Positions 1 through 64,000 of a stretch of DNA of 64,000 nucleotides are shown one piece after another. The stretch is from NCBI RefSeq assembly GCF_056746865.1, contig NZ_JBWKMP010000004.1; one strand, given 5' to 3'. This stretch comes from a plasmid. Within the stretch, counting starts at the first letter, position 1; each line of letters begins with the position of its first letter. The notes under the pieces were generated by a model. That model was not told the DNA's origin and did not search any database. It saw only the letters and a list, made by a program, of their open reading frames with translations. The translations under genes and the position numbers were made by a program.

Positions 1-858
1 GTGACTGATCTTCAACAAACTTATTACCGCCAGGTAAAGAACCCGAATCCGGTGTTTACACCCCGTGAAGGTGCCGGAACGCTGAAGTTTTGCGAAAAAC
101 TGATGGAAAAGGCGGTAGGCTTCACCTCCCGTTTTGATTTCGCCATTCATGTGGCACATGCCCGTTCGCGTGGTCTGCGTCGGCGCATGCCACCGGTACT
201 GCGTCGTCGGGCTATTGATGCGCTGCTGCAGGGGCTCTGTTTTCACTATGATCCGCTGGCCAACCGTGTCCAGTGCTCCATCACCACGCTGGCCATTGAG
301 TGTGGACTGGCGACGGAGTCTGATGCCGGAGTACTCTCCATCACCCGTGCCACCCGTGCCCTGACGTCCCTGGCTGAGCTGGGTCTGATTACCTACCAGA
401 CGGAATATGACCCGCTTATTGGTTGCAACATTCCGACCGATATCACGTTCACACCGGCGCTGTTTGCCGCTCTCGATGTGTCTGAGGTGGCGGTGGCTTC
501 CGCACGCCGCAGCCGTGTGGAATGGGAAAACAGACAACGCAAAAAGCAGGGGCTGGATACCCTGGGCATGGATGAACTGATAGCGAAAGCCTGGCGTTTT
601 GTTCGTGAGCGTTTCCGCAGTTACCAGACAGAGCTTAAGTCCCGGGGAATAAAGCGTGCCCGTGCGCGTCGTGATGCGGACAGGGAACGTCAGGATATTA
701 TCACCCTGGTGAAACGGCAGCTGACGCGCGAAATCGCGGAAGGGCGCTTCACTGCCAGTCGTGAGGCGGTAAAACGTGAAGTGGAGCGTCGTGTGAAGGA
801 GCGCATGATTCTGTCACGTAACCGCAATTACAGCCGGCTGGCCACAGCTTCCCCCTGA
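1..858 (+). CDS. repA1: IncFII replication initiator RepA1
   Basis: 285-aa ORF with GTG start at window position 1; sequence ([20 protein letters not shown] ... [14 protein letters not shown]) matches RepFIIA RepA1 from memory. Confidence 0.85.
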
Positions 859-859
859 A

Positions 860-1250
860 AGTGACCTCTTCTGAATAATCCGGCCCGAACCGGAGGCATT
901 CGCACGCCTGAAGCCTGCCAGCGAACAAAAAATCAGCACCACATACAAAAAACAACCTCACTATCCACCTTCTGGAGCATCCGGTTCCCCCTGTTTTTAA
1001 TACAAAATGCGCCTCAGCGACGGGGAATTTTGCTTATCCACATTTAACTGCAAGGGACTTCCCCATAAGGTTACAACCGTTCATGTCATAAAGCGCCAGC
1101 CGCCAGTCTTACAGGGTGCAATGTATCTTTTAAACACCTGTTTATATCTCCTTTAAACTACTTAATTACATTCATTTAAAAAGAAAACCTATTCACTGCC
1201 TGTCCTGTGGACAGACAGATATGCACCTCCCACCGCAAGCGGCGGGCCCC
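860..1250. other. putative replication origin region (oriR) downstream of repA1
   Basis: positional inference from R100-type replicon organisation; AT-rich stretch near 1130-1190; not verified by motif search. Confidence 0.3.
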
Positions 1251-1796
1251 GACCGGAGCCACTTTAGTTACAACACACAAAAACAACCTCCAGAAAAACC
1301 CCGGTCCAGCGCAGAACCGAAACCACAAAGCCCCTCCCTCATAACTGAAAAGCGGCCCCGCCCCGGCCCAAAGGGCCGGAACAGAGTCGCTTTTAATTAT
1401 GAATGTTGTAACTACATCTTCATCGCTGTCAGTCTTCTCGCTGGAAGTTCTCAGTACACGCTCGTAAGCGGCCCTCACGGCCCGCTAACGCGGAGATACG
1501 CCCCGACTTCGGGTAAACCCTCGTCGGGACCACTCCGACCGCGCACAGAAGCTCTCTCATGGCTGAAAGCGGGTATGGTCTGGCAGGGCTGGGGATGGGT
1601 AAGGTGAAATCTATCAATCAGTACCGGCTTACGCCGGGCTTCGGCGGTTTTACTCCTGTATCATATGAAACAACAGAGTGCCGCCTTCCATGCCGCTGAT
1701 GCGGCATATCCTGGTAACGATATCTGAATTGTTATACATGTGTATATACGTGGTAATGACAAAAATAGGACAAGTTAAAAATTTACAGGCGATGCA

Positions 1797-2450
1797 ATGA
1801 TTCAAACACGTAATCAATATCTGCAGTTTATGCTGGTTATGCTGGCTGCATGGGGCATTAGTTGGGGAGCCAGATTTGTCATGGAGCAGGCCGTTCTGCT
1901 TTATGGATCAGGAAAAAACTATTTGTTCTTCAGTCATGGTACTGTTCTGATGTACCTGCTGTGTGTTTTCCTGGTATACCGCCGTTGGATAGCTCCGCTA
2001 CCGGTCGTTGGTCAGCTGCGCAACGTTGGCGTACCGTGGCTGGTCGGTGCGATGGCCGTGGTGTATGTCGGTGTATTTCTGCTCGGTAAGGCGCTGGCTC
2101 TGCCTGCTGAGCCATTTATGACGAAACTTTTTGCCGATAAGTCCATACCTGACGTGATCCTGACGTTGCTGACCATCTTTATCCTTGCCCCGTTGAATGA
2201 GGAAACGCTGTTCCGGGGGATTATGCTGAACGTCTTCCGTTCACGGTACTGCTGGACGATGTGGCTGGGGGCGCTGATAACGTCGTTGTTGTTCGTCGCC
2301 GCGCACAGCCAGTATCAGAACCTGCTGACACTGGCAGAACTGTTCCTGGTGGGGTTGATTACATCAGTGGCCAGGATCAGAAGTGGTGGCCTGCTGCTGC
2401 CGGTATTGCTGCATATGGAAGCAACCACGCTGGGTTTACTGTTTGGTTGA
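1797..2450 (+). CDS. CPBP-family intramembrane metalloprotease (CAAX protease-like)
   Basis: 217-aa hydrophobic ORF with EETLFRG motif typical of CPBP/Abi family; common neighbour of pemIK on IncF plasmids. Confidence 0.65.
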   Translation: MIQTRNQYLQFMLVMLAAWGISWGARFVMEQAVLLYGSGKNYLFFSHGTVLMYLLCVFLVYRRWIAPLPVVGQLRNVGVPWLVGAMAVVYVGVFLLGKALALPAEPFMTKLFADKSIPDVILTLLTIFILAPLNEETLFRGIMLNVFRSRYCWTMWLGALITSLLFVAAHSQYQNLLTLAELFLVGLITSVARIRSGGLLLPVLLHMEATTLGLLFG

Positions 2451-2542
2451 AAGTTATATTTTTATTAAACATTGTGCGTTAAAGCCTGGTGTGTTTTTTT
2501 AGTGGATGTTATATTTAAATATAACTTTTATGGAGGTGAAGA

Positions 2543-2800
2543 ATGCATACCACCCGACTGAAGAGGGTTGGCGGCTCAGTTATGCTGACCGTCCCACCGG
2601 CACTGCTGAATGCGCTGTCTCTGGGCACAGATAATGAAGTTGGCATGGTCATTGATAATGGCCGGCTGATTGTTGAGCCGTACAGACGCCCGCAATATTC
2701 ACTGGCTGAGCTACTGGCACAGTGTGATCCGAATGCTGAAATATCAGCTGAAGAACGAGAATGGCTGGATGCACCGGCGACTGGTCAGGAGGAAATCTGA
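2543..2800 (+). CDS. pemI: PemI antitoxin (MazE-like)
   Basis: 85-aa ORF MHTTRLKRVGGSVMLTVPPALL..., stop immediately before pemK start. Confidence 0.9.
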   Translation: MHTTRLKRVGGSVMLTVPPALLNALSLGTDNEVGMVIDNGRLIVEPYRRPQYSLAELLAQCDPNAEISAEEREWLDAPATGQEEI

Positions 2801-2801
2801 C

Positions 2802-3134
2802 ATGGAAAGAGGGGAAATCTGGCTTGTCTCGCTTGATCCTACCGCAGGTCATGAGCAGCAGGGAACGCGGCCGGTGCTGATTGTCACACCGGCGGCCTTT
2901 AATCGCGTGACCCGCCTGCCTGTTGTTGTGCCCGTAACCAGCGGAGGCAATTTTGCCCGCACTGCCGGCTTTGCGGTGTCGTTGGATGGTGTTGGCATAC
3001 GTACCACAGGTGTTGTACGTTGCGATCAACCCCGGACAATTGATATGAAAGCACGGGGCGGAAAACGACTCGAACGGGTTCCGGAGACTATCATGAACGA
3101 AGTTCTTGGCCGCCTGTCCACTATTCTGACTTGA
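2802..3134 (+). CDS. pemK: PemK toxin (MazF-like endoribonuclease)
   Basis: ATG at 2802 gives 110-aa MERGEIWLVSLDPTAGHEQQGTRPVLIV... ; track ORF 2670-3134 contains it in frame. Confidence 0.9.
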   Translation: MERGEIWLVSLDPTAGHEQQGTRPVLIVTPAAFNRVTRLPVVVPVTSGGNFARTAGFAVSLDGVGIRTTGVVRCDQPRTIDMKARGGKRLERVPETIMNEVLGRLSTILT

Positions 3135-3327
3135 ACATGGGGTTTGAGGGGCAACTGGATGAAAACGTACGATTTAGGGCACTAAAACCGCTGTTGTCCC
3201 ACCATTCTGGTGATTCCCAAACGTTATTTGGCTAAAAAGTAGTTTTGATGTGGTTTATTTTCCGAATTCCAAGCGCAGCCCTACTTTCTTGTGCGTATTT
3301 GCGTGTTTTGCGCAGTTTTGAAGTTCC

Positions 3328-3800
3328 GGTGATGCTGCCAACTTACTGATTTAGTGTATGATGGTGTTTTTGAGGTGCTCCAGTGGCTTCTGTTTCTATC
3401 AGCTGTCCCTCCTGTTCAGCTACTGACGGGGTGGTGCGTAACGGCAAAAGCACCGCCGGACATCAGCGCTATCTCTGCTCTCACTGCCGTAAAACATGGC
3501 AACTGCAGTTCACTTACACCGCTTCTCAACCCGGTACGCACCAGAAAATCATTGATATGGCCATGAATGGCGTTGGATGCCGGGCAACCGCCCGCATTAT
3601 GGGCGTTGGCCTCAACACGATTTTCCGCCATTTAAAAAACTCAGGCCGCAGTCGGTAACCTCGCGCATACAGCCGGGCAGTGACGTCATCGTCTGCGCGG
3701 AAATGGACGAACAGTGGGGATACGTCGGGGCTAAATCGCGCCAGCGCTGGCTGTTTTACGCGTATGACAGGCTCCGGAAGACGGTTGTTGCGCACGTATT
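3328..3800 (+). mobile_element. IS1, 5' portion (IRL + insA + start of insB), truncated
   Basis: begins GGTGATGCTGCCAACTTACTGAT (IS1 IRL); InsA ORF 3383-3658; ends where a Tn3-family IR begins at 3801. Confidence 0.85.
3383..3658 (+). CDS. insA: IS1 InsA
   Basis: 91-aa [43 protein letters not shown]... Confidence 0.85.
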
Positions 3801-4392
3801 GGGGTCTGACGCTCAGTGGAACGAAAACTCACGTTAAGCAACGTTTTCTGCCTCTGACGCCTCTTTTAATGGTCTCAGATGTCCTTTGGTCACCAGTTCT
3901 GCCAGCGTGAAGGAATAATGGCCGAGCATATTGATATGTCCGTGGCAAAGCGGGGAGAGGCGTGCGATATCTTCATCATTCAGTGTTTCACCCTGCGCCC
4001 GGAGATGATCCAGGGCTGCCTGCATATAAATAGTGTTCCATAACACGACGGCGTTAGTGACCAGCCCCAGTGCGCCCAGTTGATCTTCCTGACCGTCGGT
4101 ATATCGTTTTCTTATCTCACCTTTTTGACCGTGACAGATGGCTCTGGCAACGGCATGGCGACTTTCTCCCCGATTAAGCTGGGTCAGAATGCGCCGGCGG
4201 TAATCTTCATCATCAATATAATTAAGCAGATACAGCGTTTTGTTGATGCGCCCCACTTCAATGATTGCCTGAGTCAGTCCGGAAGGACGTTCACTTTTCA
4301 GCAATGAACGGACCAGCACTGAAGCCTGTACTTTGCCCAGCTTCAGGGAGCCAGCGGTCCGGATCATTTCGTCCCACTGAAGGACTATTTTT
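3801..4392 (-). mobile_element. Tn2/Tn3-type transposon end: 38-bp IR plus 3' end of tnpA, truncated by IS26
   Basis: GGGGTCTGACGCTCAGTGGAACGAAAACTCACGTTAAG at 3801-3838; minus-strand frame encodes TnpA C-terminus ...LAELVTKGHLRPLKEASEAENVA. Confidence 0.8.
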
Positions 4393-5212
4393 GGCACTGT
4401 TGCAAAGTTAGCGATGAGGCAGCCTTTTGTCTTATTCAAAGGCCTTACATTTCAAAAACTCTGCTTACCAGGCGCATTTCGCCCAGGGGATCACCATAAT
4501 AAAATGCTGAGGCCTGGCCTTTGCGTAGTGCACGCATCACCTCAATACCTTTGATGGTGGCGTAAGCCGTCTTCATGGATTTAAATCCCAGCGTGGCGCC
4601 GATTATCCGTTTCAGTTTGCCATGATCGCATTCAATCACGTTGTTCCGGTACTTAATCTGTCGGTGTTCAACGTCAGACGGGCACCGGCCTTCGCGTTTG
4701 AGCAGAGCAAGCGCGCGACCATAGGCGGGCGCTTTATCCGTGTTGATGAATCGCGGGATCTGCCACTTCTTCACGTTGTTGAGGATTTTACCCAGAAACC
4801 GGTATGCAGCTTTGCTGTTACGACGGGAGGAGAGATAAAAATCGACAGTGCGGCCCCGGCTGTCGACGGCCCGGTACAGATACGCCCAGCGGCCATTGAC
4901 CTTCACGTAGGTTTCATCCATGTGCCACGGGCAAAGATCGGAAGGGTTACGCCAGTACCAGCGCAGCCGTTTTTCCATTTCAGGCGCATAACGCTGAACC
5001 CAGCGGTAAATCGTGGAGTGATCGACATTCACTCCGCGTTCAGCCAGCATCTCCTGCAGCTCACGGTAACTGATGCCGTATTTGCAGTACCAGCGTACGG
5101 CCCACAGAATGATGTCACGCTGAAAATGCCGGCCTTTGAATGGGTTCATGTGCAGCTCCATCAGCAAAAGGGGATGATAAGTTTATCACCACCGACTATT
5201 TGCAACAGTGCC
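4393..5212 (-). mobile_element. IS26 (copy 1, 820 bp)
   Basis: 14-bp terminal IRs GGCACTGTTGCAAA at both ends; internal tnp26. Confidence 0.95.
4445..5149 (-). CDS. tnpA: IS26 transposase Tnp26
   Basis: 234-aa [31 protein letters not shown]... Confidence 0.95.
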   Translation of the reverse strand: MNPFKGRHFQRDIILWAVRWYCKYGISYRELQEMLAERGVNVDHSTIYRWVQRYAPEMEKRLRWYWRNPSDLCPWHMDETYVKVNGRWAYLYRAVDSRGRTVDFYLSSRRNSKAAYRFLGKILNNVKKWQIPRFINTDKAPAYGRALALLKREGRCPSDVEHRQIKYRNNVIECDHGKLKRIIGATLGFKSMKTAYATIKGIEVMRALRKGQASAFYYGDPLGEMRLVSRVFEM

Positions 5213-6297
5213 GCCGGCCCGAGATCATGGGGTGGGTGCTGGGCATCGTTTACCGCGTCATTGCCACGCACCTGGTCAAGAAAGCGGGCCATACCCACCA
5301 AGTGGCCAAGACGGGCGCGGTCACCCTGATCCAGCGTTTTGGATCGGCGCTCAATCTGAATGTTCACTTCCACATGCTGTTTCTCGACGGTGTGTATGTC
5401 GAGCAATCCCACGGCTCAGCGCGTTTCCGCTGGGTCAAGGCGCCGACCAGCCCAGAGCTCACCCAGCTGACGCACACCATCGCCCACCGGGTGGGTCGCT
5501 ATCTGGAACGGCAAGGCCTGCTGGAACGGGATGTCGAAAACAGCTATCTGGCCTCGGATGCGGTGGATGACGACCCGATGACACCCCTGCTGGGGCACTC
5601 GATCACTTACCGTATCGCTGTCGGTTCACAGGCGGGGCGAAAGGTGTTCACTTTGCAAACTCTGCCGACCAGTGGTGATCCGTTCGGTGACGGGATTGGC
5701 AAGGTAGCCGGGTCCAGCCTGCACGCCGGCGTGGCGGCCAGGGCCGATGAACGCAAGAAGCTCGAACGGCTGTGCCGGTACATCAGCCGCCCGGCGGTAT
5801 CCGAGAAGCGGCTGTCGTTAACACGAGGCGGCAACGTGCGCTACCAGCTCAAGACGCCGTACCGGGACGGCACCACGCACGTCATTTTCGAACCATTGGA
5901 TTTCATTGCAAGGCTGGCCGCCCTGGTACCGAAGCCCAGAGTCAACCTAACCCGCTTCCACGGGGTGTTCGCACCCAACAGTCGGCACCGGGCGTTGGTC
6001 ACGCCGGCAAAACGGGGCAGGGGCAACAAGGTCAGGGTGGCTGATGAACCGGCAACACCAGCACAACGGCGAGCGTCGATGACATGGGCGCAACGGCTCA
6101 AGCGTGTTTTCAATATCGACATCGAGACCTGCAGCGGCTGCGGCGGCGCCATGAAAGTCATCGCCTGCATTGAAGACCCTATAGTGATCAAGCAGATCCT
6201 TGATCACCTGAAGCACAAAGCCGAAACCAGCGGGACCAGGGCGTTACCCGAAAGCCGGGCGCCACCGGCTGAGCTGCTCCTGGGTCTGTTTGACTGA
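5213..6297 (+). pseudogene. ISCR2 (IS91-family rolling-circle) transposase, 5'-truncated by IS26
   Basis: frame continues from IS26 boundary; HMLFLDGVYV ... CSGCGGAMKVIACIEDPIVIKQILDHL matches ISCR2 transposase C-terminal portion from memory. Confidence 0.7.
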
Positions 6298-6327
6298 CGA
6301 GCCTGAAGGCCAACGATACCAATCAAA

Positions 6328-7212
6328 ATGCTGCGTTCACAGCGCCGCGGCAGGGATCCGCCGTGCTGGTTGTCGGAAAAGGAGCCGCTAGTGGGAAAGA
6401 GGAGGGTAAATTTTCAGCGTTGCTGGCTCCCCGTCAGCCGGATTGGGTTGCATCGCAGGGGTGTCGAAAGAGTCAACTGCGGTCCAAAGCTGTTGGACTT
6501 GGGTGAAAAGGGCGTTTATTCTTCCTATACGTGCCGCGTTCCAGGCGGCGACTATGAGGGCTATGTCGATGCCCATGTGCGCCGGCTGGAGGCGCTACGC
6601 CGGGCCGGTATCGTCGAGCGGATCGACGCCGACCAATGGCGCATCCCCAATGATCTGGTCAGCCGTGCCGCCGCCCATGACGCCGGCCGAGACAGTCAGG
6701 CCAGCGTTCGCGTCCTTTCCCCGGTCGATCTGAACAAACAGATCGGATCGGACGGCGCGACCTGGCTGGACCGGCGGCTGATCCACGGCGAGACGGCCGA
6801 CCTTGCGCCAACCGGCTTCGGGCAACAAGTCCGCGAAGCCATGGACCAGCGCCGCGAGCACCATATCGAACAGGGCGACGCCACCCGCAGCCGGGACAGC
6901 CGCGTCTTCTACCGGCGCAACCTTCTCGCCATCCTGCGGGAGCGCGAGGTAGCCGGCGTCGGATCGGATATGGCTTTGAGTAAGGGCCTGCCGTTCCGCG
7001 CCGCCACGGACGGCGAGAGCGTCAGCGGCAAGTTTACCGGAACCGTGCATCTATCGAGCGGCAAGTTCGCCGTGGTCGAGAAATCCCATGAGTTCACCCT
7101 TGTCCCGTGGCGGCCGATCATCGACCGCCAACTCGGCCGCGAGGTTATGGGCATCGTGCAGGGCGGGTCGGTGTCGTGGCAGTTAGGGCGGCAGAGGGGG
7201 CTGGAACGCTGA
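6328..7212 (+). CDS. conserved hypothetical protein of the floR module (often annotated as truncated virD2-like)
   Basis: ORF between ISCR2 end and floR, as in known ISCR2-floR contexts; start codon uncertain. Confidence 0.45.
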   Translation: MLRSQRRGRDPPCWLSEKEPLVGKRRVNFQRCWLPVSRIGLHRRGVERVNCGPKLLDLGEKGVYSSYTCRVPGGDYEGYVDAHVRRLEALRRAGIVERIDADQWRIPNDLVSRAAAHDAGRDSQASVRVLSPVDLNKQIGSDGATWLDRRLIHGETADLAPTGFGQQVREAMDQRREHHIEQGDATRSRDSRVFYRRNLLAILREREVAGVGSDMALSKGLPFRAATDGESVSGKFTGTVHLSSGKFAVVEKSHEFTLVPWRPIIDRQLGREVMGIVQGGSVSWQLGRQRGLER

Positions 7213-7428
7213 GTGCGCCCATGCCGCATTGCGAAGCAAAAGATAATCGGATAAAATGTAGCAATTCATATTCGTAAGCGTGGAGTAATCAGATGGGAAA
7301 TTCCAAGTCAGCAGACAAGTAAGCCGCAACAACCAGTATTGTTGTTGCGGCGCTCTGTAAGGCTAGTCTCATCTGATTGCTGACGAGCAGACGTCGCCCG
7401 GTATTCCTTAATCGAGGGTTGATTCGTC

Positions 7429-8643
7429 ATGACCACCACACGCCCCGCGTGGGCCTATACGCTGCCGGCAGCACTGCTGCTGATGGCTCCTTTCGACATC
7501 CTCGCTTCACTGGCGATGGATATTTATCTCCCTGTCGTTCCAGCGATGCCCGGCATCCTGAACACGACGCCCGCTATGATCCAACTCACGTTGAGCCTCT
7601 ATATGGTGATGCTCGGCGTGGGCCAGGTGATTTTTGGTCCGCTCTCAGACAGAATCGGGCGACGGCCAATTCTACTTGCGGGCGCAACGGCTTTCGTCAT
7701 TGCGTCTCTGGGAGCAGCTTGGTCTTCAACTGCACCGGCCTTTGTCGCTTTCCGTCTACTTCAAGCAGTGGGCGCGTCGGCCATGCTGGTGGCGACGTTC
7801 GCGACGGTTCGCGACGTTTATGCCAACCGTCCTGAGGGTGTCGTCATCTACGGCCTTTTCAGTTCGATGCTGGCGTTCGTGCCTGCGCTCGGCCCTATCG
7901 CCGGAACATTGATCGGCGAGTTCTTGGGATGGCAGGCGATATTCATTACTTTGGCTATACTGGCGATGCTCGCACTCCTAAATGCGGGTTTCAGGTGGCA
8001 CGAAACCCGCCCTCTGGATCAAGTCAAGACGCGCCGATCTGTCTTGCCGATCTTCGCGAGTCCGGCTTTTTGGGTTTACACTGTCGGCTTTAGCGCCGGT
8101 ATGGGCACCTACTTCGTCTTCTTCTCGACGGCTCCCCGTGTGCTCATAGGCCAAGCGGAATATTCCGAGATCGGATTCAGCTTTGCCTTCGCCACTGTCG
8201 CGCTTGTAATGATCGTGACAACCCGTTTCGCGAAGTCCTTTGTCGCCAGATGGGGCATCGCAGGATGCGTGGCGCGTGGGATGGCGTTGCTTGTTTGCGG
8301 AGCGGTCCTGTTGGGGATCGGCGAACTTTACGGCTCGCCGTCATTCCTCACCTTCATCCTACCGATGTGGGTTGTCGCGGTCGGTATTGTCTTCACGGTG
8401 TCCGTTACCGCGAACGGCGCTTTGGCAGAGTTCGACGACATCGCGGGATCAGCGGTCGCGTTCTACTTCTGCGTTCAAAGCCTGATAGTCAGCATTGTCG
8501 GGACATTGGCGGTGGCACTTTTAAACGGTGACACAGCGTGGCCCGTGATCTGTTACGCCACGGCGATGGCGGTACTGGTTTCGTTGGGGCTGGTGCTCCT
8601 TCGGCTCCGTGGGGCTGCCACCGAGAAGTCGCCAGTCGTCTAA
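7429..8643 (+). CDS. floR: florfenicol/chloramphenicol efflux MFS transporter FloR
   Basis: 404-aa ORF MTTTRPAWAYTLPAALLLMAPFDILASLAMDIYLPVVPAMPGILNTTPAMIQ... Confidence 0.92.
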   Translation: MTTTRPAWAYTLPAALLLMAPFDILASLAMDIYLPVVPAMPGILNTTPAMIQLTLSLYMVMLGVGQVIFGPLSDRIGRRPILLAGATAFVIASLGAAWSSTAPAFVAFRLLQAVGASAMLVATFATVRDVYANRPEGVVIYGLFSSMLAFVPALGPIAGTLIGEFLGWQAIFITLAILAMLALLNAGFRWHETRPLDQVKTRRSVLPIFASPAFWVYTVGFSAGMGTYFVFFSTAPRVLIGQAEYSEIGFSFAFATVALVMIVTTRFAKSFVARWGIAGCVARGMALLVCGAVLLGIGELYGSPSFLTFILPMWVVAVGIVFTVSVTANGALAEFDDIAGSAVAFYFCVQSLIVSIVGTLAVALLNGDTAWPVICYATAMAVLVSLGLVLLRLRGAATEKSPVV

Positions 8644-8670
8644 CCGACGACTGGTAGCAGGCCCGCTCCG

Positions 8671-8976
8671 ATGCGGCGCACTAACCATCGAAACCTCGTG
8701 AATGTCGGTATCCTGTCTGGCAGGATACCGCTCATTTCCCTTGTTCAGTTCATCGCCGTCGCCGAGCATCTGAATTTTCGGCATGCGGCCAAGGCACTTG
8801 GTATCAGCCAGTCGAGCGTCAGCGCGCGTGTGAAAGCGCTGGAGGATAACCTTGGTGTCCTGCTATTTGAGCGCCATGCGCGGGGCGTTCGGCTAACAGA
8901 CGCAGGCAGGCACTTCATGGAGCGTGTCACGGCGGGTGTCGATCAACTCGATCACGCAGTGAAGACCGCGGAGTGA
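8671..8976 (+). pseudogene. LysR-family regulator, truncated (downstream of floR)
   Basis: 101-aa N-terminal HTH fragment; classical floR-delta-lysR arrangement. Confidence 0.7.
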
Positions 8977-9087
8977 CGGGCACTGGCTGGCAATGTCTAG
9001 CAACGGCAGGCATTTCGGCTGAGGGTAAAAGAACTTTCCGCTAAGCGATAGACTGTATGTAAACACAGTATTGCAAGGACGCGGAAC

Positions 9088-9275
9088 ATGCCTCATGTGG
9101 CGGCCAGGACGGCCAGCCGGGATCGGGATACTGGTCGTTACCAGAGCCACCGACCCGAGCAAACCCTTCTCTATCAGATCGTTGACGAGTATTACCCGGC
9201 ATTCGCTGCGCTTATGGCAGAGCAGGGAAAGGAATTGCCGGGCTATGTGCAACGGGAATTTGAAGAATTTCTCCA
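9088..9275 (+). pseudogene. ISCR2 transposase 5' fragment
   Basis: MPHVAARTASRDRDTGRYQSHRPEQTLLYQIVDEYYPAFAALMAEQGKELPGYVQREFEEF then diverges where the tet(A) module joins. Confidence 0.65.
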
Positions 9276-10442
9276 AAGCCCGCGACGCAGCGCCGGCAGG
9301 CAGAGCAAGTAGAGGGCAGCGCCTGCAATCCATGCCCACCCGTTCCACGTTGTTATAGAAGCCGCATAGATCGCCGTGAAGAGGAGGGGTCCGACGATCG
9401 AGGTCAGGCTGGTGAGCGCCGCCAGTGAGCCTTGCAGCTGCCCCTGACGTTCCTCATCCACCTGCCTGGACAACATTGCTTGCAGCGCCGGCATTCCGAT
9501 GCCACCCGAAGCAAGCAGGACCATGATCGGGAACGCCATCCATCCCCGTGTCGCGAAGGCAAGCAGGATGTAGCCTGTGCCGTCGGCAATCATTCCGAGC
9601 ATGAGTGCCCGCCTTTCGCCGAGCCGGGCGGCTACAGGGCCGGTGATCATTGCCTGGGCGAGTGAATGCAGAATGCCAAATGCGGCAAGCGAAATGCCGA
9701 TCGTGGTCGCGTCCCAGTGAAAGCGATCCTCGCCGAAAATGACCCAAAGCGCGGCCGGCACCTGTCCGACAAGTTGCATGATGAAGAAGACCGCCATCAG
9801 GGCGGCGACGACGGTCATGCCCCGGGCCCACCGGAACGAAGCGAGCGGGTTGAGAGCCTCCCGGCGTAACGGCCGGCGTTCGCCTTTGTGCGACTCCGGC
9901 AAAAGGAAACAGCCCGTCAGGAAATTGAGGCCGTTCAAGGCTGCCGCGGCGAAGAACGGAGCGTGGGGGGAGAAACCGCCCATCAGCCCACCGAGCACAG
10001 GTCCCGCGACCATCCCGAACCCGAAACAGGCGCTCATGAAGCCGAAGTGCCGCGCGCGCTCATCGCCATCAGTGATATCGGCAATATAAGCGCCGGCTAC
10101 CGCCCCAGTCGCCCCGGTGATGCCGGCCACGATCCGCCCGATATAGAGAACCCAAAGGAAAGGCGTCGTCGCCATGATGGCGTAGTCGACAGCAGCGCCG
10201 GCCAGCGAGACGAGCAAGACCGGCCGCCGCCCGAAACGATCCGACAGCGCGCCCAGCACAGGTGCGCAGGCAAATTGCATCAACGCATACAGCGCCAGCA
10301 GAATGCCATAGTGGGCGGTGACGTCGTTCGAGTGAACCAGATCGCGCAGGAGGCCCGGCAGCACCGGCATAATCAGGCCGATGCCGACAGCGTCGAGCGC
10401 GACAGTGCTCAGAATTACGATCAGGGGTCTGTTGGGTTTCAC
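9243..10442 (-). CDS. tet(A): tetracycline efflux MFS transporter Tet(A), altered 3' end
   Basis: GTG-start 399-aa VKPNRPLIVILSTVALDAVGIGLIMPVLPGLLRDL...; C-terminus ends ...RRGLWRNSSNSRCT at the ISCR2 junction. Confidence 0.9.
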   Translation of the reverse strand: MKPNRPLIVILSTVALDAVGIGLIMPVLPGLLRDLVHSNDVTAHYGILLALYALMQFACAPVLGALSDRFGRRPVLLVSLAGAAVDYAIMATTPFLWVLYIGRIVAGITGATGAVAGAYIADITDGDERARHFGFMSACFGFGMVAGPVLGGLMGGFSPHAPFFAAAALNGLNFLTGCFLLPESHKGERRPLRREALNPLASFRWARGMTVVAALMAVFFIMQLVGQVPAALWVIFGEDRFHWDATTIGISLAAFGILHSLAQAMITGPVAARLGERRALMLGMIADGTGYILLAFATRGWMAFPIMVLLASGGIGMPALQAMLSRQVDEERQGQLQGSLAALTSLTSIVGPLLFTAIYAASITTWNGWAWIAGAALYLLCLPALRRGLWRNSSNSRCT

Positions 10443-10547
10443 GTCTGGCCTCCGGACCAGCCTCCGCTGGTCCGATTGAACGCGCGGATTCTTTATCACT
10501 GATAAGTTGGTGGACATATTATGTTTATCAGTGATAAAGTGTCAAGC

Positions 10548-19489: not shown

Positions 19490-22126
19490 CTACAACGGCA
19501 GGGAGAACGAGGCGGTTTCGAGCGATTCTCCCTCATTCAGCCTGTTCTGCATGTCGCTGACGAAGGCATCCATCTGACTGTTGGCAAAGAATTTAATCCC
19601 GACCAGCCTGACGTCCTCATTTTCATCAATCACAATGCGCTCCCTGTCATTCAGCGTTTCCAGCATCTGCTCTTTCCATGCGTCATCCAGCAGCCGGTCA
19701 TCCCCCTTTGGCTCAAGGAACACCTGCCAGTAAGTGTTGTCCGAATGGCGCGTCAGTATCATGATGAAATCCGGCATAAACCCGCGCACGCCGCCGAACT
19801 CCGTGAGTTTAAAGCGCGTTGACTGCTCGTCGTTACGCAGTACGTAAATGTCGTCGTAACGCGCTTTCAGCTTCGGCATGAATGCTTCCAGCGTTTTCAC
19901 AAGGCGATGCTCAAGCTGGTTCAGTATCGCGTTATCGTACACGTACCATTTTTTACCGATGGTCGGTGCGGTGGTGATTTTCTGGTTAATGACCACCGAC
20001 GGGTCAATGTGCAGGCTGTAGTCTTTAATCACCTCCTTCACCGGCTGGCTGATAAAGCGGTACGTGCCTTTCACCTTCTGGTCATTGCGGCGTATGTTCT
20101 CTGAGATGCGCAGCAGCACAGTTTCCAGCAGGTGCAGTTTCTCTTTTGCCGGTACAGAGGAGAAATCCAGTGACTGCGGTACGGTGACGGTGATTTTTAG
20201 CTTGCCAAGATAGGCGTCACTGCGAATAAACTCACGGATGCCGGTCAGTTTCGGGAAGAAGCGTTGCAGGTTATCCAGCGCGTAGAAGCTGATCCTCTGC
20301 ATCGCCTTGCGGTAAAAACGCTCGTCCAGTACCAGGGGTTCCGGTTTTGTTATGACTGCCGTTGCGCCCGTCAGGTTGTCCAGCGACTCCTCACCGGCGG
20401 TCTGATACGGTATCTCAAAGCGTGTTTCCAGCGAGTAGGTTTCCCAGCGCCGGCTGCTGCTCTCAATCTCTTCCACTTTGTTGAAATACAGCTTACCCGT
20501 CTGATAGACCGTGGATTTCTTGAAGTCTTCTTTCAGTCTGGCGTGTTCAATCGTGCCGCTGCCATCCTGATGCACGTCAATGTCCGCCTGCTCTAATGAT
20601 GCGTGCAGCGTTTTTATATAAGCTGGTTCATTGATGGTGTGATAGTGCAGTTGCTCCAGCACACTCAAATCTTTCGCGCTGTTATCAAACCGGCGGGTGA
20701 AGCTGCGCTTACCGTCATAAACGAACGGGTAGTAACGCGCACCACGCCCGATAAGCTGCGCCTCGCTGTCCGTGCCGGTTTTGCTGCTGCTCGCCTGCTC
20801 GCTGATGCGGACAATGTCGTAGAGGTTGAGCACGTCCCAGCCTTCGTTGACCTTCGCCACGGCAAAGACGGCTCTCACCGGATTATCGATGTTTTCCAGT
20901 GTGTTCAGCAGGACGGGGTTTTCTTCCAGCAGGTCTGACTTGTTGACGTTCAGCAGGTTGAAGTCGTTAAAGTCTTCCTGAATCTGTTGGATAACCGTCA
21001 CTAAATCGCTGTCAGCGTAACGCTGAATCACTTTGTGCCAGATACTGGTGTCAGAGCTGAGCTGTACTCTTTTGTTCGCCAGGTGGCGTCTGACGCTCTC
21101 AGGCGTCATTGCCGCAATCAGTTGCGAAAACTCCTCCTGCTTCGCCTTTGATATCGCAATCTTGTTCGACTTGAACAGAATGACCGGCTTGAAGCCGGTG
21201 ATGCCGTTATCTGCTGCTGTCAGTTTACGGTACTGGCTTAACAGTACCGCATCGAGCATCTTGTCACCGTCATTCTGGTTGGCTTCCAGCAGCATGACTT
21301 TCTTCGAATAGCCGTCTGACATGAACTGCTTCAGGTCATACTGATAAACCACTTTGTCACGGTATTTTTGCCCGATATCTTTATTTGCCAGGTCAATGGT
21401 GGCGGTGAACTCGAACAGCCGGTTATCCGGTCGCAGGTCGAGGATGTTCTCAATCGTGCGTTCCCAGGTCTGCTCCTCGTTCTCCGGTGAGGTTTTCGAC
21501 TTTCCTCTGGCTTTGGTGCCGGCGTTGAAGTGATGCGCCTCGTCACCAAGCAGCACAAGCGGAATTTCCTTCAAATCCTCGTAGGTGATGCTGTTCTCAC
21601 GATAGCTGTTCAGCTCATCGTGCATCTTATGGATGGTTGAGAGCTTAAGGTAAATCGTGTTGCGTTCCGGTACGGACGGGAACGTCTCCACCGGTGCGAT
21701 GGTGATTTTTTCCCCGTCGATTTCCAGCTCCTGACTGAACAGGTACTTCGGCGACTGCGGATTCAGCAGGTTCTCACGGGTTTTCTGGATAATCGCGTCG
21801 GTATGCACGAAGAAGATAAAATTCTGATACCCGTACTCTTTAAACAGATAGAGTATCGTCCCCGCCATCACCATCGTTTTCCCTGCACCGGTTGCCATGT
21901 GAAACAGCAGATGACGGTAATGCAGCAGCGCCTCTTCACGTTTACGCTGCGTGTAATGCAGGTAACGCAGTGCACCGTGCTGATACGGACGCAGGGCATC
22001 CTTCAGATTCGCCTGAATGTAGTCCGGCGTCTGGTAGTTATCGTGGAACAGCCCCGGTTCATCAAATTGCTTCAGCTTGTTAAACAGCAGCTTCTCGCTG
22101 CCGGCTGAGGTCGGTTTCTTCGCCAT
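19490..22126 (-). CDS. res: Type III restriction endonuclease subunit Res (SF2 helicase + nuclease)
   Basis: 878-aa ORF with Walker A (MATGAGKTMV), DEAH box (LLGDEAHH); 4 bp downstream of mod. Confidence 0.85.
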   Translation of the reverse strand: MAKKPTSAGSEKLLFNKLKQFDEPGLFHDNYQTPDYIQANLKDALRPYQHGALRYLHYTQRKREEALLHYRHLLFHMATGAGKTMVMAGTILYLFKEYGYQNFIFFVHTDAIIQKTRENLLNPQSPKYLFSQELEIDGEKITIAPVETFPSVPERNTIYLKLSTIHKMHDELNSYRENSITYEDLKEIPLVLLGDEAHHFNAGTKARGKSKTSPENEEQTWERTIENILDLRPDNRLFEFTATIDLANKDIGQKYRDKVVYQYDLKQFMSDGYSKKVMLLEANQNDGDKMLDAVLLSQYRKLTAADNGITGFKPVILFKSNKIAISKAKQEEFSQLIAAMTPESVRRHLANKRVQLSSDTSIWHKVIQRYADSDLVTVIQQIQEDFNDFNLLNVNKSDLLEENPVLLNTLENIDNPVRAVFAVAKVNEGWDVLNLYDIVRISEQASSSKTGTDSEAQLIGRGARYYPFVYDGKRSFTRRFDNSAKDLSVLEQLHYHTINEPAYIKTLHASLEQADIDVHQDGSGTIEHARLKEDFKKSTVYQTGKLYFNKVEEIESSSRRWETYSLETRFEIPYQTAGEESLDNLTGATAVITKPEPLVLDERFYRKAMQRISFYALDNLQRFFPKLTGIREFIRSDAYLGKLKITVTVPQSLDFSSVPAKEKLHLLETVLLRISENIRRNDQKVKGTYRFISQPVKEVIKDYSLHIDPSVVINQKITTAPTIGKKWYVYDNAILNQLEHRLVKTLEAFMPKLKARYDDIYVLRNDEQSTRFKLTEFGGVRGFMPDFIMILTRHSDNTYWQVFLEPKGDDRLLDDAWKEQMLETLNDRERIVIDENEDVRLVGIKFFANSQMDAFVSDMQNRLNEGESLETASFSLPL

Positions 22127-22130
22127 GCCG

Positions 22131-24179
22131 TCACTCCATTCCGTAGAAGCTGCGGGTAAAGGCTTTATCGCTCTCTGAAATGTTCAGGTCACTGTCATCC
22201 ATATCGGAAGCGTTCACATAGAGCTGATTTTTATCGAGGATTTCAATCAGCAGTTGCTTCTGCTCATGCAGTTCCAGTTCGCTGAAGGCGACTTTACGGA
22301 AAATACCATCCACTTCGTACTCAGCCGACAGCACGTTCTCCAGTGCCACCTGATAGTTGAGATGTGCCTCTGTTTTCATCACGGCAAAGAGCTTTTCGAG
22401 TTCTTCAGTGGACTGCGCTTTCTGTATTTCATGCACAAAGTAGGCGTTCAGCTCCATCAGTTCAGCGTAGACAAAGCTGCCGCCACCCTGCCAGTTGATG
22501 TCTTTTGAGATCCCCCCCTGTTCACCTCCGATGACTTTTTGCAGGCGTGGTACCGTTATGTCGTTGATGTAATCCATCTGTTCAATACCAATGTAGCGAC
22601 GCCCCATCTTATGGGCTACTGCTGCGGTTGTTCCGCTACCTAAATGAAAGTCTAAGATTAAATCGCCTGCCTTTGTAGATAGCTCTATGACCCTTTTAAT
22701 TAACAACTCTGGTTTCTTTCCGTTTTCGAAACTTACATATCCACCTTCTTTATTTAAATTGTTATATTGGATGTCATCCCATAAGGTATTTATTTTCTGC
22801 ATGTAGTTATAACTTTCACCATTTTTCTCCAGCATGTCGGATAGGAACATAAACATATCTTTATTGCTGGCGTTGTAGAATATTTCAACTGGCGTTCCTT
22901 TGTTTTTCCCTTTTAATGGTGTGTACTCTACGCTAACAATGCCATTATTTATTTCTTCTAGTTCTTTTAGAACTCGGCCTCTGACACTGGATTGTGCATT
23001 TGTTGTTCTATAAACAATCCCTGCATAGTCTTTATATACGTCGTTTTCACTTATGCCTTTTTCTTTTGAAAATCTAGATATGGAGGTGGTTTTGGCATAG
23101 GGGTAGTGATTGTAAGTAACTCCATCTTCACTTTTTATGGGCGTTTTTGCACCTAAATCTAAGAGTATTTGAGTGTATTTCCAGCTCTTACCGCTATCCT
23201 TGTATTCATTTACATACTGAATTACCTCTGTTTTTTTGAAAACAGGGTTAAGCATGGCAAGTTCTTTTCTTTTCGAATATAAAATTATAAATTCAGTTGC
23301 ATCTCTTAAGCTTTTTCCTTCCGAGCTTCCAGATACACCACCTATCTTTGTTTTTATTGTTATAATATTGATGAAGTTTTCTACACCAAATATGTTATCC
23401 ATTAACACCTTCAAATGGAATAACTCGTTATCATCACATTGTATAAAAATAAACCCATCATCTGATAATAATTTAAGTGATGTTTCAAGCCTATTTTTCA
23501 TGAATGTTAACCACGTGGAGTGGTTAAATCTATCATTATATTTAAAGCTATCGGAACCAGTGTTATATGGAGGGTCAATATATATTAACTTTACCTCGCC
23601 TTTATGGGGGGTTATTAATGAATTAAGGGCAATTAAGTTATTTCCTTTGATGATTAAATTATCACTTTGATCAAAGTAAGATATATTGTTTTGTGCACCA
23701 TTTTTTGTATGTCGTTTAACATTAGTGAATACCTTTGGAGAGAAAAGTCGATCAATCTCATCACGAGCAATGATTTCATTGTAATAAATCTCATCTTTCC
23801 CCTGATTTTCTTTGGTCATTCCGCCTTCAAGAACACAATCCTTAAAAGGAAAGTCCAGCACCACATCAGAGCTGTAATCAAGGTATTTCCCTTCACTGGT
23901 TAATCCCACCTTGTTCCGGTATTTAGTGAAGCTGTTCGCCCAGTATTCTTTGTATTTAAGAAATTTGCATAAATTATCAAAATCAAAAATAAAAATTCCG
24001 TCTATATCCGTACCGTAAACAGCGCGGATTTTTTCATTCGCCACCAATGCCTTGATAAGGTCTGGCTGCTTTTGACTGATAGCGTCACTCACCATTGAAC
24101 GTTGTAATTCCTCTCCGTTCCAGAACTGCGGGAATGCTTTTAAAACCTTGTTAAGTTCTTTTATTAATTCTGTCTGCAT
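22131..24179 (-). CDS. mod: Type III DNA methyltransferase subunit Mod
   Basis: 682-aa ORF with DPPYN motif (LIYIDPPYNTGSD) and C-terminal AdoMet motif (FHLGSGTTAAVA); strongly AT-rich central segment (likely target-recognition domain). Confidence 0.85.
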   Translation of the reverse strand: MQTELIKELNKVLKAFPQFWNGEELQRSMVSDAISQKQPDLIKALVANEKIRAVYGTDIDGIFIFDFDNLCKFLKYKEYWANSFTKYRNKVGLTSEGKYLDYSSDVVLDFPFKDCVLEGGMTKENQGKDEIYYNEIIARDEIDRLFSPKVFTNVKRHTKNGAQNNISYFDQSDNLIIKGNNLIALNSLITPHKGEVKLIYIDPPYNTGSDSFKYNDRFNHSTWLTFMKNRLETSLKLLSDDGFIFIQCDDNELFHLKVLMDNIFGVENFINIITIKTKIGGVSGSSEGKSLRDATEFIILYSKRKELAMLNPVFKKTEVIQYVNEYKDSGKSWKYTQILLDLGAKTPIKSEDGVTYNHYPYAKTTSISRFSKEKGISENDVYKDYAGIVYRTTNAQSSVRGRVLKELEEINNGIVSVEYTPLKGKNKGTPVEIFYNASNKDMFMFLSDMLEKNGESYNYMQKINTLWDDIQYNNLNKEGGYVSFENGKKPELLIKRVIELSTKAGDLILDFHLGSGTTAAVAHKMGRRYIGIEQMDYINDITVPRLQKVIGGEQGGISKDINWQGGGSFVYAELMELNAYFVHEIQKAQSTEELEKLFAVMKTEAHLNYQVALENVLSAEYEVDGIFRKVAFSELELHEQKQLLIEILDKNQLYVNASDMDDSDLNISESDKAFTRSFYGME

Positions 24180-24365
24180 GTCATGACCTTATGACTGTTT
24201 AATATCTGAATGATTGTAAGATATAGCGTCCGGCGCTGGAACCCGACAGCGATGAGTTGAATTCAGTTGCGGGAAAATGCACCAGAATAAGTGGTATTTA
24301 ACATAAACTCTCTTACGCGCACCACCCGAACACCACTCACCACGAAAACACGCCGGAACACGTAA

Positions 24366-24442
24366 AAGGGGTCCGTTTGGGAAACGGACAATATTGTACG
24401 GCAAGCCTGTTTTTTGAACAGGCCAAATCATCGCAGTAGGGT
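24366..24442. repeat. 77-bp hairpin-containing segment (copy X) upstream of mod
   Basis: AAGGGGTCCGTTTGGGAAACGGACAATATTGTACGGCAAGCCTGTTTTTTGAACAGG...; inverted copy at 26891-26966. Confidence 0.8.
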
Positions 24443-24631
24443 ACGCCCTTTGTAGGTGCCGTCTTCGATGTGAGAAAGAGCGTCCAGCGATACCAGGCCC
24501 GAGAACAGCGTGAACTGCCGCAATGAGCTTTTGTATGCGTGGGTAACTATACCGCGCACTTCACGCGCGGTGCTCGGTTTTGAGGCCGAAAATTGCAGGA
24601 TCTCAAAGACGTGGTGTAGGGCTAGTGCCAT
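24428..24631 (-). CDS. small hypothetical protein (67 aa)
   Basis: ORF with AAGGA 6 nt upstream of ATG; last gene downstream of the uncharacterised cluster; no recognisable motif. Confidence 0.3.
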   Translation of the reverse strand: MALALHHVFEILQFSASKPSTAREVRGIVTHAYKSSLRQFTLFSGLVSLDALSHIEDGTYKGRTLLR

Positions 24632-24673
24632 GGGGCGTCCTTAAAATAAAGCCCCATAGCATGAGCAGTGTCG

Positions 24674-25081
24674 TTAGTCGTTAAACTCGCCATCTCGCAG
24701 TTGGCGATTGCCTTCAACAATTTCCCACGCACGATTTAACCCTTCACGCATCAGATCGAAAGTACAGTCGCGGTCGTTAGAATAGGCGCCGACAAAAATG
24801 ATGTATTCCATTTCAGGTTCGCCGAACTCAGGCGAGCAGCCAAAGTTATGGAAAGCCGCCTGCCATTTGCCATTGTTCTCATTCGGCATGTGGAAAAGCT
24901 GCATTGGACGCTCATTAGGTGAGAATTCTACAAAGCTCGCTGAACTACCTGCGGATAAGCCTACTCTGGAATGCCCATCAAAAAAGTAATTATGGGCACA
25001 TCTGATACCTTCCACATAGATCACCCGCCCATCTGGCAGCTTTTTCAGGACCAGGTACACTTCACGACGCTGAATACTCAT
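24674..25081 (-). CDS. hypothetical cytoplasmic protein (135 aa)
   Basis: ORF with AGGAA RBS 5 nt upstream of ATG; no signal peptide; no family recognised. Confidence 0.5.
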   Translation of the reverse strand: MSIQRREVYLVLKKLPDGRVIYVEGIRCAHNYFFDGHSRVGLSAGSSASFVEFSPNERPMQLFHMPNENNGKWQAAFHNFGCSPEFGEPEMEYIIFVGAYSNDRDCTFDLMREGLNRAWEIVEGNRQLRDGEFND

Positions 25082-25152
25082 TTTTATTCCTGTAGTTATG
25101 GGTAGCAGTGGAGAGTAAGAATGACCCCAGCCGGTGCCAAGGCCAAAGAACT

Positions 25153-25695
25153 TTAGCCAGCCAGGGAAAGGGCTTCTGCGATGGCTCGGTTGAACTCGGG
25201 GATCGCCTCATCGTAAGACATTCCGCCGCAGGGATGCTTGACGCAAGCCCATGTTACCGGCAGTTCCGGTAAGTGATCCCACATCTGATAGCCCAACACC
25301 AAAATGACATCGGGCCTCAGCTCGGCCACCACTTCTTCAAGCACAGTAGCTGCATCACGCCACATAGCACGCGTGGGACGTATACGGCCAGCATCGCCCA
25401 CAAACTCCTGAACGTAGTTGTAGAAGGCTACATGCTGCCAGGCTTCACGCCGTTCCTCTGCGGTCGGCTCGTCAGTTGTGCCTCGTAGCAGATTGGTGGC
25501 TATCGTGAAAAAACGAAGCCCTGGCTGGAAAGCATGCTCGTTAATAACGTGCTGGGTAAAGTCAGGGGCGTAGTCTTCCGGTTCACCATAGTGGGACTCA
25601 CCCAACACCATAACGCGGACGCCGTAGCGGCTTGAGTGATAATGGTCACCCACCCAAGGCTGAAATTTCACGCTGGAATTAGTTGCTGTTTGCAT
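25153..25695 (-). CDS. hypothetical protein with uracil-DNA-glycosylase-superfamily-like motifs (180 aa)
   Basis: N-terminal VMVLGESHYGEP resembles the UDG water-activating loop (GQDPYH) and C-terminal VKHPCGGMS resembles the HPSPLS motif; start overlaps upstream gene by 17 bp. Confidence 0.45.
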   Translation of the reverse strand: MQTATNSSVKFQPWVGDHYHSSRYGVRVMVLGESHYGEPEDYAPDFTQHVINEHAFQPGLRFFTIATNLLRGTTDEPTAEERREAWQHVAFYNYVQEFVGDAGRIRPTRAMWRDAATVLEEVVAELRPDVILVLGYQMWDHLPELPVTWACVKHPCGGMSYDEAIPEFNRAIAEALSLAG

Positions 25696-26128
25696 ACGTT
25701 ACATTCTCACACTTTGCATCACTGATGGGCATGGACGCATTATAAATATCCTCAAGTGCCAACGTTACCTCGCTTTTGCGCAAGATGGCGTCCCGCAGCA
25801 TCGTCAATCGGAAGTTAGAGCCTTTCCAGTAATACTCTTTGTACTTGTCATCTGCGACGAAACCGCCTTCTCGATGGCGTTCATACACGATAGGTGGCAT
25901 GCCCCCTTTGTCGGACGGGTGAAGCTCCAGCCAACGCTCATATTTTCCGTTCTCGTAGATTGTCAGCCGCTGCGCTGGGTCGGTCAACTTACCCCCGTCC
26001 AGCACCCACCGGCACATCATTGACGCTATTTCTTTTGCTGCGGGATCTATGGTTGATGGGGTGCCAGCATTAGCCTGGTAGGCCATAAGAAACGCCGCGG
26101 ACATAATGAGTGTGTGGCGTAGTTTCAT
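25679..26128 (-). CDS. hypothetical exported protein (149 aa, Sec signal peptide)
   Basis: N-terminus MKLRHTLIMSAAFLMAYQANA; AAGGGA RBS; 10 bp after upstream lipoprotein gene. Confidence 0.55.
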   Translation of the reverse strand: MKLRHTLIMSAAFLMAYQANAGTPSTIDPAAKEIASMMCRWVLDGGKLTDPAQRLTIYENGKYERWLELHPSDKGGMPPIVYERHREGGFVADDKYKEYYWKGSNFRLTMLRDAILRKSEVTLALEDIYNASMPISDAKCENVTYANSN

Positions 26129-26138
26129 GAGAGATCCC

Positions 26139-26678
26139 TTAGTTCAGATTGCATCCAATGCGGAAGGCATTGCCGATTTCAGTGTATTCAGCACGGCTTG
26201 CGCCCGTGAGCTTAGTGGCTTCACTGCTGAAGTGCGTATTGTCGCGGGTGCATTTTTCTGGCGTGGATTGCGCGCCTTTGAGGCACATAGAGTACGCAAC
26301 AGACGGATTAGCGAACTGGGTACGCTGGGCGTAGCCTTCGCACACAGCAGTTGCACGGGCCTGCTTCTGGCGCGCGGTCATCGGTTTGATTGCCTTACTA
26401 TTGGCAGCCTTCAGCTTATAGCAGCTCAGATTACGCGAGCGGGCAGCTGCCTCTAGGGCTTTTGAGCGGCTAAGATTGTCGTTGTATTCAGGATGGCTGG
26501 ATGGGTTAACATTCAGGCTCGGCTGTATCGCGTCAGATGCCTGGCAAAGTTGCTGATCGCTGTATCTGGCAATCTCCGCTGCCTCTATCGCGGCTTTGTC
26601 TGGATGCGGGGCTTTGGGTGCGGGAGTAGCGCATCCTGCTAATGCCAGCGCCAATGAGGCGGCTAATAGTCGTTTCAT
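26139..26678 (-). CDS. hypothetical lipoprotein (179 aa, lipobox LAGC, multiple Cys)
   Basis: MKRLLAASLALALAGCATPA... signal with lipobox; several cysteines suggesting periplasmic disulfides. Confidence 0.55.
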   Translation of the reverse strand: MKRLLAASLALALAGCATPAPKAPHPDKAAIEAAEIARYSDQQLCQASDAIQPSLNVNPSSHPEYNDNLSRSKALEAAARSRNLSCYKLKAANSKAIKPMTARQKQARATAVCEGYAQRTQFANPSVAYSMCLKGAQSTPEKCTRDNTHFSSEATKLTGASRAEYTEIGNAFRIGCNLN

Positions 26679-26890
26679 GGGTTCGAGTGCCCTGTATGCA
26701 AGTTGTAGAAGGGATCAGTTTAGAGATCGGAAATTATTGTACGTTCAGCGCGGTATTTAACCACTAATACCCGTAACGGATTGATTTAGAGCCAGTGGCT
26801 ATCGCTTTTAAATTATCGCCTAATCAGTATCGCATTTAGGTTATCCGATTAGCCAAAAACCGCGGAAAACGTCGTATAGCGCGGGAGTTC

Positions 26891-26966
26891 ACCCTACTGC
26901 GATGATTTCGACTGTTCAAAAAACAGGCTTACCGTACAATATTGTCCGTTTCCCAAACGGCCCCTT
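26891..26966. repeat. inverted copy (X') of the 77-bp hairpin segment
   Basis: reverse complement of 24366-24442 with a few mismatches. Confidence 0.8.
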
Positions 26967-27040
26967 AAATCTTCTCCGCTCCAAAATTGCGGAAACGCTT
27001 TTAAAACCTTGTTCAGTTCTTTGATTAATTCGGTCTGCAT
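26966..27040 (-). pseudogene. partial duplicate of mod 5' end (first ~22 codons) with diverged copy of mod promoter region upstream (27041-27240)
   Basis: encodes MQTELIKELNKVLKAFPQFW identical to Mod N-terminus, then fuses to X'-derived sequence (48-codon frame 26894-27040); upstream 200 bp is ~80% identical to 24180-24365. Confidence 0.7.
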
Positions 27041-27325
27041 GTCATGGCCTTATGACTGTTAGAGATTGAAATGATTGTAAGGTATCGCGTCCAATGCTGG
27101 AACCTGACAGTAATGCTGCTGATACAATTGCGGAAAAATGCACCAAAACAGGTGGTATTTAACATAAGGGATCTTACGCGCACCACCGATCAGGTACTCA
27201 CGACGAAAACACGTCAAAACGCGCAAAACAGCCTGTTTTCTGCCCCCAAAATTGGCTGTTTTTGTGTTGCCGGTTTGTTATCAAAACGACGGATATGATT
27301 TCAGCCAGCAAACGGGCTGAAACCT

Positions 27326-27775
27326 CTATTTTTTCCAGAATTTCCATGATTTTTTCACCATCGGCTGCGTGACAGGTTCTGGTGTTGCCGGTAGCTTGGA
27401 CTCTATCAGTAACAGGGCTTGCTTGAGATCCTCGTTGCGCTTGTCTTTTTCAGCGAGTAGGAGTTCTTTTTCACGCAGCAATGCCTTTACGAGTTCTATT
27501 TCAGCTTTTAAAGCATAGTTTTCATGCAGCAAATTCTGGTCAGTTAACTGTACGGATTCTCCTGCCAAACTCTGCACAGTGCTGCCTGATTGTTCACTGC
27601 CAAGTTGCTGACCAGTAAATGATCCGAAAACACGCAGAAGCTCTGATGTATCTAGCTTTGAAGAACCACTGCTATCTGTGCACTTGGTCAGTTTTCCCTG
27701 CTTAATGTATGACTGCACTGTTGTGCGACTTTTTCCTGTCAGTCTTGCGGCTTCGCTGATTGATACCAGTGCCAT
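27326..27775 (-). CDS. hypothetical HTH DNA-binding protein with C-terminal coiled coil (149 aa)
   Basis: N-terminal SISEAARLTGKSRTTVQSYIKQGKL helix-turn-helix-like; function unknown. Confidence 0.45.
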   Translation of the reverse strand: MALVSISEAARLTGKSRTTVQSYIKQGKLTKCTDSSGSSKLDTSELLRVFGSFTGQQLGSEQSGSTVQSLAGESVQLTDQNLLHENYALKAEIELVKALLREKELLLAEKDKRNEDLKQALLLIESKLPATPEPVTQPMVKKSWKFWKK

Positions 27776-27782
27776 AGATACC

Positions 27783-28022
27783 TCAGAACCGTCCGTATTT
27801 AGCTAAAATTTTCTCTAGCGTGGCTCGTTGTTTTTGGGTCAGCCATGTAAATGAGTCGTTGAGATCGTGCTTGCTTTGCATATCGCTTAGAAATTTAGCC
27901 TCAAAGCTAGTGAGCTGGATTTTTGCGGTCAGTGCATCGTGTAGTGTCTTTTTAAGACCGTTATGCAATTGACTGTCTTGCGTGCTGTTTGTCACCGGAA
28001 TGGGCGTTCTTGTTGTTTTTTC
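27783..28022 (-). pseudogene. 3' end of an unidentified gene truncated by IS26
   Basis: frame runs into the IS26 IR at 28023 without a start codon; ends ...QKQRATLEKILAKYGRF. Confidence 0.35.
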
Positions 28023-28842
28023 GGCACTGTTGCAAATAGTCGGTGGTGATAAACTTATCATCCCCTTTTGCTGATGGAGCTGCACATGAACCCATTCAAA
28101 GGCCGGCATTTTCAGCGTGACATCATTCTGTGGGCCGTACGCTGGTACTGCAAATACGGCATCAGTTACCGTGAGCTGCAGGAGATGCTGGCTGAACGCG
28201 GAGTGAATGTCGATCACTCCACGATTTACCGCTGGGTTCAGCGTTATGCGCCTGAAATGGAAAAACGGCTGCGCTGGTACTGGCGTAACCCTTCCGATCT
28301 TTGCCCGTGGCACATGGATGAAACCTACGTGAAGGTCAATGGCCGCTGGGCGTATCTGTACCGGGCCGTCGACAGCCGGGGCCGCACTGTCGATTTTTAT
28401 CTCTCCTCCCGTCGTAACAGCAAAGCTGCATACCGGTTTCTGGGTAAAATCCTCAACAACGTGAAGAAGTGGCAGATCCCGCGATTCATCAACACGGATA
28501 AAGCGCCCGCCTATGGTCGCGCGCTTGCTCTGCTCAAACGCGAAGGCCGGTGCCCGTCTGACGTTGAACACCGACAGATTAAGTACCGGAACAACGTGAT
28601 TGAATGCGATCATGGCAAACTGAAACGGATAATCGGCGCCACGCTGGGATTTAAATCCATGAAGACGGCTTACGCCACCATCAAAGGTATTGAGGTGATG
28701 CGTGCACTACGCAAAGGCCAGGCCTCAGCATTTTATTATGGTGATCCCCTGGGCGAAATGCGCCTGGTAAGCAGAGTTTTTGAAATGTAAGGCCTTTGAA
28801 TAAGACAAAAGGCTGCCTCATCGCTAACTTTGCAACAGTGCC
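28023..28842 (+). mobile_element. IS26 (copy 2)
   Basis: 820 bp with GGCACTGTTGCAAA IRs. Confidence 0.95.
28086..28790 (+). CDS. tnpA: IS26 transposase Tnp26
   Basis: 234-aa [10 protein letters not shown]... Confidence 0.95.
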   Translation: MNPFKGRHFQRDIILWAVRWYCKYGISYRELQEMLAERGVNVDHSTIYRWVQRYAPEMEKRLRWYWRNPSDLCPWHMDETYVKVNGRWAYLYRAVDSRGRTVDFYLSSRRNSKAAYRFLGKILNNVKKWQIPRFINTDKAPAYGRALALLKREGRCPSDVEHRQIKYRNNVIECDHGKLKRIIGATLGFKSMKTAYATIKGIEVMRALRKGQASAFYYGDPLGEMRLVSRVFEM

Positions 28843-29270
28843 GTAAAGGCGGCCTTATCCACCATTTCCCGAACAAGCAGGCGCTAATATTCGCCCTGTT
28901 CGCGCGTCTGCTGGCAATCATGGAAGAAGCGATTACCGCGCTGATGCAACAGGATGGCGTGAGCTATGGCCGGTTTACCCGCGCCTATCTGAACTATCTG
29001 GCGGATCTCACGGACACCCATGAAAGCCGCCAGCTTATGGTTTTGTCGCTGGCAATGCCCGATGAACCGGTGCTGCGCAAATGCTGGCGCGACTGGATGC
29101 TGGAGAAACTGGCGCAGGGCGATGAGCTGGATAACAGCCCAACCGGCACGCTGGTGCGCTACGCCGCTGACGGCATCTGGCTTTCGGAGTTGACGGAAGG
29201 GATCACCATGAGCGCCGACCACCGTCGCGCGCTGGTTGACTCCCTGAATAAAATGACGCTTCCCGCGTGA
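28843..29270 (+). pseudogene. TetR-family regulator, 5'-truncated (delta-orf3 of the fosA3 module)
   Basis: C-terminal portion of a TetR-like frame beginning at the IS26 boundary. Confidence 0.5.
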
Positions 29271-29289
29271 AGCACAGACTGAGGCCGCG

Positions 29290-30078
29290 ATGCGCTACAA
29301 CATCAATGCCCGTTTTATCTACGACGCCACCGACGGAACCCTGACGCTGCCGCAAAGCGATGAACCGGACAGCCAGCTATCCCTCACCGCCAGCGCCCTG
29401 TTTAACTATTTTCTGCGCCATACCGAGATTGTCAGCCGGGAAGATGTTCTGAAAAAAGTCTGGGATGACAATGGATTAACCTCATCCAACAGCAATCTGA
29501 ATCAGTATCTCAGCATGCTGCGGAAGACCTTTCGCCATTACGGCGTCGATAACATCATCGTCACCGTCTCGCGCGGCTATTTGCAGCTTAATCCCGAGGT
29601 CATTATCGAAGCGCTGGACGACGCGCCGCCGGTTTCACCACAACAGACGCCTGCCGAACCGCCGCCCGTTACGACAACGCCAGACGCACCGCGCTCCGCA
29701 CATGCTCGCGGGATGTGCTGGTACATGGCCGGAGCCTGCTTGCTCACCATTGCCCTGCTTCTGGTTGCCTTCAGTCTGGTCGGCATCAGTGAATCCCAGC
29801 CTATCGCGCTGACCCGCCTCAGCCATAGCCAGTGCGAACTGCTGGCCAGCGATGAAATGCGACGTTCGGTCAGTGAAGAGTCCTACGGCAAAAACTTCGA
29901 TGAGGTACGCCAGCGGCTGAATATTGCCTGTAAACCCGGTGAACGTTTTCTTTTCTTCTACGGCGATCGGCTCGAAACCAACGGGCTGGGGCGCGTGTTC
30001 CTTGCCCACTGCGCCATGCATGAAGATAACCCGTTCAGCTATTGCGATAACTACTTTTACTACTCCTGGAAGCCGTAA
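29290..30078 (+). CDS. CadC/OmpR-type winged-helix transcriptional regulator (orf2 of fosA3 module)
   Basis: 262-aa ORF; N-terminal winged-helix-like region, C-terminal TM segment. Confidence 0.55.
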   Translation: MRYNINARFIYDATDGTLTLPQSDEPDSQLSLTASALFNYFLRHTEIVSREDVLKKVWDDNGLTSSNSNLNQYLSMLRKTFRHYGVDNIIVTVSRGYLQLNPEVIIEALDDAPPVSPQQTPAEPPPVTTTPDAPRSAHARGMCWYMAGACLLTIALLLVAFSLVGISESQPIALTRLSHSQCELLASDEMRRSVSEESYGKNFDEVRQRLNIACKPGERFLFFYGDRLETNGLGRVFLAHCAMHEDNPFSYCDNYFYYSWKP

Positions 30079-30596
30079 TGAGACTCGCGCCGCGTCCGTT
30101 CTTTGCCCTCTGCGTTCTGGTATTTATTGCCGCCGCCGCGTTTAGCGCCTGGCGGCTGCTGCCTGCCGACAACGCGGGTGTCATGAGCTGTTCCACTAAG
30201 GGCATCATGCGCTTTGAGAACATGGACAAAGAGAACGTTAACGGCAATATTCACTTCAATTTTGGCGCGCAGGGTAAAGGCTCGATGGTGGTCGAAGGTT
30301 ACACCGACTCCGCCGCCGGCTGGCTCTACCTGCAACGCTACGTGAAGTTTACCTACAGCAGCAAACGCATCTCGGCCACCGAGCGTCATTACCGCATCAA
30401 TCAGTGGGAATCGAGCGCCTCCTCGATTGATGAATCGCCGAACGTGATTTTCGACTACTTTATGCGCGAGATGTCCGACAGCCACGACGGGCTGTTTCTC
30501 AACGCTCAGAAGCTCAACGAAAAGGCTATCTTGCTCAGCTCTATCAATTCACCGCTGTGGATCTGCACGTTGAAATCCGGCAGTAAGCTGAACTAA
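30078..30596 (+). CDS. hypothetical membrane-anchored protein (orf1 of fosA3 module)
   Basis: 172-aa ORF with N-terminal TM helix. Confidence 0.5.
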   Translation: MRLAPRPFFALCVLVFIAAAAFSAWRLLPADNAGVMSCSTKGIMRFENMDKENVNGNIHFNFGAQGKGSMVVEGYTDSAAGWLYLQRYVKFTYSSKRISATERHYRINQWESSASSIDESPNVIFDYFMREMSDSHDGLFLNAQKLNEKAILLSSINSPLWICTLKSGSKLN

Positions 30597-30600
30597 CCCG

Positions 30601-31017
30601 TCAATCAAAAAAGACCATCCCCTTGTAGGGGCGTTCGCGACAGGCGGCCAGCCGCTGCGCCAGATTCCCCACATGCAGCTCCAGCTTATGGCCGTCAGGG
30701 TCGAGAAAATAGTAAGACGCCCCTTCACTGCGGTTATCTTTCCATACCTCAGCCCCCGCCTGCGCCAGCAGAGCCACCACCCCGGCAAACTCTTCTTCCG
30801 CCACGCTGAAGGCGTAGTGGGTATAGTCGCTTTCCTGAGGGGGCGTTTTACGCCGCTGCTCATCCAGCGACAAGCACAGCCACAGCGCCCCACAGGAGAG
30901 ATAGGCTCCGCTATCCCAGCTGGCGTGCAGGCGCATTCCAGGTAACTGCTGATAAAATGCCAGGCTTGACGCCAGATCGCTGACCGCCAGCGTCAGATGA
31001 TTCAATCCCTGCAGCAT
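30601..31017 (-). CDS. fosA3: fosfomycin thiol transferase FosA3
   Basis: 138-aa [49 protein letters not shown]... matches FosA3 from memory. Confidence 0.9.
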
Positions 31018-31339
31018 GACTTTTCCTCCCGTTATCAAACCCTGTTGTAAACTGTGATCGGCGACGCATCCCCTCCCGGCCTCACCTCATCACCGGCTAA
31101 AAAGCGCATTTTTTGCGTTTAGCCTGCCATCGGAAACCTGCGCCTCGCCACACTAATCCCCGCTCTATGTTACCCCTTTTTTGAAATCATTTAGCAATCC
31201 AATAACATTTCATCCCCCCGGAAAAAGCGGGCTAAAAATCGCCTTATTGAAGACCAAATCAGCACCGACATTACAGCATAAAGACATAAATAAACGCCCT
31301 AAAAAGACTAAATCACAGAGCTATATCCTAAATAATTAC

Positions 31340-32900
<1,561 letters not shown>

Positions 32901-33158
32901 CTGTCAGACCAAGTTTACTCATACTGAAATAATTGGGGGGTGATTACCACCGTAAATTTTTCCCAGACGGTAAAAAGAATTACAGACTTTTATCAACTAA
33001 AAAAGTGGCCTGAATATCAGCACTACCGTCAATACCATTTCAGTAAATCAGGATAGGGAAAAATTGGCAAACCCAGTTCTTCACTTGCTCTGCGGGTTCT
33101 GTCACCCTGACGTCATACGGTAATCCCCCCCAATTCATTAATCGACAAGGTCATCCTG

Positions 33159-33635
33159 ATGAAACAAATTACCATGAGCGATATGCAGCAACAGAGCGCA
33201 GCGGCTGTGCAATCGCCTCGGCTCCGCGCGCACCGTAATTTCCATCCAGAATTAAGCGATTCGGTCCAACGTCTGGCTATTGCCATGGAACCTGGGACCT
33301 ACGTGCGCCCGCACCGACACCCTCACACCTTCGAGCTACTGTTGCCATTAAGGGGTCGTTTCGTGGTGCTGAATTTTGACGATCGGGGTACCGTCACCCA
33401 TCGGGCGATATTGGGGGAAACCTGTACGGTGCTGGAGATGGCCGCAGGAACCTGGCATGCCGTGCTGTCGCTGGATACCGGTGGCATAATTTTTGAAGTA
33501 AAACACGGTGGCTATCAACCCGTGGCTGCCGATGACTATGCGCACTGGGCTCCAGCGGAAGGAGAACCAGGAACCACGGAGCTTATGGCCTGGTATGCGC
33601 AAGCGCAGGTGGGCGACAGCACTTTTGCCGTCTAA
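33159..33635 (+). CDS. orf477 / WbuC-family cupin protein
   Basis: 477-bp ORF immediately 3' of blaCTX-M as in ISEcp1-blaCTX-M-orf477 units. Confidence 0.8.
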   Translation: MKQITMSDMQQQSAAAVQSPRLRAHRNFHPELSDSVQRLAIAMEPGTYVRPHRHPHTFELLLPLRGRFVVLNFDDRGTVTHRAILGETCTVLEMAAGTWHAVLSLDTGGIIFEVKHGGYQPVAADDYAHWAPAEGEPGTTELMAWYAQAQVGDSTFAV

Positions 33636-33681
33636 GGCGATAAACAAAAACGGAATGAGTTTCCCCATTCCGTTTCCGCTA

Positions 33682-34611
<930 letters not shown>

Positions 34612-34684
34612 TTACCTGAAGCGAGCCACAACGCGTCCGATTTTATGCTTCCGAAAGGCAAATACGGACGTCGCCAGAATGAAA

Positions 34685-34926
34685 CCTAAATTCCACGTGT
34701 GTTTTTTATTAGCTTCAAAAATCACTATTTCACGAAGAATTTAGACTGCTTCTCACACATTGTAACATTATTTACAACCACCTTTCAATCATTTTTGATA
34801 AATCATTGATTTCATCTTTGCTGCAATGATACTTAATAAACTCTGCAAGTTATCCACAGAGCAACACTCAATTTTATTGATGATATTCTTATTATACCAG
34901 ACATTTTTCATACACTCCCTTGTACG
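34685..34926 (-). mobile_element. ISEcp1 right end (IRR and 3' interior), truncated by IS26; ~127-bp spacer to blaCTX-M
   Basis: CCTAAATTCCACGT (ISEcp1 IRR) at 34685-34698; element cut at the IS26 IR at 34927. Confidence 0.7.
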
Positions 34927-35746
34927 GGCACTGTTGCAAAGTTAGCGATGAGGCAGCCTTTTGTCTTATTCAAAGGCCTTACATTTCAAAAACTCTGCTT
35001 ACCAGGCGCATTTCGCCCAGGGGATCACCATAATAAAATGCTGAGGCCTGGCCTTTGCGTAGTGCACGCATCACCTCAATACCTTTGATGGTGGCGTAAG
35101 CCGTCTTCATGGATTTAAATCCCAGCGTGGCGCCGATTATCCGTTTCAGTTTGCCATGATCGCATTCAATCACGTTGTTCCGGTACTTAATCTGTCGGTG
35201 TTCAACGTCAGACGGGCACCGGCCTTCGCGTTTGAGCAGAGCAAGCGCGCGACCATAGGCGGGCGCTTTATCCGTGTTGATGAATCGCGGGATCTGCCAC
35301 TTCTTCACGTTGTTGAGGATTTTACCCAGAAACCGGTATGCAGCTTTGCTGTTACGACGGGAGGAGAGATAAAAATCGACAGTGCGGCCCCGGCTGTCGA
35401 CGGCCCGGTACAGATACGCCCAGCGGCCATTGACCTTCACGTAGGTTTCATCCATGTGCCACGGGCAAAGATCGGAAGGGTTACGCCAGTACCAGCGCAG
35501 CCGTTTTTCCATTTCAGGCGCATAACGCTGAACCCAGCGGTAAATCGTGGAGTGATCGACATTCACTCCGCGTTCAGCCAGCATCTCCTGCAGCTCACGG
35601 TAACTGATGCCGTATTTGCAGTACCAGCGTACGGCCCACAGAATGATGTCACGCTGAAAATGCCGGCCTTTGAATGGGTTCATGTGCAGCTCCATCAGCA
35701 AAAGGGGATGATAAGTTTATCACCACCGACTATTTGCAACAGTGCC
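34927..35746 (-). mobile_element. IS26 (copy 4)
   Basis: 820 bp with IS26 IRs. Confidence 0.95.
34979..35683 (-). CDS. tnpA: IS26 transposase Tnp26
   Basis: 234-aa [10 protein letters not shown]... Confidence 0.95.
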
Positions 35747-35829
35747 TCTCAAAATCGGTGGAGCTGCATGACAAAGTCATCGGGCATTATCTGAACATAA
35801 AACACTATCAATAAGTTGGAGTCATTACC
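35747..35829 (+). mobile_element. IS1, 3' terminal 83 bp (end of insB + IRR)
   Basis: TCTCAAAATCGGTGGAGCTGCATGACAAAGTCATCGGGCATTATCTGAACATAAAACACTATCAATAAGTTGGAGTCATTACC matches IS1 right end. Confidence 0.8.
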
Positions 35830-36330
35830 AAACAGGGATTATTTATTCTCTCAGGCGAGAATAAAATAGACGAAGAATGTTTCATTAATATAGTCCAAAC
35901 GGCTGTCGCCATAAATAACATCGGTAGAGAATCTAATGGTTATATTTTAGTTGGTGTTTCCGATACCAAAGCTACGGCAGACAGAGTTAAGACTTTATAT
36001 GGTGTTACCCCTATTGAGTGCAATGGCTATTATATCAATGGAATTGATCATGAAGCTGTAATTCAATCAAAAAACATAGATAATTACTTTCTGTTCATAA
36101 AACAAAAAATAGAATCATTTAATTTTAATGAGGCTTTGAAACAACAAATACTAAAAGATATTTCATTATGTTCATATGAAGGACTGCATGTTTTAAAAAT
36201 CGAAATAAAAAGTGTCGGAGAAGTCTGTCATTTTGAAAATAGGTATTATATAAGACAAGGAACAGCTACGCATTTAATCACTGACGGTGAAGCAATTAGT
36301 AGTTTACACAGATTATATTACTCATAATTA
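35813..36330 (+). pseudogene. fragment of a gene encoding an AlbA_2/Schlafen-like (divergent AAA) domain protein, N-terminally truncated at the IS1 end
   Basis: open frame with no ATG until late; motif NGYILVGVSDTKATADRV resembles the GGxLxxGVxDxG core of AlbA_2 domains; AT-rich. Confidence 0.3.
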
Positions 36331-37371
36331 CTTAAGCACTATGAAGGTATCATACACCTTCATAGTGTACTTTTTTACTGCGCTTTGGGGCTAAATTGTT
36401 TTTGTGAATAGCCAGAATATCGTGGCTACGGCGGCAATGGAAATATATGATCTCTGCTGCCAGAGACTGGAGATGTAATTGGGGGCAGTTTGGATATCGA
36501 AAATTATTGTACTATAAGGGGTCCGCTTGAGGGGGCCGCTTGGAAAACGGAAATTTTCCCACGCTAAGAGAATTGAGTTGAACGAGTGGTTACATCTAGG
36601 CCAGCTAACTCACTGAACGTAAAGGCTGTACGAAATGTTCCGACCGTCCGATAACCATTTGGCTTACTTCCGTACATTTCCTTGCGTAGATGTACAGAAT
36701 TGTACGATTTCGGACACCAAAACTGCTGTTGTCCCGGTGCATGAAGCTACTTTCCGGGTTGGTGGTACTGACTTTGGTGTTCTTAACGACGACGTTTTCA
36801 ACTCTGAAAATCGCCTCTCTGCACGGGGATTTTTACCCCCCCATAGAGCCGTCATATAAATTCAAATTATTAACTTTGATGGTAGAATTATCTTAGGTTT
36901 GATAAAATTTTGAGCCGTCGCCGTTTACTTCACAGGATTCAATATAATGGCTAAATATACAGTTTGTGATTACCAATAAACTATTAGAAATAATGGGAAT
37001 GGTTGTGCCAATCTCTATCTGGAGGTCTTATTGCAGGGAACATCCACCCCATCGTTACACCAATACAGAATTGCCCCCGATACAAGACATCCAGACATTA
37101 ACCTAATAAAAGCGCACCTTGACGAGGGCTTTCAGCAGGCAAAGTCTGAGGGATTAAAAGTAGAGATTTCAGATTATAAAGAACGTCTTTACCTGTACAT
37201 TAGAACACCTGGTAATAACCTAATGCAATATTCTGGTTGCAGAGAAAAATAATACAGTCGCGCTGGATACGCTGACATTGACGCAGTTATATGATTTTCT
37301 GGCGTTGGTCAGTAAACCAGCTGCAGCCAAAACGGTGTAGTCCCTGACACAGGCGCCGGTCATTCTGTTAA

Positions 37372-37497
37372 CTCATCCACGTATGGGATGAACAGTTGTT
37401 TCAGTTTGAAACCAGGGATGTCAGACGGATTTTTGCTGGCGAGTACGAAATCCGTTACGAACTTAATGGCCAGACTATTTATGTATTGCGCCTGTGA
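37372..37497 (+). pseudogene. RelE/ParE-like toxin C-terminal remnant
   Basis: LIHVWDEQLFQFETRDVRRIFAGEYEIRYELNGQTIYVLRL resembles the C-terminal beta-strands of RelE/ParE toxins; in-frame stop immediately upstream. Confidence 0.3.
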
Positions 37498-37624
37498 CAC
37501 ACACGAGAAAACAGGTAGATTGTGTGTGAGGGCAACTTTAACATAGCCTGCAGGTGTTAATTCAGGAGCATTGTTATCAGACCAAATATTTTTCATTCCA
37601 TTAAATAGTCTTGTAGGGGATAAA

Positions 37625-37906
37625 ATGAATTACGATGAAATAACGAAAATCACTGCAGAACGTATTAGCGACTACATGACTGAAGCGGTTAATACAGACT
37701 CTAAATCTGTTGCGGAAATGTTTCATAACGCTGCATGGGGAGTGCTATCATTGTGGTTTGAACTCGTCACAAAAATAGATCTGGATATACATAAAAAGAA
37801 CAGGTATGCAAGTTATGATTTTAGAAGAAAAATCGAAATGCAGCATGAAGAGTTTCAGAAAATGACAGAGCGTGAGCAAGTGCCTTTATTGAAATTGCCT
37901 GAATAA
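37625..37906 (+). CDS. hypothetical protein (93 aa)
   Basis: ATG at 37625 within track ORF 37571-37906 ([22 protein letters not shown]...). Confidence 0.35.
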
Positions 37907-38028
37907 CAGAGACAGTGCAAACGATTATTTCATAATAACGATTATGTAATGACTGGTAAGAAAATAACTTGATTGAGTTCCCTTTATCCAGCCTGATAGT
38001 GGATAAAGGGAACTCAATAATAATTGAA

Positions 38029-38382
38029 TTAATTTATTAGCTTCATCGCATTTTTTTTGGTCTCTTCATCACTTTTTTGCTCTTGTTGTGAAGAGGATTG
38101 AGTGACTATTGAAGAATTAAAATCGGCCATCTCTTTTGGAAATAGCGATCTCAATATATTCACGATATCTGAAAATGTGGTTTCTTTCGTCAGCAGCTCA
38201 CATAAAAGGAAAGGGGTCCGGGGATCTTGTCTGTATAAGGCCAGACCTGCCGTCAGTGCGGCCCGGTTAAGGCGGCTTCGTTCCCCTTGCGGGATACTGT
38301 CCAGTGTATCACAAACAATTTTATCTGTTTGATTTACATCTGGATTTAGTTTGAAGGCAATGGTTCTGCGCTTGTCCATCAT
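38029..38382 (-). CDS. parR: plasmid partition adaptor ParR (StbB)
   Basis: 117-aa [46 protein letters not shown]... ; directly after parM. Confidence 0.85.
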   Translation of the reverse strand: MMDKRRTIAFKLNPDVNQTDKIVCDTLDSIPQGERSRLNRAALTAGLALYRQDPRTPFLLCELLTKETTFSDIVNILRSLFPKEMADFNSSIVTQSSSQQEQKSDEETKKNAMKLIN

Positions 38383-39344
38383 TAATTACCTATGAGATAC
38401 ATACCGTTAACTAAATCATATTGAGAGTTATTGGTTTTGAAAAAACGTTCATCACGAATCTGTGTGTGTTTTTTTACTGCATCGCATATTAATTCTGCGC
38501 CACCGCCTATAACCATAACATGAGTATAACCAGAAAATTCATTGAGCGTATTTAATACACGTTGCTCAAGTTTACGAAGTGCTTCATTCATTGCTTCGGT
38601 GACTATTGATATTTTGTTCTCATCATTAATTCGTTGCTTCAGATAGTTATTATCTTTTCTGTGAATGATTATATCGTCAGCAAGATAGCTACTTCCTTTT
38701 GTTCTCGCAAGAGAAAGGGCATCTTTTACTGCAGATGTAACCAGAGAGACACCAAGAGATGAGTCTCCGTATATTTTACTGATCCCCGATAATTTCCCCA
38801 TTACCTGAGAAATATCTAATGTGGTGCCCCCGAGATCTATAATTAATAAAGAATCTAACTCATCCAGTTCTTGTAGAACTTCATAACCTGCCGGTATAGA
38901 TTCAGGCATGACTTTTACATCTTTTATTGTGAATGTATCCCCGCCATTTAATGTAATTTTTTTCCGGAAGTTTGCTTTCTTACGCTCAATATTTTCCGTA
39001 TTGGGTTGGTTATTTCTGTCGTAATACTCTGTCAGAGGAAGTGTGCAAACAATATCCACTTCGCTTACCGGCAGACCACTGGTCAGTAAGGCGTGATGCA
39101 CTGCAACGACATTAACGTCGCTGTATTGCCATGCGATATTGGTTGTGACTACAGCATCCGGGCTGATTGGATCAAATGAATACTGTTCGCCGTTCAGTGT
39201 GTAGTTAAAGACCTTTTTATCACCAAAAGAGACTGCCCACTCGCGTTTGAAGCTGTTCGGGCTAATGTGCTGTTTAATTGTTCCGTCGCTTTCCTGCCAC
39301 TGTAGTTTGATGTTTGTTGAACCGTCATCAATGAATACCAACAT
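38382..39344 (-). CDS. parM: actin-like segregation ATPase ParM (StbA)
   Basis: 320-aa [40 protein letters not shown]... matches R1/R100 ParM. Confidence 0.9.
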
Positions 39345-39535
39345 TTATAAAACTCCTTATGGTGTTTTTTTGGTGTGTGTTTGGGTATGTTTTGGGTTTT
39401 AAGTGGGTTTGTTTGTCAAGTTTACCCCATTTCAACCATCAATCAATGATTATTTGTCTTGTTTTGGTGTTTTATTGGGTTGGGTATGGGTTGTTTTTGG
39501 GTTTTGTTTGGCGGGTAACAAAAGATGTCGCCGGG
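39345..39535 (-). promoter_or_regulatory. parC: parC centromere/promoter region with short direct repeats
   Basis: GT-rich reiterated motifs (GTTTTGGGTTTT, GGGTTGGGTATGGGTTGTTTTTGGGTTTTG) immediately upstream of parM. Confidence 0.5.
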
Positions 39536-39860
39536 CTCCTCTTTTTACTGCGCCGGCTGACGCGGCGCGGCAGGAACGCTGCCTGTGGTCAGTGTCCCGC
39601 GTCCGGCCGGGCACGGGACGGGCGCTTTTACCGCTCCCGGCTGGCGTTGGTGACAGTGTACGCCAGCCCGTCGCCCTTTTCTGATGAACGCCCTTCAAGC
39701 CGCTTTCGCGGCATATCCTCGCCGTCAAAAAGACGACGGCTGCGGTATTCCACGGTCGGCCTGACCCGTTACCGGACGCGGTGAACAGCCCACAGGCAGC
39801 GGGGAACGGGCACCACAGGGGTGCCCTCCCGGTGCCCTCTGTAAGAGAAGGAGTGCTGTT

Positions 39861-40544
39861 ATGTCCCGTTTTATCCTGGGTGACTGCGTGCGTGTTATGG
39901 CCACGTTTCCGGGCAATGCTGTCGATTTCATCCTCACCGACCCGCCGTATCTCGTCGGTTTCCGTGACCGTTCCGGGCGCACCATCGCCGGCGATAAAAC
40001 CGATGAATGGCTGCAACCAGCCTGTAATGAAATGTACCGCGTACTCAAAAAAGACGCGTTAATGGTGAGCTTCTATGGCTGGAACCGCGTCGATCGCTTT
40101 ATGGCCGCCTGGAAAAATGCGGGATTCAGCGTTGTTGGTCACCTGGTCTTCACCAAAAACTACACATCGAAGGCCGCATATGTGGGCTATCGCCACGAAT
40201 GTGCCTACATCCTGGCAAAAGGCCGTCCACGTCTGCCACAAAACCCGCTGCCGGACGTGCTGGGCTGGAAATATTCGGGCAATCGCCATCACCCGACGGA
40301 AAAGCCCGTTACCAGCCTGCAACCGCTGATTGAGAGCTTCACACACCCGAACGCAATTGTGCTGGACCCGTTTGCAGGCAGCGGCTCAACCTGCGTCGCC
40401 GCCCTCCAGTCCGGACGCCGGTATATCGGTATCGAGCTGCTTGAGCAGTATCACCGTGCCGGGCAGCAACGCCTTGCCGCCGTGCAACGGGCCATGCAGC
40501 AGGGGGCCGCGAATGATGACTGGTTTATGCCGGAGGCTGCGTAA
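39861..40544 (+). CDS. orphan DNA N6-adenine/N4-cytosine methyltransferase (leading region)
   Basis: 227-aa ORF with DPPY motif (FILTDPPYLVGF) and AdoMet-binding motif (DPFAGSGSTCVAA). Confidence 0.8.
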   Translation: MSRFILGDCVRVMATFPGNAVDFILTDPPYLVGFRDRSGRTIAGDKTDEWLQPACNEMYRVLKKDALMVSFYGWNRVDRFMAAWKNAGFSVVGHLVFTKNYTSKAAYVGYRHECAYILAKGRPRLPQNPLPDVLGWKYSGNRHHPTEKPVTSLQPLIESFTHPNAIVLDPFAGSGSTCVAALQSGRRYIGIELLEQYHRAGQQRLAAVQRAMQQGAANDDWFMPEAA

Positions 40545-40766
40545 ATGAACTATGCAGGACACGAAAAACTGCGCGCCGAAGTGGCGGAGGTGGCCAATGC
40601 CATGTGCGACCTGCGTACAACCATGAATGAGATGGAGCAGCGGTACAGCTTTAATGCCGACACCCTGCCGGAACGTCTGGTGCGTCAGACGCTGTTTCGC
40701 GCAAACCGCCTCCTGATGGAGGCATATACCGAAATTCTGGAACTGGAAGCGTGCTTTAAAGATTGA
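40545..40766 (+). CDS. hypothetical protein (73 aa)
   Basis: ORF start overlaps stop of upstream methyltransferase gene. Confidence 0.45.
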   Translation: MNYAGHEKLRAEVAEVANAMCDLRTTMNEMEQRYSFNADTLPERLVRQTLFRANRLLMEAYTEILELEACFKD

Positions 40767-40779
40767 GAAGGAGACGAGA

Positions 40780-41214
40780 ATGTACGGAACATGCGAAACG
40801 CTATGCCGGGAGCTGGCAGTAAAGTATCCGGGAGACATGCCGCTGATGCTGGTTATCTGGTCCCCGGAAGAGATTCAGGCACTGGCTGACGGTATGGAAA
40901 TTTCTCTGACCGGTCATGAAATCAGGACCGTCCTGGCACGCCTGGAGGACATCCCGGAAGACCAGCGGATTGAGTCCGGTATTTCTTCCGCTGCGGTGAT
41001 GGAGATTATCCGCAACGAGAGCGAAAACCGCCTGGTGACCGTCCCTGCTGAACTGCTGGCGTCCCTGATTCAGACCGCTGAACAGGCATTGTGGAAACGT
41101 GAATGGGCCGCCCGGGATCATGGCCTCGCCGTCCCGGAATGCGTCACCCGCCGTCAGGAGGTGGTTAATCAGGCCCGCACCCTGCTGAAAAACAACACAC
41201 ACGAAAACGACTGA
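40780..41214 (+). CDS. hypothetical leading-region protein (144 aa)
   Basis: ORF with GAGAAGGAGA RBS-like sequence upstream. Confidence 0.5.
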
Positions 41215-41264
41215 TGTTATCGCCGCCTGCCCTGCGGGCGGCGATACAGGGAGAACGCTTAATC

Positions 41265-42041
41265 ATGAACGAAAACAGCACGCTGAACGCACTGATTTGT
41301 CGTCACGCCCGCAACCTGCTGCTGGCGCAGGGCTGGCCGGAAGAGACGGATGTTGACCAGCGTAACCCGAAGTATCCGGGCTGGATCAGCATTTATGTTC
41401 TGCTGGATGCGCCCCGGCTGGCGACGTTACTTATCAACCGTCACGGCGGCGTACTGCCGCCGCTCCTGGCCTCCGCCATTCAGAAACTGACCGGAACCGG
41501 GGCGGAACTGGTACTGTCCGGCAGTCAGTGGCAGTCGCTGCCGGTACTTCCGGCAGACGGAACGCAGGTGTCTTTCCCGTATGCCGGAGAATGGCTGACC
41601 GAAGACGAAATCAGGGCTGTACTTGCGGCGGTGCGCGATGCGGTACGCAGTGTCAGTTGCCGGGTGGCAGAAGATGCGCGGCGTATCCGGGCGGCGCTGA
41701 CCACCACCGGTCAGACGTTGCTGACTCGCCAGACGCGCCGCTTTCGTCTGGTTGTGAAGGAAAGCGATCACCCCTGCTGGCTCGATGAAGATGACGAAAA
41801 CCTGCCCGTGGTGCTCGATGCCATCGTGAACCGGGGAGCACGTTTTTCGTCGGTGGAAATGTACCTGGTCAGCGATTGTATTGAGCATATCCTGTCCAGT
41901 GGGCTGGCCTGCGATGTGCTGCGTATACCGGATGAACCGCCCCGCCGCTGGTTTGACCGTGGTGTTCTGCGGGAGGTGGTCCGGGAAGCCCGGGCCGAAA
42001 TCCGCAGCATGGCGGATGCCCTGGCAAAAATCCGGAAATGA
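41265..42041 (+). CDS. hypothetical leading-region protein (258 aa)
   Basis: ATG at 41265 preceded by GGGAGA; within track ORF 41214-42041. Confidence 0.5.
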
Positions 42042-42458
42042 TGACGTTGGCGGGGTAAATCCCCGCCTTTTTCCTGCCGGTCCCCGGACAGAGCACAAAG
42101 GAAGTCGCCGCCGGCTCCGCTTTACCCGGCCATGCGGGGCATGGCCTTGTGGGTTTTCAGTTATGTGGCCTCAGCGTCGTGTGCGGGCTGTGCCGTGCCT
42201 CCATCGTAGCCGGGCTGGCAGGGATGCAAGGGTACGCTTCGCCGCTGCGGTCACCCGGTCCCTCCTTCCCGTCTGCCGTGATTTTCCGGTCGTTCACCCG
42301 CTCAGATTTCGCGGTCTCACCCTCCAACTCCCGCCAGCCGTGTGCGTCAGGCTGCGGCTTCCCTTGCGCCCTGTGCATCCCCGCCTTATCGCCCGGCTTT
42401 TATGGAGGCACGGCACCGCCCGGTGTCGCGGAATATGTGAACAACGGAGGAAAACATC

Positions 42459-42884
42459 ATGCAATATGCGAAACCTGTCACTCTGAACGTTGAAGAGTGC
42501 GACCGTCTCTCCTTTCTACCGTATCTGTTTGGCAACGATTTTCTGTATGCCGAGGCGTATGTGTACGCGCTGGCGCAAAAAATGATGCCGGAATATCAGG
42601 GAGGCTTCTGGCACTTCATCCGCCTGCCGGACGGTGGCGGTTACATGATGCCGGATGGCGACCGTTTCCACATGGTGAACGGTGCAAACTGGTTTGACCG
42701 TACCGTGAGTGCTGATGCCGCAGGCATCATTCTGACTTCCCTTGTGATTAACCGCCAGTTGTGGCTGTACCACGACAGCGGGGATGCAGGACTGACCCAG
42801 CTTTACCGGATGCGCGATGCGCAGTTGTGGCGTCACATCGAATTTCACCCCGAATGCAACGCGATTTACGCGGCACTGGACTGA
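42459..42884 (+). CDS. ArdB/KlcA-family antirestriction protein
   Basis: 141-aa [40 protein letters not shown]... size and sequence consistent with KlcA/ArdB family. Confidence 0.7.
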
Positions 42885-42930
42885 TTAACGGACGGGGCGG
42901 CAATGCCGCCCCTGTAAAGGAGACGAGAAC

Positions 42931-43353
42931 ATGTACTGTACTGTTAAAGAAATTATCCGCGAAGTGCTGAACACAGACGTGCCGGACAGTGAATGCGTTT
43001 TTGCCGTGGTGCTGACCCGTGGGGATGTGCGTCACATAGCCCAGGACTGGAGTCTGACAGACGATGAGCTGGAAACCGTCATGCAGCGACTGGACGATGC
43101 CTTTGCGCATGGTGCGGATGTCAGCATTGTTCACGACGTTGTTCGTGAGCTGATGGAAGAAAAGCGCGCCAGCCGTCAGGTGACAGTTCCGGCGGTGATG
43201 CTGGAAAAAGTGATGGCGCTGGCAGGCAGTGAAATGAAGCGCCTGTATGCCGTCGGGAGCGAGAACGGGGGCGACGGTGACGCATTCGTCAGGGAAGAAC
43301 GCGAAGCAATGGACGTTGTGTTACAGGCGCTGGACGGGGAGCACATGTCATGA
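42931..43353 (+). CDS. hypothetical leading-region protein (140 aa)
   Basis: ORF with AAAGGAGA RBS upstream. Confidence 0.5.
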   Translation: MYCTVKEIIREVLNTDVPDSECVFAVVLTRGDVRHIAQDWSLTDDELETVMQRLDDAFAHGADVSIVHDVVRELMEEKRASRQVTVPAVMLEKVMALAGSEMKRLYAVGSENGGDGDAFVREEREAMDVVLQALDGEHMS

Positions 43354-43879
43354 ATATCAGCACAGAAACCCGCGAAATTCTGCGCAATTACAAAGCCGTG
43401 ATTAATGCGCGGCGTCGTGAAATGGGGCAGAAACCGCTCACCACTGCGCAGATTGTTGATGAAATCTGCGATTTTGTGGCGAATCAGCAGGCTGTATTCC
43501 TCGGCGGTCACTACATCCTTCAGGGCAGCATAAACAGGTGATACAGGGGCAGGCGGTGGAGGCCGCCTGTCAGCCCGCGCGAAAACCCCTGGCAGGCTGA
43601 CGCCTGCCGGAAGGGAAGCGGGCCACGCTGGCGCGTCGCCCGTTACCCTTCCCGTCTGTGATGTGTCTGACTCAGGAGTGTTTCTTTCTTATGTTATGGA
43701 ACTGTTCCTGATGTTGTTGTTCCTTTATCTACTGCTCTGATTCTGACTACTGCAGTGTTGTTCTGTCTGCCGGGCGCACCTTCGGCTCCCGGCTGCCTGG
43801 CGGCATCCGGTCGTCAGGCCCGACTCCGACAGGCAGCTGCTGGCGCACCTGCCAGTCTCCGCCGAACCCGCTGGCGCGG

Positions 43880-44345
43880 TTTCGGGCTGCCGCTACGGTC
43901 CGATGCGTGAAAACCCCTGGCTTGCAGCGACCGTTCCGGTCGCGCCGCCTCTGTCGCGCCGTGGCCTGCGCTCCCGGCATCCCGGCAAAAGGCCGCCGGG
44001 ATGTAAGGGGCAACGCCGTTTCGCGCACGCGCTCTCCGTCGTTGCGGCGGGCCCCTGCTCATTGCCTGCCGGGTGCCACACACCCGTATGAGTCCCTGTC
44101 GCCGGGGGCATAGACAGCCACAACCTGCCGCACTGACTGTCCAGGGTAAATGAACAGCCCACAAAATTTTTTACCCAAAAACCGGTAAAAAATTTTGCGT
44201 TCTGCCCAGGACAGGTGCGTCAGGCCGTGGCAGTGATGCCCCTTGCGGCGAAGGTTCTCAAACGGGTGAAGTTCATACCACAGGGAATACAGCAGCAGGT
44301 TCCCGCGAAACGTCAAAACCGCGGCTCCCGAAACTCAACGGGTGA
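43880..44345 (+). repeat. Frpo/ssi-like leading-region repeat, copy 1 (diverged)
   Basis: ~85-90% identical to copies at 47090-47650 and 52565-53140; GC-rich stem-forming segment followed by conserved promoter-like core. Confidence 0.6.
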
Positions 44346-44578
44346 TGTTCTTTAAAAATCAGGATTTATTTCAGGCTCCGGCAATACGCATTTATTTGTT
44401 CTGTCAGTCATCCGGCTGGCAGGTAATGAGAACGCAGGAACAGAAGGAGGAAAACACCGGAGAACGTCAGACGCAGATATGAAAAAAGCAGGCCGGGGAG
44501 GACCTGCTTAATCCACACCGCAAAAACTGTTCGAGCAGTTTCTGCGGTTCCATTCAACAGTCATAAGGAGTTTCATTT

Positions 44579-44809
44579 ATGACGGTAAGTATTGTTTCAC
44601 CTTCCGCAGCGGCTGTAAAGCCCCGCCGTCATCCCCGTTTCAGACGCGAAGACATCCCCGCGCCGGAAATTGACCCCGTGCTGAAAGCCTTCGGGCGACA
44701 CATTGCCCGGAGTTTTCACCGGGGACGTGGTGTACACATCCCCGCCATGAAAAATACGGCTTTCGGGCAGGTGCTCCGCACACTCGAACTGAAACGCGCT
44801 TTTAACTGA
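44579..44809 (+). CDS. hypothetical protein (76 aa)
   Basis: ORF downstream of repeat copy 1. Confidence 0.4.
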   Translation: MTVSIVSPSAAAVKPRRHPRFRREDIPAPEIDPVLKAFGRHIARSFHRGRGVHIPAMKNTAFGQVLRTLELKRAFN

Positions 44810-44860
44810 TGAGGTGAGCCGCCCCGCGAGGGGCGGCAACAGACGGAAGGAGAACATTTT

Positions 44861-46222
44861 ATGACATTAGCTGCAATCACCATGACCGCCCCGGAAGCCG
44901 CCAGCCCTGTGCAGATGTACCGCGCGACCTACTCACCGGATGACAACAAACTGCGCCTGTATGCCGCGTCACGTCTTGACCCGGAGACGTATAAAAAAGT
45001 GCATGATGCCGGTTTCCGCTGGGCACCCAGACAGGCGCTGTTTGTCGCGCCAGCCTGGACACCGGGCCGGGAAGACGTGCTCCTCTCACTTGCCGGAGAG
45101 ATTGAGGATGAAGACAGCACGCTCGCTGAACGTCAGGAAGCACGGGCGGAGCGGTTTACCGGATACAGCGGAAAGCGGGCCAGTGAATCCGCACAGGCAC
45201 TTGATGAAGTGGAAAGACTGGCCGCGATGATCCCGCCCGGTCAGCCCATTCTTGTGGGGCATCACAGCGAACGCCGCGCCCGTCGTGATGCGCAGCGTAT
45301 TGAAAACGGCATGAAACGTGCCGTGATGCTCTTTGAACGTGCGGAATACTGGGAAGAACGGGCGCGGTCGGCACTGCTTCACGCGAAGTATAAAGAACGC
45401 CCGGACGTTCGCTGGCGTCGTATCAAAAAAATCGAAGCTGATTTGCGCAAGGCTGAAAAGACCATCGCACAGTCGCAGAAATATCTGACGATGTGGCGGG
45501 CTGAATCGCTGGATCTGAATATGGCAAAACTCATCAGCAGTCATGACCATATCAGCGCCTGTTTCCCGCTGGATACGTATCCGCGCCCGGCAGAAAAAAG
45601 CCAGTATGAAGGGAGCCGGTCGTTATGGTCGGCCCTGGATGATGACATCATCACCACGGAGCAGGCCCGCGAAATTGCGATCCGCTGTCATGAACGGCAG
45701 ATTCAGCATCAGCAACGCTGGGTTAACCACTATCAGAACCGCCTGATCTATGAGCGTGCCATGCTGGACGAAAGCGGCGGCGTGGTTACCCGGACACAGG
45801 ATTTTGAGCCGGGCGGACAGGTTTTCAGCCGGGGCGAGTGGCTGACTATCATCCGCGTGAACAAAAGCAACGGGGCGGTGAGTTCAGTCACAACGCCAAA
45901 TTACAGTTTTCTCGGGTACAGCGGCACGATGAAAGTGACGCCCGATCGCATCACGGACTACAAAGCACCATCGGCAGAAGAGGCTGCCGTCGCCAGTCAG
46001 GCCGCGAAGCGTCCGCCGGTAGTCAACTATCCGGGGGAAGGTTTCCGGGAAATGACAAAGGCGCAGTGGGCCGCCCTGCCCCGGGACTGTAAGGCCGTGC
46101 GCAGTGTGGAAGAAGCAGAAGACCACGGGGCATACCGCTACCGCCGCACAATGGACAATAATTTCCGTCTGGTGAATGTGTATATCACCGACATGAAAAT
46201 CACGGAAATCCCACAGAAATAA
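44861..46222 (+). CDS. hypothetical leading-region protein (453 aa)
   Basis: long ORF with AGGAGA RBS; charged and coiled-coil-like central region. Confidence 0.6.
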   Translation: MTLAAITMTAPEAASPVQMYRATYSPDDNKLRLYAASRLDPETYKKVHDAGFRWAPRQALFVAPAWTPGREDVLLSLAGEIEDEDSTLAERQEARAERFTGYSGKRASESAQALDEVERLAAMIPPGQPILVGHHSERRARRDAQRIENGMKRAVMLFERAEYWEERARSALLHAKYKERPDVRWRRIKKIEADLRKAEKTIAQSQKYLTMWRAESLDLNMAKLISSHDHISACFPLDTYPRPAEKSQYEGSRSLWSALDDDIITTEQAREIAIRCHERQIQHQQRWVNHYQNRLIYERAMLDESGGVVTRTQDFEPGGQVFSRGEWLTIIRVNKSNGAVSSVTTPNYSFLGYSGTMKVTPDRITDYKAPSAEEAAVASQAAKRPPVVNYPGEGFREMTKAQWAALPRDCKAVRSVEEAEDHGAYRYRRTMDNNFRLVNVYITDMKITEIPQK

Positions 46223-46268
46223 GGTATATCCCCCCGGGAAATCCCCGGGGGATGACGGAGATAATGAT

Positions 46269-46832
46269 ATGCACAGTCAGTTAAGAGAACGTATCCGGCT
46301 GATGCGCGCAAGGCTGGATAACGCCGCGCCGGTTGCTGAAATCCGGGCTGAATCTCAGCTTTTTGTGAGTCCTGCCCCGATCTGTGATCGCCTGGTGACG
46401 CTGGCGGAAATCAGCAACCGTGATCACATTCTGGAACCCTCTGCCGGCACCGGGGCCATACTGCGGGCGATTCGGGATACCGCGCCGGAGGCCATGTGTG
46501 ATGCGGTGGAGATTAACAGCGGGCTGGTCCGGTATCTGCGGGAAAATTTTAACGGTGTCAGGGTACAGTGTGGCGACTTCATGGAATGGCAGCCGGTGCA
46601 GTATTACAGCCGGATCATTATGAATCCGCCGTTCAGTCACGGGCAGGATATCCGGCATATCCTGCGGGCTTTTTCCCTGTTGCGTCCGGGGGGCGTTCTG
46701 GTTGCCGTCTGTCTCAACGGGCCACGCCAGCAGGAGAAGCTGTTACCGTTTTCTGACGTCCGCGAGGAGCTGCCGCGCGGCACGTTTGCTTATACCGATG
46801 TCCCGACGATGATTATTCGTTTGCGTGCCTGA
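46269..46832 (+). CDS. class I SAM-dependent methyltransferase (putative DNA MTase)
   Basis: AdoMet motif ILEPSAGTGAI and NPPF motif (IIMNPPFSHG). Confidence 0.6.
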   Translation: MHSQLRERIRLMRARLDNAAPVAEIRAESQLFVSPAPICDRLVTLAEISNRDHILEPSAGTGAILRAIRDTAPEAMCDAVEINSGLVRYLRENFNGVRVQCGDFMEWQPVQYYSRIIMNPPFSHGQDIRHILRAFSLLRPGGVLVAVCLNGPRQQEKLLPFSDVREELPRGTFAYTDVPTMIIRLRA

Positions 46833-47011
46833 TGACACAGGGCTGGCGGGAGGATAAATGCCCGTCTGTCCGCGCCGGGAAAAAACCGCGCGCCGGTGGC
46901 GCTGAAAGGGGCCGCGCTCACGCGCCGCCCCTTTCATTACGCGGACGTTCTGATGGGGGCTTCTGTCTTTTCAGACCTGTCATTTGTCTGTTACTGATGA
47001 TGTTGTTGTTC

Positions 47012-47071
47012 CTGCTACTGCTACTGCTACTGCTACTGCTACTGCTACTGCTACTGCTACTGCTACTGCTA
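47012..47071. repeat. perfect tandem hexanucleotide repeat (CTGCTA)x10
   Basis: read directly; followed by one imperfect unit CTGTTC. Confidence 0.95.
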
Positions 47072-47089
47072 CTGTTCTTCTTTTTTCTA

Positions 47090-47650
47090 CTGCCCTGATT
47101 ATTGTCTGTTTTGTTGTTCTCCTGCTTATGCCTTTTCCGGGCGTCCCCCTGGCGGGGCGGGCTGTCGTGAACGGAGCCAGCGAAGCTGTCTCCGCCCTGG
47201 CGGGCTTCCATCCCTGACGCAAAAACCCGGGTTTGCAGCGACCGGAACGGTCGCGCCACCCTTGTCGCGCCGTGGCCTGCGCTCCCGGCATCCCGGCAAA
47301 AGACGCCGGGATGTAAGGAGCAACGCCGTTTCGCAAACCGCGCTTCACGTCGTTGCGGCGGGTCCCTGCCCGTTGTTCTGTCCGGTGCCATTCACCTGTT
47401 TAAGCCCCTGTCGCCGGGGGCATAGACAGCCACAACCTGCCGCACTGACTGTCCAGGGTAAATGAACAGCCCACAAAATTTTTTACCCAAAACCCGGTAA
47501 AAAATTTTGCGTTCTGCCCAGGACAGGTGCGTCAGGCCGTGGCAGTGATGCCCCTTGCGGCGAAGGTTCTCAAACAGGTGATGGTGAATACCGGAGGGAA
47601 CAAAAGGCAGGTCCCCGCAAAACGTCAAAACCGCGGCTCCCGAAACTCAA
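47090..47650 (+). repeat. Frpo/ssi-like leading-region repeat, copy 2 (upstream of ssb)
   Basis: near-identical to copy 3 over ~560 bp. Confidence 0.7.
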
Positions 47651-47692
47651 CAGATGATGGGGGCTGAAAACATCAACAGAAGGAGACACATC

Positions 47693-48220
47693 ATGGCAGT
47701 TCGTGGCATTAACAAGGTCATTCTTGTCGGTCGTCTGGGAAAAGATCCGGAAGTCCGTTACATCCCCAACGGGGGCGCAGTGGCAAACCTGCAGGTGGCC
47801 ACGTCAGAAACCTGGCGCGACAAACAGACGGGGGAAATGAAGGAGCAGACGGAATGGCACCGCGTGGTGCTGTTCGGCAAGCTCGCGGAAGTGGCAGGTG
47901 AATATCTGCGTAAGGGGGCGCAGGTCTACATTGAAGGCCAGCTTCGCACCCGTAGCTGGGAAGATAACGGTATTACCCGTTACGTCACCGAAATCCTTGT
48001 TAAAACCACGGGCACCATGCAGATGCTGGGGAGTGCACCACAGCAGAACGCTCAGGTGCAACCGCAGCCTCAGCAGAATGGTCAGTCACAGAGTGCTGAC
48101 GCGACGAAAAAAGGGAGCGCGAAAACGAAAGGCCGTGGACGTAAGGCTGCGCAGCCGGAGCCTCAGCCGCAACCACCGGAGGGGGAGGATTACGGGTTTT
48201 CAGACGATATCCCGTTCTGA
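47693..48220 (+). CDS. ssb: plasmid single-stranded DNA-binding protein
   Basis: [48 protein letters not shown]... ; C-terminal acidic tail DDIPF. Confidence 0.9.
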
Positions 48221-48238
48221 CTGGCCTGACTGTGATAA

Positions 48239-48511
<273 letters not shown>

Positions 48512-48571
48512 GAGAGGTGCCGGACGGGGATCACGTCCGGCAGACATTAACTACACAATAAGGGGATAGTC

Positions 48572-50595
48572 ATGTCAGTAACAAAGTCTGAACCAAAATC
48601 TACCCGTAAAGCAAGCCGTAAACCTGCAAAAACGCAGGAAACTGTCCTGTCTGCCCTGCTGGCGCAGACGGAGGAAGTGAGCGTGCCGCTGGCCTCGCTG
48701 ATTAAGTCACCACTGAATGTGCGCACGGTGCCGTATTCTGCGGAGTCCGTCAGCGAACTGGCTGATTCCATTAAGGGGGTCGGCCTGCTGCAGAATCTGG
48801 TTGTTCATGCCCTGCCAGGTGACCGCCACGGTGTCGCCGCAGGTGGTCGCCGACTGGCAGCACTCAACATGCTGGCAGAGCGTGGCATCATTCCGGCTGA
48901 CTGGCCTGTCCGCGTGAAAATTATTTCGCAGGAACTGGCGACGGCCGCATCGATGACCGAGAACGGTCATCGTCGGGATATGCACCCAGCCGAACAGATT
49001 GCCGGATTCTGTGCAATGGCGCAGGAAGGCAAAACACCTGCACAAATCGGTGATTTGCTGGGCTATTCACCCCGCCACGTTCAGCGAATGCTGAAACTGG
49101 CTGACCTTGCGCCTGTCATCCTCGATGCGCTGGCAGAAGACCTCATCACCACCGAGCACTGTCAGGCGCTGGCGCTGGAGAACGACACCGCGCGTCAGGT
49201 GCAGGTGTTTGAAGCCGCCTGTCAGTCGGGATGGGGCGGTAAACCGGAAGTACAGACCATTCGTCGTCTGGTGACCGAAAGTGAAGTGGCGGTGGCAGGG
49301 AACAGTAAATTCCGCTTCGTGGGGGCTGATGCCTTCTCGCCAGATGAACTGCGCACTGACCTGTTCAGCGACGACGAGGGTGGCTATGTGGACTGCGTGG
49401 CGCTCGATGCCGCCCTGCTGGAAAAACTCCAGGCTGTTGCTGAACACCTTCGGGAAGCCGAAGGCTGGGGATGGTGCGCCGGACGCATGGAGCCTGTCGG
49501 TGAGTGCCGTGAGGATGCCGGAACATACCGCTGTCTGCCGGAGCCGGAAGCGGTGCTGACGGAGGCGGAAGAAGAACGTCTGAACGAACTGATGACGCGT
49601 TACGACGCGCTGGAAAACCAGTGTGAGGAATCTGACCTGCTGGAAGCAGAAATGAAGCTGATGCGCTGCATGGCGAAGGTCAGGGCGTGGACGCCGGAGA
49701 TGCGTGCCGGAAGCGGTGTGGTGGTGTCCTGGCGTTATGGCAACGTGTGTGTCCAGCGTGGTGTGCAGTTGCGCAGCGAGGATGATGCGGCTGACGACGC
49801 TGACCGCACGGAACAGGTGCAGGAGAAAGCGCCCGTGGAGGAAATCAGTCTGCCACTGCTGACGAAAATGTCTTCCGAACGCACGCTGGCAGTCCAGGCA
49901 GCACTGATGCAGCAACCGGACAAATCTCTGGCACTGCTGGCATGGACGCTCTGCCCTGATGAATCCCCTAATGATTTTTACCAAAATCATTAGGGGATTC
50001 ATCAGCGCTCTGCCTGAATGTGTTTGGCAGCGGAGCGTACAGTAAACCAGCACAAATCAGCCTGGAATGTAAACATTATTCGCTGACCAGCGATGCGCCA
50101 TCGGGGAAGGACGGTGCCGCATTCCTGGCGCTGATGGCAGAAAAAGCCCGTCTTGCAGCCCTGTTACCGGAGGGATGGTCACGGGATATGACGACATTCC
50201 TGTCACTCAGCCAGGAGGTACTGTTATCCCTGCTCAGTTTCTGCACCGCGTGCAGCATCCACGGCGTTCAGACCCGCGAGCATGGTCACACGTCACGCAG
50301 TCCGCTGGACTCGCTGGAGAGCGCTATCGGATTCCACATGCGCGACTGGTGGCAGCCGACGAAAGCAAACTTCTTCGGACACCTGCAAAAGCCGCAGATT
50401 ATCGATGCCCTGAATGATGCCGGACTGTCCGGTGCTGCGCGGGACGCGGAGAAAATGAAGAAAGGCGATGCCGCTGAACATGCAGAGTTCCACATGAAAG
50501 ACAACCGCTGGGTGCCTGGCTGGATGTGTACACCACGTCCACAGGCAGAGACGGAAACCACGGAGTACCGTGACGACCAGGCAGAAGCCGCCTGA
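48572..50595 (+). pseudogene. ParB-like nuclease domain protein, interrupted at 49947-50014 by a 50-bp Tn10 remnant plus 9-bp duplication
   Basis: two adjacent track ORFs (48572-49993, 50020-50595) in different frames; removing 59 bp restores a ~655-aa frame. Confidence 0.75.
49956..50005. mobile_element. 50-bp IS10/Tn10 nearly-precise-excision remnant
   Basis: CTGATGAATCCCCTAATGATTTT-TACC-AAAATCATTAGGGGATTCATCAG (two IS10 outside-end 23-mers inverted); flanked by 9-bp direct repeat CGCTCTGCC. Confidence 0.8.
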
Positions 50596-50663
50596 CCGCC
50601 AGTCATAAACCATTTATCACGCCGCCCTGCCGGAGACGGGGCGGCAGCAAGGGAGATACCGTG

Positions 50664-51098
50664 ATGAAAACTGAACTGACCCTGAATGTATTACAGACCA
50701 TGAGCGCACAGGAATATGAAGATATCCGGGCTGCCGGAAGTGATGAACGTCGTGAACTCACACATGCCGTGATGCGGGAGCTGGATGCGCCGGATAACTG
50801 GACGATGAACGGCGAGTATGGCAGCGAGTTCGGCGGCTTTTTCCCCGTCCAGGTCCGTTTCACGCCTGCCCACGAACGTTTTCACCTGGCGTTATGTTCA
50901 CCGGGCGATGTCTCTCAGGTCTGGGTGCTGGTTCTGGTGAATGCCGGTGGTGAGCCGTTTGCGGTGGTTCAGGTACAGCGGCGGTTTGCACCGGAAGCCG
51001 TCAGCCATTCACTGGCACTGGCGGCGTCACTGGACGCGCAGGGGTACAGCGTCAGTGACATCATCCATATCCTGATGGCGGAAGGAGGTCAGGCATGA
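50664..51098 (+). CDS. psiB: plasmid SOS inhibition protein PsiB
   Basis: [41 protein letters not shown]... Confidence 0.9.
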
Positions 51099-51814
51099 GC
51101 GCACGTTCACAGGCACTGGTTCCCCTCAGCGCAGAGCAACAGGCCGCATGGCGGGCGGTGGCGGAGACAGAAAAACGCCGCCACCAGGGAAACACGCTGG
51201 CGGAATATCCGTATGCGGGGGCGTTTTTCCGCTGTCTGAACGGAAGCCGCAGGATATCGCTGTCTGACCTGCGATTTTTCATGCCGTCCCTGACCGCAGA
51301 AGAACTGCGCGGCAACCGTTCTCAGTGGCTGTATGCCGTCGATGTGCTGATTGAAACTCAGGGCGAGGTCTGCCTTCTTCCCCTTCCCGGCGATGCAGCA
51401 GAGCGGCTGTTCCCGTCGGTGCGGTTCCGTGTCAGGGAGCGCAGTCGCCACAAATCCGCACTGGTCATGCAAAAGTACAGCCGCCAGCAGGCGAGGGAGG
51501 CAGAGCAGAAAGCCCGTGCGTACCAGGCGCTGGTCGCTCAGGCTGAAATCGAACTGGCATTCCATTCGCCGGAAACAGTCGGAAGCTGGCATGCACGCTG
51601 GAGTGACCGGGTGGCAGAGCATGACCTGGAAACCCTGTTCTGGCAGTGGGGTGAGCGTTTTCCGTCACTGGCCGGAATGGAACGCTGGCAGTGGCAGGAT
51701 ATGCCGTTCTGGCAGGTTATTGCGGAAGCCAGTCTTGCAGCAAGAGAGGCCGGTCACGCTGTCCGTGAGATGGAGCGGTGGATGGTGCCGAACAAACTCC
51801 GGGAGGCGGCGTGA
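51095..51814 (+). CDS. psiA: PsiA
   Basis: 239-aa ORF overlapping psiB stop. Confidence 0.85.
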
Positions 51815-52035
51815 TGCGGCAACAATCACACAGATTACCCGTAAACAGCCTGAATGAGCGGGTTATTTTCAGGAAAAGTGAGTGTGGTCAGCGTGCAGGT
51901 ATATGGGCTATGATGTGCCCGGCGCTTGAGGCTTTCTGCCTCATGACGTGAAGGTGGTTTGTTACCGTGTTGTGTGGCAGAAAGAAGATAGCCCCGTAGT
52001 AAGTTAATTTTCATTAACCACCACGAGGCATCCCT

Positions 52036-52248
52036 ATGTCTAGTCCACATCAGGATAGCCTCTTACCGCGCTTTGCGCAAGGAGAAGAAGGCCATGAAAC
52101 TACCACGAAGTTCCCTTGTCTGGTGTGTGTTGATCGTGTGTCTCACACTGTTGATATTCACTTATCTGACACGAAAATCGCTGTGCGAGATTCGTTACAG
52201 AGACGGACACAGGGAGGTGGCGGCTTTCATGGCTTACGAATCCGGTAA
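52036..52248 (+). CDS. mok: Mok-like reading frame overlapping hok (translational coupling element)
   Basis: 70-aa frame overlapping the hok ORF in another frame, as in hok/sok-type loci. Confidence 0.45.
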
Positions 52249-52252
52249 GTAG
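52094..52252 (+). CDS. hok: Hok-family type I toxin (FlmA/SrnB-like)
   Basis: 52-aa [52 protein letters not shown]. Confidence 0.85.
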
Positions 52253-52564
52253 CAACCTGGAGGCGGGCGCAGGCCCGCCTTTTCAGGGCTGATGCTGGTC
52301 TGACTGCACTGAAGCGCCTTTATAAAGGGGCTGCTGGTTCGCCGGTGGCCCCTTTCTCCTTGCTGGCATTGTACGGGCATGAACAACCAGACTGCCAGGA
52401 AGGCCGTTTCCCTCCGGGAACGGGGATGAACGTGCGCCTGCGGCGCCCGTTCTTTTCCCCCGCCTTCTCTGTTTATGACTTACCAGAAATCACATCACCT
52501 TCCCTTTGATTATTCTCTTTTTCCTCCTGCTCTGACTCTGATTACTGCTCTGACTCTGATTACT

Positions 52565-53140
52565 GCTGCCCTGATTATTGTCTGTTTTGTTGTTCTCCTG
52601 CTTATGCCTTTTCCGGGCGTCCCCCTGGCGGGGCGGGCTGTCGTGAACGGAGCCAGCGAAGCTGTCTCCGCCCTGGCGGGCTTCCATCCCTGACGCAAAA
52701 ACCCGGGTTTGCAGCGACCGGAACGGTCGCGCCACCCTTGTCGCGCCGTGGCCTGCGCTCCCGGCATCCCGGCAAAAGACGCCGGGATGTAAGGAGCAAC
52801 GCCGTTTCGCAAACCGCGCTTCACGTCGTTGCGGCGGGTCCCTGCCCGTTGTTCTGTCCGGTGCCATTCACCTGTTTAAGCCCCTGTCGCCGGGGGCATA
52901 GACAGCCACAACCTGCCGCACTGACTGTCCAGGGTAAATGAACAGCCCACAAAATTTTTTACCCAAAACCCGGTAAAAAATTTTGCGTTCTGCCCAGGAC
53001 AGGTGCGTCAGGCCGTGGCAGTGATGCCCCTTGCGGCGAAGGTTCTCAAACAGGTGATGGTGAATACCGGAGGGAACAAAAGGCAGGTCCCCGCAAAACG
53101 TCAAAACCGCGGCTCCCGAAACTCAACAGATGATGGGGGC
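52565..53140 (+). repeat. Frpo/ssi-like leading-region repeat, copy 3
   Basis: near-identical to 47090-47650. Confidence 0.7.
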
Positions 53141-53166
53141 TGAAAACATCAGATACAGGAGGAATT

Positions 53167-53463
53167 ATGAGCGCATTTTCTTTTAACACCACTTATCAGC
53201 CAACAGGCGATCAGCAGAAAGACGCAATCGCACAAATCGGGATCATGCAGAATCGTGCTGTTCAGGCAAATCTTGCATATCAGAGCTGCCGGGATTCTGG
53301 TGCACTCTTTAAGGTGCTCCACCAGGTCAATAATGAGCTGCATGACTTACTGGATAGCCTGGAGAATCATACTCCTCTTGTCAGAAAAAACGCTGATGAG
53401 TTGATCGCGCTGTTACTGCTTTTCACTCGGCAGGTTGGTCAGTCCCGAACTGACCTGATTTGA
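53167..53463 (+). CDS. hypothetical protein (98 aa)
   Basis: ORF with AGGAGGA RBS 7 nt upstream. Confidence 0.55.
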   Translation: MSAFSFNTTYQPTGDQQKDAIAQIGIMQNRAVQANLAYQSCRDSGALFKVLHQVNNELHDLLDSLENHTPLVRKNADELIALLLLFTRQVGQSRTDLI

Positions 53464-53573
53464 TGGTCCTTCCCCTCGGAATTGTTGTCTTTTTGTTAAC
53501 GATAACCGAGGGGGGATGATATTAAGCGAAAAAACTTTTATTAATTTTATGCCTTCATAAAGGAGTTACTGTT

Positions 53574-54395
53574 ATGCGATTAGCTTCCCGTTTTGGTCGA
53601 TATAATTCTATTCGCCGTGAGCGCCCGTTAACGGATGACGAATTAATGCAGTTTGTTCCATCTGTCTTTTCTGGTGATAAACATGAATCCCGGAGTGAGC
53701 GTTATACATATATCCCAACCATCAATATCATCAATAAGTTACGTGATGAAGGTTTCCAGCCATTCTTTGCCTGTCAGAGTCGGGTTCGTGATTTGGGACG
53801 CCGCGAATACAGTAAACATATGTTACGTCTTCGCAGGGAAGGGCATATTAACGGGAAAGAAGTTCCTGAAATTATCCTGCTTAATTCACATGATGGTTCA
53901 TCCAGTTATCAGATGATCCCAGGAATTTTTCGTTTTGTCTGCACAAATGGCCTGGTGTGTGGGAATAATTTTGGCGAAATCCGCGTTCCACATAAAGGTG
54001 ATATTGTCGGGCAGGTTATTGAGGGAGCGTATGAAGTGCTCGGTGTCTTTGATAAAGTCACTGAAAATATGGAGACAATGAAAGAGATACATCTTAACAG
54101 TGACGAACAACATTTATTTGGCAGAGCTGCATTGATGGCCAGGTACGAAGATGAAAATAAAACGCCAGTGACGCCAGAACAAATAATTACTCCCCGCCGT
54201 TGGGAGGATAAACAGAACGATCTCTGGACAACCTGGCAGCGGGTTCAGGAGAATATGATAAAAGGTGGATTATCGGGGCGAAGTGCCTCCGGTAAAAATA
54301 CCAGAACAAGAGCCATTACAGGCATTGACGGTGATATCCGAATCAACAAAGCATTATGGATGATTGCCGAACAGTTCAGGGAGTGGAAGTCATGA
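53574..54395 (+). CDS. hypothetical leading-region protein (273 aa)
   Basis: ORF with AGGAG RBS; conserved neighbour of oriT in F-like plasmids from memory. Confidence 0.6.
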   Translation: MRLASRFGRYNSIRRERPLTDDELMQFVPSVFSGDKHESRSERYTYIPTINIINKLRDEGFQPFFACQSRVRDLGRREYSKHMLRLRREGHINGKEVPEIILLNSHDGSSSYQMIPGIFRFVCTNGLVCGNNFGEIRVPHKGDIVGQVIEGAYEVLGVFDKVTENMETMKEIHLNSDEQHLFGRAALMARYEDENKTPVTPEQIITPRRWEDKQNDLWTTWQRVQENMIKGGLSGRSASGKNTRTRAITGIDGDIRINKALWMIAEQFREWKS

Positions 54396-54691
54396 TAATA
54401 TAAGTAAAGCCCCGAAAAATTTTTCGGGGCTTTACTTATATTATCATCCTGCGGCATTGCTGTGTCGTCTGATATGCCTCAATTTCATCAACTGGCTTTT
54501 CGGTAGTCTGTAAATATTGTGCCCGCGAAAAATGGTCTGGCAGGAGGCTGCGCAGTTACCGGATATATATAAGATGGGATCCCGCTTTGCGGGGCTTCGG
54601 CCAGTCAGCATTATCACTCATATGATATTTTTGTGTGTGGCCTTCCATGCCGCTGTCGCGGCATAACCGGTATTTGACAATGTATACAATA

Positions 54692-55201
54692 TTAATTTTT
54701 CTGCACACTGTTAATTTGGGAAAGTGATTTCTTCGTGGTCGGAACCCGGATGCCTTTACTGCTCTTTATCCAGGTATAAATCCGGTAAACCTCTGATGCG
54801 TAGGCAAGACGTCTCTGGTTCTGGCGTTCGGTCTTCCTGAATCCGGCATTGTATGCACCAACGGCCTCCCAGGAGACGCCCCATTTTTTAAAGGCTATTG
54901 CCAGATAATAAGCACCGGTATAAATGTTCATACAGGGATCTGTTGTCAGATGTTCCGGCTTAATTCCATAGCGGGCCAGTTCGTTAAAATGCTGGGAATC
55001 TACCTGCATCAGTCCGCTGCCATATCCCGTTACCGGATTAATACCGATGGCATTAACCCGGTAACGGGATTCTTTCCATGATATCGCTCTCAGTAAATCC
55101 GGGTCTATTTTGTAATCCCGACCTGCAAGATCAAAGCAATCGGCGGCTTCGCAGATCCCATTTATAAACATCAGGCAGATTGCTAACATCCATTTTTTCA
55201 T
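54692..55201 (-). CDS. lytic transglycosylase (F orf169-like)
   Basis: 169-aa with signal peptide [19 protein letters not shown]; track ORF extends spuriously upstream across oriT. Confidence 0.8.
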
Positions 55202-55239
55202 TTTTCCACCTCTGGTGACTTTATCCGTAAATAATTTAA

Positions 55240-55560
55240 CCCACTCCACAAAAAGGCTCAACAGGTTGGTGGTTCTCACCACCAAAAGCACCACACCCCA
55301 CGCAAAAACAAGTTTTTGCTGATTTGCTTTTTGAATCATTAGCTTATGTTTTAAATAATGTATTTTAATTTATTTTACATTATTAAATAGGGGCGTTGAC
55401 GACCCTATGGCGACCCTATGGCGACCCTTGTTAGGGTCAGTACTGACAAATTTTATGAAAAACATTTGGATATATTAGGGCCGCCCCTAGCAGCGCCGTG
55501 CGTTTTTTTATAGTATGCCCCTAGGGGCGCTGCTAGGGGTGCTCTTCTTTTTTCAGACCA
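55240..55560. promoter_or_regulatory. oriT: oriT region (nic region and TraM/TraY binding repeats)
   Basis: GGTGTGGTGCTTTTGGTGGTGAGAACCACCAACC-like nic region on reverse complement near 55255-55300; direct repeats GACCCTATGGC x2 and palindrome CCCCTAGCAGCGC...GCGCTGCTAGGGG at 55400-55540; upstream of traM. Confidence 0.65.
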
Positions 55561-55615
55561 AACTATGAGTAAATGAAATAAAACACTTGTTTCAGAATAT
55601 AAAAGGTACTGTCTT

Positions 55616-55999
55616 ATGGCCAGAGTAAATCTGTATATCAGTAATGAGGTTCATGAAAAAATTAACATGATTGTTGAAAAGCGTCGTCAGGAGGGAGCAA
55701 GAGATAAAGATATAAGCCTTTCAGGAACTGCTTCAATGCTTCTTGAATTGGGGCTTCGCGTATATGATGCACAGATGGAGCGTAAAGAGTCTGCGTTTAA
55801 CCAGACAGAGTTTAATAAACTTCTTCTTGAATGTGTTGTAAAAACACAGTCAACGGTGGCAAAGATTTTAGGTATTGAGTCTCTCAGTCCTCATGTCTCC
55901 GGAAACCCGAAGTTTGAATATGCCAGTATGGTTGACGATATCAGAGAGAAAGTGTCTGTTGAGATGGACCGGTTTTTTCCAAAAAATGATGATGAATAA
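55616..55999 (+). CDS. traM: relaxosome protein TraM
   Basis: 127-aa MARVNLYISNEVHEKINMIVEKRRQEGARDKDISLSG... Confidence 0.9.
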   Translation: MARVNLYISNEVHEKINMIVEKRRQEGARDKDISLSGTASMLLELGLRVYDAQMERKESAFNQTEFNKLLLECVVKTQSTVAKILGIESLSPHVSGNPKFEYASMVDDIREKVSVEMDRFFPKNDDE

Positions 56000-56189
56000 A
56001 TGAAAATGAAGTTTGAGTTGGTTCAAATATAAGAATTTTTATGATTCAAAAAGATGACAATACGTCAGATAATTAGTATATTAATTACGTGGTTAATGCC
56101 ACGTTAAAAATTGAAACTGAAAATCGCCGATGCAGGGAGGTCTGAACTCCCTGCATCGACTGTCCATAGAATCCTTAACGGAGGTTCCT

Positions 56190-56876
56190 ATGTGTGCGCT
56201 GGATCGTAGAGAAAGGCCACTTAACAGTCAATCTGTAAATAAGTACATCCTTAACGTTCAGAATATCTACAGAAATTCTCCCGTTCCGGTTTGTGTCCGT
56301 AACAAAAACCGGAAAATCCTTTATGCCAATGGGGCTTTTATTGAACTCTTTTCCAGAGAAGATAAACCCTTATCCGGAGAGAGTTATATACGTCTGCAGG
56401 TTGAAATTTTTCTTTCATCACTTGAACTGGAATGCCAGGCTCTTGGACATGGCTCTGCATTTTGTCGTCGTTTTAATTTTCATGGCGAAATCTATCAGAT
56501 AAGGATGGAGAATGTTTCTTTTTATAATGACGAATCTGTTGTTTTATGGCAAATTAATCCGTTTCCTGATTATCCATTTTTTGCGTTAAGTCAGAGTGGA
56601 AGTAATACAAATACTTCTGATAAATTAACGATATGGAATGATCTTTCCCCCGGGACATTGCTTGTTTTCTCTTTTTATATGCTGGGTGTTGGTCATGCAA
56701 CAATTGCCAGAGAATTGGGTATTACAGACAGAGCATCTGAGGATCGAATTAAACCAGTTAAACGGAAAATAAAAGAATTTTTTGAACACTTTGATTTATT
56801 CAGAGTGTCATGTATCTATAAAGGGAAAATAGATTTGCTATTAAATATAATTCGTGAATTTTATAGCGTTAAGTAA
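56190..56876 (+). CDS. traJ: transfer activator TraJ
   Basis: track ORF 56130-56876; probable start at MCALDRR (56190); position between traM and traY. Confidence 0.75.
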
Positions 56877-56969
56877 ATGTTAAATAAGGCACGCCAATTT
56901 TGGCGTGTTTTTTTTCGTCGGTTTCTGTGCAATCATAATTTTATTAGTCGGGAAACAGAGGTGAATTGA

Positions 56970-57197
56970 GTGAGGAGGCGTAACGCGAGAGGCGGTATAA
57001 GCAGAACAGTCTCGGTGTATCTCGATGAAGATACAAATAACCGACTTATTAAGGCCAAAGATCGTAGTGGAAGAAGTAAAACGATAGAAGTCCAGATCCG
57101 TCTCAGAGATCATCTGAAACGATTTCCTGATTTCTATAACGAAGAAATATTCAGGGAGGTGACCGAAGAGAGCGAGTCAACATTTAAAGAACTTTAG
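56970..57197 (+). CDS. traY: relaxosome accessory protein TraY
   Basis: GTG-start 75-aa ORF with ribbon-helix-helix-like basic N-terminus. Confidence 0.8.
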   Translation: MRRRNARGGISRTVSVYLDEDTNNRLIKAKDRSGRSKTIEVQIRLRDHLKRFPDFYNEEIFREVTEESESTFKEL

Positions 57198-57230
57198 TTT
57201 TTATCTATCAATATTAAACAGAGGAATCAT

Positions 57231-57596
57231 ATGGACGCCGTTTTAAGTGTTCAGGGTGCTTCTGCGCCCGTCAAAAAGAAGTCGTTTTTTTCCAAATTCA
57301 CTCGTCTGAATATGCTTCGCCTGGCTCGCGCTGTGATCCCGGCTGCTGTTCTGATGATGTTCTTCCCGCAACTGGCGATGGCCGCTAGCAGCAGTGGTCA
57401 GGACCTGATGGCAAGTGGTAACAACACGGTTAAGGCGACCTTCGGTAAGGACTCCAGTATTGTTAAATGGGTTGTTCTGGCTGAAGTTCTGGTCGGTGCG
57501 GTCATGTACATGATGACCAAAAACGTCAAGTTCCTGGCCGGTTTCGCCATCATCTCTGTATTTATTGCTGTGGGTATGGCCGTCGTTGGCCTCTGA
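57231..57596 (+). CDS. traA: propilin TraA
   Basis: 121-aa [35 protein letters not shown]... F-pilin precursor. Confidence 0.9.
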
Positions 57597-57610
57597 CAGG
57601 AAATAAAACG

Positions 57611-57922
57611 ATGTCGGGAGACGAGAATAAACTTAAGAAATATCGTTTCCCGGAAACACTGACCAACCAGAGCCGCTGGTTTGGCCTGCCACTGGATGAA
57701 CTGATCCCCGCAGCAATCTGTATTGGCTGGGGTATCACAACATCGAAATATCTGTTCGGTATTGGTGCAGCGGTTCTGGTTTATTTCGGGATTAAAAAAC
57801 TGAAAAAAGGGCGGGGCAGTTCCTGGTTACGTGACCTGATTTACTGGTATATGCCAACAGCCCTGCTGCGCGGTATTTTTCATAATGTTCCCGATTCGTG
57901 TTTCCGGCAGTGGATTAAATAG
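57611..57922 (+). CDS. traL: TraL
   Basis: [41 protein letters not shown]... Confidence 0.85.
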
Positions 57923-57943
57923 AACTGATACCAGGATTGTTAT

Positions 57944-58510
57944 ATGGAACACGGTGCCCGTTTAAGTACCAGTCGTGTAATGGCCATCGCCTTTATATTT
58001 ATGTCAGTGCTTATTGTTCTCAGCCTCTCTGTTAACGTCATTCAGGGGGTGAATAACTACCGTCTTCAGAATGAGCAACGCACTGCCGTGACGCCAATGG
58101 CATTTAATGCCCCCTTTGCCGTGTCACAGAACAGTGCCGACGCCTCTTATTTACAGCAGATGGCGCTGTCATTTATTGCCCTCCGTCTGAATGTTTCATC
58201 AGAAACCGTCGACGCCTCACATCAGGCGCTTCTGCAATATATCCGCCCGGGCGCACAGAACCAGATGAAAGTTATTCTGGCTGAAGAAGCGAAGCGTATT
58301 AAAACCGATAACGTGAACTCAGCCTTTTTCCAGACCAGTGTTCGTGTCTGGCCTCAGTATGGCCGTGTGGAAATTCGTGGTGTGCTTAAAACCTGGATTG
58401 GTGATTCAAAACCTTTCACTGATATCAAACATTACATCCTTATTCTGAAGCGGGAAAACGGGGTGACCTGGCTGGATAATTTCGGGGAAACAGACGATGA
58501 GAAAAAATAA
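57944..58510 (+). CDS. traE: TraE
   Basis: 188-aa ORF in conserved tra order. Confidence 0.88.
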
Positions 58511-59225
58511 TACGGCAATAATATTCGGCAGCCTGTTTTTTTCCTGCAGCGTGATGGCCGCAAACGGTACGCTGGCCCCCACCGTGGTGCCAATGGTGAA
58601 CGGTGGTCAGGCCAGTATTGCCATCAGCAATACCAGCCCGAATCTGTTTACCGTTCCCGGTGACCGGATTATCGCCGTGAACAGTCTGGATGGTGCCCTG
58701 ACCAATAATGAGCAGACCGCCTCCGGCGGTGTGGTGGTGGCCACCGTCAACAAAAAGCCCTTTACGTTCATTCTGGAAACAGAACGTGGTCTGAATCTTT
58801 CCATTCAGGCCGTTCCCCGTGAAGGCGCGGGGCGTACCATTCAGCTGGTCAGTGACCTGCGCGGAACCGGAGAAGAAGCCGGTGCGTGGGAAACGTCCAC
58901 GCCTTACGAATCCCTGCTTGTGACCATCAGCCAGGCCGTCCGTGGCGGAAAATTACCCGCAGGCTGGTATCAGGTCCCGGTGACAAAGGAAACCCTGCAG
59001 GCCCCGGCGGGGCTGTCTTCAGTGGCAGATGCCGTATGGACGGGGAATCACCTGAAGATGGTCCGCTTTGCCGTGGAAAATAAAACGCTGTCTGCCCTGA
59101 ATATCCGGGAAAGTGATTTCTGGCAGCCGGGAACCCGTGCCGTGATGTTCAGCCAGCCTGCCAGCCAGTTACTGGCAGGTGCGCGCATGGATGTGTATGT
59201 CATCCGTGACGGGGAGGGCAACTGA
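58497..59225 (+). CDS. traK: TraK (secretin-like)
   Basis: 242-aa ORF with signal peptide. Confidence 0.88.
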
Positions 59226-60652
59226 TGGCCAGTATCAATACCATTGTGAAACGCAAGCAGTACCTGTGGCTGGGGATTGTGGTTGTCGGTGCAGCCTCCG
59301 CGATTGGTGGTGCACTGTATCTGTCTGATGTGGACATGTCCGGTAACGGTGAGGCCGTGGCTGAACAGGAACCCGTGCCGGATATGACCGGTGTGGTGGA
59401 TACGACCTTTGATGACAAGGTGCGTCAGCATGCCACCACAGAGATGCAGGTGACGGCAGCGCAGATGCAGAAGCAGTATGAGGAAATCCGTCGCGAGCTG
59501 GATGTCCTGAACAAACAGCGCGGTGATGACCAGCGTCGTATTGAAAAGCTGGGACAGGATAATGCCGCCCTGGCAGAGCAGGTGAAAGCCCTGGGTGCTA
59601 ATCCCGTCACGGCGACCGGTGAGCCTGTACCGCAGATGCCTGCCTCACCGCCCGGCCCGGAAGGCGAACCACAGCCAGGAAACACCCCCGTATCCTTCCC
59701 GCCGCAGGGCAGCGTTGCTGTTCCACCGCCGACGGCGTTTTATCCCGGGAATGGTGTCACGCCACCACCACAGGTGACGTACCAGTCTGTGCCGGTGCCT
59801 AACCGGATACAGCGTAAGGTGTTTACCCGTAATGAGGGAAAACAGGGACCATCACTGCCGTACATTCCGTCAGGAAGTTTTGCGAAAGCCATGCTGATTG
59901 AAGGGGCGGATGCCAATGCGTCAGTCACCGGTAATGAATCCACGGTGCCGATGCAGCTGCGTATCACCGGTCTGGTGGAAATGCCGAACAGCAAAACGTA
60001 TGACGCAACGGGATGTTTTGTGGGGCTGGAAGCCTGGGGGGATGTGTCCAGTGAACGTGCCATTGTACGCACCCGCAATATCAGCTGCCTGAAGGACGGC
60101 AAAACCATTGATATGCCGATTAAGGGGCATGTCAGCTTCCGGGGTAAAAACGGTATCAAGGGCGAAGTGGTGATGCGTAACGGCAAAATCCTCGGCTGGG
60201 CATGGGGCGCGGGATTTGTTGACGGTATCGGTCAGGGAATGGAGCGCGCCTCCCAGCCGGCTGTCGGGCTGGGTGCCACAGCCGCTTACGGGGCTGGTGA
60301 TGTCCTGAAAATGGGTATCGGTGGCGGCGCATCGAAAGCCGCACAGACGCTCAGTGACTACTACATCAAACGTGCCGAACAGTATCACCCGGTGATACCG
60401 ATTGGTGCGGGCAACGAAGTGACCGTGGTGTTCCAGGACGGCTTCCAGCTGAAAACCGTGGAAGAGATGGCGCTGGAACGCACGCAGAGCAGAGCGGAAG
60501 AAGAGAATCAGGAAAGTCCGGTTCCTGTTCCGCCATCGGCTGAAAGTCATCTTAACGGCTTTAATACTGACCAGATGCTGAAGCAGCTGGGCAACCTGAA
60601 TCCGCAGCAGTTTATGTCCGGCAGCCAGGGAGGGGGCAACGATGGCAAATAA
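59225..60652 (+). CDS. traB: TraB (VirB10-like)
   Basis: 475-aa ORF with proline-rich region. Confidence 0.9.
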   Translation: MASINTIVKRKQYLWLGIVVVGAASAIGGALYLSDVDMSGNGEAVAEQEPVPDMTGVVDTTFDDKVRQHATTEMQVTAAQMQKQYEEIRRELDVLNKQRGDDQRRIEKLGQDNAALAEQVKALGANPVTATGEPVPQMPASPPGPEGEPQPGNTPVSFPPQGSVAVPPPTAFYPGNGVTPPPQVTYQSVPVPNRIQRKVFTRNEGKQGPSLPYIPSGSFAKAMLIEGADANASVTGNESTVPMQLRITGLVEMPNSKTYDATGCFVGLEAWGDVSSERAIVRTRNISCLKDGKTIDMPIKGHVSFRGKNGIKGEVVMRNGKILGWAWGAGFVDGIGQGMERASQPAVGLGATAAYGAGDVLKMGIGGGASKAAQTLSDYYIKRAEQYHPVIPIGAGNEVTVVFQDGFQLKTVEEMALERTQSRAEEENQESPVPVPPSAESHLNGFNTDQMLKQLGNLNPQQFMSGSQGGGNDGK

Positions 60653-61232
60653 TATGTCGTCCCGTCAGGCGTGCCATGCCGCCCGGTATGTTGTCGCCCG
60701 GGTTCTGCGAGGACTGTTCTGGTGTCTGAAGTACATCGTCATTCTGCCACTGGCCACAATGGCCCTGATGGCTCTGTTTGTTTTATGGAAGGACAACACC
60801 ACGCCGGGGAAATTACTGGTTAAGGAGATTAACTTCGTAAGACAAACAGCACCTGCCGGACAGTTCCCGGTCAGTGAATGCTGGTTTTCTTCCTCTGATT
60901 CTTCAGGCAGATCAGAAATACAGGATATCTGCCATTACCGCGCGGCTGATGCTGCAGATTATGTCAGGGAGACTGACCGGTCACTGATGCAACTGGTCAC
61001 CGCATTATGGGCAACACTGGCACTGATGTATGTCTCGCTGGCAGCGATCACCGGGAAATATCCGGTGCTGCCCGGAAAAATGAAATGTATCCGGGTGGTA
61101 ACCGCAGATGAATATCTGAAGGACGTTTATACGGAAGACGCTTCCCTGCCGGGAAAAATCAGGAAATGCCCTGTTTATCTTCCTGATGACAGAACAAACA
61201 GAAACAACGGAGATAAAAATGAACATGCGTAA
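60642..61232 (+). CDS. traP: TraP
   Basis: 196-aa membrane protein in conserved position. Confidence 0.8.
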   Translation: MANNMSSRQACHAARYVVARVLRGLFWCLKYIVILPLATMALMALFVLWKDNTTPGKLLVKEINFVRQTAPAGQFPVSECWFSSSDSSGRSEIQDICHYRAADAADYVRETDRSLMQLVTALWATLALMYVSLAAITGKYPVLPGKMKCIRVVTADEYLKDVYTEDASLPGKIRKCPVYLPDDRTNRNNGDKNEHA

Positions 61233-61416
61233 TATTAATGTTATTACAGCCCTCTCTGTGCCGGGTAAAACCGTGTCAGATGATTTTATGCATGCTGTTC
61301 TCAGTAACTGCGCCACAAGAATCGTACTTCCTGCACCGGAGAAATTCGGTTCTGAGTCATTGCCGGACAATTTTAATATGACTGCTGTCGGTGTGATGAA
61401 GAATTCAGAAATATAA
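61222..61416 (+). CDS. trbD: TrbD
   Basis: 64-aa MNMRNINVITALSVPGKTVSDDFMHAVLSNC...; start chosen within track ORF 61186-61416. Confidence 0.55.
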   Translation, partial: NMRNINVITALSVPGKTVSDDFMHAVLSNCATRIVLPAPEKFGSESLPDNFNMTAVGVMKNSEI

Positions 61417-61427
61417 GGAACCCTTCG

Positions 61428-61679
61428 ATGAATAAGCTGGTTTCTGATGGCAGCGTCAAAAAAATAAATTATCCGGTGCTGTATGAGTCCGGAATAACAC
61501 CTCCGTTATGTGAAGTCAGTGCACCAGAGCCTGATGCGGGTGGGAAACGCATTGTGGCATATGTTTATAAATCATCACGGAATACGGTTTTTGAAAATCC
61601 TGACATTGTAAAAACCTGTACGGTCAGGGATTTGAAGAATGATTTTGTGAACTGCGATGAGAAAGGTGAGGGACAGTGA
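61428..61679 (+). CDS. trbG: TrbG
   Basis: 83-aa ORF in conserved position. Confidence 0.65.
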   Translation: MNKLVSDGSVKKINYPVLYESGITPPLCEVSAPEPDAGGKRIVAYVYKSSRNTVFENPDIVKTCTVRDLKNDFVNCDEKGEGQ

Positions 61680-62191
61680 AACAGATTTCTTTATTTATTC
61701 CTCTGCTGGGGACCTTATTACTTTCCGGCTGTGCCGGAACCAGTACGGAATTTGAGTGTAACGCCACCACATCCGATACCTGTATGACGATGGAGCAGGC
61801 CAATGAGAAGGCCAAAAAACTGGAGCAGTCCTCAGAAGCAAAGCCGGTTGCGGCATCACTGCCGCGCCTGGCTGAAGGGAACTTCCGGACAATGCCGGTG
61901 CAGACCGTCACCGCGACCACTCCGTCCGGCAGCAGACCTGCGGTGACAGCACATCCGGAGCAGAAACTGCTGGCACCACGCCCGCTGTTTACCGCTGCCC
62001 GGGAAGTGAAAACGATTGTTCCGGTCAGTTCAGTTGCGCCGGTAACACCTCCCCGTCCGCTAAGAACGGGTGAGCAGACGGCTGCATTATGGATAGCGCC
62101 TTATATTGATAATCAGGATGTTTATCATCAGCCATCCAGCGTGTTTTTTGTTATTAAACCGTCTGCGTGGGGAAAACCACGTATTAATTAA
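61676..62191 (+). CDS. traV: lipoprotein TraV
   Basis: 171-aa with lipobox LLSGCAG. Confidence 0.85.
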   Translation: MKQISLFIPLLGTLLLSGCAGTSTEFECNATTSDTCMTMEQANEKAKKLEQSSEAKPVAASLPRLAEGNFRTMPVQTVTATTPSGSRPAVTAHPEQKLLAPRPLFTAAREVKTIVPVSSVAPVTPPRPLRTGEQTAALWIAPYIDNQDVYHQPSSVFFVIKPSAWGKPRIN

Positions 62192-62325
62192 CTGGCCCTG
62201 AAGTTGTATATCAGCCGGCAATGCCGGCGGGCTTTCTGTATTCAAAATCTGCCTGTAAAACGAGTGCCCTGTGCGTGAAAAGGGATGGGCGGTAGCGTGT
62301 CAGAACATGTCGGGAGGAATATTCC

Positions 62326-62547
62326 GTGAGTGATGAAGCCGATGAAGCATATTCAGTGACAGAACAACTGACCATGACAGGAATAAACCGGATACGCCAG
62401 AAAATAAATGCTCATGGTATTCCTGTTTATCTCTGTGAAGCATGCGGAAATCCTGTTCCGGAAGCCCGGCGGAAAATATTTCCCGGTGTGACGTTGTGCG
62501 TTGAATGTCAGGCGTATCAGGAAAGACAGAGAAAACATTATGCATAA
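62326..62547 (+). CDS. traR: TraR (DksA/TraR C4 zinc-finger family)
   Basis: 73-aa with CEACG...CVEC zinc finger. Confidence 0.85.
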   Translation: MSDEADEAYSVTEQLTMTGINRIRQKINAHGIPVYLCEACGNPVPEARRKIFPGVTLCVECQAYQERQRKHYA

Positions 62548-62706
62548 GTCAGTCGCAGAACATAGTGATTTAACTCCGGATGAACATGAGTGGATATTCA
62601 GAAAACAGAAATCTTTGTATATGCGCCGGGAAATGGCGCGTTAATTACAGGTATTCCCTTCATGGCTACCGCATTTCTCGCTTTATTTTTCAACTAAGGA
62701 ATTCAT

Positions 62707-64000: not shown

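Follow-up and report, generated by a model that had tools for sequence, protein, structure and literature searches.

Two ISCR2 remnants around floR in an F33:A-:B- plasmid: a probable fossil of the ISCR2-floR module

The plasmid DNA analysed here (the window, 64,000 nucleotides) carries floR, together with its cargo neighbours and two ISCR2 remnants, at the left edge of an IS26-bounded multiresistance region of an F33:A-:B- plasmid. The cargo between the remnants (6533-8969) comprises a 5'-truncated DUF3363 gene, an intact floR and a lysR stub reduced to its HTH. The first of these, a VirD2-like gene remnant on the plus strand (6533-7212), begins directly after the ISCR2 boundary at 6532; its Pfam match covers profile positions 155-374/375 and starts from residue 72 of the annotated protein, and the CDS annotated as "hypothetical" at 6328-7212 is a chimera, whose codons 1-68 derive from ISCR2. 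The floR gene (7429-8643, plus strand) is a complete, full-length ORF for an MFS protein of 404 aa, with 99.75% identity in AMRFinder and a Pfam MFS_1 match at E = 1e-37; judged from these matches, its product is an exporter of florfenicol and chloramphenicol. In the lysR stub (8671-8976, plus strand, 101 aa) HTH_1 is the sole Pfam domain and no substrate-binding domain was found by Pfam; the ISCR2 boundary read from the sequence at 8970 places its final two codons and stop within ISCR2. A sigma-70 scan of 5100-9400 gave a single promoter-like site, upstream of floR (7229-7257), which does not exceed chance expectation.

The intact ISCR2 copy of pHNFKU92 (L002, 7554-9400; Rcr2 of 497 aa, annotated as ISVsa3) served as reference for both remnants. 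The left one lies on the plus strand at 5213-6532 and corresponds to ISCR2 positions 528-1847, with 100% BLAST identity over 5213-6531 (E = 0); its end is placed at 6532, where 100% matches in glmM-sul2 contexts terminate. The 527 bp that it lacks at the terIS end held the promoter and codons 1-137; still present are the codons for Rcr2 residues 138-497, with a stop codon that ends at 6297, and after them the 235-bp oriIS end. In terms of Pfam domains Zn_Tnp_IS91 is gone and Y2_Tnp is retained, and the HUH-like motif HFH (Rcr2 residues 188-190) falls within the retained part. The terminal part of the oriIS end (6482-6532, plus strand) consists of the hairpin-capable repeat GTCCAAAGCTGTTGGAC followed by GGGCGTTTATTCTTCCTATACGT; it is assigned by position and homology, matches copies from other contexts at 100% identity, and agrees with the published distance of about 240 bp between the ORF and this downstream end (PMC2725981). 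When the oriIS and terIS regions were folded as DNA, neither strand gave an energy better than that of shuffled controls (z between -0.59 and +0.13), so that the ends are assigned from homology and published positions.

An ORF at 5140-6297 starts from an ATG inside the adjacent IS26 and is in frame with the Rcr2 residues of the left remnant; it lies directly upstream of the cognate oriIS and retains the HUH-like motif and the Y2_Tnp domain. The terminal repeat of IS26 offers a -35-like TTGCAA (5200-5205), with GATCAT 17 nt downstream.

The right remnant (8970-9276, plus strand) corresponds to ISCR2 positions 1-307 and is 100% identical to intact copies (E = 7.7e-176 in BLAST against the reference). 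Many intact copies in different surroundings fix its start, 118 bp before the ATG at 9088, and the published ISCR2 geometry places terIS about 120 bp upstream and oriIS about 240 bp downstream of a 1491-bp ORF. The terIS sequence GGAGTGACGGGCACTGGC (8970-8987, plus strand) matches 18 of 19 bases of the published one (PMC9376610), and the LexA box CTGTATGTAAACACAG, described in PMC13393415, is located at 9053-9068 on the same strand. The alignment with ISCR2, the check suggested in the initial annotation, has a clear outcome: it assigns oriIS to the left remnant only, and the terIS end, with the Prcr2 region and the LexA box, to the right remnant only. The coding part of the right remnant comprises Rcr2 codons 1-63 and stops short of the first CxxC, which is at residue 76. 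It is joined to tet(A) through a 6-bp microhomology, CTCCAA (9271-9276), present in both parents: homology to ISCR2 extends to 9276, and homology to Tn1721-type tet(A) starts at 9271. Comparison with the tet(A) of pEC867_1 revealed that the gene (9246-10442, minus strand) has a chimeric 3' end, since codons 391-399 are antisense ISCR2 sequence and encode RNSSNSRCT in place of SGAGQRADR; PMC6052338 names the gene delta-tetA. The truncated-ISCR2/tet(A) joint is present in at least 1055 plasmids. The LexA-controlled Prcr2 region, retained in the right remnant, is directed into the 3' end of tet(A), antisense to that gene.

The initial annotation had described two partial ISCR2 copies bracketing floR, one cut by IS26 and the other at the tet(A) junction, and both copies, their incompleteness and both cuts are borne out by the alignments. 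The limits that it gave, 5213-6297 and 9088-9275, mark the coding parts, short of the full remnants at 5213-6532 and 8970-9276; likewise, the hypothetical gene, floR and delta-lysR do lie between the copies as it said, with the corrections that the first CDS is chimeric and that the end of the lysR stub comes from ISCR2.

The IS26 that cuts the left remnant is a complete copy of 820 bp (4393-5212, minus strand; annotated transposase gene tnp26 at 4445-5149) with both 14-bp terminal repeats, and three further copies in the window match it at 100% identity. The cut is clean at 5212/5213; a first BLAST alignment, in which ISCR2 homology started at 5209, was a gapped-alignment artefact. No 8-bp target-site duplication surrounds this IS26, whose flanks are CTATTTTT and GCCGGCCC, and the flanks differ for all IS26 copies in the window; deletions or conservative events are expected to leave no such duplication, and its absence is still compatible with IS26 activity. 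The nearest IS26 sequence across the floR-tetA-strAB-sul2 block is a fragment of 231 bp in the same orientation (17830-18060, minus strand), and the next complete copy in direct orientation is found at 34927-35746 (minus strand). The two complete, directly oriented copies bound the multiresistance region of about 31 kb, a unit that includes two inverted IS26 copies.

The exact joint between IS26 and ISCR2 position 528 was found in only about 9 PLSDB records. One of them, the fusion plasmid pELE2-TC-308, has a different left neighbour of IS26, a change that is no more than suggestive of movement or cointegrate formation at this IS26; pE16EC0792-1 contains an independent joint between IS26 and ISCR2 position 537. 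The 284-kb fusion plasmid p2019XSD11-TC2-284 was also considered as joined at this IS26, and was rejected, since both IS26 flanks are unchanged there.

BLAST against the intact element found no other ISCR2 sequence in the 64-kb window, and a blastn-short search for small relics elsewhere in it, for example near sul2, gave 14-bp chance matches only. An intact ISCR2 with oriIS, the finding that would have contradicted the initial annotation, is therefore absent from the window, and so is a complete rcr2 ORF (497 aa, with Zn_Tnp_IS91 and Y2_Tnp): residues 138-497 are left in one remnant and 1-63 in the other, and ISCR2 positions 308-527, encoding residues 64-137 with the zinc-binding CxxC motifs, are missing altogether. 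At floR, oriIS, the transposase gene and terIS do not occur together in one copy with the cargo beyond terIS; the terIS that adjoins floR belongs to the copy devoid of oriIS, and replication from the only oriIS points away from the gene. Since this oriIS sits on the floR side of the left remnant, replication would head leftward into IS26. On this anatomy floR would be unable to leave the locus by an ISCR2-type rolling-circle route. No experiment has ever demonstrated rolling-circle movement of ISCR2 (PMC9376610); thus, "lost" mobility here means loss of a proposed mechanism.

Supply of Rcr2 in trans, from an intact ISCR2 at another site in the cell, for example on a co-resident tet(X4) plasmid, could in principle mobilise the module by rolling-circle replication, given that both ends, oriIS (to 6532) and terIS (from 8970), survive intact and that strain 2019XSD11, host of a near-identical plasmid, has ISVsa3 beside tet(X4). 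It is nevertheless very improbable: with oriIS at the 3' boundary of ISCR2 and terIS at the 5' boundary, replication would proceed from 6532 through the rcr2 remnant into IS26, no oriIS was found by BLAST to the right of floR in the window, ISCR2 transposition is itself undemonstrated and the activity of Prcr2 is extremely low. The left remnant, with its HUH-like motif, Y2_Tnp domain and in-frame ATG, makes residual nicking at the adjacent oriIS conceivable; if the truncated Rcr2 were made from the ORF at 5140-6297 and were able to nick, one-ended replication might begin there or leftward recombination be stimulated; the chance of this is as slight as that of the route in trans. Still less credit is due to site-specific recombination by the GIsul2 integrase at an att site overlapping terIS, as shown for the CR2-sul2 unit: the published attLR core GAGTGGGA does overlap the start of terIS and GAGTG directly precedes ISCR2 in three non-floR contexts, but in the lysR context ACCGC stands before ISCR2 instead, so that 8965-8972 does not hold an intact core, and the annotation of the record shows neither a second att site nor a GIsul2 integrase gene. 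Finally, release of a floR circle by recombination between the two ISCR2 pieces, as reported for ISCR2-flanked tet(X) units, is refuted by the sequence itself, despite the circular intermediates reported in the literature for ISCR2-flanked resistance genes, because positions 528-1847 and 1-307 have no sequence in common.

The preferred reading, to which a probability of about 0.9 can be given, is that the ISCR2-floR module, a well-known one, survives at this locus as a fossil in which ISCR2 movement has been lost and floR has become passive cargo of IS26 and of a pECB11-type conjugative plasmid. The first 527 bp of the left copy, with terIS, promoter and codons 1-137, were lost, most likely by an IS26-mediated adjacent deletion; we infer this mechanism from the left flank of IS26, identical to that of pHNFKU92, the different right flank with no 8-bp duplication, and the 3.9 kb that lie between these flanks in pHNFKU92 and are missing from the window, precisely as in the published account of pECB11. 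The right copy breaks off after position 307, where an illegitimate joint connects it to tet(A). To the left of floR there is now an oriIS directed away from the gene and, to its right, a terIS that lacks an oriIS behind it; no complete transposase gene survives. The present spread of floR may occur by conjugation (tra genes are found in the window), through cointegrates or translocatable units made by IS26, and through homologous recombination with floR or ISCR2 copies elsewhere. The initial annotation had proposed that the unit has probably lost rolling-circle mobility and depends on IS26 for movement. The absence of residues 64-137, the direction of oriIS, the lack of one in the right copy and the absence of any overlap between the remnants uphold the first proposal, on stronger grounds than it had given; the second is plausible and gains comparative support from the IS26 flanks, which lack a target duplication, and from the pELE2-TC-308 and pE16EC0792-1 joints, although few related plasmids stand behind a role of IS26, and conjugative transfer and homologous recombination are routes equally available to floR.

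The value of these results lies mainly in annotation and epidemiology. They correct three database artefacts, in that the ends of ISCR2 extend beyond its CDS, the "DUF3363 protein" is chimeric and the tail of tet(A) is ISCR2-derived. In a plasmid lineage widespread in food animals and in the clinic, floR appears locked in place with respect to ISCR2; thus, its spread is better tracked through plasmid and IS26 events than through ISCR2 transposition.

Comparison with known systems places the locus among familiar ones. Both pieces are 100% identical to ISCR2 (ISVsa3), an IS91-like ISCR element, and their oriIS and terIS ends lie at the published positions; the difference is that an intact element is replaced in the window by two incomplete pieces, with positions 308-527 absent. 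The canonical ISCR2-floR module, found in IncA/C, SXT-type and many other plasmids, has the order ISCR2, truncated DUF3363/virD2-like gene, floR, truncated lysR, ISCR2; the window has this cargo unchanged, as well as both of its joints with ISCR2, and segments 6100-6900 and 8600-9276 are covered to at least 80% in 1800 and 1879 plasmids, respectively. Here both ISCR2 copies are truncated, whereas a full left copy is present in pHNFKU92 and a full right copy in, for example, H79, H80 and H83. With IS26 translocatable units and pseudo-compound transposons the locus shares a module that abuts a complete IS26, with directly oriented IS26 sequence at 17830-18060 and 34927-35746; it differs from them in having no flanking target-site duplications and in having a fragment as its nearest direct repeat. 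The closest correspondence is with the F33:A-:B- region of pECB11 and pHNFKU92. In pECB11 the same loss of 527 bp at the joint of IS26 and ISCR2 was described, together with the order floR, delta-tetA, tetR, strAB, sul2 and a partial IS26 beside an IncN segment (PMC6052338); the window matches this description with a few SNPs and no substantive difference, and is 99.98% identical to p2019XSD11-92. The exact configuration is thus already published for pECB11-type F33:A-:B- plasmids (PMC6052338), and the locus is an ordinary one that involves no new biology.

Alignment of the window to the intact ISCR2 of pHNFKU92 (annotated CDS: ISVsa3 transposase, 497 aa) identified two pieces of the element: window 5213-6531 corresponds to reference positions 528-1846 and window 8970-9276 to positions 1-307 (E = 7.7e-176), both with 100% identity. 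In this alignment no further ISCR2 sequence was found in the window or in the remainder of the MN101857 record, apart from 14-bp chance matches. The element boundaries were located by searching window 6100-6900 and 8600-9276 each against 72,556 plasmids: ISCR2 from other contexts, among them glmM-sul2, is 100% identical up to 6532 and diverges after it, while intact ISCR2 from other settings begins to match at 8970. ISCR2 is 1847 bp long, with 118 bp 5' of the ATG, an ORF of 1494 bp including the stop codon and 235 bp on the 3' side; Toleman et al. give an ORF of 1491 bp, with about 120 bp upstream and 240 bp downstream (PMC2725981). The terIS is found at the 5' boundary and the oriIS at the 3' boundary (PMC9376610). 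GGAGTGACGGGCACTGGC (8970-8987) is the published terIS without its first G (PMC9376610), and the oriIS end reads ...GTCCAAAGCTGTTGGAC...GGGCGTTTATTCTTCCTATACGT, with its last base at 6532. The initial annotation had placed two partial ISCR2 copies around floR; both are real, but the limits assigned to them were those of the coding sequence only, and the correction matters, since oriIS and terIS lie in the 235 bp and 118 bp that those limits left out. With these boundaries the observation of two remnants is confirmed and its interpretation supported.

The left remnant (5213-6532) lacks, by alignment, the first 527 bp, comprising terIS, the promoter and codons 1-137; it retains residues 138-497 of the transposase Rcr2, including the HFH motif at 188-190, with the Pfam Y2_Tnp domain kept and the Zn_Tnp_IS91 domain lost, and the complete oriIS end. 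The right remnant (8970-9276) carries terIS, the promoter/LexA region and codons 1-63, ending ahead of the first CxxC motif of Rcr2 (residue 76). Both copies are incomplete, as had been proposed, the left one cut by IS26 and the right one at the tet(A) joint; oriIS is kept on the former and terIS on the latter, and intact ISCR2 is absent from the window. The LexA box CTGTATGTAAACACAG lies at 9053-9068; binding of LexA to this box upstream of rcr2 has been shown, and the rcr2 promoter is extremely weak (PMC13393415). A putative ORF (5140-6297) starts from an ATG inside the IS26 end and continues in frame into Rcr2 residues 138-497; TTGCAA (5200-5205), within the IS26 terminal repeat, is separated from GATCAT (5223-5228) by 17 nt. 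Residual activity of this ORF, or of the LexA-controlled promoter stub antisense into tet(A), is highly improbable.

On the right side, ISCR2 homology extends up to 9276 and Tn1721-type tet(A) homology starts from 9271, therefore the joint lies within the six common bases CTCCAA. For this reason the last nine tet(A) codons (9246-9276) are antisense ISCR2, encoding RNSSNSRCT versus SGAGQRADR in Tn1721-type tet(A). By coincidence the chimeric protein is still 399 aa long; AMRFinder assigns it 99.75% to a reference, thus the chimeric allele itself is in the reference catalogue. The joint occurs in at least 1055 plasmids, including small Shigella plasmids with non-floR sequence before the ISCR2 fragment, and it is old and widespread.

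Between the remnants, at 6533-8969, lies a cargo of three genes. The annotated 'DUF3363 protein' (6328-7212, 294 aa) is a chimera, the first 68 codons of which (6328-6532) fall in the oriIS end of ISCR2; the Pfam DUF3363 match, which begins at residue 72, is limited to profile positions 155-374 of 375, thus the gene is 5'-truncated, and its annotated start is an artificial product of ORF calling. Part of this remnant (6767-6900) has 90-95% identity to sul1-adjacent sequences of Aeromonas salmonicida and K. pneumoniae plasmids, which constitute a second lineage, now diverged, of this source region. floR (7429-8643) is intact, its 404-aa product containing an MFS_1 domain and being 99.75% identical to the reference, while the lysR stub (8671-8976) retains only the HTH_1 domain, its last two codons and stop being ISCR2 sequence.

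The window matches the E. coli plasmid p2019XSD11-92 (NZ_MN101857.1; IncFII/FIA, conjugative, from pork, China) with 99.98% identity, 5 mismatches and one 6-bp gap; at this locus IS26, 'DUF3363 protein', floR, a LysR-family regulator, tet(A) and tetR(A) are annotated. p2019XSD11-TC2-284, a laboratory fusion plasmid, differs from window 1-11362 at only four positions (6649, 7867, 7906 and 7910), all within the cargo, a pattern suggesting that recombination or conversion introduced a patch from a second floR copy of the donor strain.

Under the IS91/ISCR model, oriIS is where replication would begin; it would then copy the transposase gene and stop at terIS, sequence past terIS being taken along if termination fails. 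Such read-through carrying adjacent sequence is described for IS1294 (PMC6052338), and in the view of Toleman et al. a floR gene directly upstream of ISCR2 could be co-transposed. floR lies past the terIS of the right copy, but this copy has lost oriIS and 87% of the gene, and the sole surviving oriIS (6532) would drive replication to the left, into IS26 and not towards floR. The window encodes no complete transposase, and coding sequence for Rcr2 residues 64-137 is found nowhere in it. The loss of rolling-circle mobility inferred initially is thus borne out. Recombination circles between ISCR2 copies, reported for tet(X) units, cannot form since the remnants have no common sequence. The GIsul2 integrase uses the att core GAGTGGGA at the terIS end of CR2 (PMC9376610); in the lysR context ISCR2 is preceded by ACCGC (8965-8969), so the core is not intact, whereas GAGTG, which completes it, precedes ISCR2 in three non-floR contexts (pHNFKU92, L002, 7549-7553; two further records, L007 2496-2500 and L009 1501-1505). 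The lysR-ISCR2 joint was therefore formed by a different route from the others. Judged from sequence, both the rolling-circle and the integrase routes for floR appear closed at this locus, because of the oriIS/terIS layout, the incomplete transposase, the lack of shared sequence and the broken att core, with the caveat that transposition of ISCR2 itself has never been demonstrated (PMC9376610) and that its promoter is extremely weak.

IS26 (4393-5212, minus strand) has both terminal repeats, and ISCR2 starts at 5213. Compared with pHNFKU92 its left flank is identical and its right flank different, the 8-bp flanks CTATTTTT and GCCGGCCC show no duplication, and the 3.9 kb lying in pHNFKU92 between this IS26 and ISCR2 position 528 are missing, a pattern probably left by an adjacent deletion that IS26 mediated. 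On the other side, from pemK to IS26 (3383-4392), an IS1 fragment (InsA-like ORF, 3383-3658) and the 3' terminus of a transposase gene of the Tn3 family (Tn2; 3834-4439) make up the 'delta-IS1-delta-Tn2-IS26' arrangement reported for F33:A-:B- plasmids. Only about 9 PLSDB records contain the exact IS26-ISCR2-528 joint, each of them a pECB11-like plasmid or a fusion derivative of one; the fusion plasmid pELE2-TC-308 (L011 2831-3650) retains it with a different left neighbour of IS26, and pE16EC0792-1 (IncI-gamma/K1, human blood, Korea; L012 2831-3650) has an independent IS26-ISCR2-537 joint, 9 bp further in. These three comparisons lend support to IS26 activity at this site, and the proposed dependence of floR on IS26 is plausible; plasmid conjugation and homologous recombination with other floR/ISCR2 copies probably also remain as routes. 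The tra genes begin near 55.6 kb. A complete IS26 (34927-35746) and a 231-bp fragment (17830-18060) share the orientation of IS26 4393-5212, the fragment adjoining an IncN-type segment (mobX, helicase, methyltransferase); a RecA crossover between this fragment and IS26 4393-5212 would free a circular molecule of about 13.4 kb that carries one complete IS26 and floR-tetA-strAB-sul2.

All the components and both joints are already known from the literature, and the precise configuration has been published for pECB11, which lost 'IS26-5'CS-3'CS', a 2,157-bp segment and '527 bp of the terIS end of ISCR2' (PMC6052338), and whose IS26/ISCR2 configuration is the same as that of the window.

Follow-up and report, generated by a model that had tools for sequence, protein, structure and literature searches.

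The C-terminus of Tet(A) in a plasmid-borne floR-tetA-strAB-sul2 module is encoded by an ISCR2 remnant joined to a Tn1721 segment

In qacEdelta1, found in the 3' conserved segment of class 1 integrons, the 3' end of a resistance-associated membrane-protein gene was replaced at a rearrangement joint and the new C-terminus then became fixed and ubiquitous, although the truncation removes part of the functional protein and weakens its activity. An early description of a floR-Tn1721-Tn5393 region is said to be that of plasmid pMBSF1, given by Blickwede and Schwarz in 2004.

IncA/C plasmids that carry a module of floR, tetA, strAB and sul2 have come from tetracycline-resistant strains, the earliest listed of which was isolated in 1995 (Fernández-Alarcón et al., PLoS One 2011, PMC3155540). 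The 92.5-kb IncFII (F33:A-:B-) plasmid pECB11, from chicken faeces in China, and its relatives were listed with 'delta-tetA-tetR', similarity to the IncC plasmid pAR060302 was noted, and the upstream ISCR2 was described as short of 527 bp at the terIS end (Wang et al., mSphere 2018, PMC6052338). At the protein level, 28 TetA variants from K. pneumoniae have been grouped in clades (Fan et al., AAC 2025, PMC12888893). Clade II is defined by the replacement of nine C-terminal residues, SGAGQRADR, by RNSSNSRCT, and its tetA is followed downstream by floR and by 'hp225', a hypothetical gene of 225 bp that overlaps tetA (PMC12888893). Both the joint and the fused tail are already published and very common. 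The addition made here is a small one, namely that 'hp225' belongs to an ISCR2 remnant of 307 bp that is fused to tet(A) through a microhomology of 6 bp.

The DNA analysed was a stretch of 64,000 nucleotides from a plasmid (the window), whose first 25 kb were 100% identical to positions 1-25,000 of the E. coli plasmid pECB11. Positions 5209-14595 contain a truncated ISCR2, a DUF3363/virD2-like gene, floR, a lysR remnant, an ISCR2 remnant, tetA, tetR, strB, strA and sul2 (Table 1). This region aligned with positions 24997-34384 of pAR060302 (IncC, IncA/C) at 99.9% identity over 9,388 bp, and a 140-nt string across the tet(A) junction was identical in the two plasmids. Gene order and junctions are those of the IncC ARI-B-type floR-tetA-strAB-sul2 module as it occurs in pAR060302. 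The window differs in that its module sits in an F33:A-:B- IncFII plasmid (pECB11), in that the upstream ISCR2 is short by 527 bp owing to IS26, and in seven point differences within the module, including those that give A93T in TetA and G182D in TetR. The alignment to pAR060302 begins at window position 5209 (24997 in pAR060302), which reproduces the published figure for the 527-bp loss.

Table 1 Features of the module around the tet(A) junction (window coordinates)
Feature	Position	Strand	Description
IS26	4393-5213		adjoins the truncated upstream ISCR2
Upstream ISCR2 copy	5214-6297	(+)	terIS end short by 527 bp, lost to IS26
floR	7429-8643	(+)	NCBIfam FloR, 899 bits; gene carried in by ISCR2
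Truncated lysR	8671-8976	(+)	101 codons, N-terminal DNA-binding part only; boundary at 8970
ISCR2 (ISVsa3) remnant	8970-9276	(+)	first 307 bp from the terIS end: 118 bp plus 63 tnpA codons
Chimeric ORF	9088-9312	(+)	74 codons: 63 of ISCR2 tnpA plus 11 antisense to the 3' end of tet(A)
tet(A) CDS	9243-10442	(-)	GTG start at 10442, 399 codons, TAG stop at 9243-9245
ISCR2-derived part of the tet(A) frame	9243-9270	(-)	third base of codon 391, codons 392-399 and stop
Parental overlap CTCCAA (TTGGAG on the tet(A) strand)	9271-9276		6 bp present in both parents
Tn1721-derived segment	9271-11497		2,227 bp with tet(A), tetR(A) and a short remnant of a transposase
Divergent tet(A)/tetR promoter-like sites	10493-10545		intergenic; 4 found against 0.6 expected in shuffles
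tetR(A) repressor gene	10548-11198	(+)	divergent from tet(A); NCBIfam TetR, 304.5 bits; RefSeq annotation

Several further observations concern the plasmid as a whole. Within floR, window positions 7906 and 8134 differ from pAR060302, and the AMRFinderPlus identity of 99.75% corresponds to one amino-acid change. An ATG at 5140, inside IS26, opens a hybrid ORF of 385 codons that runs into the ISCR2 transposase frame. Three other copies of IS26 (28022-28842, 31339-32159 and 34927-35746) bracket a segment with fosA3 (30601-31017) and a second segment with a truncated blaTEM (32163-32900) and blaCTX-M-55 (33682-34557); a partial IS26 of 231 nt lies at 17830-18060. The stretch from 28022 to 35746 is a typical pHN7A8-type resistance region. 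In the F-plasmid backbone (44066-53057) three direct repeats of about 204 nt, 95% identical, begin at 44066, 47378 and 52854, and a pair of 300-nt direct repeats, 94% identical, begins at 47048 and 52524.

The product of the tet(A) frame, a class A tetracycline efflux transporter of the MFS type, scored 891.5 bits against the NCBIfam Tet(A) model NF012193 (cut-off 840), with residues 2-395 aligned, and residues 4-384 were covered by a family-level NCBI model; tetR(A) is divergent, with a shared promoter region. In pECB11, AMRFinderPlus called tet(A) at 9246-10442. All 399 residues are identical to those of TetA-2.2 of Fan et al., the allele that combines A93T with the RNSSNSRCT tail, and the surroundings agree as well: the same tail substitution, floR as the downstream neighbour and an overlapping 225-bp ORF. 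TetA-2.2 was listed on IncFII(pHN7A8)-type plasmids (PMC12888893). The AMRFinderPlus identity of the window's TetA was 99.75% rather than 100% because of A93T. For the fused allele in pAR060302 it was 100%; the fused allele itself, therefore, sits in the reference catalogue. The start used by databases is the GTG at 10442 (399 aa). The frame is open further upstream (10443-10517), to an ATG at 10517, giving a mechanical ORF of 424 codons that overlaps the tetR promoter region, which may be why some annotation tools produce longer tet(A) entries.

The copy of tet(A) in Tn1721, as carried by the Aeromonas plasmid pFBAOT6 (reference positions 1858-3057), was taken as the native reference. The likeness to Tn1721 extends over the 2,227 bp of tetR-tetA, with the same divergent promoter region: the segment was 99.91% identical to reference positions 803-3029, with two mismatches, at 10166 and 11092. 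The same two positions also differ from pAR060302; the first gives A93T in TetA, a marker of TetA-2.2, and the second G182D in TetR(A). On one side the match breaks off at 9271, within tet(A), and on the other at 11497. A complete Tn1721 carries, besides its inverted repeats, tnpA and tnpR, with pecM lying downstream of tet(A); the segment here has neither pecM/EamA nor the transposase nor the inverted repeats, and it stops 28 nt short of the end of tet(A).

Nucleotides 1-1172 of tet(A) were identical to Tn1721 except for G277A (A93T), whereas in nucleotides 1173-1200 nearly every base differed. The translated ORF ends ...LPALRRGLWRNSSNSRCT, followed by TAG at 9243-9245. Residues 391-399 are changed at nine positions out of nine, from SGAGQRADR to RNSSNSRCT, with no change in length (399 aa). 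An earlier note on this DNA, made from the sequence alone, had proposed that the last residues of Tet(A) are encoded by a junction with an ISCR2 fragment and not by native tet(A). A three-way comparison of the window, ISCR2 and Tn1721 agreed with this. From 9270 downward the coding strand of tet(A) corresponds, in reverse complement, to the first 307 bp of ISCR2, and 9243-9270 is the antisense of ISCR2 tnpA codons 52-61. The match to ISCR2 extended up to 9276 and that to Tn1721 ran from 9271 onward, which places the crossover point somewhere within 9271-9276. That 6 bp are common to both parents suggests a microhomology joint; this fits illegitimate recombination but is no proof of the mechanism. 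The same comparison supported the further claim that the C-terminus is a fusion formed by joining tet(A) to the 5' fragment of ISCR2, and this claim also survived alignment with the Tn1721 reference, as the two C-termini are not identical.

The unchanged length of 399 aa might speak for an ordinary allelic variant, produced by point mutations or a frameshift, or the altered C-terminus might be a chimera of assembly, in either case with no mobile-element junction. However, a stretch of 307 nt that runs on past nucleotide 1172 of tet(A) is identical to ISCR2, identities of such length are far beyond chance, and hundreds of complete genomes, assembled independently of one another, carry the same joint. 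An ordinary variant or an assembly chimera is refuted by the alignment to ISCR2, and we give such a reading practically no chance of being correct. In the account of a recombination joint, the length of the protein needs no special explanation, since any frame that is not under selection can be expected to meet a stop within a few tens of codons.

As the window holds no second 5' end of ISCR2, external copies, including that of pAR060302, were used as references. ISCR2 (ISVsa3) is a rolling-circle element of the IS91 family. The remnant at 8970-9276 was 100% identical over 307 nt, from the terIS end, to intact ISCR2/ISVsa3 copies in two other plasmids (positions 687-993 of one reference and 24475-24781 of pAR060302), and the tnpA ATG of ISCR2 corresponds to window position 9088. 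No second, intact 5' end of ISCR2 was found in the window, where this end occurs once. The earlier note had given the fragment as 9088-9275; this covers its coding part, but the real extent is 8970-9276, with a start 118 nt upstream of the ATG. Neither an intact transposase gene nor an oriIS end accompanies the remnant: only 63 of about 497 codons are present, adjoining tet(A), and the NCBIfam model for ISCR clade Ia matched residues 11-63 only. The upstream copy of ISCR2 is cut by IS26, and there is, therefore, no intact ISCR2 transposase gene in the module or in the window.

At its other end the remnant adjoins lysR. LysR-family models have about 300 positions, of which only the N-terminal 80 or so were matched by the lysR remnant, and the last codon and TGA stop of the remnant are ISCR2 sequence. 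With lysR cut at 8970 and tet(A) at the opposite end, the 307-bp fragment of ISCR2 has therefore given two genes new 3' ends.

The chimeric ORF that begins at the tnpA ATG is, by translation and length, 'hp225' (225 bp) of Fan et al., and in RefSeq records of E. coli it is labelled 'IS91 family transposase'. It is probably a non-functional remnant. Fan et al. attribute the tail to the overlap with 'hp225', with no mention of ISCR2, whereas here 'hp225' is the start of ISCR2 tnpA. They give the overlap as 27 bp; that measured here between the ORF and tet(A) was 70 nt, of which 28-34 nt come from ISCR2. Between 8500 and 9780, a crude scan that covered positions 8500-10700 found neither promoter-like sites within the ISCR2 remnant nor terminator-like sites beyond the end of tet(A). 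Antisense transcription from the remnant into tet(A) was considered and is unsupported, the scan for promoters being empty there.

To see where the replaced residues lie in the protein, we aligned 33 Tet(A)/Tet(C)-type proteins sharing 56-97% identity with the query. Their sequences are conserved up to about L385/R387-388, and the tails beyond this point vary in sequence and range from about 3 to more than 40 residues. The tails of the closest relatives resemble the native one, and SGAGQRADR is, therefore, the ancestral tail. An AlphaFold2 model built on the same alignment (pLDDT 87.3, pTM 0.88) showed an MFS transporter core that is helical through its last transmembrane helix (369-386). The sole stretch with pLDDT below 50 was 391-399, exactly the residues that were replaced. 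The new residues follow the last transmembrane helix and lie in an unconserved tail that is modelled with low confidence and is probably unstructured. From the known 12-helix topology of the pump family, the tail would be cytoplasmic, after transmembrane helix 12. A Kyte-Doolittle hydropathy scan revealed nothing about the tail; the PDB copy searched holds no solved structure of Tet(A), and in the nearest structure there, NorA, the alignment stops at residue 363. A tail that is variable across the family and probably unstructured is the reason to expect that the pump still works, and in contrast with qacEdelta1 only a short tail after the last helix has been exchanged.

The effect of the fusion on efflux was called unknown in the earlier note, and here the literature takes matters further. 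Fan et al. cloned each variant with its own tetR on a low-copy plasmid and determined MICs in K. pneumoniae and in E. coli MG1655 (PMC12888893). A tetracycline MIC like that of the empty vector is reported only for TetA-2.5, 2.7, 2.8 and 6.1. TetA-2.1 and TetA-2.2, the latter being the exact protein of the window, were both cloned, and neither is among these four variants that lost resistance. According to these published results, tetracycline resistance is retained.

These results bear on the reading that the fusion inactivates or cripples tet(A), leaving a 'delta-tetA' remnant, and that the tetracycline resistance of the hosts comes from elsewhere. The name 'delta-tetA-tetR' was indeed written for pECB11 and its relatives (Wang et al. 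2018, PMC6052338), and the native 3' end and stop codon of the gene are indeed absent. However, cloned TetA-2.1 and TetA-2.2 stand outside the four variants with empty-vector MICs in both E. coli MG1655 and K. pneumoniae (PMC12888893). Moreover, the protein scores above the curated cut-off for Tet(A), the pAR060302 copy is a 100% match to the AMRFinderPlus reference, the allele is found on more than 1,000 plasmids, and the change is confined to the unconserved tail of low model confidence. A crippled tet(A) has been largely refuted already and is very improbable.

The joint proved to be common. When a 57-nt end sequence was used as the query at a coverage of at least 80%, 1,060 plasmids in PLSDB matched the fused joint and 3,349 the native end of tet(A), so that the fused form makes up about a quarter of the tet(A)-bearing plasmids there. 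A query of 120 nt spanning the junction was present in 575 of 5,426 complete E. coli genomes. Full-length matches included Klebsiella, Salmonella, Shewanella, Plesiomonas and E. albertii. The exact 399-aa protein was found on at least 1,000 contigs. The joint is identical across many plasmid types, and this points to a single origin followed by spread of the whole module.

Such prevalence could also be taken as a sign that the new tail alters the pump, in its stability, its spectrum towards minocycline, tigecycline and eravacycline or its fitness cost, and so aided the spread of the fused allele, which would then be more than a mere passenger. The share of about a quarter among tet(A)-bearing plasmids in PLSDB is in keeping with this, as is one result for variants with G300E: the variant with the fused tail (TetA-2.6) gave higher MICs of minocycline and tigecycline than that with the native tail (TetA-1.8) (PMC12888893). 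But TetA-2.6 and TetA-1.8 are a single pair, the tail is variable, nearly absent in some homologues and modelled as unstructured, and a simpler explanation of the prevalence is that the allele is linked to floR, strAB and sul2 within a module of high mobility. We regard a contribution of the altered pump to the spread of the allele as unlikely. Much the same weight, that of an outside chance, is given to the broader form of this idea, in which either the tail tunes the stability of TetA or its activity towards newer tetracyclines, or the altered 3' context shifts the expression of tet(A), and one or the other aided the spread. The altered context may consist of the loss of the native 3' region together with an ISCR2 remnant and floR-lysR' genes that are aimed into the end of tet(A). 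It seems probable that the junction is functionally neutral, although the tail may have a modest quantitative effect, as the pair of G300E variants hints.

Taken as a whole, the account that we consider very likely is that of a known joint between Tn1721 tetR-tetA and an ISCR2 remnant, which was born of microhomology, had a single origin, left the pump working and spread as a passenger. Illegitimate recombination at the 6 bp CTCCAA would have deleted the final 28 nt of tet(A) with all of Tn1721 that lay downstream, and the same event would have dropped the part of ISCR2 beyond base 307. The antisense strand of ISCR2 carries the tet(A) frame on for nine codons to a TAG, leaving a protein that still has 399 residues. 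Having probably arisen once, the joint would have travelled as a passenger of the module among IncC, IncF and other plasmids and into chromosomes. The Tn1721 piece is without its transposon ends and both copies of ISCR2 are incomplete, so that neither element can now mobilise the segment.

The ISCR2 parentage gives TetA Clade II a concrete origin and provides a handy sequence marker for tracking the module. The fused allele is among the commonest forms of tet(A), and it should be annotated as an intact, working resistance gene and not as 'delta-tetA'.

Follow-up and report, generated by a model that had tools for sequence, protein, structure and literature searches.

A Type III restriction-modification operon with a probably mosaic mod gene on a small-plasmid segment captured between IS26 sequences

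Two adjacent genes, mod and res, both on the minus strand, are found in a window of 64,000 nucleotides of plasmid DNA (the whole stretch that was analysed). The upstream gene, mod (22131–24179), encodes a predicted Type III β-class N6-adenine methyltransferase of 682 aa, and the downstream gene, res (19490–22126), encodes a predicted Type III restriction subunit of 878 aa with an SF2 helicase/ATPase part and a C-terminal PD-ExK nuclease. The two genes are co-oriented with a gap of 4 bp: the TGA codon of mod (22131–22133) is followed by the four bases CGGC and then by the ATG of res at 22126. A GGAG sequence is located 7 nt upstream of this ATG, and translational coupling of res to mod is probable. 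Directly past res, a terminator scan detected a hairpin with a T-run (19448–19474, minus strand), which is conserved in three related operons (L002, L005, and L079). DNA homology with L002 and L005, which are ColE1-type relatives, begins at position 19443, at this hairpin. The loose 11-6-11 geometry of the hairpin led to its consideration as a second Xer site, a candidate rejected for lack of similarity to the Xer arms. An Rfam scan of 17800–28100 found no RNA family, and a consensus promoter scan upstream of mod gave nothing useful.

Res matches the Pfam ResIII family at aa 44–244 (E 1.5e-26) and the PADLOC model REase_III (PDLC03651, E 1.3e-240), while it scores 31 bits against the NCBIfam Type III endonuclease model, whose cut-off is 564. 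In 19 homologues with identities down to 30%, the specified positions of MATGxGKT (77–84), DEAHH (195–199), and QLIGRGxR (457–464) are invariant, as are A242 and T243 of the TAT motif (241–243), in which T241 is nearly invariant. The C-terminal residues P785-D786 and E805-P806-K807 are also invariant in these homologues: Res carries a PD-(D/E)xK nuclease motif, for which catalysis is predicted. The spacing of 18 residues from D to E is the same as in EcoP15I Res. A profile of Res homologues has a sole match, EcoP15I Res (4zcf_C, E 1.8e-5), and EcoP15I Res is likewise the best PDB match (E 9.4e-11) in a fold search with an AF2 model of Res (pLDDT 80).

In Mod, the DPPY motif (aa 202–205; 23565–23576, minus strand) and the DFHLGSGTT motif (aa 510–518; 22626–22652, minus strand) are invariant across homologues. 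The order of motif IV (DPPY), a variable block at aa ~266–487, and motif I (FxGxG) is that of the β-class. Pfam matches are N6_N4_Mtase at aa 196–541 (2e-47) and TypeIII_RM_meth at aa 39–93 (2.4e-15), and the PADLOC match is MTase_III (E 1.1e-251). Sequence matches in the PDB are the Type III Mods 6k0w (E 5.7e-26), 4zcf_A (E 1.2e-22), and 7dsu. The top matches of a fold search are Type III Mods again, although the model used is only moderately reliable, with a pLDDT of 62.6 and low values in the recognition domain, and served for the overall fold match only.

The operon resembles the prototype Type III systems EcoP15I and EcoP1I (structure 4ZCF) in the order of mod and res, in a β-class m6A Mod with DPPY, a central recognition domain, and FxGxG, and in a Res with SF2 helicase motifs and a C-terminal PD...ExK. 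Among solved structures, EcoP15I Res and Mod rank first, or share the first rank, as matches of the two proteins. However, the relationship is very distant: EcoP15I Res is missed by single-sequence search and reached through the profile only, and the similarity of Mod is confined to the catalytic motifs. Both ORFs are full length, keep all catalytic motifs, and are without frameshift. Gene structure, motifs, and homology are observations. The ORF lengths, gene order, and gap are exactly those given in a preliminary description of this DNA, and its picture of a canonical, apparently intact Type III operon within a resistance region rich in IS26 is supported. Thus, mod-res is apparently an intact two-gene Type III restriction-modification system, whose enzymatic activity and cleavage mode are predictions. 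By analogy with EcoP15I, the central recognition domain of Mod would read a short asymmetric sequence, of which Mod would methylate a single strand, while Res would associate with Mod and cleave incoming DNA that lacks the methylation. Type III cleavage is ATP-dependent and falls ~25–27 bp from one of two unmethylated asymmetric sites in inverse orientation. No description of this mod-res system was found in the literature searched.

Mod aa 1–133 have 33–37% identity to Mod proteins of Neisseria and Pasteurellaceae, including the LKYKEYW and DFPFKDC motifs of the ModA-like N-terminal region. In the modA genes of Haemophilus and Neisseria, conserved 5′ and 3′ regions surround a highly variable recognition domain whose GC content is below that of the gene ends, and this low-GC domain moves as one block from allele to allele and from species to species (PMC3311624; Gawthorne et al., 2012). 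The mod gene described here shares the conserved ends and the variable low-GC central domain with ModA phasevarions. It differs from them in being plasmid-borne, in its intact res, and in the low GC that also spans the conserved N-terminal half of the gene. Furthermore, Tandem Repeats Finder detected no simple-sequence repeat in mod; without such a tract, phase variation is not expected. The ModA-like N-terminus would fit a system that has now lost restriction and is either carried along as a passenger or kept as a solitary methylase with a role in epigenetic regulation, like phasevarion modA genes with an inactive res. Clonal hitch-hiking with resistance genes would fit this as well, and so would the copies elsewhere that are interrupted by IS elements or truncated (matches H58, H78, H80, and H84–86), which show that the system is dispensable. 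Nevertheless, this explanation is unlikely in view of the two full-length ORFs with every catalytic residue conserved, the missing repeat, and the purifying selection on res (dN/dS ~0.06). The mod ends are under purifying selection as well (dN/dS 0.05–0.12).

The composition of the two genes differs strongly, as the preliminary description had pointed out. GC is 0.523 in res (GC3 0.694), 0.380 in mod (GC3 0.403), and 0.527 on average in the window. In 300-bp windows, GC is 0.29–0.36 between ~22650 and 24000, versus 0.49–0.55 in res, and it is 0.45–0.57 in the flanks, both downstream and upstream beyond ~24300. The AT-rich part of mod is the lowest-GC 1.5-kb stretch of the 64-kb window. A change-point test along mod and res placed a GC3 break after mod codon 533 (window position 22580), with GC3 of 0.345 before and 0.682 after the break and a log-likelihood ratio of 81.4; when the codons were shuffled 500 times, this ratio did not exceed 9.1. 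The low-GC stretch, aa 1–533, exceeds the recognition domain at aa ~266–487.

The same GC3 step is found in each of the nine relatives whose Res is at least 85% identical to that of the window. This clade includes operons of small enterobacterial plasmids (pSNE1-1926, pZ1323SSL0011-3, pCF2206-5, and pRHB28-C20_2), of the IncK2/Z plasmid pF16EC0186-1, and of small Proteus, Providencia, Xenorhabdus, and Yersinia contigs, and is carried mostly by small multicopy plasmids of Enterobacterales. Its res genes have 80–91% nucleotide identity to that of the window and up to 95% between relatives. The operons differ in their backbones (ColE1/Rop, MOBQ rep_cluster_1787, or IncK) and in their recognition domains: all six aligned Mods among the relatives with Res at least 85% identical have different ones, presumably with different targets. 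The low GC of mod codons 1–533 also persists on a Serratia rubidaea chromosome (L051), and the hosts of the clade differ widely in GC. The GC step is older than the diversification of the clade, and composition alone is no proof of a recent swap, since the step is common to all of these relatives.

A low GC so stable across the clade, even in the first 132 codons that share the history of res, and persisting in hosts of very different GC, might be kept by selection on codons 1–533, for example as a region bound by H-NS or slowly translated that tunes Mod and Res expression on host entry. We regard this as improbable. Homologues with Res 28–68% identical (Orbaceae, Wohlfahrtiimonas, and others), mostly from low-GC genomes, have no GC step and are low in GC across both genes (GC3 mostly 0.15–0.45), indicating that the family was low in GC ancestrally and that this is not special to mod. 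Moreover, such selection leaves unexplained the divergence peak and the segment-wise nearest relatives described below.

Comparison with relatives divides mod into three parts. The 5′ part (aa 1–132; 23784–24179, minus strand) co-diverges with res and is of low to intermediate GC (GC3 ~0.36–0.50). The 3′ part (aa 534–682; 22131–22580, minus strand; GC3 ~0.6) groups with res in both composition and ancestry. Between them lies a low-GC cassette (aa 133–533; 22581–23783, minus strand; GC3 ~0.32), which includes both DPPY and motif I as well as the allele-specific target-recognition domain proper (aa ~266–487; 22719–23384, minus strand), and whose ancestry appears separate from that of res. Synonymous differences from the closest relative, L002, were estimated by the Nei-Gojobori method, in which unequal composition of the segments may cause bias. 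Their proportion is 0.32–0.44 in aa 1–132, 0.68–0.89 in aa 133–264, saturated in the recognition domain, 0.66–0.52 in aa 463–660, and ~0.33 all along res. The peak over aa 133–528 was found in two independent pairs. DNA homology to four relatives covers res with the 3′ end of mod, unbroken from res to ~22660, and the 5′ end of mod, and it is absent from ~22660 to 23425. In an alignment of four alleles, the recognition domain is an unalignable block, with four different domains in the four alleles.

The best relatives also change by segment. Clade plasmids are the best relatives of aa 1–132 (94% aa identity to L002) and of aa 534–682 (92–93%), while those of the cassette are outside the plasmid clade: Orbus for aa 133–265 and Pasteurella langaaensis (L014) for the recognition domain, at 62% identity, with the Res of that species being 30% identical. 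Metagenomic relatives of the recognition domain reach 50–56%, two of them in unrelated contexts. No donor closer than 62% was found for this domain: there was none above 56% among 5.8 billion proteins, identical E. coli copies apart, and none above 50% among plasmids by tblastn. Because the relatives of the N-terminal segment rank broadly as those of res do, variation in rate, and not recombination, could account for some of the excess divergence. Taken together, these sequence comparisons support a difference in ancestry between the central part of mod (aa ~133–533) and res. The preliminary description had proposed that the recognition region or the whole of mod was acquired separately from res, which is partly supported. 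The first part of this proposal stands, given the divergence profile and the different nearest relatives of the central domain and Res, while replacement of the whole gene is ruled out because ~132 codons at its start and ~150 at its end diverge in step with res. AT-richness as the mark of a recent swap on this plasmid is not supported, the same GC3 step being present in the relatives as well. Simple amelioration of the surrounding parts does not account for the entire pattern, because the 5′ 132 codons co-diverge with res yet stay low in GC.

Probably, mod codons 1–132 and 534–682 together with res form a linked “chassis” around a central cassette of codons ~133–533, whose sequence has been swapped, through homologous recombination, against alleles from a deep pool. 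This pool would be common to low-GC bacteria, such as Pasteurellaceae, Orbaceae, and others, and the cassette would be AT-rich because of this sharing. We count the mosaic ancestry itself among the observations and infer the direction and timing of the exchanges. The principle of cassette exchange is already established for modA genes, and in this respect the finding is fairly ordinary.

The operon is located in a segment of a small MOBQ plasmid (18042–28022) that contains a truncated mobA, mobX, res, mod, an HTH gene, and a truncated rep, together with an insert of 2861 bp. At the left boundary there is only a 212-bp end of IS26 (17830–18041; terminal repeat at 17830–17843) with a transposase remnant on the opposite strand, an ORF fragment that encodes the C-terminus of Tnp26, and plasmid homology starts at 18042. 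At the right boundary, a complete IS26 (28023–28842, plus strand; terminal repeats at 28023 and 28842, transposase at 28086–28790) cuts the rep gene of the small plasmid. The surroundings contain nine IS26 end sequences and the resistance genes floR, tet(A), strAB, sul2, fosA3, and blaCTX-M-55. The free form of the captured segment is likely p2017.10.01CC_3 (NZ_AP027803.1), a complete 9396-bp MOBQ plasmid of E. coli with rep, traD, and mobA intact and without the 2861-bp insert and the IS26 junctions. It has 99.8% identity to the window over 18042–24367 and is identical over 27172–28022. Its operon differs by one nucleotide, and it shares with the window the protein accessions of Mod, Res, MobX, and HTH. 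The gene order of the segment is also the same in pCF2206-5 and pRHB28-C20_2. The plasmid origin of the segment is an observation: 7.1 kb of the 9.4-kb plasmid is now part of the resistance region of an IncFII plasmid, captured between IS26 sequences there, and has spread clonally with that plasmid. Copies at least 99% identical are present on 100 plasmids of PLSDB and in 81 genome records of E. coli; their frequency among complete E. coli genomes is ~1.5%. For avian E. coli carrying comparable resistance genes, a paper on nanopore methylomes reported no motif of the Type III kind, a result that is not linkable to this plasmid.

The small plasmid has a resident dif-like Xer site 116 bp upstream of the mod start (24296–24323, minus strand; GGTGCGCGTAA-GAGAGT-TTATGTTAAAT). 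This site has one mismatch to the E. coli dif arms, and such sites number two in the window and none in shuffles. Most clade operons have a similar site near mod, at the equivalent position in L002, L005, L003, and L078 and 108–109 bp upstream of mod in L008, L009, and L021. The second site in the window (27157–27184, central region GATCCC) belongs to the 2861-bp element (24313–27173, minus strand), which was delimited from repeats and alignment. The element contains five unknown ORFs, 74-nt inverted repeats at 24369–24442 and 26891–26964, and the 75-bp 5′ end of a foreign mod (26966–27040); it includes a 44-bp foreign flank. For the ORFs, there were no NCBIfam, PHROG, or PADLOC matches. Of two ORFs compared with Pfam, one of 180 aa has a weak UDG-superfamily match (E 0.014), and nothing was found for the other, of 135 aa.

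On either side, the element has a dif-like site of 11-6-11 layout, and the switch between resident and foreign sequence falls within the core. The positions that differ from the free plasmid are confined to 26969–27171 and 24327–24363; because they end at 27171 and start at 24327, the resident/foreign switch is at the border of the XerC arm and the central region of both sites. We accept the element as a Xer-site integration, with Xer dependence being putative. A doubt, that both flanks of the second mod 5′ copy differ from those of the first, was removed by the exact reciprocal pattern against the free plasmid. In VGJphi-type integration, the two sites share bases by the XerC arm and differ in four bases by the XerD arm (PMC5357621). 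The sites here resemble those of IMEX (VGJphi) and of Acinetobacter pdif modules in their 28-bp length, 11-6-11 layout, shared XerC-side bases, and four different XerD-side bases. Unlike in those cases, the target is the own dif-like site of a small plasmid of Enterobacterales, and the cargo is the five ORFs within the inverted repeats. The window would preserve the reciprocal XerC-side integration product of a 2861-bp circle carrying these genes and the 5′ stump of another mod. A 4.9-kb unit consisting of the Xer site, mod, res, and the hairpin is common to plasmids of the ColE1/Rop and MOBQ types, with homology ending exactly at the Xer core; for L002 and L005, it stops exactly at the outer edge of the site at 24296–24323. 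On these two grounds, a tentative possibility is that the dif-like site ~110 bp upstream of mod is a recombination hot spot moving modules between unrelated backbones, beyond multimer resolution.

A recent and separate import of mod, or of its recognition region, on this resistance plasmid, with AT-richness as its fresh signature, could have drawn on the sharp GC3 step within mod and on the divergent second mod promoter with the first 25 codons 2.86 kb upstream, which at first resembled a displaced resident allele, but it is largely refuted and very improbable, since the free 9.4-kb plasmid already has the same operon, every clade relative has the GC step, both ends of mod diverge in step with res, the plasmids found with a res at least 99% identical include none with a different mod, and the free plasmid shows that the intact mod is resident, whereas the truncated copy at 26966–27040 is foreign and arrived as part of the 2861-bp element. 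A Type III mod-res operon with a mosaic mod on a captured small plasmid is the best joint reading, with a probability of about 0.82.

A practical lesson from this case is that a GC step within a restriction-modification gene does not date the event, as the step here is clade-wide. The operon also illustrates how Type III specificity may evolve, with a conserved res-linked chassis and an exchangeable low-GC cassette. The Xer-site insert is a small extra lead on module exchange among small enterobacterial plasmids; if the hot spot were real, Type III cassettes and specificity modules would spread by a route like that of pdif modules or IMEX outside Acinetobacter and Vibrio. Furthermore, epidemic plasmids of the IncFII type carry this Type III system alongside fosA3 and blaCTX-M-55, and it may plausibly affect both susceptibility to phages and the host range of the plasmid. 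An active system could act against phages and rival plasmids that enter the cell and could mark its hosts with a methylation motif specific to the plasmid. This would matter for the range of hosts open to the plasmid, for phage therapy, and for tracking based on methylomes.

The two ORFs of the operon were found on the minus strand at the positions assigned to them in the preliminary description: mod at 22131–24179 (682 aa) and res at 19490–22126 (878 aa). The stop codon of mod is TGA and res begins four bases further on; with this short gap and a GGAG located 7 nt upstream of the res ATG, translational coupling of the two genes is plausible. Res is followed, at 19448–19474, by a strong hairpin and T-run. 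Mod harbors the Pfam domain N6_N4_Mtase (aa 196–541, 2e-47) and PF12564, a Type III-specific N-terminal domain, Res harbors ResIII (1.5e-26), and the PADLOC Type III models match the two proteins at 1e-251 and 1e-240, respectively. A 22-sequence alignment of Mod shows conservation of DPPY and FxGxGT, with D202, P204, G514, S515, and T517 invariant and P203, Y205, F511, and G516 nearly so. Among 19 Res sequences, down to 30% identity, Walker A (77–84), DEAHH (195–199), motif VI (457–464), and the C-terminal PD(785–786)…EPK(805–807) are all invariant. Single-sequence structure searches matched Mod to the EcoP15I, H. pylori, and Mbo45V Mods and matched Res to no solved structure; EcoP15I Res is the sole match in a profile search with Res (E 1.8e-5) and the best PDB match of its AlphaFold model (pLDDT 80, E 9.4e-11), while Type III Mods are the top fold matches of the lower-confidence Mod model (pLDDT 62.6). 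Domains, motifs, gene order, and EcoP15I-like matches all agree with the Type III system proposed earlier, and every testable defining feature of such a system is present at the level of sequence and predicted structure. EcoP15I itself is a distant relative, not a close one, since the score with the NCBIfam equivalog, whose cut-off is 564, is 31 bits. No repeat tract was found in mod, so that it is not a phase-variable gene of the modA type. The PGAP annotation of the operon is generic only, and no description of the system was found in the literature searched. The system is a canonical one of Type III, is probably functional, and lies on a captured small plasmid.

Copies of the 4690-bp operon with an identity of 99% or more are present in 100 PLSDB plasmids from E. 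coli, Salmonella, Klebsiella, and Citrobacter, and, of 5426 complete E. coli genomes, 95 have a match, with 81 records reaching at least 99%. Coordinates in the window are the same as in the IncFII resistance plasmid p2019XSD11-92. The neighbors of the operon, namely truncated mobA, mobX, an HTH gene, and truncated rep, are arranged in the same order in the 9.4-kb MOBQ plasmids pCF2206-5 and pRHB28-C20_2, and the accessions of Mod, Res, MobX, and the HTH protein are shared with p2017.10.01CC_3 (NZ_AP027803.1), a free 9396-bp plasmid of E. coli from Viet Nam. This plasmid is 99.8% identical to the window over 18042–24367 and fully identical over 27172–28022. The segment is cut by a 212-bp IS26 end on the left (17830–18041) and by a complete IS26 on the right (28023–28842). 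Because of the free-plasmid match and these cuts, mod-res is recognized as a passenger on a captured small plasmid within an IS26-rich resistance region. A fragment of a Tn3-family transposase gene (16064–17842, 65% GC) abuts the 212-bp IS26 end; this end in turn runs from an internal IS26 position into the captured plasmid's truncated mobA. The junction is the layered product of several successive events. In some plasmids (NZ_CP034107.1, database match H58, and matches H78, H80, and H84–H86), the operon is interrupted by IS3 or IS1 or is truncated; hence plasmids at times lose the system and keep the resistance region.

A dif-like site, GGTGCGCGTAA-GAGAGT-TTATGTTAAAT, is located 116 bp upstream of mod (24296–24323, minus strand), with one mismatch to the arms of E. 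coli dif. The only other such site in the window, with the central region GATCCC, is directly repeated 2861 bp further upstream (27157–27184, minus strand). Most members of the enterobacterial plasmid clade to which the operon belongs have a similar site just upstream of mod: it is at the equivalent position in the closest relative, L002, and in the related loci L003, L005, and L078, and 108–109 bp upstream in L008, L009, and L021. Homology of the window to the ColE1-type relatives stops exactly at the outer edge of the site. p2017.10.01CC_3 has one dif-like site and is devoid of the 2861-bp segment (window 24313–27173), and its differences from the window here are restricted to 26969–27171 and 24327–24363. 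These limits place the switch from resident to foreign sequence at the border between the XerC arm and the central region of both sites, a pattern that matches the reciprocal product expected from a 2861-bp circle integrating via strand exchange on the XerC side. In the central regions, the two bases beside the XerC arm are the same in both sites and the four beside the XerD arm are not, in agreement with the pattern described for VGJphi-type elements (PMC5357621).

The insert contains 75 bp of a foreign mod 5′ end; at 26966–27040 (minus strand) there is a second copy of the promoter region of mod, with the first 25 codons of a different allele. It is 82% identical to the functional copy, is closer to pCF2206-5, and stops abruptly at a 74-nt inverted repeat; it is a mod stump of another R-M plasmid, brought in with the insert. 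The 74-nt repeats (24369–24442 and 26891–26964, 95% complementary) enclose a 2.45-kb block, for which neither a transposase nor a clear target-site duplication was seen. Its five co-oriented ORFs (24428–24631, 24674–25081, 25153–25695, 25679–26128, and 26139–26678, minus strand) lie directly upstream of mod-res in the same orientation and gave no match in NCBIfam, PHROG, or PADLOC. One of them, of 180 aa, weakly matches the uracil-DNA-glycosylase superfamily (E 0.014), and two are predicted to resemble exported proteins or lipoproteins. The insert also has a non-coding stretch of 235 bp (26706–26941), found with 80–85% identity in about 950 plasmids and annotated in none. A 2.6-kb Rop-type plasmid has it ~190 bp away from rop, and a Klebsiella plasmid between rmtC and blaNDM-1; its function may be that of a ColE1-type site for transfer or maintenance. 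A further reading, less likely than not, is that R-M and other modules are shuffled by Xer recombination between small plasmids of Enterobacterales.

As was noted at the outset, mod is far more AT-rich than res and its flanks: overall GC is 0.380 in mod, 0.523 in res, and 0.527 on average in the window, with a dip to 0.29–0.36 at about 22650–24000 (300-bp windows). This low-GC stretch of mod is the lowest-GC 1.5 kb anywhere in the window. The contrast resides in synonymous sites, with a GC3 of 0.69 for res, about 0.34 for mod codons 1–533, and about 0.6 for codons 534–682. A change-point test puts the break after codon 533 (window 22580), with a log-likelihood ratio of 81.4 compared with at most 9.1 across 500 shuffles, and the step is real and statistically strong. 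Two further stretches are below 0.40 GC in 1.5-kb windows, one at ~35500–38000 near parM and stability genes and the other at ~55000–56000 further along the backbone.

The relatives compared, ColE1/Rop-type 6.8-kb plasmids, an IncK2/Z plasmid, and MOBQ plasmids, match res and the mod 3′ end up to about 22660 (81–90%) and the mod 5′ end from about 23425 (75–83%), and none of them matches the part between. At the protein level, both termini of Mod are conserved and the recognition domain (aa ~266–487) is variable, being different in each of the four alleles aligned. The proportion of synonymous differences between the window and its closest relative rises from 0.32 (aa 1–66) through 0.44 (67–132) and 0.68 (133–198) to 0.89 (199–264), is saturated at ~0.75 in the recognition domain, and falls to 0.66 (463–528) and 0.52–0.53 (529–660); it is ~0.33 over the whole length of res. 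The same profile is seen in an independent pair, Proteus terrae and L021. Nearest relatives also change along Mod: clade plasmids for aa 1–132 (94%) and 534–682 (93%), Orbus for aa 133–265 (77%; best clade members L078, 75%, and L002, 73%), and Pasteurella langaaensis for the recognition domain (62%), whose system is otherwise distant (Res 30%, Mod N-terminus 33%). dN/dS is low (0.05–0.12) in all alignable parts. The central ~400 codons of mod thus make up a cassette that can be exchanged and whose ancestry reaches back much further than that of res; both gene ends travel with res. Of the two origins put forward in the preliminary description, acquisition of the whole mod allele apart from res is not supported, given this shared history of the ends, while allelic replacement of specificity is supported by the divergence of the cassette and the segment-wise nearest relatives.

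The GC3 step is found in all of the ColE1/Rop, IncK2/Z, and MOBQ relatives and in every species-representative genome with Res at least 85% identical (Xenorhabdus, Proteus, Providencia, Yersinia nurmii, an Erwinia MAG, and Serratia rubidaea), where GC3 is 0.26–0.36 in the mod N-terminal part, 0.23–0.41 in the recognition domain, 0.47–0.59 in the mod C-terminus, and 0.54–0.66 in res. The next clade out (Res 67–68%; Gilliamella, Orbus, Wohlfahrtiimonas, and a Bartonella MAG) has no step, with low GC across mod and res. The step, being clade-wide, is therefore ancestral to the enterobacterial plasmid clade, and the idea that the composition is the mark of a recent event on the present plasmid is not supported. 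Compared with the wider family, mostly of low-GC bacteria, it is res and the mod 3′ end that are GC-enriched, and the 5′ 132 codons of mod are GC-poor though their history is shared with res. A chromosomal copy of the clade, L051 (Serratia rubidaea NCTC12971, 530488–542484; Res ~90%), has frameshifts in both mod and res and retains the step in a high-GC genome. L021, an 8.7-kb contig (JAHEOB010000391.1) in a cyanobacterial MAG labelled Halothece sp., carries a mod-res operon; its res has 95% nucleotide identity to the Proteus terrae gene, and the contig probably stems from a small enterobacterial plasmid that was mis-binned.

In modA alleles of Neisseria and Haemophilus, the 5′ and 3′ ends are conserved and a lower-GC recognition domain is exchanged en bloc (Gawthorne et al., PMC3311624). 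The window mod has the same layout, and Mod has N-terminal motifs in common with this group, so that a mosaic low-GC recognition domain is an already known phenomenon. The mosaic of mod is real, yet it fits this established pattern, and the system, as yet uncharacterised, belongs to a kind that is already known. The most economical reading would be that the clade arose long ago as a chimera and that the cassette was then swapped repeatedly.

Follow-up and report, generated by a model that had tools for sequence, protein, structure and literature searches.

The stretch of plasmid DNA analysed here (64,000 nucleotides at its full length, referred to below as the window) carries a captured fragment of a small plasmid that contains an intact Type III restriction–modification (R-M) locus, five cargo genes and a second copy of the region in which mod begins. 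The features, with the basis of each assignment, are as follows.

18032–28022, no strand assigned: captured small-MOBQ-plasmid fragment in the resistance region (blastn against the 9,396-bp plasmid NZ_CP021721.1; pECB11 annotation)
19490–24179, minus strand: intact Type III R-M genes, res at 19490–22126 (PADLOC REase_III, E 1e-240) and mod at 22131–24179 (PADLOC MTase_III, E 1e-251)
24180–24367, minus strand: A, the region upstream of the live mod (alignment, allele comparison)
24296–24323, minus strand: XerC/XerD core in A, GGTGCGCGTAA-GAGAGT-TTATGTTAAAT (pattern search)
24368–26964, minus strand: unit T, 2,597 bp, a non-autonomous, TIME-COMP-like transposon of the Tn3 family that has two IRL ends facing inwards and five genes (also in IncN plasmid p5435N with the same ends)
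24368–24442, plus strand: IRL fragment (75 bp) from a MITESen1-like TIME, which forms the left end of T (aligned with the MITESen1 sequence of ISfinder; 95% complementary to 26891–26964)
24428–24631, minus strand: cargo gene 5, a 67-aa ORF, the 5′ part of a longer gene that the IRL fragment truncates
24674–25081, minus strand: cargo gene 4, a 135-aa protein (ORF list; no family match)
25153–25695, minus strand: cargo gene 3, 180 aa, predicted uracil-DNA-glycosylase (UDG)-superfamily fold (predicted structure and Foldseek)
25679–26128, minus strand: cargo gene 2, 149 aa, with a hydrophobic N-terminus that by eye resembles a signal peptide (no family match)
26139–26678, minus strand: cargo gene 1, a 179-aa predicted lipoprotein with an N-terminal LAGC lipobox (ORF list; weak Pfam LPAM_1 match only)
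26711–26964, minus strand: complete MITESen1-like TIME, 254 bp (aligned over the full length of the 256-bp MITESen1 reference)
26966–27040, minus strand: mod′ stub, codons 1–25 of a second mod allele of MOBQ-plasmid type that T interrupts (alignment, allele comparison)
27041–27228, minus strand: A′, the region upstream of the dead mod′ allele, which runs unbroken into native backbone (HTH gene at 27326–27775)
27157–27184, minus strand: XerC/XerD core in A′, GGTGCGCGTAA-GATCCC-TTATGTTAAAT (pattern search)

The captured fragment reads truncated mobA, mobX, res, mod, A, T, mod′, A′, HTH and truncated rep, with IS26 at its right end; its small-plasmid relatives have the uninterrupted order rep-HTH-A-mod-res-mobX. 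In the literature we found nothing linking F33:A-:B- plasmids with this Type III system. Searches of the cargo against NCBIfam, PADLOC, PHROGs and Pfam returned nothing significant (for cargo gene 1, no match in the first three), the exception being a weak Pfam UDG match to cargo gene 3 (E 0.014), for which 357 homologues were found. The AlphaFold2 model of this gene product (mean pLDDT 94.8) predicts a UDG-like fold, with MUG, TDG and UdgX as the top Foldseek hits in the PDB (E 5e-5, TM about 0.55). Window positions 24440–24642, which overlap cargo gene 5, match the beginning of a 171-aa gene on Citrobacter plasmid CP101078.1 with 92% identity.

An inverted hairpin repeat around the cargo, described in the initial annotation of this DNA, proved to be real, and a chance match is excluded: the arms (24369–24442 and 26891–26964) are 74 nt long and 95% complementary with 2448 nt between them (blastn E 2e-29), and each contains both of the stem-loops named there. 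Alignment shows that these arms are IRL ends belonging to a MITESen1-like TIME (a miniature inverted-repeat element derived from Tn3), each with a 38-bp Tn3-type terminal repeat (GGGG...TAAG) and an inner hairpin conserved in the MITESen1 family. On the left, the 38-bp IR GGGGTCCGTTTGGGAAACGGACAATATTGTACGGCAAG occupies 24368–24405 and is followed by the conserved hairpin CCTGTTTTTTGAACAGG; on the right, the IRL (26928–26964, end GGTAAG) is 37 nt long, with a 1-nt deletion (GGGGCC for GGGGTCC). The right arm is part of the complete TIME, whose IRR (26711–26748, GGGATCAG...GTTCAG) has its GGGG tip mutated to GGGA; just beyond the element, at 26965, comes a single additional base that varies. According to the ORF list, no ORF of at least 45 aa lies wholly inside the TIME, which has no transposase gene. 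TIMEs are elements of 50–500 bp without a transposase gene, and by size, inverted repeats and similarity (201/256 positions identical to the reference, internal region included) the 254-bp copy is, at the level of sequence, a diverged MITESen1 variant. There are no 5-bp direct repeats around the TIME itself (flanks GTAGA and TTAAA) and, to judge from its mutated IRR tip, it now serves only as one end of T.

Related elements of ~255 bp occur in about 3,000 PLSDB records, and in pRJF866 a 98% copy of the TIME lies between rmtC and blaNDM-1. Thousands of ~260-bp intergenic plasmid matches had raised the idea of a Frpo/ssi single-stranded-DNA promoter, for which a long, stable hairpin ahead of ssb/psiB-type genes in a plasmid leading region would be expected; this was rejected on account of an ssDNA fold no better than that of shuffles (z −1.0 and −0.9), the Tn3-type IR ends, and the unrelated, non-leading-region contexts of the element, for example upstream of blaNDM-1. 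An Rfam scan of 24000–27500 with E up to 1 returned no match, and promoter and terminator scans returned none on the hairpins or in A and A′. Tn5403, although present in the relative pCF1807-7, was rejected as the parent of the ends, its IRs being different. Scanning a genome collection for the IRL variant recovered only a Yersinia ruckeri IR adjoining a resolvase gene, with no tnpA nearby. We found no cognate transposase for T, and the only Tn3-family tnpA in the window is truncated (16064–17842).

The repeats had also been proposed to bracket a discrete cargo unit, and this is borne out by p5435N, in which positions 4918–7515 match window positions 24367–26964 with 99.5% identity and homology stops at the IR tips. 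The GGGG tips of T, at 24368 and 26964, are intact at both outer ends. In p5435N the unit is flanked by a 5-bp target duplication, TACTA, to which the right-hand junction adds a C (...TACTA|T|(C)TACTA..., the middle T being the unit), and the reconstructed empty site has a 100% match over 294 bp in NZ_CP022277.1, with 70 records covering at least 80% of it. Because IncN plasmids hold an identical-ended segment, a target duplication and matching empty sites, these comparisons establish that T has moved as a unit. The element is present, unannotated, in 108 PLSDB records (about a hundred sequenced plasmids). A textbook TIME-COMP has two TIME copies, and T has one complete copy and one IRL fragment; we call it TIME-COMP-like because only one of its boundaries is a complete TIME. 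It is a so far undescribed example of a known mobile-element type. In the window, T has no target duplication: the 5-mer at its left edge is TAAAA, that at its right edge TTAAA or TAAAT, and on a single A-mod region these flanks fall about 264 bp from each other. Such non-identical 5-mers, set this far apart in homologous DNA, are what would be expected of a donor junction combined with a new target junction.

The diverged duplicate of the mod upstream region is likewise genuine, with chance similarity excluded: 24105–24326 and 26966–27187 are direct repeats with 82% identity and a spacing of 2861, and by alignment the full extent of the repeat is 24100–24367 for A and 26961–27228 for A′ (~265 bp; blastn E 2.4e-58 within the window). 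Both copies contain the promoter region of mod, an XerC/XerD core and the start of the gene. Similarity at the mod start had been put at ~20–22 codons; it is real, but that estimate was too short and 25 codons are found, which form part of a fused 48-codon ORF (26894–27040, minus strand) starting MQTELIKELNKVLKAFPQFWSGEDL. The right end of T breaks mod′ after codon 25; on the left, T directly adjoins the distal end of A, whose last base meets the outer edge of the left hairpin copy without a gap. This border is 44 bp past the XerC arm of A (41 bp past a 16-bp block common to A and A′). A and the 5′ end of mod group with ColRNAI-plasmid alleles (88–98%) and A′ and mod′ with MOBQ-plasmid alleles (85–90%), a comparison that shows A and A′ to be versions of one region, each derived from a different lineage of small plasmids with Type III R-M systems. 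The suggestion of a recombination footprint therefore holds for two related Type III loci (ColRNAI-type A and MOBQ-type A′), but inversion across the hairpins is unsupported.

The Xer core pattern has two matches in the window and none in 100 shuffles. Compared with E. coli dif (sequence from PMC2731167), the cores agree at 10/11 positions of the XerC arm and 11/11 of the XerD arm. The central regions of A and A′ differ from each other at 4/6 positions (GAGAGT versus GATCCC), and pCF1807-7 and pKM0706b have the central region of the A′ core. The ColRNAI/MOBQ boundary of the R-M module lies at most 2 nt from the outer edge of the XerC arm. In seven cargo-free records, two of them 9,396-bp plasmids, the same crossover falls within the 16-bp block (24311–24326) that contains the XerC arm, and a second crossover, in p1493-3, lies outside the core in an 11-bp block (24342–24352), with about 30 nt of A-right kept. 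These junction sequences establish that at least eight plasmids lost the 2,861-bp module (T plus the stub) when A recombined with A′, in no fewer than two events with distinct crossovers, with the caveat that the cargo-free 9,396-bp plasmid could be an ancestor instead of a deletion product. Both pMB8775_3 and the 9.4-kb plasmid were rejected as a simple ancestral empty site, their A region being a chimera of A-left and A′-right. The 2,861-bp segment lies between direct Xer cores and could tentatively be seen as an Xer-excisable and -integrable cassette, with TIME transposition and host XerCD jointly moving cargo and swapping Type III R-M modules among small enterobacterial plasmids. We regard this as rather unlikely; if true, it would be the enterobacterial counterpart of Acinetobacter pdif modules.

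Taken as a whole, the locus is probably explained by a TIME-bounded unit T, A and A′ regions from two lineages, and replicative transposition that joined related plasmids. T would first have been located beside the Xer site of a plasmid W, which bore today's res-mod. Provided in trans, a transposase of the Tn3 family would then have promoted replicative transposition of T into the mod gene of a co-resident related plasmid Y, giving a W-T-Y-T cointegrate. No res site is recognised in MITESen1 (PMC13367494), so this cointegrate would persist. Homologous recombination in the common backbone would have reduced it to mobX-res-mod-A-T-mod′(1–25)-A′-HTH-rep, and IS26 would then have captured the reduced segment into resistance regions. 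Neither W (T flanked by TAAAA on both sides) nor Y (with an intact mod′ allele) was found in PLSDB, and the reciprocal cointegrate junction was found neither there nor in two metagenome scans; metagenome scans for the uninterrupted mod′ allele and for the predicted junction of T with TAAAA gave 0 matches each. The 24.7-kb pL3995-5, considered as a surviving cointegrate, is merely a resistance-region fragment. No autonomous 12.26-kb cargo-bearing small plasmid was seen, and all inspected copies lie in the IS26-truncated fragment or in IncN plasmids.

The cargo-free form would instead be ancestral if T lay beside the Xer site of a plasmid Z (native A′-left plus A-right) and transposed intramolecularly into codon 25 of the mod gene of Z, releasing a 2,861-bp circle (T plus 264 bp) that integrated into the Xer/A region of the 9,396-bp plasmid by XerCD or homologous recombination. 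This would fit with pKM0706b, which naturally joins A′-left-like (85%) and A-right-like (83%) sequence, with the position of the main cargo-free junction in the block with the XerC arm, and with the existence of intact 9,396-bp plasmids when no 12.26-kb one was found; the R-M module boundary at the XerC arm also shows exchange at this site in this plasmid group. However, Tn3-type transposition immunity disfavours intramolecular events, which by analogy may apply here, and integration of a non-replicating circle should be rare given the differing central regions and a flanking homology of only 82%. Cargo-free forms do arise by deletion, as p1493-3 shows, and on balance we consider this route unlikely. 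T is demonstrably mobile, and the same final structure with the same unmatched flanks could also be reached if it had inserted into the distal end of A and, separately, into mod′ codon 25 of a related plasmid, with recombination within the identical T copies joining the halves. Such a history is improbable: it requires two events within 264 bp in two related plasmids that later met, neither singly inserted parent is in PLSDB, and a single replicative event gives the identical junction directly.

Under a functional reading, proposed initially, the hairpins would serve as terminators or as an inversion switch, and expression of the cargo operon would depend on the second mod promoter with its leader, recruited for that purpose. 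Structurally, the 25-codon leader and the promoter region of A′ do point at the cargo, and CCCTTTT, which comes close to a terminator, follows the left stem-loop when the minus strand is read. However, a terminator scan reported 0/4 stem-loops (the best has TTTT three bases past the stem and not the required T-run), and the repeats are transposon ends that occur in thousands of plasmids. Some 80 PLSDB records have this region in the order seen in the window, with no inverted isomer among them, and no invertase or recombinase gene was found at 24–28 kb. The IncN cargo has the same upstream TIME without any mod leader. A regulatory role is thus very improbable, and the promoter facing the cargo and the end stem-loops look incidental, as by-products of recombination history with no designed regulatory layout.

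Known MITESen1-bounded TIME-COMP units carry qnrS1, floR and qnrD1 (2014, PMC4133298; Gomi and Yano 2026, PMC13367494). T resembles these plasmid-borne units in having 38-bp IRs of the Tn3 type at each of its outer ends, one boundary formed by a MITESen1-family element, no transposase gene, a size in the kilobase range and, in the IncN context, a 5-bp target duplication and an empty site. It differs in that one boundary is only a 75-bp IRL fragment, both outer ends are IRLs, the TIME is diverged (78.5% to the reference) and the cargo comprises five uncharacterised genes (one with a predicted UDG-like fold) and no resistance gene; in the window the flanking direct repeats are also absent. Replicative transposition of the Tn3 family in the Shapiro model, the route preferred here, likewise keeps one donor junction and makes one new target junction; we infer the cointegrate of that model, and no cointegrate, reciprocal junction or transposase was observed. 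As in cer and psi sites and Acinetobacter pdif modules (e.g. PMC5790767), each A copy has a canonical 11-6-11 XerC/XerD core, and both the main deletion crossover and the inter-family R-M module boundary coincide with the XerC arm. In contrast, pdif modules are flanked by inverted XerC/D-XerD/C pairs, whereas the cores here are direct repeats that stem from duplication and have a putative Xer function; their central regions differ, and the second deletion crossover lies outside the core. Invertible switches and shufflons also have an inverted-repeat pair bracketing a gene block, here beside an R-M locus, but in this case there is no recombinase gene, inverted isomers are absent from the databases and the repeats are transposon termini.

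Annotation pipelines miss the element, the duplication and the Xer core alike. A puzzling duplication beside the Type III R-M locus of widespread CTX-M/fosA3 resistance plasmids would be explained as a scar of transposition and recombination, and the Xer core at the R-M module boundary raises the question of whether XerCD or RecA is behind the acquisition, loss and swapping of modules among small enterobacterial plasmids. On the evidence of T, MITESen1-type miniature elements mobilise ordinary plasmid operons as well as resistance genes.

Pairwise alignment bore out both the inverted hairpin repeat and the duplicated mod start described in the initial annotation. The segments 24369-24442 and 26891-26964 are inverted copies of each other (74 nt, 95%, E 2e-29), and the start and upstream region of mod (A, 24100-24367) recurs as a direct repeat (A', 26961-27228) with 82% identity and a spacing of 2861 bp (E 2.4e-58). 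Similarity between A and A' ends exactly at the start of the left hairpin copy. In A', the opening 25 codons of a mod-like gene (mod') are fused into a 48-codon ORF (26894-27040).

A distant search found matches to 26706-26969 (70-85%) in ~3,000 plasmid records, in each case as an unannotated ~255-bp element whose copies start with GGGG, end with CCCC and have ~38-bp terminal inverted repeats of the Tn3-family form GGGG...TAAG. MITESen1 (ISfinder), a 256-bp Tn3-derived inverted-repeat miniature element (TIME) whose sequence is listed in Table S2 of Gomi and Yano 2026 (PMC13367494), aligns full-length to the reverse complement of 26711-26964, with 201/256 positions identical. This alignment gives the two stem-loops of the repeat another meaning: GTCCGTTT-GGG-AAACGGAC is a portion of the 38-bp left terminal inverted repeat (IRL), and CCTGTT-TTTTG-AACAGG is a conserved hairpin immediately inside it. 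The left repeat (24368-24442), which adjoins a truncated gene, is the first 75 bp (IRL plus inner hairpin) of a second MITESen1-like copy. The hairpins had been proposed to act as terminators, but they are transposon ends; neither passes a terminator scan, and the hairpin-repeat region has no match in Rfam.

Related sequences were also seen elsewhere. A 98% MITESen1 copy, unannotated in the record, lies between rmtC and blaNDM-1 in pRJF866 (5006-5262). In the Klebsiella pneumoniae plasmid p_dm693b_NDM5, a further truncated IRL-plus-hairpin fragment (~6006-6066) has a resolvase-like remnant and a Type I restriction-modification (R-M) system as neighbours; MITESen1 fragments ending just past the hairpin seem to be recurrent. 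Two tandem solo Tn3-family IR-like sequences at 36483-36568 of the window, a MITESen1-like IR (GGGGGCAGTTTGGATATCGAAAATTATTGTACTATAAG) and, after it, another one that ends in CACGCTAAG, look like remnants of more TIME or Tn3-family insertions. On scaffold1 of Yersinia ruckeri ATCC 29473 (6355-7175), an IR nearly identical to the IRL variant described here (GGGGTCCGTTTGGGAAACGGGTAATATTGTACGGTAGG) is followed by MITESen1-interior-like sequence and then a serine recombinase gene, with no tnpA nearby. This order hints that the MITESen1 interior may derive from the IR-res-tnpR end of some Tn3-family transposon.

The MITESen1-like ends delimit a unit of five cargo genes, T (24368-26964). In the IncN plasmid p5435N, homology to the window covers 24367-26964 at 99.5% and ends at both IR tips, with CCTTTACTA directly before GGGG and CTACTACGATG directly after CCCC. 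Taking out T, one TACTA and one extra C gave a reconstructed empty site that has a 100% match over 294 bp in the IncN plasmid NZ_CP022277.1, and at least 80% of which is covered by 70 records. The coincidence of the homology with the IR tips, the TACTA flanks and the matching empty site indicate that T moved as a unit, by transposition with a Tn3-type 5-bp duplication. The cargo is present in 108 PLSDB records; its last protein is indexed in thousands of assemblies, and the contexts sampled fall into two types, that of the window and that of the IncN plasmids. In the IncN plasmids a small gene is disrupted by T at its 3' end (p5435N, 4584-4919); this gene lies downstream of relaxase and DUF6710 genes, and its intact product, in comparison record L031, contains Pfam TnpC_reg (PF28119).

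T resembles a TIME-COMP, a composite unit bounded by TIMEs (Szuplewska 2014; Gomi and Yano 2026, PMC13367494), but departs from the definition in that one boundary is only an IRL fragment, the complete TIME carries a mutated tip (GGGA for GGGG) in its inner right terminal inverted repeat (IRR), the right IRL is shortened by a 1-nt deletion (GGGGCC), and the base outside it is variable (T in the window, C in IncN). The survey of Gomi and Yano was limited to units carrying antibiotic resistance genes (PMC13367494), so T would be missing from its list.

Searches of NCBIfam, PADLOC and PHROGs gave no match for any of the five cargo genes. A lipobox (LAGC) is present in the 179-aa product, and the hydrophobic N-terminus of the 149-aa product is signal-peptide-like by eye. 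The 180-aa product (25153-25695, minus strand) is confidently predicted to have a UDG-superfamily fold (AlphaFold2, mean pLDDT 94.8); its top Foldseek matches are MUG, TDG and UdgX (E 5e-5, TM about 0.55), and Pfam UDG matches with E 0.014. It is one of at least 357 plasmid and chromosomal proteins that form a family without a name, and its invariant GESHYG and HP motifs are reminiscent of UDG motifs A and B. Counterparts of these first three genes, with 80% identity, lie in a longer operon downstream of a resolvase gene in the Citrobacter portucalensis plasmid CP101078.1 (4006-6720), and the last ORF of T (67 aa) is the 5' end of that operon's 171-aa gene, truncated where the IRL fragment begins. 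T thus took up part of a plasmid operon, and an operon of the CP101078.1 type is probably the source. A purposeful duplication of the mod promoter towards the cargo found no support: in IncN plasmids the cargo is preceded by the same TIME and by no mod leader. By sequence inspection, a TACAAT hexamer in the IRR of the TIME, ~65 nt ahead of the start codon (ATG) of the first cargo gene, is a candidate outward promoter.

The IncFII/IncFIA resistance plasmid pECB11 (NZ_KY865321.1) matches the window with identical coordinates. Its annotation, together with plasmid comparison, places T within a fragment of a small plasmid, in which each copy of the repeat contains a canonical XerC/XerD core:

18032-28022: fragment of a small MOBQ mobilisable plasmid
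24296-24323, minus strand: XerC/XerD core in A, GGTGCGCGTAA-GAGAGT-TTATGTTAAAT
27157-27184, minus strand: XerC/XerD core in A', GGTGCGCGTAA-GATCCC-TTATGTTAAAT

The fragment reads truncated mobA, mobX, res, mod, the studied region, an HTH gene and truncated rep, and is cut on its right side by IS26. Its intact relatives (9.3-13 kb) have the plain order rep-HTH-(~285-bp spacer)-mod-res-mobX-mobA. PADLOC identifies mod and res as a Type III R-M pair (E 1e-251 and 1e-240). A Tn3-family transposase truncated to its C-terminal 574/954 residues (16064-17842, minus strand) lies ~190 bp from the fragment's left edge (18032), with IS5075 close by (14981-15985). The 64-kb window holds no intact Tn3-family tnpA, and T is therefore immobile unless helped in trans.

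The two cores are the only such sites in the whole window, and none arose in shuffles. Compared with E. coli dif (GGTGCGCATAATGTATATTATGTTAAAT; PMC2731167), the XerC arms match at 10/11 positions and the XerD arms at 11/11. Every small relative has one core ~145 bp upstream of mod; in the comparison plasmids L013, L014, L004 and L005 it lies at 1482, 6026, 5216 and 1556, respectively. The "mod promoter region" is thus the probable multimer-resolution site of the plasmid plus the mod promoter. The left part of A and the 5' end of the live mod gene cluster with R-M modules from 6.8-kb ColRNAI plasmids (88-98%), the left part of A' and the mod' stub with the MOBQ plasmids pCF1807-7 and pKM0706b (85-90%), and the 41 bp of A that adjoin T with pKM0706b (83%). 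The 18% divergence between A and A' therefore reflects two plasmid lineages and not decay of a recent duplication, and the initial suggestion of a recombination footprint between two related Type III loci was right. The stretch of homology shared by the ColRNAI and MOBQ plasmids begins no more than 2 nt from the XerC arm's outer edge and extends to 47 bp past res, which suggests that the Type III R-M module is exchanged at Xer sites. T lies 44 bp past the XerC arm in A.

In the window T is flanked by TAAAA on the left and by TTAAA or TAAAT on the right, with no target duplication, and its two flanks map ~264 bp apart on a single A-mod region. Their order is as expected if the left flank were an old donor junction and the right one a new target junction. 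Replicative transposition is the canonical mechanism of the Tn3 family and would be the simplest route to this arrangement. A copy of T beside the Xer site of a plasmid W, which carried the present res-mod, would have attacked codon 25 of mod in a co-resident related plasmid Y; the resulting W-T-Y-T cointegrate would already contain the junction res-mod-A-T-mod'(1-25)-A'-HTH-rep. Because no res site is recognised in MITESen1 (PMC13367494), such a cointegrate would be stable until trimmed, presumably by homologous recombination in the backbone, with capture by IS26 afterwards.

The same product would result if an intramolecular event freed a 2,861-bp circle that entered a 9.4-kb plasmid by Xer or homologous recombination, or if two independent insertions were followed by recombination within T. 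Neither parent plasmid nor the reciprocal junction was found in PLSDB, metagenome scans or sampled assemblies, and the preference for a replicative cointegrate therefore rests on parsimony and known Tn3 biology. Inversion across the hairpin repeats, also raised initially, is not supported, as the inverted isomer is absent among ~80 collinear records.

The direct repeats are active. Seven PLSDB records, two of them autonomous 9,396-bp plasmids, have the left part of A (with mod) joined to the right part of A' (with HTH) and no cargo, with an identical crossover in a 16-bp block (24311-24326) that contains the XerC arm. Of the remaining five, pZY-1 shares the coordinates of the window up to mod, and pMB8775_3 matches cargo-bearing pL3995-5 on both sides. 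In p1493-3 the crossover lies in an 11-bp block (24342-24352), and ~30 nt of the right part of A are retained that, among the records examined, otherwise occur only next to T. Two different crossovers imply that the T module was lost independently at least twice. Both fall in the two rightmost of eleven A/A' identity blocks, adjoining the Xer core (chance ~0.04, assuming crossovers proportional to block length), which for two events is at most a hint of clustering near the core. The first would be compatible with XerC-initiated exchange as well as with short-homology recombination; the second cannot have taken place at the core site.

T is an undescribed MITESen1-like, TIME-COMP-like unit with non-resistance cargo, a known kind of element, and lies where transposition and recombination have apparently scarred the Xer/mod region of a plasmid with a Type III R-M system. 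The coincidence with the Xer site is the part of this arrangement that most deserves follow-up.

Follow-up and report, generated by a model that had tools for sequence, protein, structure and literature searches.

In a 64,000-nucleotide stretch of plasmid DNA (RefSeq assembly GCF_056746865.1, contig NZ_JBWKMP010000004.1; hereafter the window), a group of minus-strand genes encoding hypothetical proteins lies directly beside a Type III restriction-modification (R-M) system, and this raises the question whether these genes form a new defence or anti-defence system tied to their neighbours or came to lie there in another way. An earlier note, made from the sequence alone, had taken them for an uncharacterised operon placed under a duplicated promoter of the modification gene, a reading that is borne out in part. 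The genes are indeed real and uncharacterised: five minus-strand open reading frames (ORFs) are present, all five of them hypothetical in RefSeq, and every gene has a dN/dS of 0.11-0.22 when compared with orthologues in three other backbones, which indicates that they are more than chance ORFs. Searches of NCBIfam, PADLOC and PHROGs with all five proteins returned signal-peptide noise at most, and published work on pHN7A8/pE80-type plasmids, which covers the IS26 segment, labels the genes simply as accessory or hypothetical. The proposed tight spacing was likewise recovered, since the lipoprotein gene stops at 26139 and the next gene starts at 26128, leaving 10 bp between them, and the following 149-aa and 180-aa genes overlap by 17 bp; further gaps are of 71 bp and then 42 bp. 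A terminator-like hairpin (25122-25145, minus strand; 10-pair stem with a T-rich tail), found by a consensus scan as a pattern match only, lies just after the stop codon of the 180-aa gene and possibly ends a three-gene transcription unit.

All genes of interest are carried by a non-autonomous transposable unit of the Tn3 family, 2,598 bp long (24368-26965). One of its ends is a complete MITESen1-like TIME, a Tn3-derived inverted-repeat miniature element (26711-26965, minus strand; IRL at 26965/4, IRR at 26711), and the other is an inverted 75-bp fragment of the IRL end of such an element (24368-24442, plus strand), which aligns with MITESen1 positions 1-75. The complete copy, of 254-255 bp, matches the 256-bp MITESen1 of ISfinder (reference sequence taken from PMC13367494, Table S2) along its full length at 81% identity and has termini of ~38 bp of the GGGG...ACGGTAAG / GGGG...TAAG type. 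It has all the marks of a TIME: a length between 50 and 500 bp, no transposase, Tn3-family terminal inverted repeats of ~38 bp and similarity to MITESen1. Copies of ~80% identity occur in about 780 plasmid records, within unannotated DNA, one of them interrupting a DUF6710 gene of the IncN plasmid pMG334. In the window there are two IRL copies only, the two unit ends, which form a 74-nt inverted repeat (I1), the IRL fragment being 95% complementary to 26891-26964; the segment singled out in the earlier note, 24443-26890, is the exact interval between these repeats, although the note did not identify them as the ends of a transposon. A Frpo/ssi-type single-strand promoter or a CUP repeat was also considered for 26705-26969 and rejected, as ssDNA fold z-scores were -1.1 and -0.5 and the region is the TIME; an Rfam search of the same interval gave no match.

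The segment is mobile, as had been suspected. A near-identical unit with the same ends occupies four contexts, namely the window, plasmid pPSS-12_3 (99.96% identity to the window unit), the IncN plasmid NZ_CP151772 (99.5%) and CP066261 (97.9%), with different flanks at every site and with 5-bp direct repeats around the unit in two of them (TATTT in pPSS-12_3, TAGTA in NZ_CP151772). In the window the flanks are TAAAA and TAAAT, without a perfect target duplication. It is documented that TIMEs and TIME-COMPs mobilise plasmid-borne cargo (PMC13367494), and with the TIME-COMPs (IS101, TIME244, MITESen1; Szuplewska 2014, Gomi and Yano 2026) the present unit shares Tn3-type terminal inverted repeats, the lack of a transposase, inverted ends, carriage on plasmids, movement as a unit with 5-bp target duplication and insertion in the IncN DUF6710 region. 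It differs from them in that its TIME is a ~81% variant of MITESen1 and its cargo consists of hypothetical genes rather than antibiotic-resistance genes. Moreover, a strict TIME-COMP holds its cargo between two complete TIMEs; here one end is a full TIME and the other only a 75-bp IRL portion, and the unit is therefore called TIME-COMP-like.

The neighbouring mod (22131-24179) and res (19490-22126) genes, together spanning 19490-24179 on the minus strand, lie outside the unit. Their assignment to Type III R-M is borne out by PADLOC matches to MTase_III (E=1.1e-251) and REase_III (E=1.3e-240), a Mod methyltransferase being followed by a Res helicase-nuclease. The supposed association of the cargo with R-M, on the other hand, does not hold, because IncN plasmids and pPSS-12_3 carry this 2,598-bp unit, ends included, without mod/res, so that its adjacency to mod/res is an insertion accident. 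Nor is the upstream repeat a duplicated mod promoter. One transposon end abuts the intact mod at its promoter region and initial 25 codons (24105-24367, minus strand), and the other cuts what is left of another Type III allele of mod (26966-27228, minus strand; promoter region and codons 1-24, ATG at 27040). The two stretches are direct repeats (D1, D2) of 82% identity, and the translation of the remnant, MQTELIKELNKVLKAFPQFWSGEDL, matches the N-terminus of Mod and is broken off at codon 24-25; the 254-bp TIME stands between this truncated allele and the first cargo gene. In NZ_CP098832 and NZ_CP019074 the HTH-promoter-mod arrangement is uninterrupted. The arrangement around the mod remnant is a by-product of transposition and recombination.

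How this came about can be proposed as follows. A Tn3-family transposase acting in trans would move the 2,598-bp block, making 5-bp target duplications. In the window plasmid the block lies where a Type III mod gene begins (5' end); this gene would have belonged to a small MOBQ/HTH-Rep plasmid, which IS26 would later have captured into an IncFII multidrug-resistance plasmid. The unequal flanks are the two mod alleles, for which either a cointegrate that was never resolved or a recombination event between related plasmids, both bearing the unit, is the best explanation. The cargo keeps only 32 bp 5' of its first ATG and, therefore, read-through from the promoter of the mod remnant may drive it in the window plasmid. 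A promoter scan of the coding strand found no sigma-70 consensus 5' of the first gene or within the TIME, and this lack of a recognisable promoter of its own counts against the explanation of the cargo that we favour below.

The only cargo gene with a recognisable fold is the one encoding the 180-aa cytoplasmic protein (25153-25695, minus strand), in which the earlier note had seen a pattern reminiscent of uracil-DNA glycosylases (UDGs). The protein does have a UDG-type fold, an alpha/beta/alpha sandwich with a four-stranded parallel sheet that matches solved UDGs. Of its motifs LGESHYG, FYNYVQEFVG and HP[SC]xG, the first follows strand 28-32 and the last follows strand 148-152; residues that resemble an active site are conserved where the two canonical loops would be expected, as is an Asn in mid-strand, and VLGESHYG and HPCGG are the two most conserved blocks in a family of >357 proteins. 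Over 40 family sequences from several phyla, G32, E33, S34, Y36 and H154 are invariant and H35 and P155 at least 90% conserved. At the sequence level the protein stands apart from characterised UDGs: sequence and profile searches of the PDB found no UDG match, HMM-level similarity to UDGs did not go beyond a Pfam E of 0.014, no PADLOC (2023), NCBIfam or PHROG family was matched, and hhalign against an approximate sequence of E. coli Mug was not significant and aligned the beta-3 region only. Membership in family 4 or 5 UDGs or UdgX was considered and rejected, since these possess 4Fe-4S cluster cysteines and the motif GE[AS]PG, whereas the present family lacks the four conserved Cys (no Cys is invariant or nearly so in 40 members) and has GESHY. 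With a pI of 5.1 and a net charge of -11, the window protein is strongly acidic, an uncommon property for an enzyme that binds DNA and one that counts against our main explanation, though charge is not conserved throughout the family (pI 5 to 10).

The family is broad, and elsewhere its gene is autonomous. In V. cholerae it forms a single-gene integron cassette between VCR repeats with TIR and AbiH cassettes as neighbours, it is the sole cargo gene of ColE1-type plasmids of 2,059 bp and 3,691 bp, it stands alone between housekeeping genes in Aeromonas, and in a prophage-like contig it lies as a moron on the opposite strand, flanked by the major-tail gene and the tape-measure gene. No match was found in 50,697 phage records, and the family occurs in 7 of 2.9 million IMG/VR contigs; its distribution is host-side rather than lytic-phage. 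A defence-type role for the gene is plausible, and a Brig-like defence glycosylase would be the most likely assignment of the protein. For Brig1, Brig2 and Brig3, anti-phage DNA glycosylases of the UDG superfamily, a single gene suffices, and the present gene also appears to act alone, judged by context only. As far as the published description of the Brig proteins goes, by which they are compared here, the family has a distribution over phyla like the one reported for homologues of Brig2 (Pseudomonadota, Bacteroidota, Gemmatimonadota, Planctomycetota), while the residues reported for Brig1, Y121 and E147, differ from the GESHY motif. Getz et al., who list 11 integron UDG-like clusters (Table S9), assayed seven UDG-like integron proteins, only one of which defended against their phage panel, and this proportion counts against our main explanation.

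Taken as a whole, that explanation holds that the locus is the passenger load of a transposon, composed of independent morons rather than one machine and including a putative Brig-like glycosylase, and we consider the case for and against it evenly balanced. The UDG-fold enzyme, as a single-gene defence like Brig1/2/3, would flip out and excise a non-canonical base from incoming DNA, and the resulting abasic sites would block replication. Unlikely in our view is that the enzyme instead serves the mobile element, either by repair or establishment on newly transferred plasmid DNA or as a counter-defence that removes host-placed marks or lesions. The UDG fold is classically a repair fold, the carriers are plasmids, phage-plasmids and tiny ColE1 replicons, and the Aeromonas copy sits amid housekeeping genes, all of which would suit such a service, but enterobacterial hosts already encode Ung and Mug of their own and the active-site motif is unlike that of uracil-specific families; the TIR and AbiH defence cassettes beside the integron copy, the moron position in a prophage and the near-absence from phage genomes also speak against it. 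We hold it to be quite improbable that the protein is not a glycosylase at all, its fold having been reused for nucleotide, DNA-end or protein binding and the whole cargo being perhaps a silent hitch-hiker here, as the residues of the presumed canonical catalytic loops are invariant in 40 sequences from several phyla, the gene is under strong purifying selection (dN/dS 0.11) and it has been retained both in an integron cassette and in 2-kb plasmids that have no other cargo.

The passenger-load explanation also has to accommodate the remaining genes, of which the first two encode exported proteins, as had been recognised from their signals, and these signals are kept in homologues. The 179-aa lipoprotein (26139-26678, minus strand) has a lipobox LAGC with Cys16, which keeps the form L-x-G-C in each of the ten full-length homologues with an intact N-terminus, and six further Cys conserved among homologues; it is predicted to be all-alpha (helical AF2 model, pLDDT 60-86). 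Among 5.8 billion proteins its family numbers 12 members and corresponds to no Pfam, NCBIfam, PADLOC or PHROG family, its dN/dS is 0.16-0.18, and the lipoprotein occurs without its neighbours in P1-like and SSU5-like phage-plasmids and in an e14-like prophage. The 149-aa protein (25679-26128, minus strand) begins with a classic Sec signal (MKLRH...), MKLRHTLIMSAAFLMAYQANA, cleaved after ANA and before a G. It has two conserved Cys, is predicted to be beta-rich, belongs to a family of 11 members (dN/dS 0.15-0.19) and gave no Pfam match even at E<=10; its model was of low confidence and without a fold match. Joining the mature lipoprotein and the 149-aa protein by a linker in AF2 gave a poor model (pLDDT 61.6, pTM 0.33), with which Foldseek found no match at E<0.08. 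Like the superinfection and entry exclusion lipoproteins Cor, Llp, TraT and TrbK, the lipoprotein is small, sits on prophages, phage-plasmids and plasmids, is often a lone or opposite-strand gene and has a fast-evolving leader. This likeness is by habitat only, without similarity in sequence or fold, and the sole match to envelope morons, to Cor (E=0.054), is at the level of the signal peptide. The outer-membrane-type lipoprotein and the periplasmic protein would act at the envelope, where an exclusion-type role is our guess.

The small acidic 135-aa protein and a truncated gene would complete the cargo. The former (24674-25081, minus strand; dN/dS 0.11) is cytoplasmic, has no recognised fold and no Pfam match, and found 16 matches among 1.84 billion representatives, mostly fragments; together with the lipoprotein and the exported protein it represents very narrow orphan families. 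The 67-aa ORF (24428-24631, minus strand), thought of as a possible fifth gene, turned out to be the N-terminal stump of a 171-aa gene, cut by the IRL fragment: its counterpart in a related locus, L005, is a 171-aa ORF (9205-9720) whose residues 1-67 match it at 88% identity, and DNA homology to L005 breaks off at 24440, which lies two or three bases within the IRL fragment.

Whether the genes make up one system can be judged from their company elsewhere. That they are a single operon and a single system was not supported: the order lipoprotein, 149-aa protein, UDG-like protein recurs in four backbones (the window unit, L005, L019 and, in decayed form, L022), but in L022 the UDG-like gene is deleted while the exported pair is kept, and genes are found alone elsewhere, the 149-aa gene in one backbone. 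The 135-aa gene has a 93% identical orthologue in L019, is absent from L005 and L022 and is replaced by other genes in one backbone. Between the same pair of loci, adjacent genes differ five-fold in dS (0.25 to 1.4), which reveals a mosaic with independent histories. In an obligate multi-gene system all components would co-occur across divergent genomes; here they separate, and some arrays have the UDG-like gene deleted or absent. The cargo reads as a segment, lacking a promoter, of a mosaic array of accessory genes that is found in phage-plasmids and plasmids of enterobacteria. The 17-bp overlap and the presence of the trio in three backbones would be compatible with a functional link. It is nevertheless very doubtful that the four or five genes constitute one new multi-component defence or anti-defence system tied to Type III R-M, for instance with envelope sensors and a glycosylase effector: the tight spacing, the conserved order and the purifying selection on all genes would fit it, but every component is found without the others, neighbouring genes have very different dS, a possible terminator lies between the trio and the 135-aa gene, and the unit travels without R-M. 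We see hardly any prospect for the boldest reading, in which an envelope lipoprotein and a periplasmic protein sense or block DNA that a glycosylase destroys or, more modestly, the GESHY proteins are a previously undescribed UDG family that acts on a novel class of substrate and that a miniature transposon has carried around the world on epidemic fosA3/CTX-M plasmids.

The locus shows clearly how a unit bounded by a TIME moves genes other than resistance genes, leaving target duplications in two plasmids. This extends recent work by which miniature elements derived from Tn3 mobilise genes and escape annotation. It also holds a caution for method, as adjacency to R-M was made here by transposon insertion and is no evidence for a shared function. 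If the GESHY-type family is an active glycosylase, it would add a large family (>357 members, several phyla) to the newly recognised defence glycosylases. A defence glycosylase would then be riding epidemic multidrug-resistance plasmids, F33:A-:B- fosA3/CTX-M and IncN, and could influence phage therapy and plasmid ecology.

The five-gene module is the cargo of a miniature transposon, a feature overlooked in the earlier note. The interval which that note had singled out (24443-26890) is exactly what two inverted repeats of 74 nt enclose, one at 24369-24442 and its partner at 26891-26964. Matches of about 80% identity to 26705-26969 are present in approximately 780 plasmid records as unannotated DNA, and a related copy interrupts a DUF6710 gene in the IncN plasmid pMG334; a single-strand promoter or an RNA was considered for this stretch and set aside, folding and Rfam searches being negative. 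It holds a Tn3-derived inverted-repeat miniature element (TIME) of 254-255 bp, whose ends, GGGGCCGTTTGGGAAACGGACAATATTGTACGGTAAG, form a terminal repeat of the Tn3 family, and which is 81% identical to ISfinder MITESen1 over an end-to-end alignment (reference sequence: PMC13367494, Gomi and Yano 2026, Table S2). The opposite arm of the unit consists of the first 75 bp of the TIME, inverted. The complete 2,598-bp block (24368-26965) was found in three further places with the same ends and differing flanks, namely in pPSS-12_3 (99.96% identity) and in the IncN plasmids NZ_CP151772 (99.5%) and CP066261 (97.9%). Perfect 5-bp direct repeats surround it in pPSS-12_3 (TATTT) and NZ_CP151772 (TAGTA), a signature indicating that the whole block moved by Tn3-family transposition. 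In its build the unit is like the TIME-COMPs that have been reported with resistance genes (PMC13367494), but one of its ends is only an IRL fragment and its cargo is not a resistance gene. Both IncN carriers have an ISPa38-like Tn3-family transposase gene or fragment less than ~2 kb from the TIME end of the unit (1-2626 in locus L031 from NZ_CP151772, 4572-4727 in locus L032 from CP066261), which may have supplied the transposase for its movement.

The window is co-linear with the E. coli IncFII/FIA multidrug-resistance plasmid pECB11 (NZ_KY865321.1), with coordinates identical to those of the record. Within it, an IS26-bounded fragment (~18.1-28.1 kb) is part of a small mobilisable plasmid and contains a relaxase fragment and mobX, res and mod, the five hypothetical genes, an HTH replication-associated gene and a rep end cut by IS26. 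The res and mod genes are of Type III (PADLOC REase_III, E=1e-240; MTase_III, E=1e-251). The rep gene is interrupted by IS26: a 276-aa minus-strand ORF, which runs from 27783-28061 into IS26 at ~28068, is a chimera of which the C-terminal 92 residues are a small-plasmid Rep end (72% to pHFQ3 Rep) and the remainder is the IS26 antisense strand. The same HTH and Rep backbone is found in pHFQ3 (NZ_AP023430.1, 5.5 kb), where a MITESen1-like TIME lies directly upstream of a phosphoethanolamine transferase gene (599-830 and 1216-2658), possibly a TIME-associated cargo of the colistin-resistance type. At an IS26 junction, the truncated MobA-like relaxase fragment (18113-18850, plus strand) matches PADLOC 'DpdH' (E=8e-23, residues 1-119), which probably reflects a relaxase-like region within that model and not a Dpd system.

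The module had been thought to lie under a duplicated mod promoter. The copy concerned (26966-27228), 82% identical to the region ahead of intact mod, extends through the ATG at 27040 and the first 24 codons of a Mod N-terminus as far as the transposon end; it is the start of a second mod allele, cut by the transposon. The units in the IncN plasmids and pPSS-12_3 have no mod promoter, and the proposal is not supported. An uninterrupted HTH-promoter-mod order is present in NZ_CP098832 and NZ_CP019074, and together with the mod stump this identifies the flanks of the window unit as belonging to distinct mod alleles and as lying at positions that do not correspond: one falls inside codon 25, the other ahead of the promoter. 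The pentamers next to the unit are unequal too (TAAAA versus TAAAT). As the simplest reading, we infer that these flanks would derive either from an unresolved cointegrate or from recombination of two related small plasmids each carrying the unit; no resolution site is recognised in MITESen1 (PMC13367494). Ahead of the lipoprotein ATG the cargo retains no more than 32 bp, and a consensus promoter was found neither there nor in the TIME. In this plasmid, read-through from the mod' stump may drive cargo expression, which would be an accident of insertion. Two similar minus-strand ORFs overlapping the two mod promoter copies (80 aa, 24189-24431; 55 aa, 27059-27226) were rejected as genes, since they merely arise from the 82% repeat.

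The five minus-strand ORFs are borne out as first described: a lipoprotein (26139-26678, 179 aa), a 149-aa exported protein (25679-26128), a UDG-like protein (25153-25695, 180 aa), a 135-aa protein (24674-25081) and a 67-aa ORF (24428-24631), with successive spacings of 10 bp, a 17-bp overlap, 71 bp and 42 bp. They are real genes, since dN/dS is 0.11-0.22 for every one of them against orthologues on three other backbones. A terminator-like hairpin lies 3' of the UDG-like stop codon. The first product carries an LAGC lipobox and the second a standard Sec leader, as expected of the lipoprotein and the Sec-exported protein of the earlier note; lipobox, Sec leader and mature-part cysteines are kept in full-length homologues retaining the N-terminus, and leader sequences diverge. 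Families are small, with 12 members for the lipoprotein and 11 for the 149-aa protein among 5.8 billion proteins, and 16 matches, mostly fragments, for the 135-aa protein among 1.84 billion representatives; these three proteins have no family in Pfam, NCBIfam, PADLOC or PHROG.

The array is a recombining mosaic of morons (independent accessory genes of phages or plasmids), not a co-inherited machine. Its order (lipoprotein, 149-aa gene, UDG-like gene, 135-aa gene, stump) recurs in two loci, L019 and L020, whose plasmid-like backbone carries H-NS, DUF4942, DUF1173 and a methylase. L005, a 75-kb Citrobacter replicon resembling a phage-plasmid, has two other small genes in place of the 135-aa gene, and there the "67-aa ORF" is the beginning of a 171-aa gene; L017 has only the 149-aa gene. 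In Salmonella relatives, contigs that also resemble phage-plasmids (L022 and L023; 8443-8544), the UDG-like gene is cut to its last 34 codons with the lipoprotein and 149-aa genes intact upstream, a natural deletion showing that this pair persists without the enzyme. Lone lipoprotein homologues are found at the darA/ddrB genes of a P1-like element, beside the integrase of a prophage linked to icd, in a plasmid with CRISPR I-F and, on the opposite strand, in an SSU5-like phage-plasmid. This composition varying by backbone, and dS ranging from 0.25 to 1.4 across adjacent genes when the same two loci are compared, speak against a single system, and the identical-ended units in pPSS-12_3 and the IncN plasmids, where mod and res are absent, leave the link to restriction-modification unsupported. 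Members of these families repeatedly have a PF13391 (HNH_2) protein close by: in the order HNH_2, 196-aa protein, UDG-like gene in Enterobacter chromosomes (L010-L013, 5752-8561), near the array (L017/L019, ~3100-4900) and adjoining a lone lipoprotein gene (L027, 5411-6646). This may mark a common defence-island habitat.

The lipoprotein and 149-aa genes are orphan envelope genes within this cargo. Their linked AF2 model is poor (pLDDT 61.6; lipoprotein helical, 149-aa protein beta-rich), and no structural neighbour was found for this low-confidence model. Their habitat (prophage ends, phage-plasmids and plasmids), fast-evolving leaders and disulphide-rich mature parts suggest, as a guess from context, a moron acting at the envelope level, for example an exclusion factor. 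The cysteine-rich C-terminal domain of the lipoprotein (residues ~90-178) is more widespread than the full-length family, with distant relatives of 37-49% identity, unannotated or labelled hypothetical, in ~96 large plasmids of Klebsiella, Citrobacter and Enterobacter.

The suspected resemblance of the 180-aa protein to uracil-DNA glycosylases holds for the fold and is weak in sequence. Its Pfam UDG match reaches only E=0.014 and no PDB sequence was reached in sequence or profile searches, whereas the AF2 model, built from 40 homologues, is confident (pLDDT 94.7, pTM 0.90) and all its significant Foldseek matches are UDG-superfamily enzymes. Conservation within a large family peaks at the VLGESHYG and HPCGG strings, with G32-E33-S34-(H35)-Y36 after strand 1, N93 on strand 2 and H154-P155 after strand 4; in the model, these invariant residues fall where UDG catalytic loops would be expected. 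The family falls outside families 4, 5 and UdgX because it lacks their Fe-S cysteines. As a point against a glycosylase role, the window protein is acidic, although charge differs widely across the family.

The UDG-like gene is autonomous in several settings. In the V. cholerae superintegron it makes up a cassette of its own between VCR repeats, with TIR-domain and AbiH cassettes on either side; it stands by itself in an Aeromonas chromosome, neighbours an HNH_2 protein in an island of Enterobacter, and is an opposite-strand moron between major-tail and tape-measure genes in a prophage-like contig. Two ColE1-type plasmids, NZ_AP027969.1 (2,059 bp) and NZ_CP045946.1 (3,691 bp), have a homologue as sole non-backbone gene; the ColE1-plasmid homologue WP_000012591.1 has 176 aa and 47% identity to the UDG-like protein. 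The family had no match in 50,697 deposited phage genomes and occurs in only seven of 2.9 million IMG/VR contigs.

Of the original interpretation, the UDG fold and the mobility thus stand, a defence role is plausible for one gene, and neither the restriction-modification link nor the single system is supported. Among anti-phage DNA glycosylases of the UDG superfamily, Brig1 acts alone and was discovered along the same structural route (PMC11078745), Brig2 is UDG-like and comes from an integron cassette (Getz et al.) and Brig3 has been described in PMC13160076; Getz et al. tested seven UDG-like candidates, of which only one showed activity. Brig2 homologues reportedly have a spread over phyla similar to that of the UDG-like family. 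In fold, autonomy and habitat, compared by description, the profile of this uncharacterised UDG-fold family matches that of the Brig-type glycosylases, and by analogy it probably works like them.

Follow-up and report, generated by a model that had tools for sequence, protein, structure and literature searches.

Remnants of a GmrSD_N/AlbA_2 gene and of a parE toxin gene in the plasmid backbone between IS1 and parR

The interval studied here (35813-37906) lies in a stretch of 64,000 nucleotides of plasmid DNA (contig NZ_JBWKMP010000004.1; hereafter, the window) from the lineage of FII-33-type plasmids with blaCTX-M-55. Its left flank consists of an IS1 end and an IS26. The IS26 copy (34927-35746, minus strand; 99.9% match to IS26 of L004; Tnp26 ORF at 34979-35701) truncates the IS1, of which an 83-bp right end is left (35747-35829, plus strand). 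This remnant ends in ...GGAGTCATTACC, matches the terminus of IS1b of Tn2670 in R100 without a difference (100% identity) and is labelled 'IS1 family transposase, partial' by NCBI in an identical plasmid. The open reading frames of parR/stbB (38029-38382) and parM/stbA (38382-39344), both on the minus strand, form the right-hand landmark. The first-pass annotation, made from the sequence alone, had described this backbone as carrying gene remnants near 35813 and 37372, and both features exist at about these coordinates.

The first remnant is the 3' end of a larger gene. On the plus strand, a reading frame is open from 35815 to a TAA codon at 36325-36327 (171 codons); its first 15 nt belong to the IS1 terminal repeat and true gene sequence begins at 35830. 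The frame had been proposed to span 35813-36330 without a start: it is indeed open and startless, but 35813 is 2 nt out of frame. Its AT-richness (30.9% G+C) and its motif NGYILVGVSD were both confirmed. The remnant proper (35830-36327) comprises codons 426-590 and the stop codon of a 590-aa GmrSD_N(DUF262)/AlbA_2 gene, as indicated by tblastn (100% identity to residues 426-590 of the intact protein), Pfam, invariant columns and a fold match. The Pfam domain SLFN_AlbA_2 (PF04326) was found in the fragment with 29.0 bits (E = 1.7e-6), and both the fragment and the intact protein exceed the gathering threshold of 25.3 bits; NCBIfam returned no match for the fragments or for the intact proteins. 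Together with the fold match of the C-terminal domain model, the Pfam match supports the AlbA_2/Schlafen assignment made from the sequence. Just past the stop codon lies an intrinsic-terminator-like hairpin with a 13-bp stem and a T-run (36336-36368, plus strand).

Rather than being decayed, this fragment is a cleanly cut 3' piece of the gene and matches the intact allele at 100% identity. The earlier description of decayed genes holds for the broken parE remnant described below but not for the AlbA_2 piece, which was truncated by the insertion of IS1/Tn2670. No ATG, GTG or TTG occurs in the frame upstream of the TTG at 36136 (codon 108). The fragment begins at K426 and is devoid of the conserved first strand of the AlbA_2-like domain (E419..Y423-D-F); with the invariant E419, Y423 and F425 missing, a complete, translatable domain is not present in the window. 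Because the start codon is lacking and the domain is incomplete, the fragment would not be expected to give a functional product. Alternatively, it could encode a functional stand-alone protein of about 147-168 aa, translated either through an IS-derived signal or from a start codon that is non-canonical, and kept for its usefulness. The length of the open frame, its 100% conservation in about 1,000 plasmid records and the presence of most of the AlbA_2-like domain speak for such a protein, as do NCBI and older annotations that call a CDS. These annotated starts are, however, non-canonical ATT codons, the invariant strand and the whole sensor half are missing, the dead parE next door is equally well conserved and promoter-like sites are no commoner than in shuffled sequence. 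Perfect conservation is in any case expected because the segment stems from R100/NR1, which carried Tn2670 by the 1950s (PMC8765060). We consider a functional stand-alone protein highly improbable.

The intact 590-aa protein presents a GmrSD_N/DUF262 NTPase domain, a helical middle domain and a C-terminal AlbA_2/Schlafen-like domain. Its gene is whole in about 8% of related plasmids, among them pEC00688_3, p33673_IncF and M11 plasmid C, where it directly follows pemK every time; the protein is represented by WP_001262766/7 from M11 plasmid C or pEC00688_3. Pfam yielded 70.9 bits for GmrSD_N and 27.8 bits for AlbA_2; PADLOC matched the N-terminal part only (NsnA, 75.8 bits; PD-T4-2_A, 65.3 bits), and no PADLOC model spans the whole protein. 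PDB matches to a sequence profile of the C-terminal domain were confined to an unrelated YtvA STAS stretch (E = 3e-4), with no AlbA_2 entries among them; a fold search was therefore needed. The best fold match of the C-terminal domain model (pLDDT 94) was 3LMM (E = 1e-4, probability 1.0, TM 0.50), with further matches to the N'-domain of SLFN13 (5YD0; E = 0.03) and to 2KYY (E = 0.05); we take 3LMM and 2KYY to be AlbA_2 entries. The full-length model (pLDDT 87) matched the folds of BrxU, SspE and ParB. Among the invariant residues of the C-terminal part are E419, K426, E500 and R567.

The protein belongs to a conserved family of more than 1,400 homologues. Its homologues travel in P2-like prophages, as single cargo genes inserted at variable loci. 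On plasmids the gene lies next to pemK and non-coding DNA, whereas in prophages it is surrounded by phage structural genes. PHROG 26759 was matched over the full length, and GenBank phage records presented no full-length homologue but N-terminal DUF262 matches only, so that the phage link of the family rests on the prophage contexts and on PHROG 26759. Literature searches returned no paper combining 'DUF262' and 'AlbA_2', none combining 'DUF262', 'P2-like' and 'hotspot', and nothing relevant in a broader search for AlbA_2 plus anti-phage. The Menshen system (NsnABC) was also considered and rejected: the NsnA match covers residues 10-341, but no NsnB or NsnC neighbours accompany it. Domain homology and genomic context suggest that the ancestor was most likely a single-protein, GmrSD/BrxU-like, nucleic-acid-sensing defence enzyme. 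Since its homologues are single-gene prophage cargo, a defence role is supported for the ancestor and not for the fragment. These results agree with the initial reading of the remnants as former defence or addiction functions, ParE being a toxin-antitoxin toxin.

Comparison with R100 indicates how the gene was interrupted. In R100, the 9-bp sequence AAACAGGGA is found to the left of IS1a and to the right of IS1b, and a single copy is present in the uninterrupted gene of pEC00688_3, so that a direct duplication of the target flanks the composite transposon Tn2670. The N-terminal 425 codons of the 590-aa gene are fused to IS1a in R100. Only the right copy of the duplication survives in the window (35830-35838, plus strand), where its AAA is codon K426. 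The left IS1 of the window (from 3328) adjoins backbone 92 bp upstream of the start of the 590-aa gene; therefore, 1,366 bp are missing, and the N-terminal GmrSD_N domain is absent from the window (tblastn recovered residues 426-590 only). The resistance region of FII-33 plasmids is known to derive from Tn2670 of NR1, acquired together with adjacent backbone (PMC8765060).

Downstream of the terminator-like hairpin lies a probable truncated miniature element of the Tn3 family (TIME/MITE; 36517-36736, plus strand) with the inverted repeat (IR) pattern GGGG...ACGCTAAG. Its 38-bp IR occupies 36531-36568, and a 13-bp copy of the tip of this IR lies ahead of it, at 36517-36529. From the IR onwards (36531-36736), 206 of 287 bp are left and the right IR is lost; the full 287-bp element with both IRs is found at L008:5001-5287, and copies occur in many plasmids. 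It is followed by orf101 (36947-37252, plus strand), a putative ORFan whose homologues are near-identical plasmid copies only, without any Pfam or PHROG match. Its codon 11 is TAA (36977-36979) both here and in R100 and is TCA in M11 plasmid C of E. coli. An antitoxin remnant in orf73 (37031-37252) was rejected, as this frame has no Pfam support and is the C-terminal part of orf101.

The second remnant is a pseudogene of parE, a toxin gene of the RelE/ParE family (37278-37518, plus strand), which corresponds to nt 37-276 of the intact 276-nt gene; the protein-level alignment of NCBI begins at 37263. It carries three lesions: CAG>TAG at 37338-37340, an additional T at 37389 and TGG>TGA at 37495-37497. 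The original stop codon is at 37516-37518, and neither a start codon nor an antitoxin gene is left. The first-pass annotation had placed a ParE fragment at 37372-37497, which encodes ...EYEIRYELNGQTIYVLRL. The family is correct, but the remnant is longer, and this 41-aa piece alone scores 15.1 bits against ParE_toxin (PF05016), below the gathering threshold of 23 bits. Read across the lesions, the remnant reaches 43.1 bits (E = 6.4e-11), relative to 61.4 bits for an intact relative, and its DNA is about 92-94% identical to intact parE genes. NCBI annotates it in an identical plasmid as 'RelE/ParE family toxin; frameshifted; internal stop'. The remnant offers no uninterrupted ORF with a start codon, and no cognate antitoxin was found immediately upstream of it, where the ORF has no Pfam match. 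The fragment is unreadable and would not be expected to give a functional product. In pO157-type plasmids, an intact RHH antitoxin (RHH_1, 43 bits) and ParE are both present. M11 plasmid C is colinear with the window over 35830-40481 (98.3%) and carries the same three lesions, which implies that the decay of parE predates Tn2670.

The comparison with related IncF backbones, proposed at the outset as a check, thus retrieved both an intact 590-aa gene and an intact parE. It also bears on the possibility that the likenesses to AlbA_2 and ParE arose by chance in non-coding AT-rich DNA. The AlbA_2 score exceeds its threshold by only about 4 bits and the 41-aa ParE piece falls below its own, as chance would allow. 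This explanation has next to no probability and is refuted by the parE alignment, by the 100% match to the end of the 590-aa protein and by the size of that family; the fold search provides independent support. With 100% identity to R100 over the entire interval, the features lie far beyond chance.

The last ORF of the interval, orf93 (37625-37906, plus strand), looks intact, so the picture of decayed genes does not extend over the whole of 35813-37906. Its homologues in Salmonella, Citrobacter and Dickeya are exactly 93 aa long, down to about 60% identity, and relative to 92%-identical alleles the ratio of synonymous to non-synonymous codon changes is about 1:1. We did not accept the label 'partial' given by NCBI, since the homologues are consistently 93 aa long; the gene is probably still alive. 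Between the convergent orf93 and parR, a long inverted repeat (37969-38020) likely represents a bidirectional terminator, judging from its sequence.

These structures raise the question of whether the remnant DNA is kept for a cis-acting role, for example as a terminator or insulator that separates parMR from the resistance region, or through a site in the miniature element at which recombination or resolution takes place. The strong terminator-like hairpin and the long inverted repeat would fit such a role; the boundary of the TIME also coincides with the divergence points of related plasmids, and TIMEs can bear res-like sites (PMC13367494). However, the hairpin is simply part of the truncated gene, and no Rfam family was found in 35500-38500, where the sole match was a chance miRNA-hairpin (E = 0.9) at 37969-38020. 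Nothing ties parMR function to the DNA of the interval, since in the par locus of R1/R100 parC is situated beyond parM, and most of the interval is absent from other F plasmids. A cis-acting role is likewise highly improbable.

R100/NR1 is 100% identical to the window across all of 35813-37906; the R100 counterpart (NC_002134.1, 21976-24069) flanks IS1b of Tn2670. The interval is thus very probably an R100/NR1-type IncFII backbone in which two distinct rearrangements have left inert debris and one gene is probably alive. Both remnants are long-standing, already annotated in public records and an ordinary feature of such plasmids; the first-pass reading was essentially right.

We propose three steps for their origin. 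The oldest, suggested by comparison, would start from the layout of pO157-type plasmids: repA, RHH antitoxin, parE, orf93 and parR-parM. A 386-bp piece that held the antitoxin gene together with roughly 12 codons from the start of parE would have been replaced by 4,438 bp that brought a CAAX protease gene, pemI-pemK, the 590-aa GmrSD_N/AlbA_2 gene, the Tn3-type miniature element and orf101. The direction of this exchange is suggested by the truncated parE, and its right breakpoint can be placed only roughly, within 37240-37277. Without its head and partner, parE would then have gained two nonsense codons and a frameshift. The next two steps can be read from the sequences themselves. In the R100/NR1 lineage, the IS1-flanked Tn2670 entered the 590-aa gene at codon 426, with duplication of AAACAGGGA, and so cut off the C-terminal AlbA_2/Schlafen-like domain from the part responsible for NTPase and DNA-binding functions. 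The lineage of the window then lost the 5' part of the gene with the 92 bp upstream, beside the left IS1, and IS26 trimmed the right IS1 to 83 bp.

The remnants matter little in themselves, as they are inert scars in a plasmid backbone that is among the most heavily sequenced. Their main use is to mark lineages, by way of the IS1 junction, the 9-bp duplication and the three lesions of parE. They also record the swap of an addiction module, from parDE to a pemIK-bearing segment, and the landing of a resistance transposon in a probable defence gene; together, they illustrate how cargo turnover shapes IncF backbones. Tentatively, the ancestor may represent an uncharacterised single-gene defence family (ParB-DUF262 NTPase, helical DNA-binding and AlbA_2/Schlafen-like domains) shared by P2-like prophages and IncF plasmids, and the insertion that founded R100 may have destroyed a plasmid-borne immunity gene, a reading that we rate just short of an even chance. 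If so, only the 8% or so of related plasmids would still keep this immunity gene whole. The intact protein is a plausible stand-alone defence candidate, and its plasmid alleles are readily available for cloning.

Several known systems resemble these elements. GmrSD, BrxU and SspE combine a ParB-DUF262 NTPase, a helical DNA-binding domain and a DUF1524 nuclease. The intact ancestor shares with them a GmrSD_N domain whose DGMQR (DGQQR-like) motif includes D71, Q74 and R75, an NsnA-like middle region, fold matches (BrxU, 7P9K; SspE, 6JIV), a single-polypeptide architecture and a status as mobile-element cargo. In contrast, its AlbA_2/Schlafen-like domain fills the C-terminal place of DUF1524, and no match to the DUF1524 His-Me finger nuclease was found in the intact protein. 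Relative to SLFN_AlbA_2 domains (N-terminal domains of RecG-like/DIP2311 proteins; Schlafen core), the fragment exceeds the HMM threshold and the structural matches are those given above, but the sequences share only 8-17% identity, and none of the catalytic residues could be equated.

The 287-bp element resembles Tn3-derived TIMEs in its 38-bp Tn3-family IRs, its lack of a transposase and its wide spread in enterobacterial plasmids, whereas the copy in the window is reduced to 206 bp and a single IR. R100 and the window share the IS1 junction, the 9-bp target sequence, the parE lesions and the orf101 nonsense codon; R100 keeps the N-terminal 425 codons beside IS1a as well as a complete IS1b, whereas the window has lost the 5' part and, of IS1, retains no more than an 83-bp end truncated by IS26. 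Finally, pO157-type and other IncF plasmids carry CopG/RHH-ParE toxin-antitoxin pairs (e.g., WP_001178089/WP_000421248) downstream of repA. The remnant is 92-94% identical to their toxin gene and is followed by the same orf93, but its antitoxin gene is gone, as are its first ~12 codons, and it carries two nonsense codons and one frameshift. Unlike in CopG/RHH-ParE backbones, the addiction role in the window-type backbone is now held by pemIK.

Window 35813-37906 is 100% identical to positions 21976-24069 of R100/NR1 (NC_002134.1), and the same perfect identity is found in hundreds of other IncF and related plasmids. In R100, the interval lies between stbB/parR and the end of IS1b, which bounds the resistance determinant Tn2670 on the right. 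Only the last 83 bp of this IS1 (35747-35829) remain in the window because the element is cut by a copy of IS26 (34927-35746). The gene blaCTX-M-55 (33682-34557) lies immediately upstream of the interval, between the last two IS26 copies, and the repA-pemIK end of the backbone occupies 1-3327. The identity to R100, the IS1/IS26 layout, blaCTX-M-55 and the repA-pemIK end together identify the window as an FII-33-type plasmid. The resistance region of FII-33 is described as derived from Tn2670 of NR1 and as having come with adjacent backbone by homologous recombination (PMC8765060). In the window, this region is structured by four full copies of IS26 (4392-5214, 28022-28842, 31339-32159 and 34927-35746) and one partial copy (17829-18060), and its left IS1 (3328-3838 locus) breaks off at 3800, where a 38-bp inverted repeat of Tn2/Tn3 type (3801-3838) truncates it.

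The first-pass annotation described decayed genes in this interval, among them a frame without a start codon at 35813-36330 that resembled the AlbA_2/Schlafen family. This frame begins to be open at 35815 and closes with a TAA at 36325-36327; it includes the motif NGYILVGVSD, presents a G+C content of 30.9% and contains no ATG, GTG or TTG before 36136. Its family assignment was confirmed by Pfam (SLFN_AlbA_2; 29.0 bits, E 1.7e-6; threshold 25.3) and by the fold of the domain. A tblastn search of plasmids revealed that, in a few records, the same sequence closes a longer gene of 1,773 bp, which is annotated "DUF262 domain-containing protein" and is always directly downstream of pemI-pemK. The frame corresponds to residues 426-590 of the encoded 590-aa protein with 100% identity, and the rest of this protein is encoded nowhere else in the window.

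The uninterrupted gene reads ...GATTTT AAACAGGGA TTATTT... at the target site. In R100, the left side reads ...GATTTT AAACAGGGA followed by the left end of IS1a, and the right side presents the right end of IS1b followed by AAACAGGGA TTATTT.... These sequences show AAACAGGGA to be the 9-bp target duplication of the IS1-bounded transposon, which places the insertion of Tn2670 exactly at codon K426. The left IS1 of the window (from 3328) adjoins the backbone 92 bp upstream of the start codon of the 590-aa gene; another 1,366 bp, made up of the upstream region and the 425 N-terminal codons, are deleted, and the left duplicate is also gone. It is this backbone deletion, adjoining the left IS1, that took the 5' part of the 590-aa (GmrSD_N/AlbA_2) gene. 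Of the 1,405 plasmid records containing any part of a 300-bp probe across the target site, 116 have it uninterrupted; the 5' part of the gene is kept in 628 plasmid records and the 3' part in 1,036. The perfect match to residues 426-590, together with the insertion of Tn2670 and the deletion, shows truncation rather than mutational decay: the frame is the effector-position domain of a GmrSD-like protein, which Tn2670 severed from the rest.

Decay does describe the second fragment, a piece at 37372-37497 that had been ascribed to RelE/ParE toxins. This 41-aa piece alone scores 15.1 bits, under the ParE_toxin threshold, and the remnant read across its lesions reaches 43.1 bits, which confirms the family. 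The remnant (37278-37518) covers nt 37-276 when aligned with the toxin gene, the protein-level alignment of NCBI starting at 37263, and in an identical plasmid the NCBI pipeline already labels this locus a RelE/ParE pseudogene, frameshifted and internally stopped. Many IncF plasmids, those of pO157 type among them, possess intact relatives downstream of repA, where a 94-aa CopG/RHH antitoxin (RHH_1, 43 bits) overlaps a 91-aa ParE toxin (ParE_toxin, 61.4 bits). Relative to the intact allele, the remnant has lost the start codon and the first ~12 codons, and presents CAG>TAG at 37338, an inserted T at 37389 and TGG>TGA at 37495-37497.

Homology with pO157-type plasmids starts at repA, stops at a left breakpoint and is found again within parE. 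Between these points, the pO157-type plasmid possesses 386 bp (L006:1715-2100) with the whole antitoxin gene and the start of the toxin gene, where the R100-type backbone possesses 4,438 bp (L018:1661-6098) with a CAAX-type protease gene, pemI-pemK, the 590-aa gene, a miniature element and orf101. The right junction falls at about window 37263-37278, and neither repeats nor site-specific signatures were seen at the junctions. This replacement looks like a toxin-antitoxin swap: we infer that the event bringing pemIK decapitated parDE, after which the parE remnant would have drifted. Plasmid C of E. coli M11 (NZ_CP010209), an R100-type backbone without Tn2670 that is colinear with window 35830-40481 (98.3%), carries the intact 590-aa gene and the same three parE lesions; the decay of parE is therefore older than the insertion of Tn2670. 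The proposal of pseudogenised defence or addiction functions is supported by the domains and prophage context of the GmrSD-like ancestor and by the ParE toxin remnant, with the refinement that the latter is the scar of the proposed swap.

Three further features of the interval are a miniature transposon that is broken, an ORFan with a nonsense codon and one probably live gene. Directly after the stop codon of the 590-aa gene lies a terminator-like hairpin (36336-36368; 13-bp stem and T-run). A 38-bp Tn3-family inverted repeat, GGGG...ACGCTAAG (36531-36568), opens a 206-bp segment (to 36736) matching a 287-bp element of pRM10466-1, whose full copy (L008:5001-5287) has two such repeats and no ORF. 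We consider this segment a truncated Tn3-family TIME/MITE on the basis of this structure; a 13-bp duplicate of the repeat tip precedes it, the two together occupying 36517-36736, and related plasmids part from the window at its boundary. At least 80% of the 287-bp element is present in 570 plasmid records, unannotated in all, and it could not be assigned to a named TIME such as IMU, IS101, MITESen1 or TIME244. In pRM10466-1, an 8-bp unit (GTTATCTT; L008:4880-4945) is repeated about eight times in tandem between a ParA-type partition operon, which lies just upstream of the repeats, and the full TIME copy; the repeats may represent a centromere-like array. The putative 101-aa ORFan orf101 (36947-37252) presents TAA at codon 11 in the window and R100 and TCA in M11 plasmid C, where it is intact; no homologue beyond near-identical plasmid copies was found among 5.8 billion proteins. 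Finally, orf93 (37625-37906) always follows parE, and its homologues on plasmids of Salmonella, Citrobacter and Dickeya keep a length of exactly 93 aa even at ~60% identity, so we did not retain the NCBI label "partial, missing C-terminus". Moderate constraint is suggested by how its synonymous changes compare in number with the non-synonymous ones, and orf93 is probably a complete, live small gene. No Rfam family matched anywhere in the interval.

All these features belong to a backbone for which thousands of sequences exist, and some of them are annotated already; the sole forward-looking lead is the intact 590-aa family, a candidate single-gene defence gene. The family comprises >1,400 homologues, most of ~590 aa and many with both Pfam domains, from Enterobacterales to Vibrio, Burkholderia, Chromobacterium and Planctomycetes. 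Homologues are single-gene cargo of P2-like prophages (L015-L017, 8001-9773; L019-L020, 7001-8776; L013, 8001-9776) and occupy two distinct variable positions: in Serratia (78% identical) the site flanked by the portal gene and the replication gene gpA, and the site between baseplate gene V and tail-completion gene S in Enterobacter and Cronobacter (68-69% identical). These sites are variable "moron" positions of P2-like phages, home of anti-phage genes such as old and tin. A Vibrio homologue lies inside an island that is bounded by an integrase and also holds phage repressor and replicase genes, and a Chromobacterium copy is an isolated insertion amid housekeeping genes. A 246-aa gene without Pfam match adjoins the homologue in Serratia prophages. 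No conserved partner gene was found across these contexts, and this cargo setting lends support, short of proof, to a stand-alone defence function of the ancestor.

The 590-aa protein contains GmrSD_N (DUF262; residues 26-165, 70.9 bits) and AlbA_2 (residues 420-573, 27.8 bits), and PHROG 26759 matches it full-length (252 bits). Two PADLOC models match only its N-terminal part: Menshen NsnA, over residues 10-341 (75.8 bits), and PD-T4-2_A (65.3 bits). An alignment of 37 sequences revealed an invariant DG(M)QR NTP-binding-type motif (D71, G72, Q74, R75) and, in the C-terminal domain, invariant E419, Y423, F425, K426, N455, E500 and R567. The whole-protein AlphaFold model (pLDDT 87) is closest to BrxU (7P9K), SspE (6JIV) and ParB N-domains; that of residues 400-590 (pLDDT 94) is closest to 3LMM (E 1e-4, probability 1.0) and also resembles the SLFN13 N'-domain (E 0.03) and 2KYY (E 0.05). 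ParB-DUF262 proteins occur in the GmrSD, BrxU, SspE, Menshen, Dazbog and PD-T4-2 defence systems (PMC10952713, PMC12065111), and the literature searched made no mention of DUF262 together with AlbA_2. The Pfam domains and fold matches therefore indicate an overall architecture like that of GmrSD/BrxU, except that the DUF1524 nuclease is replaced by an AlbA_2/Schlafen-like domain.
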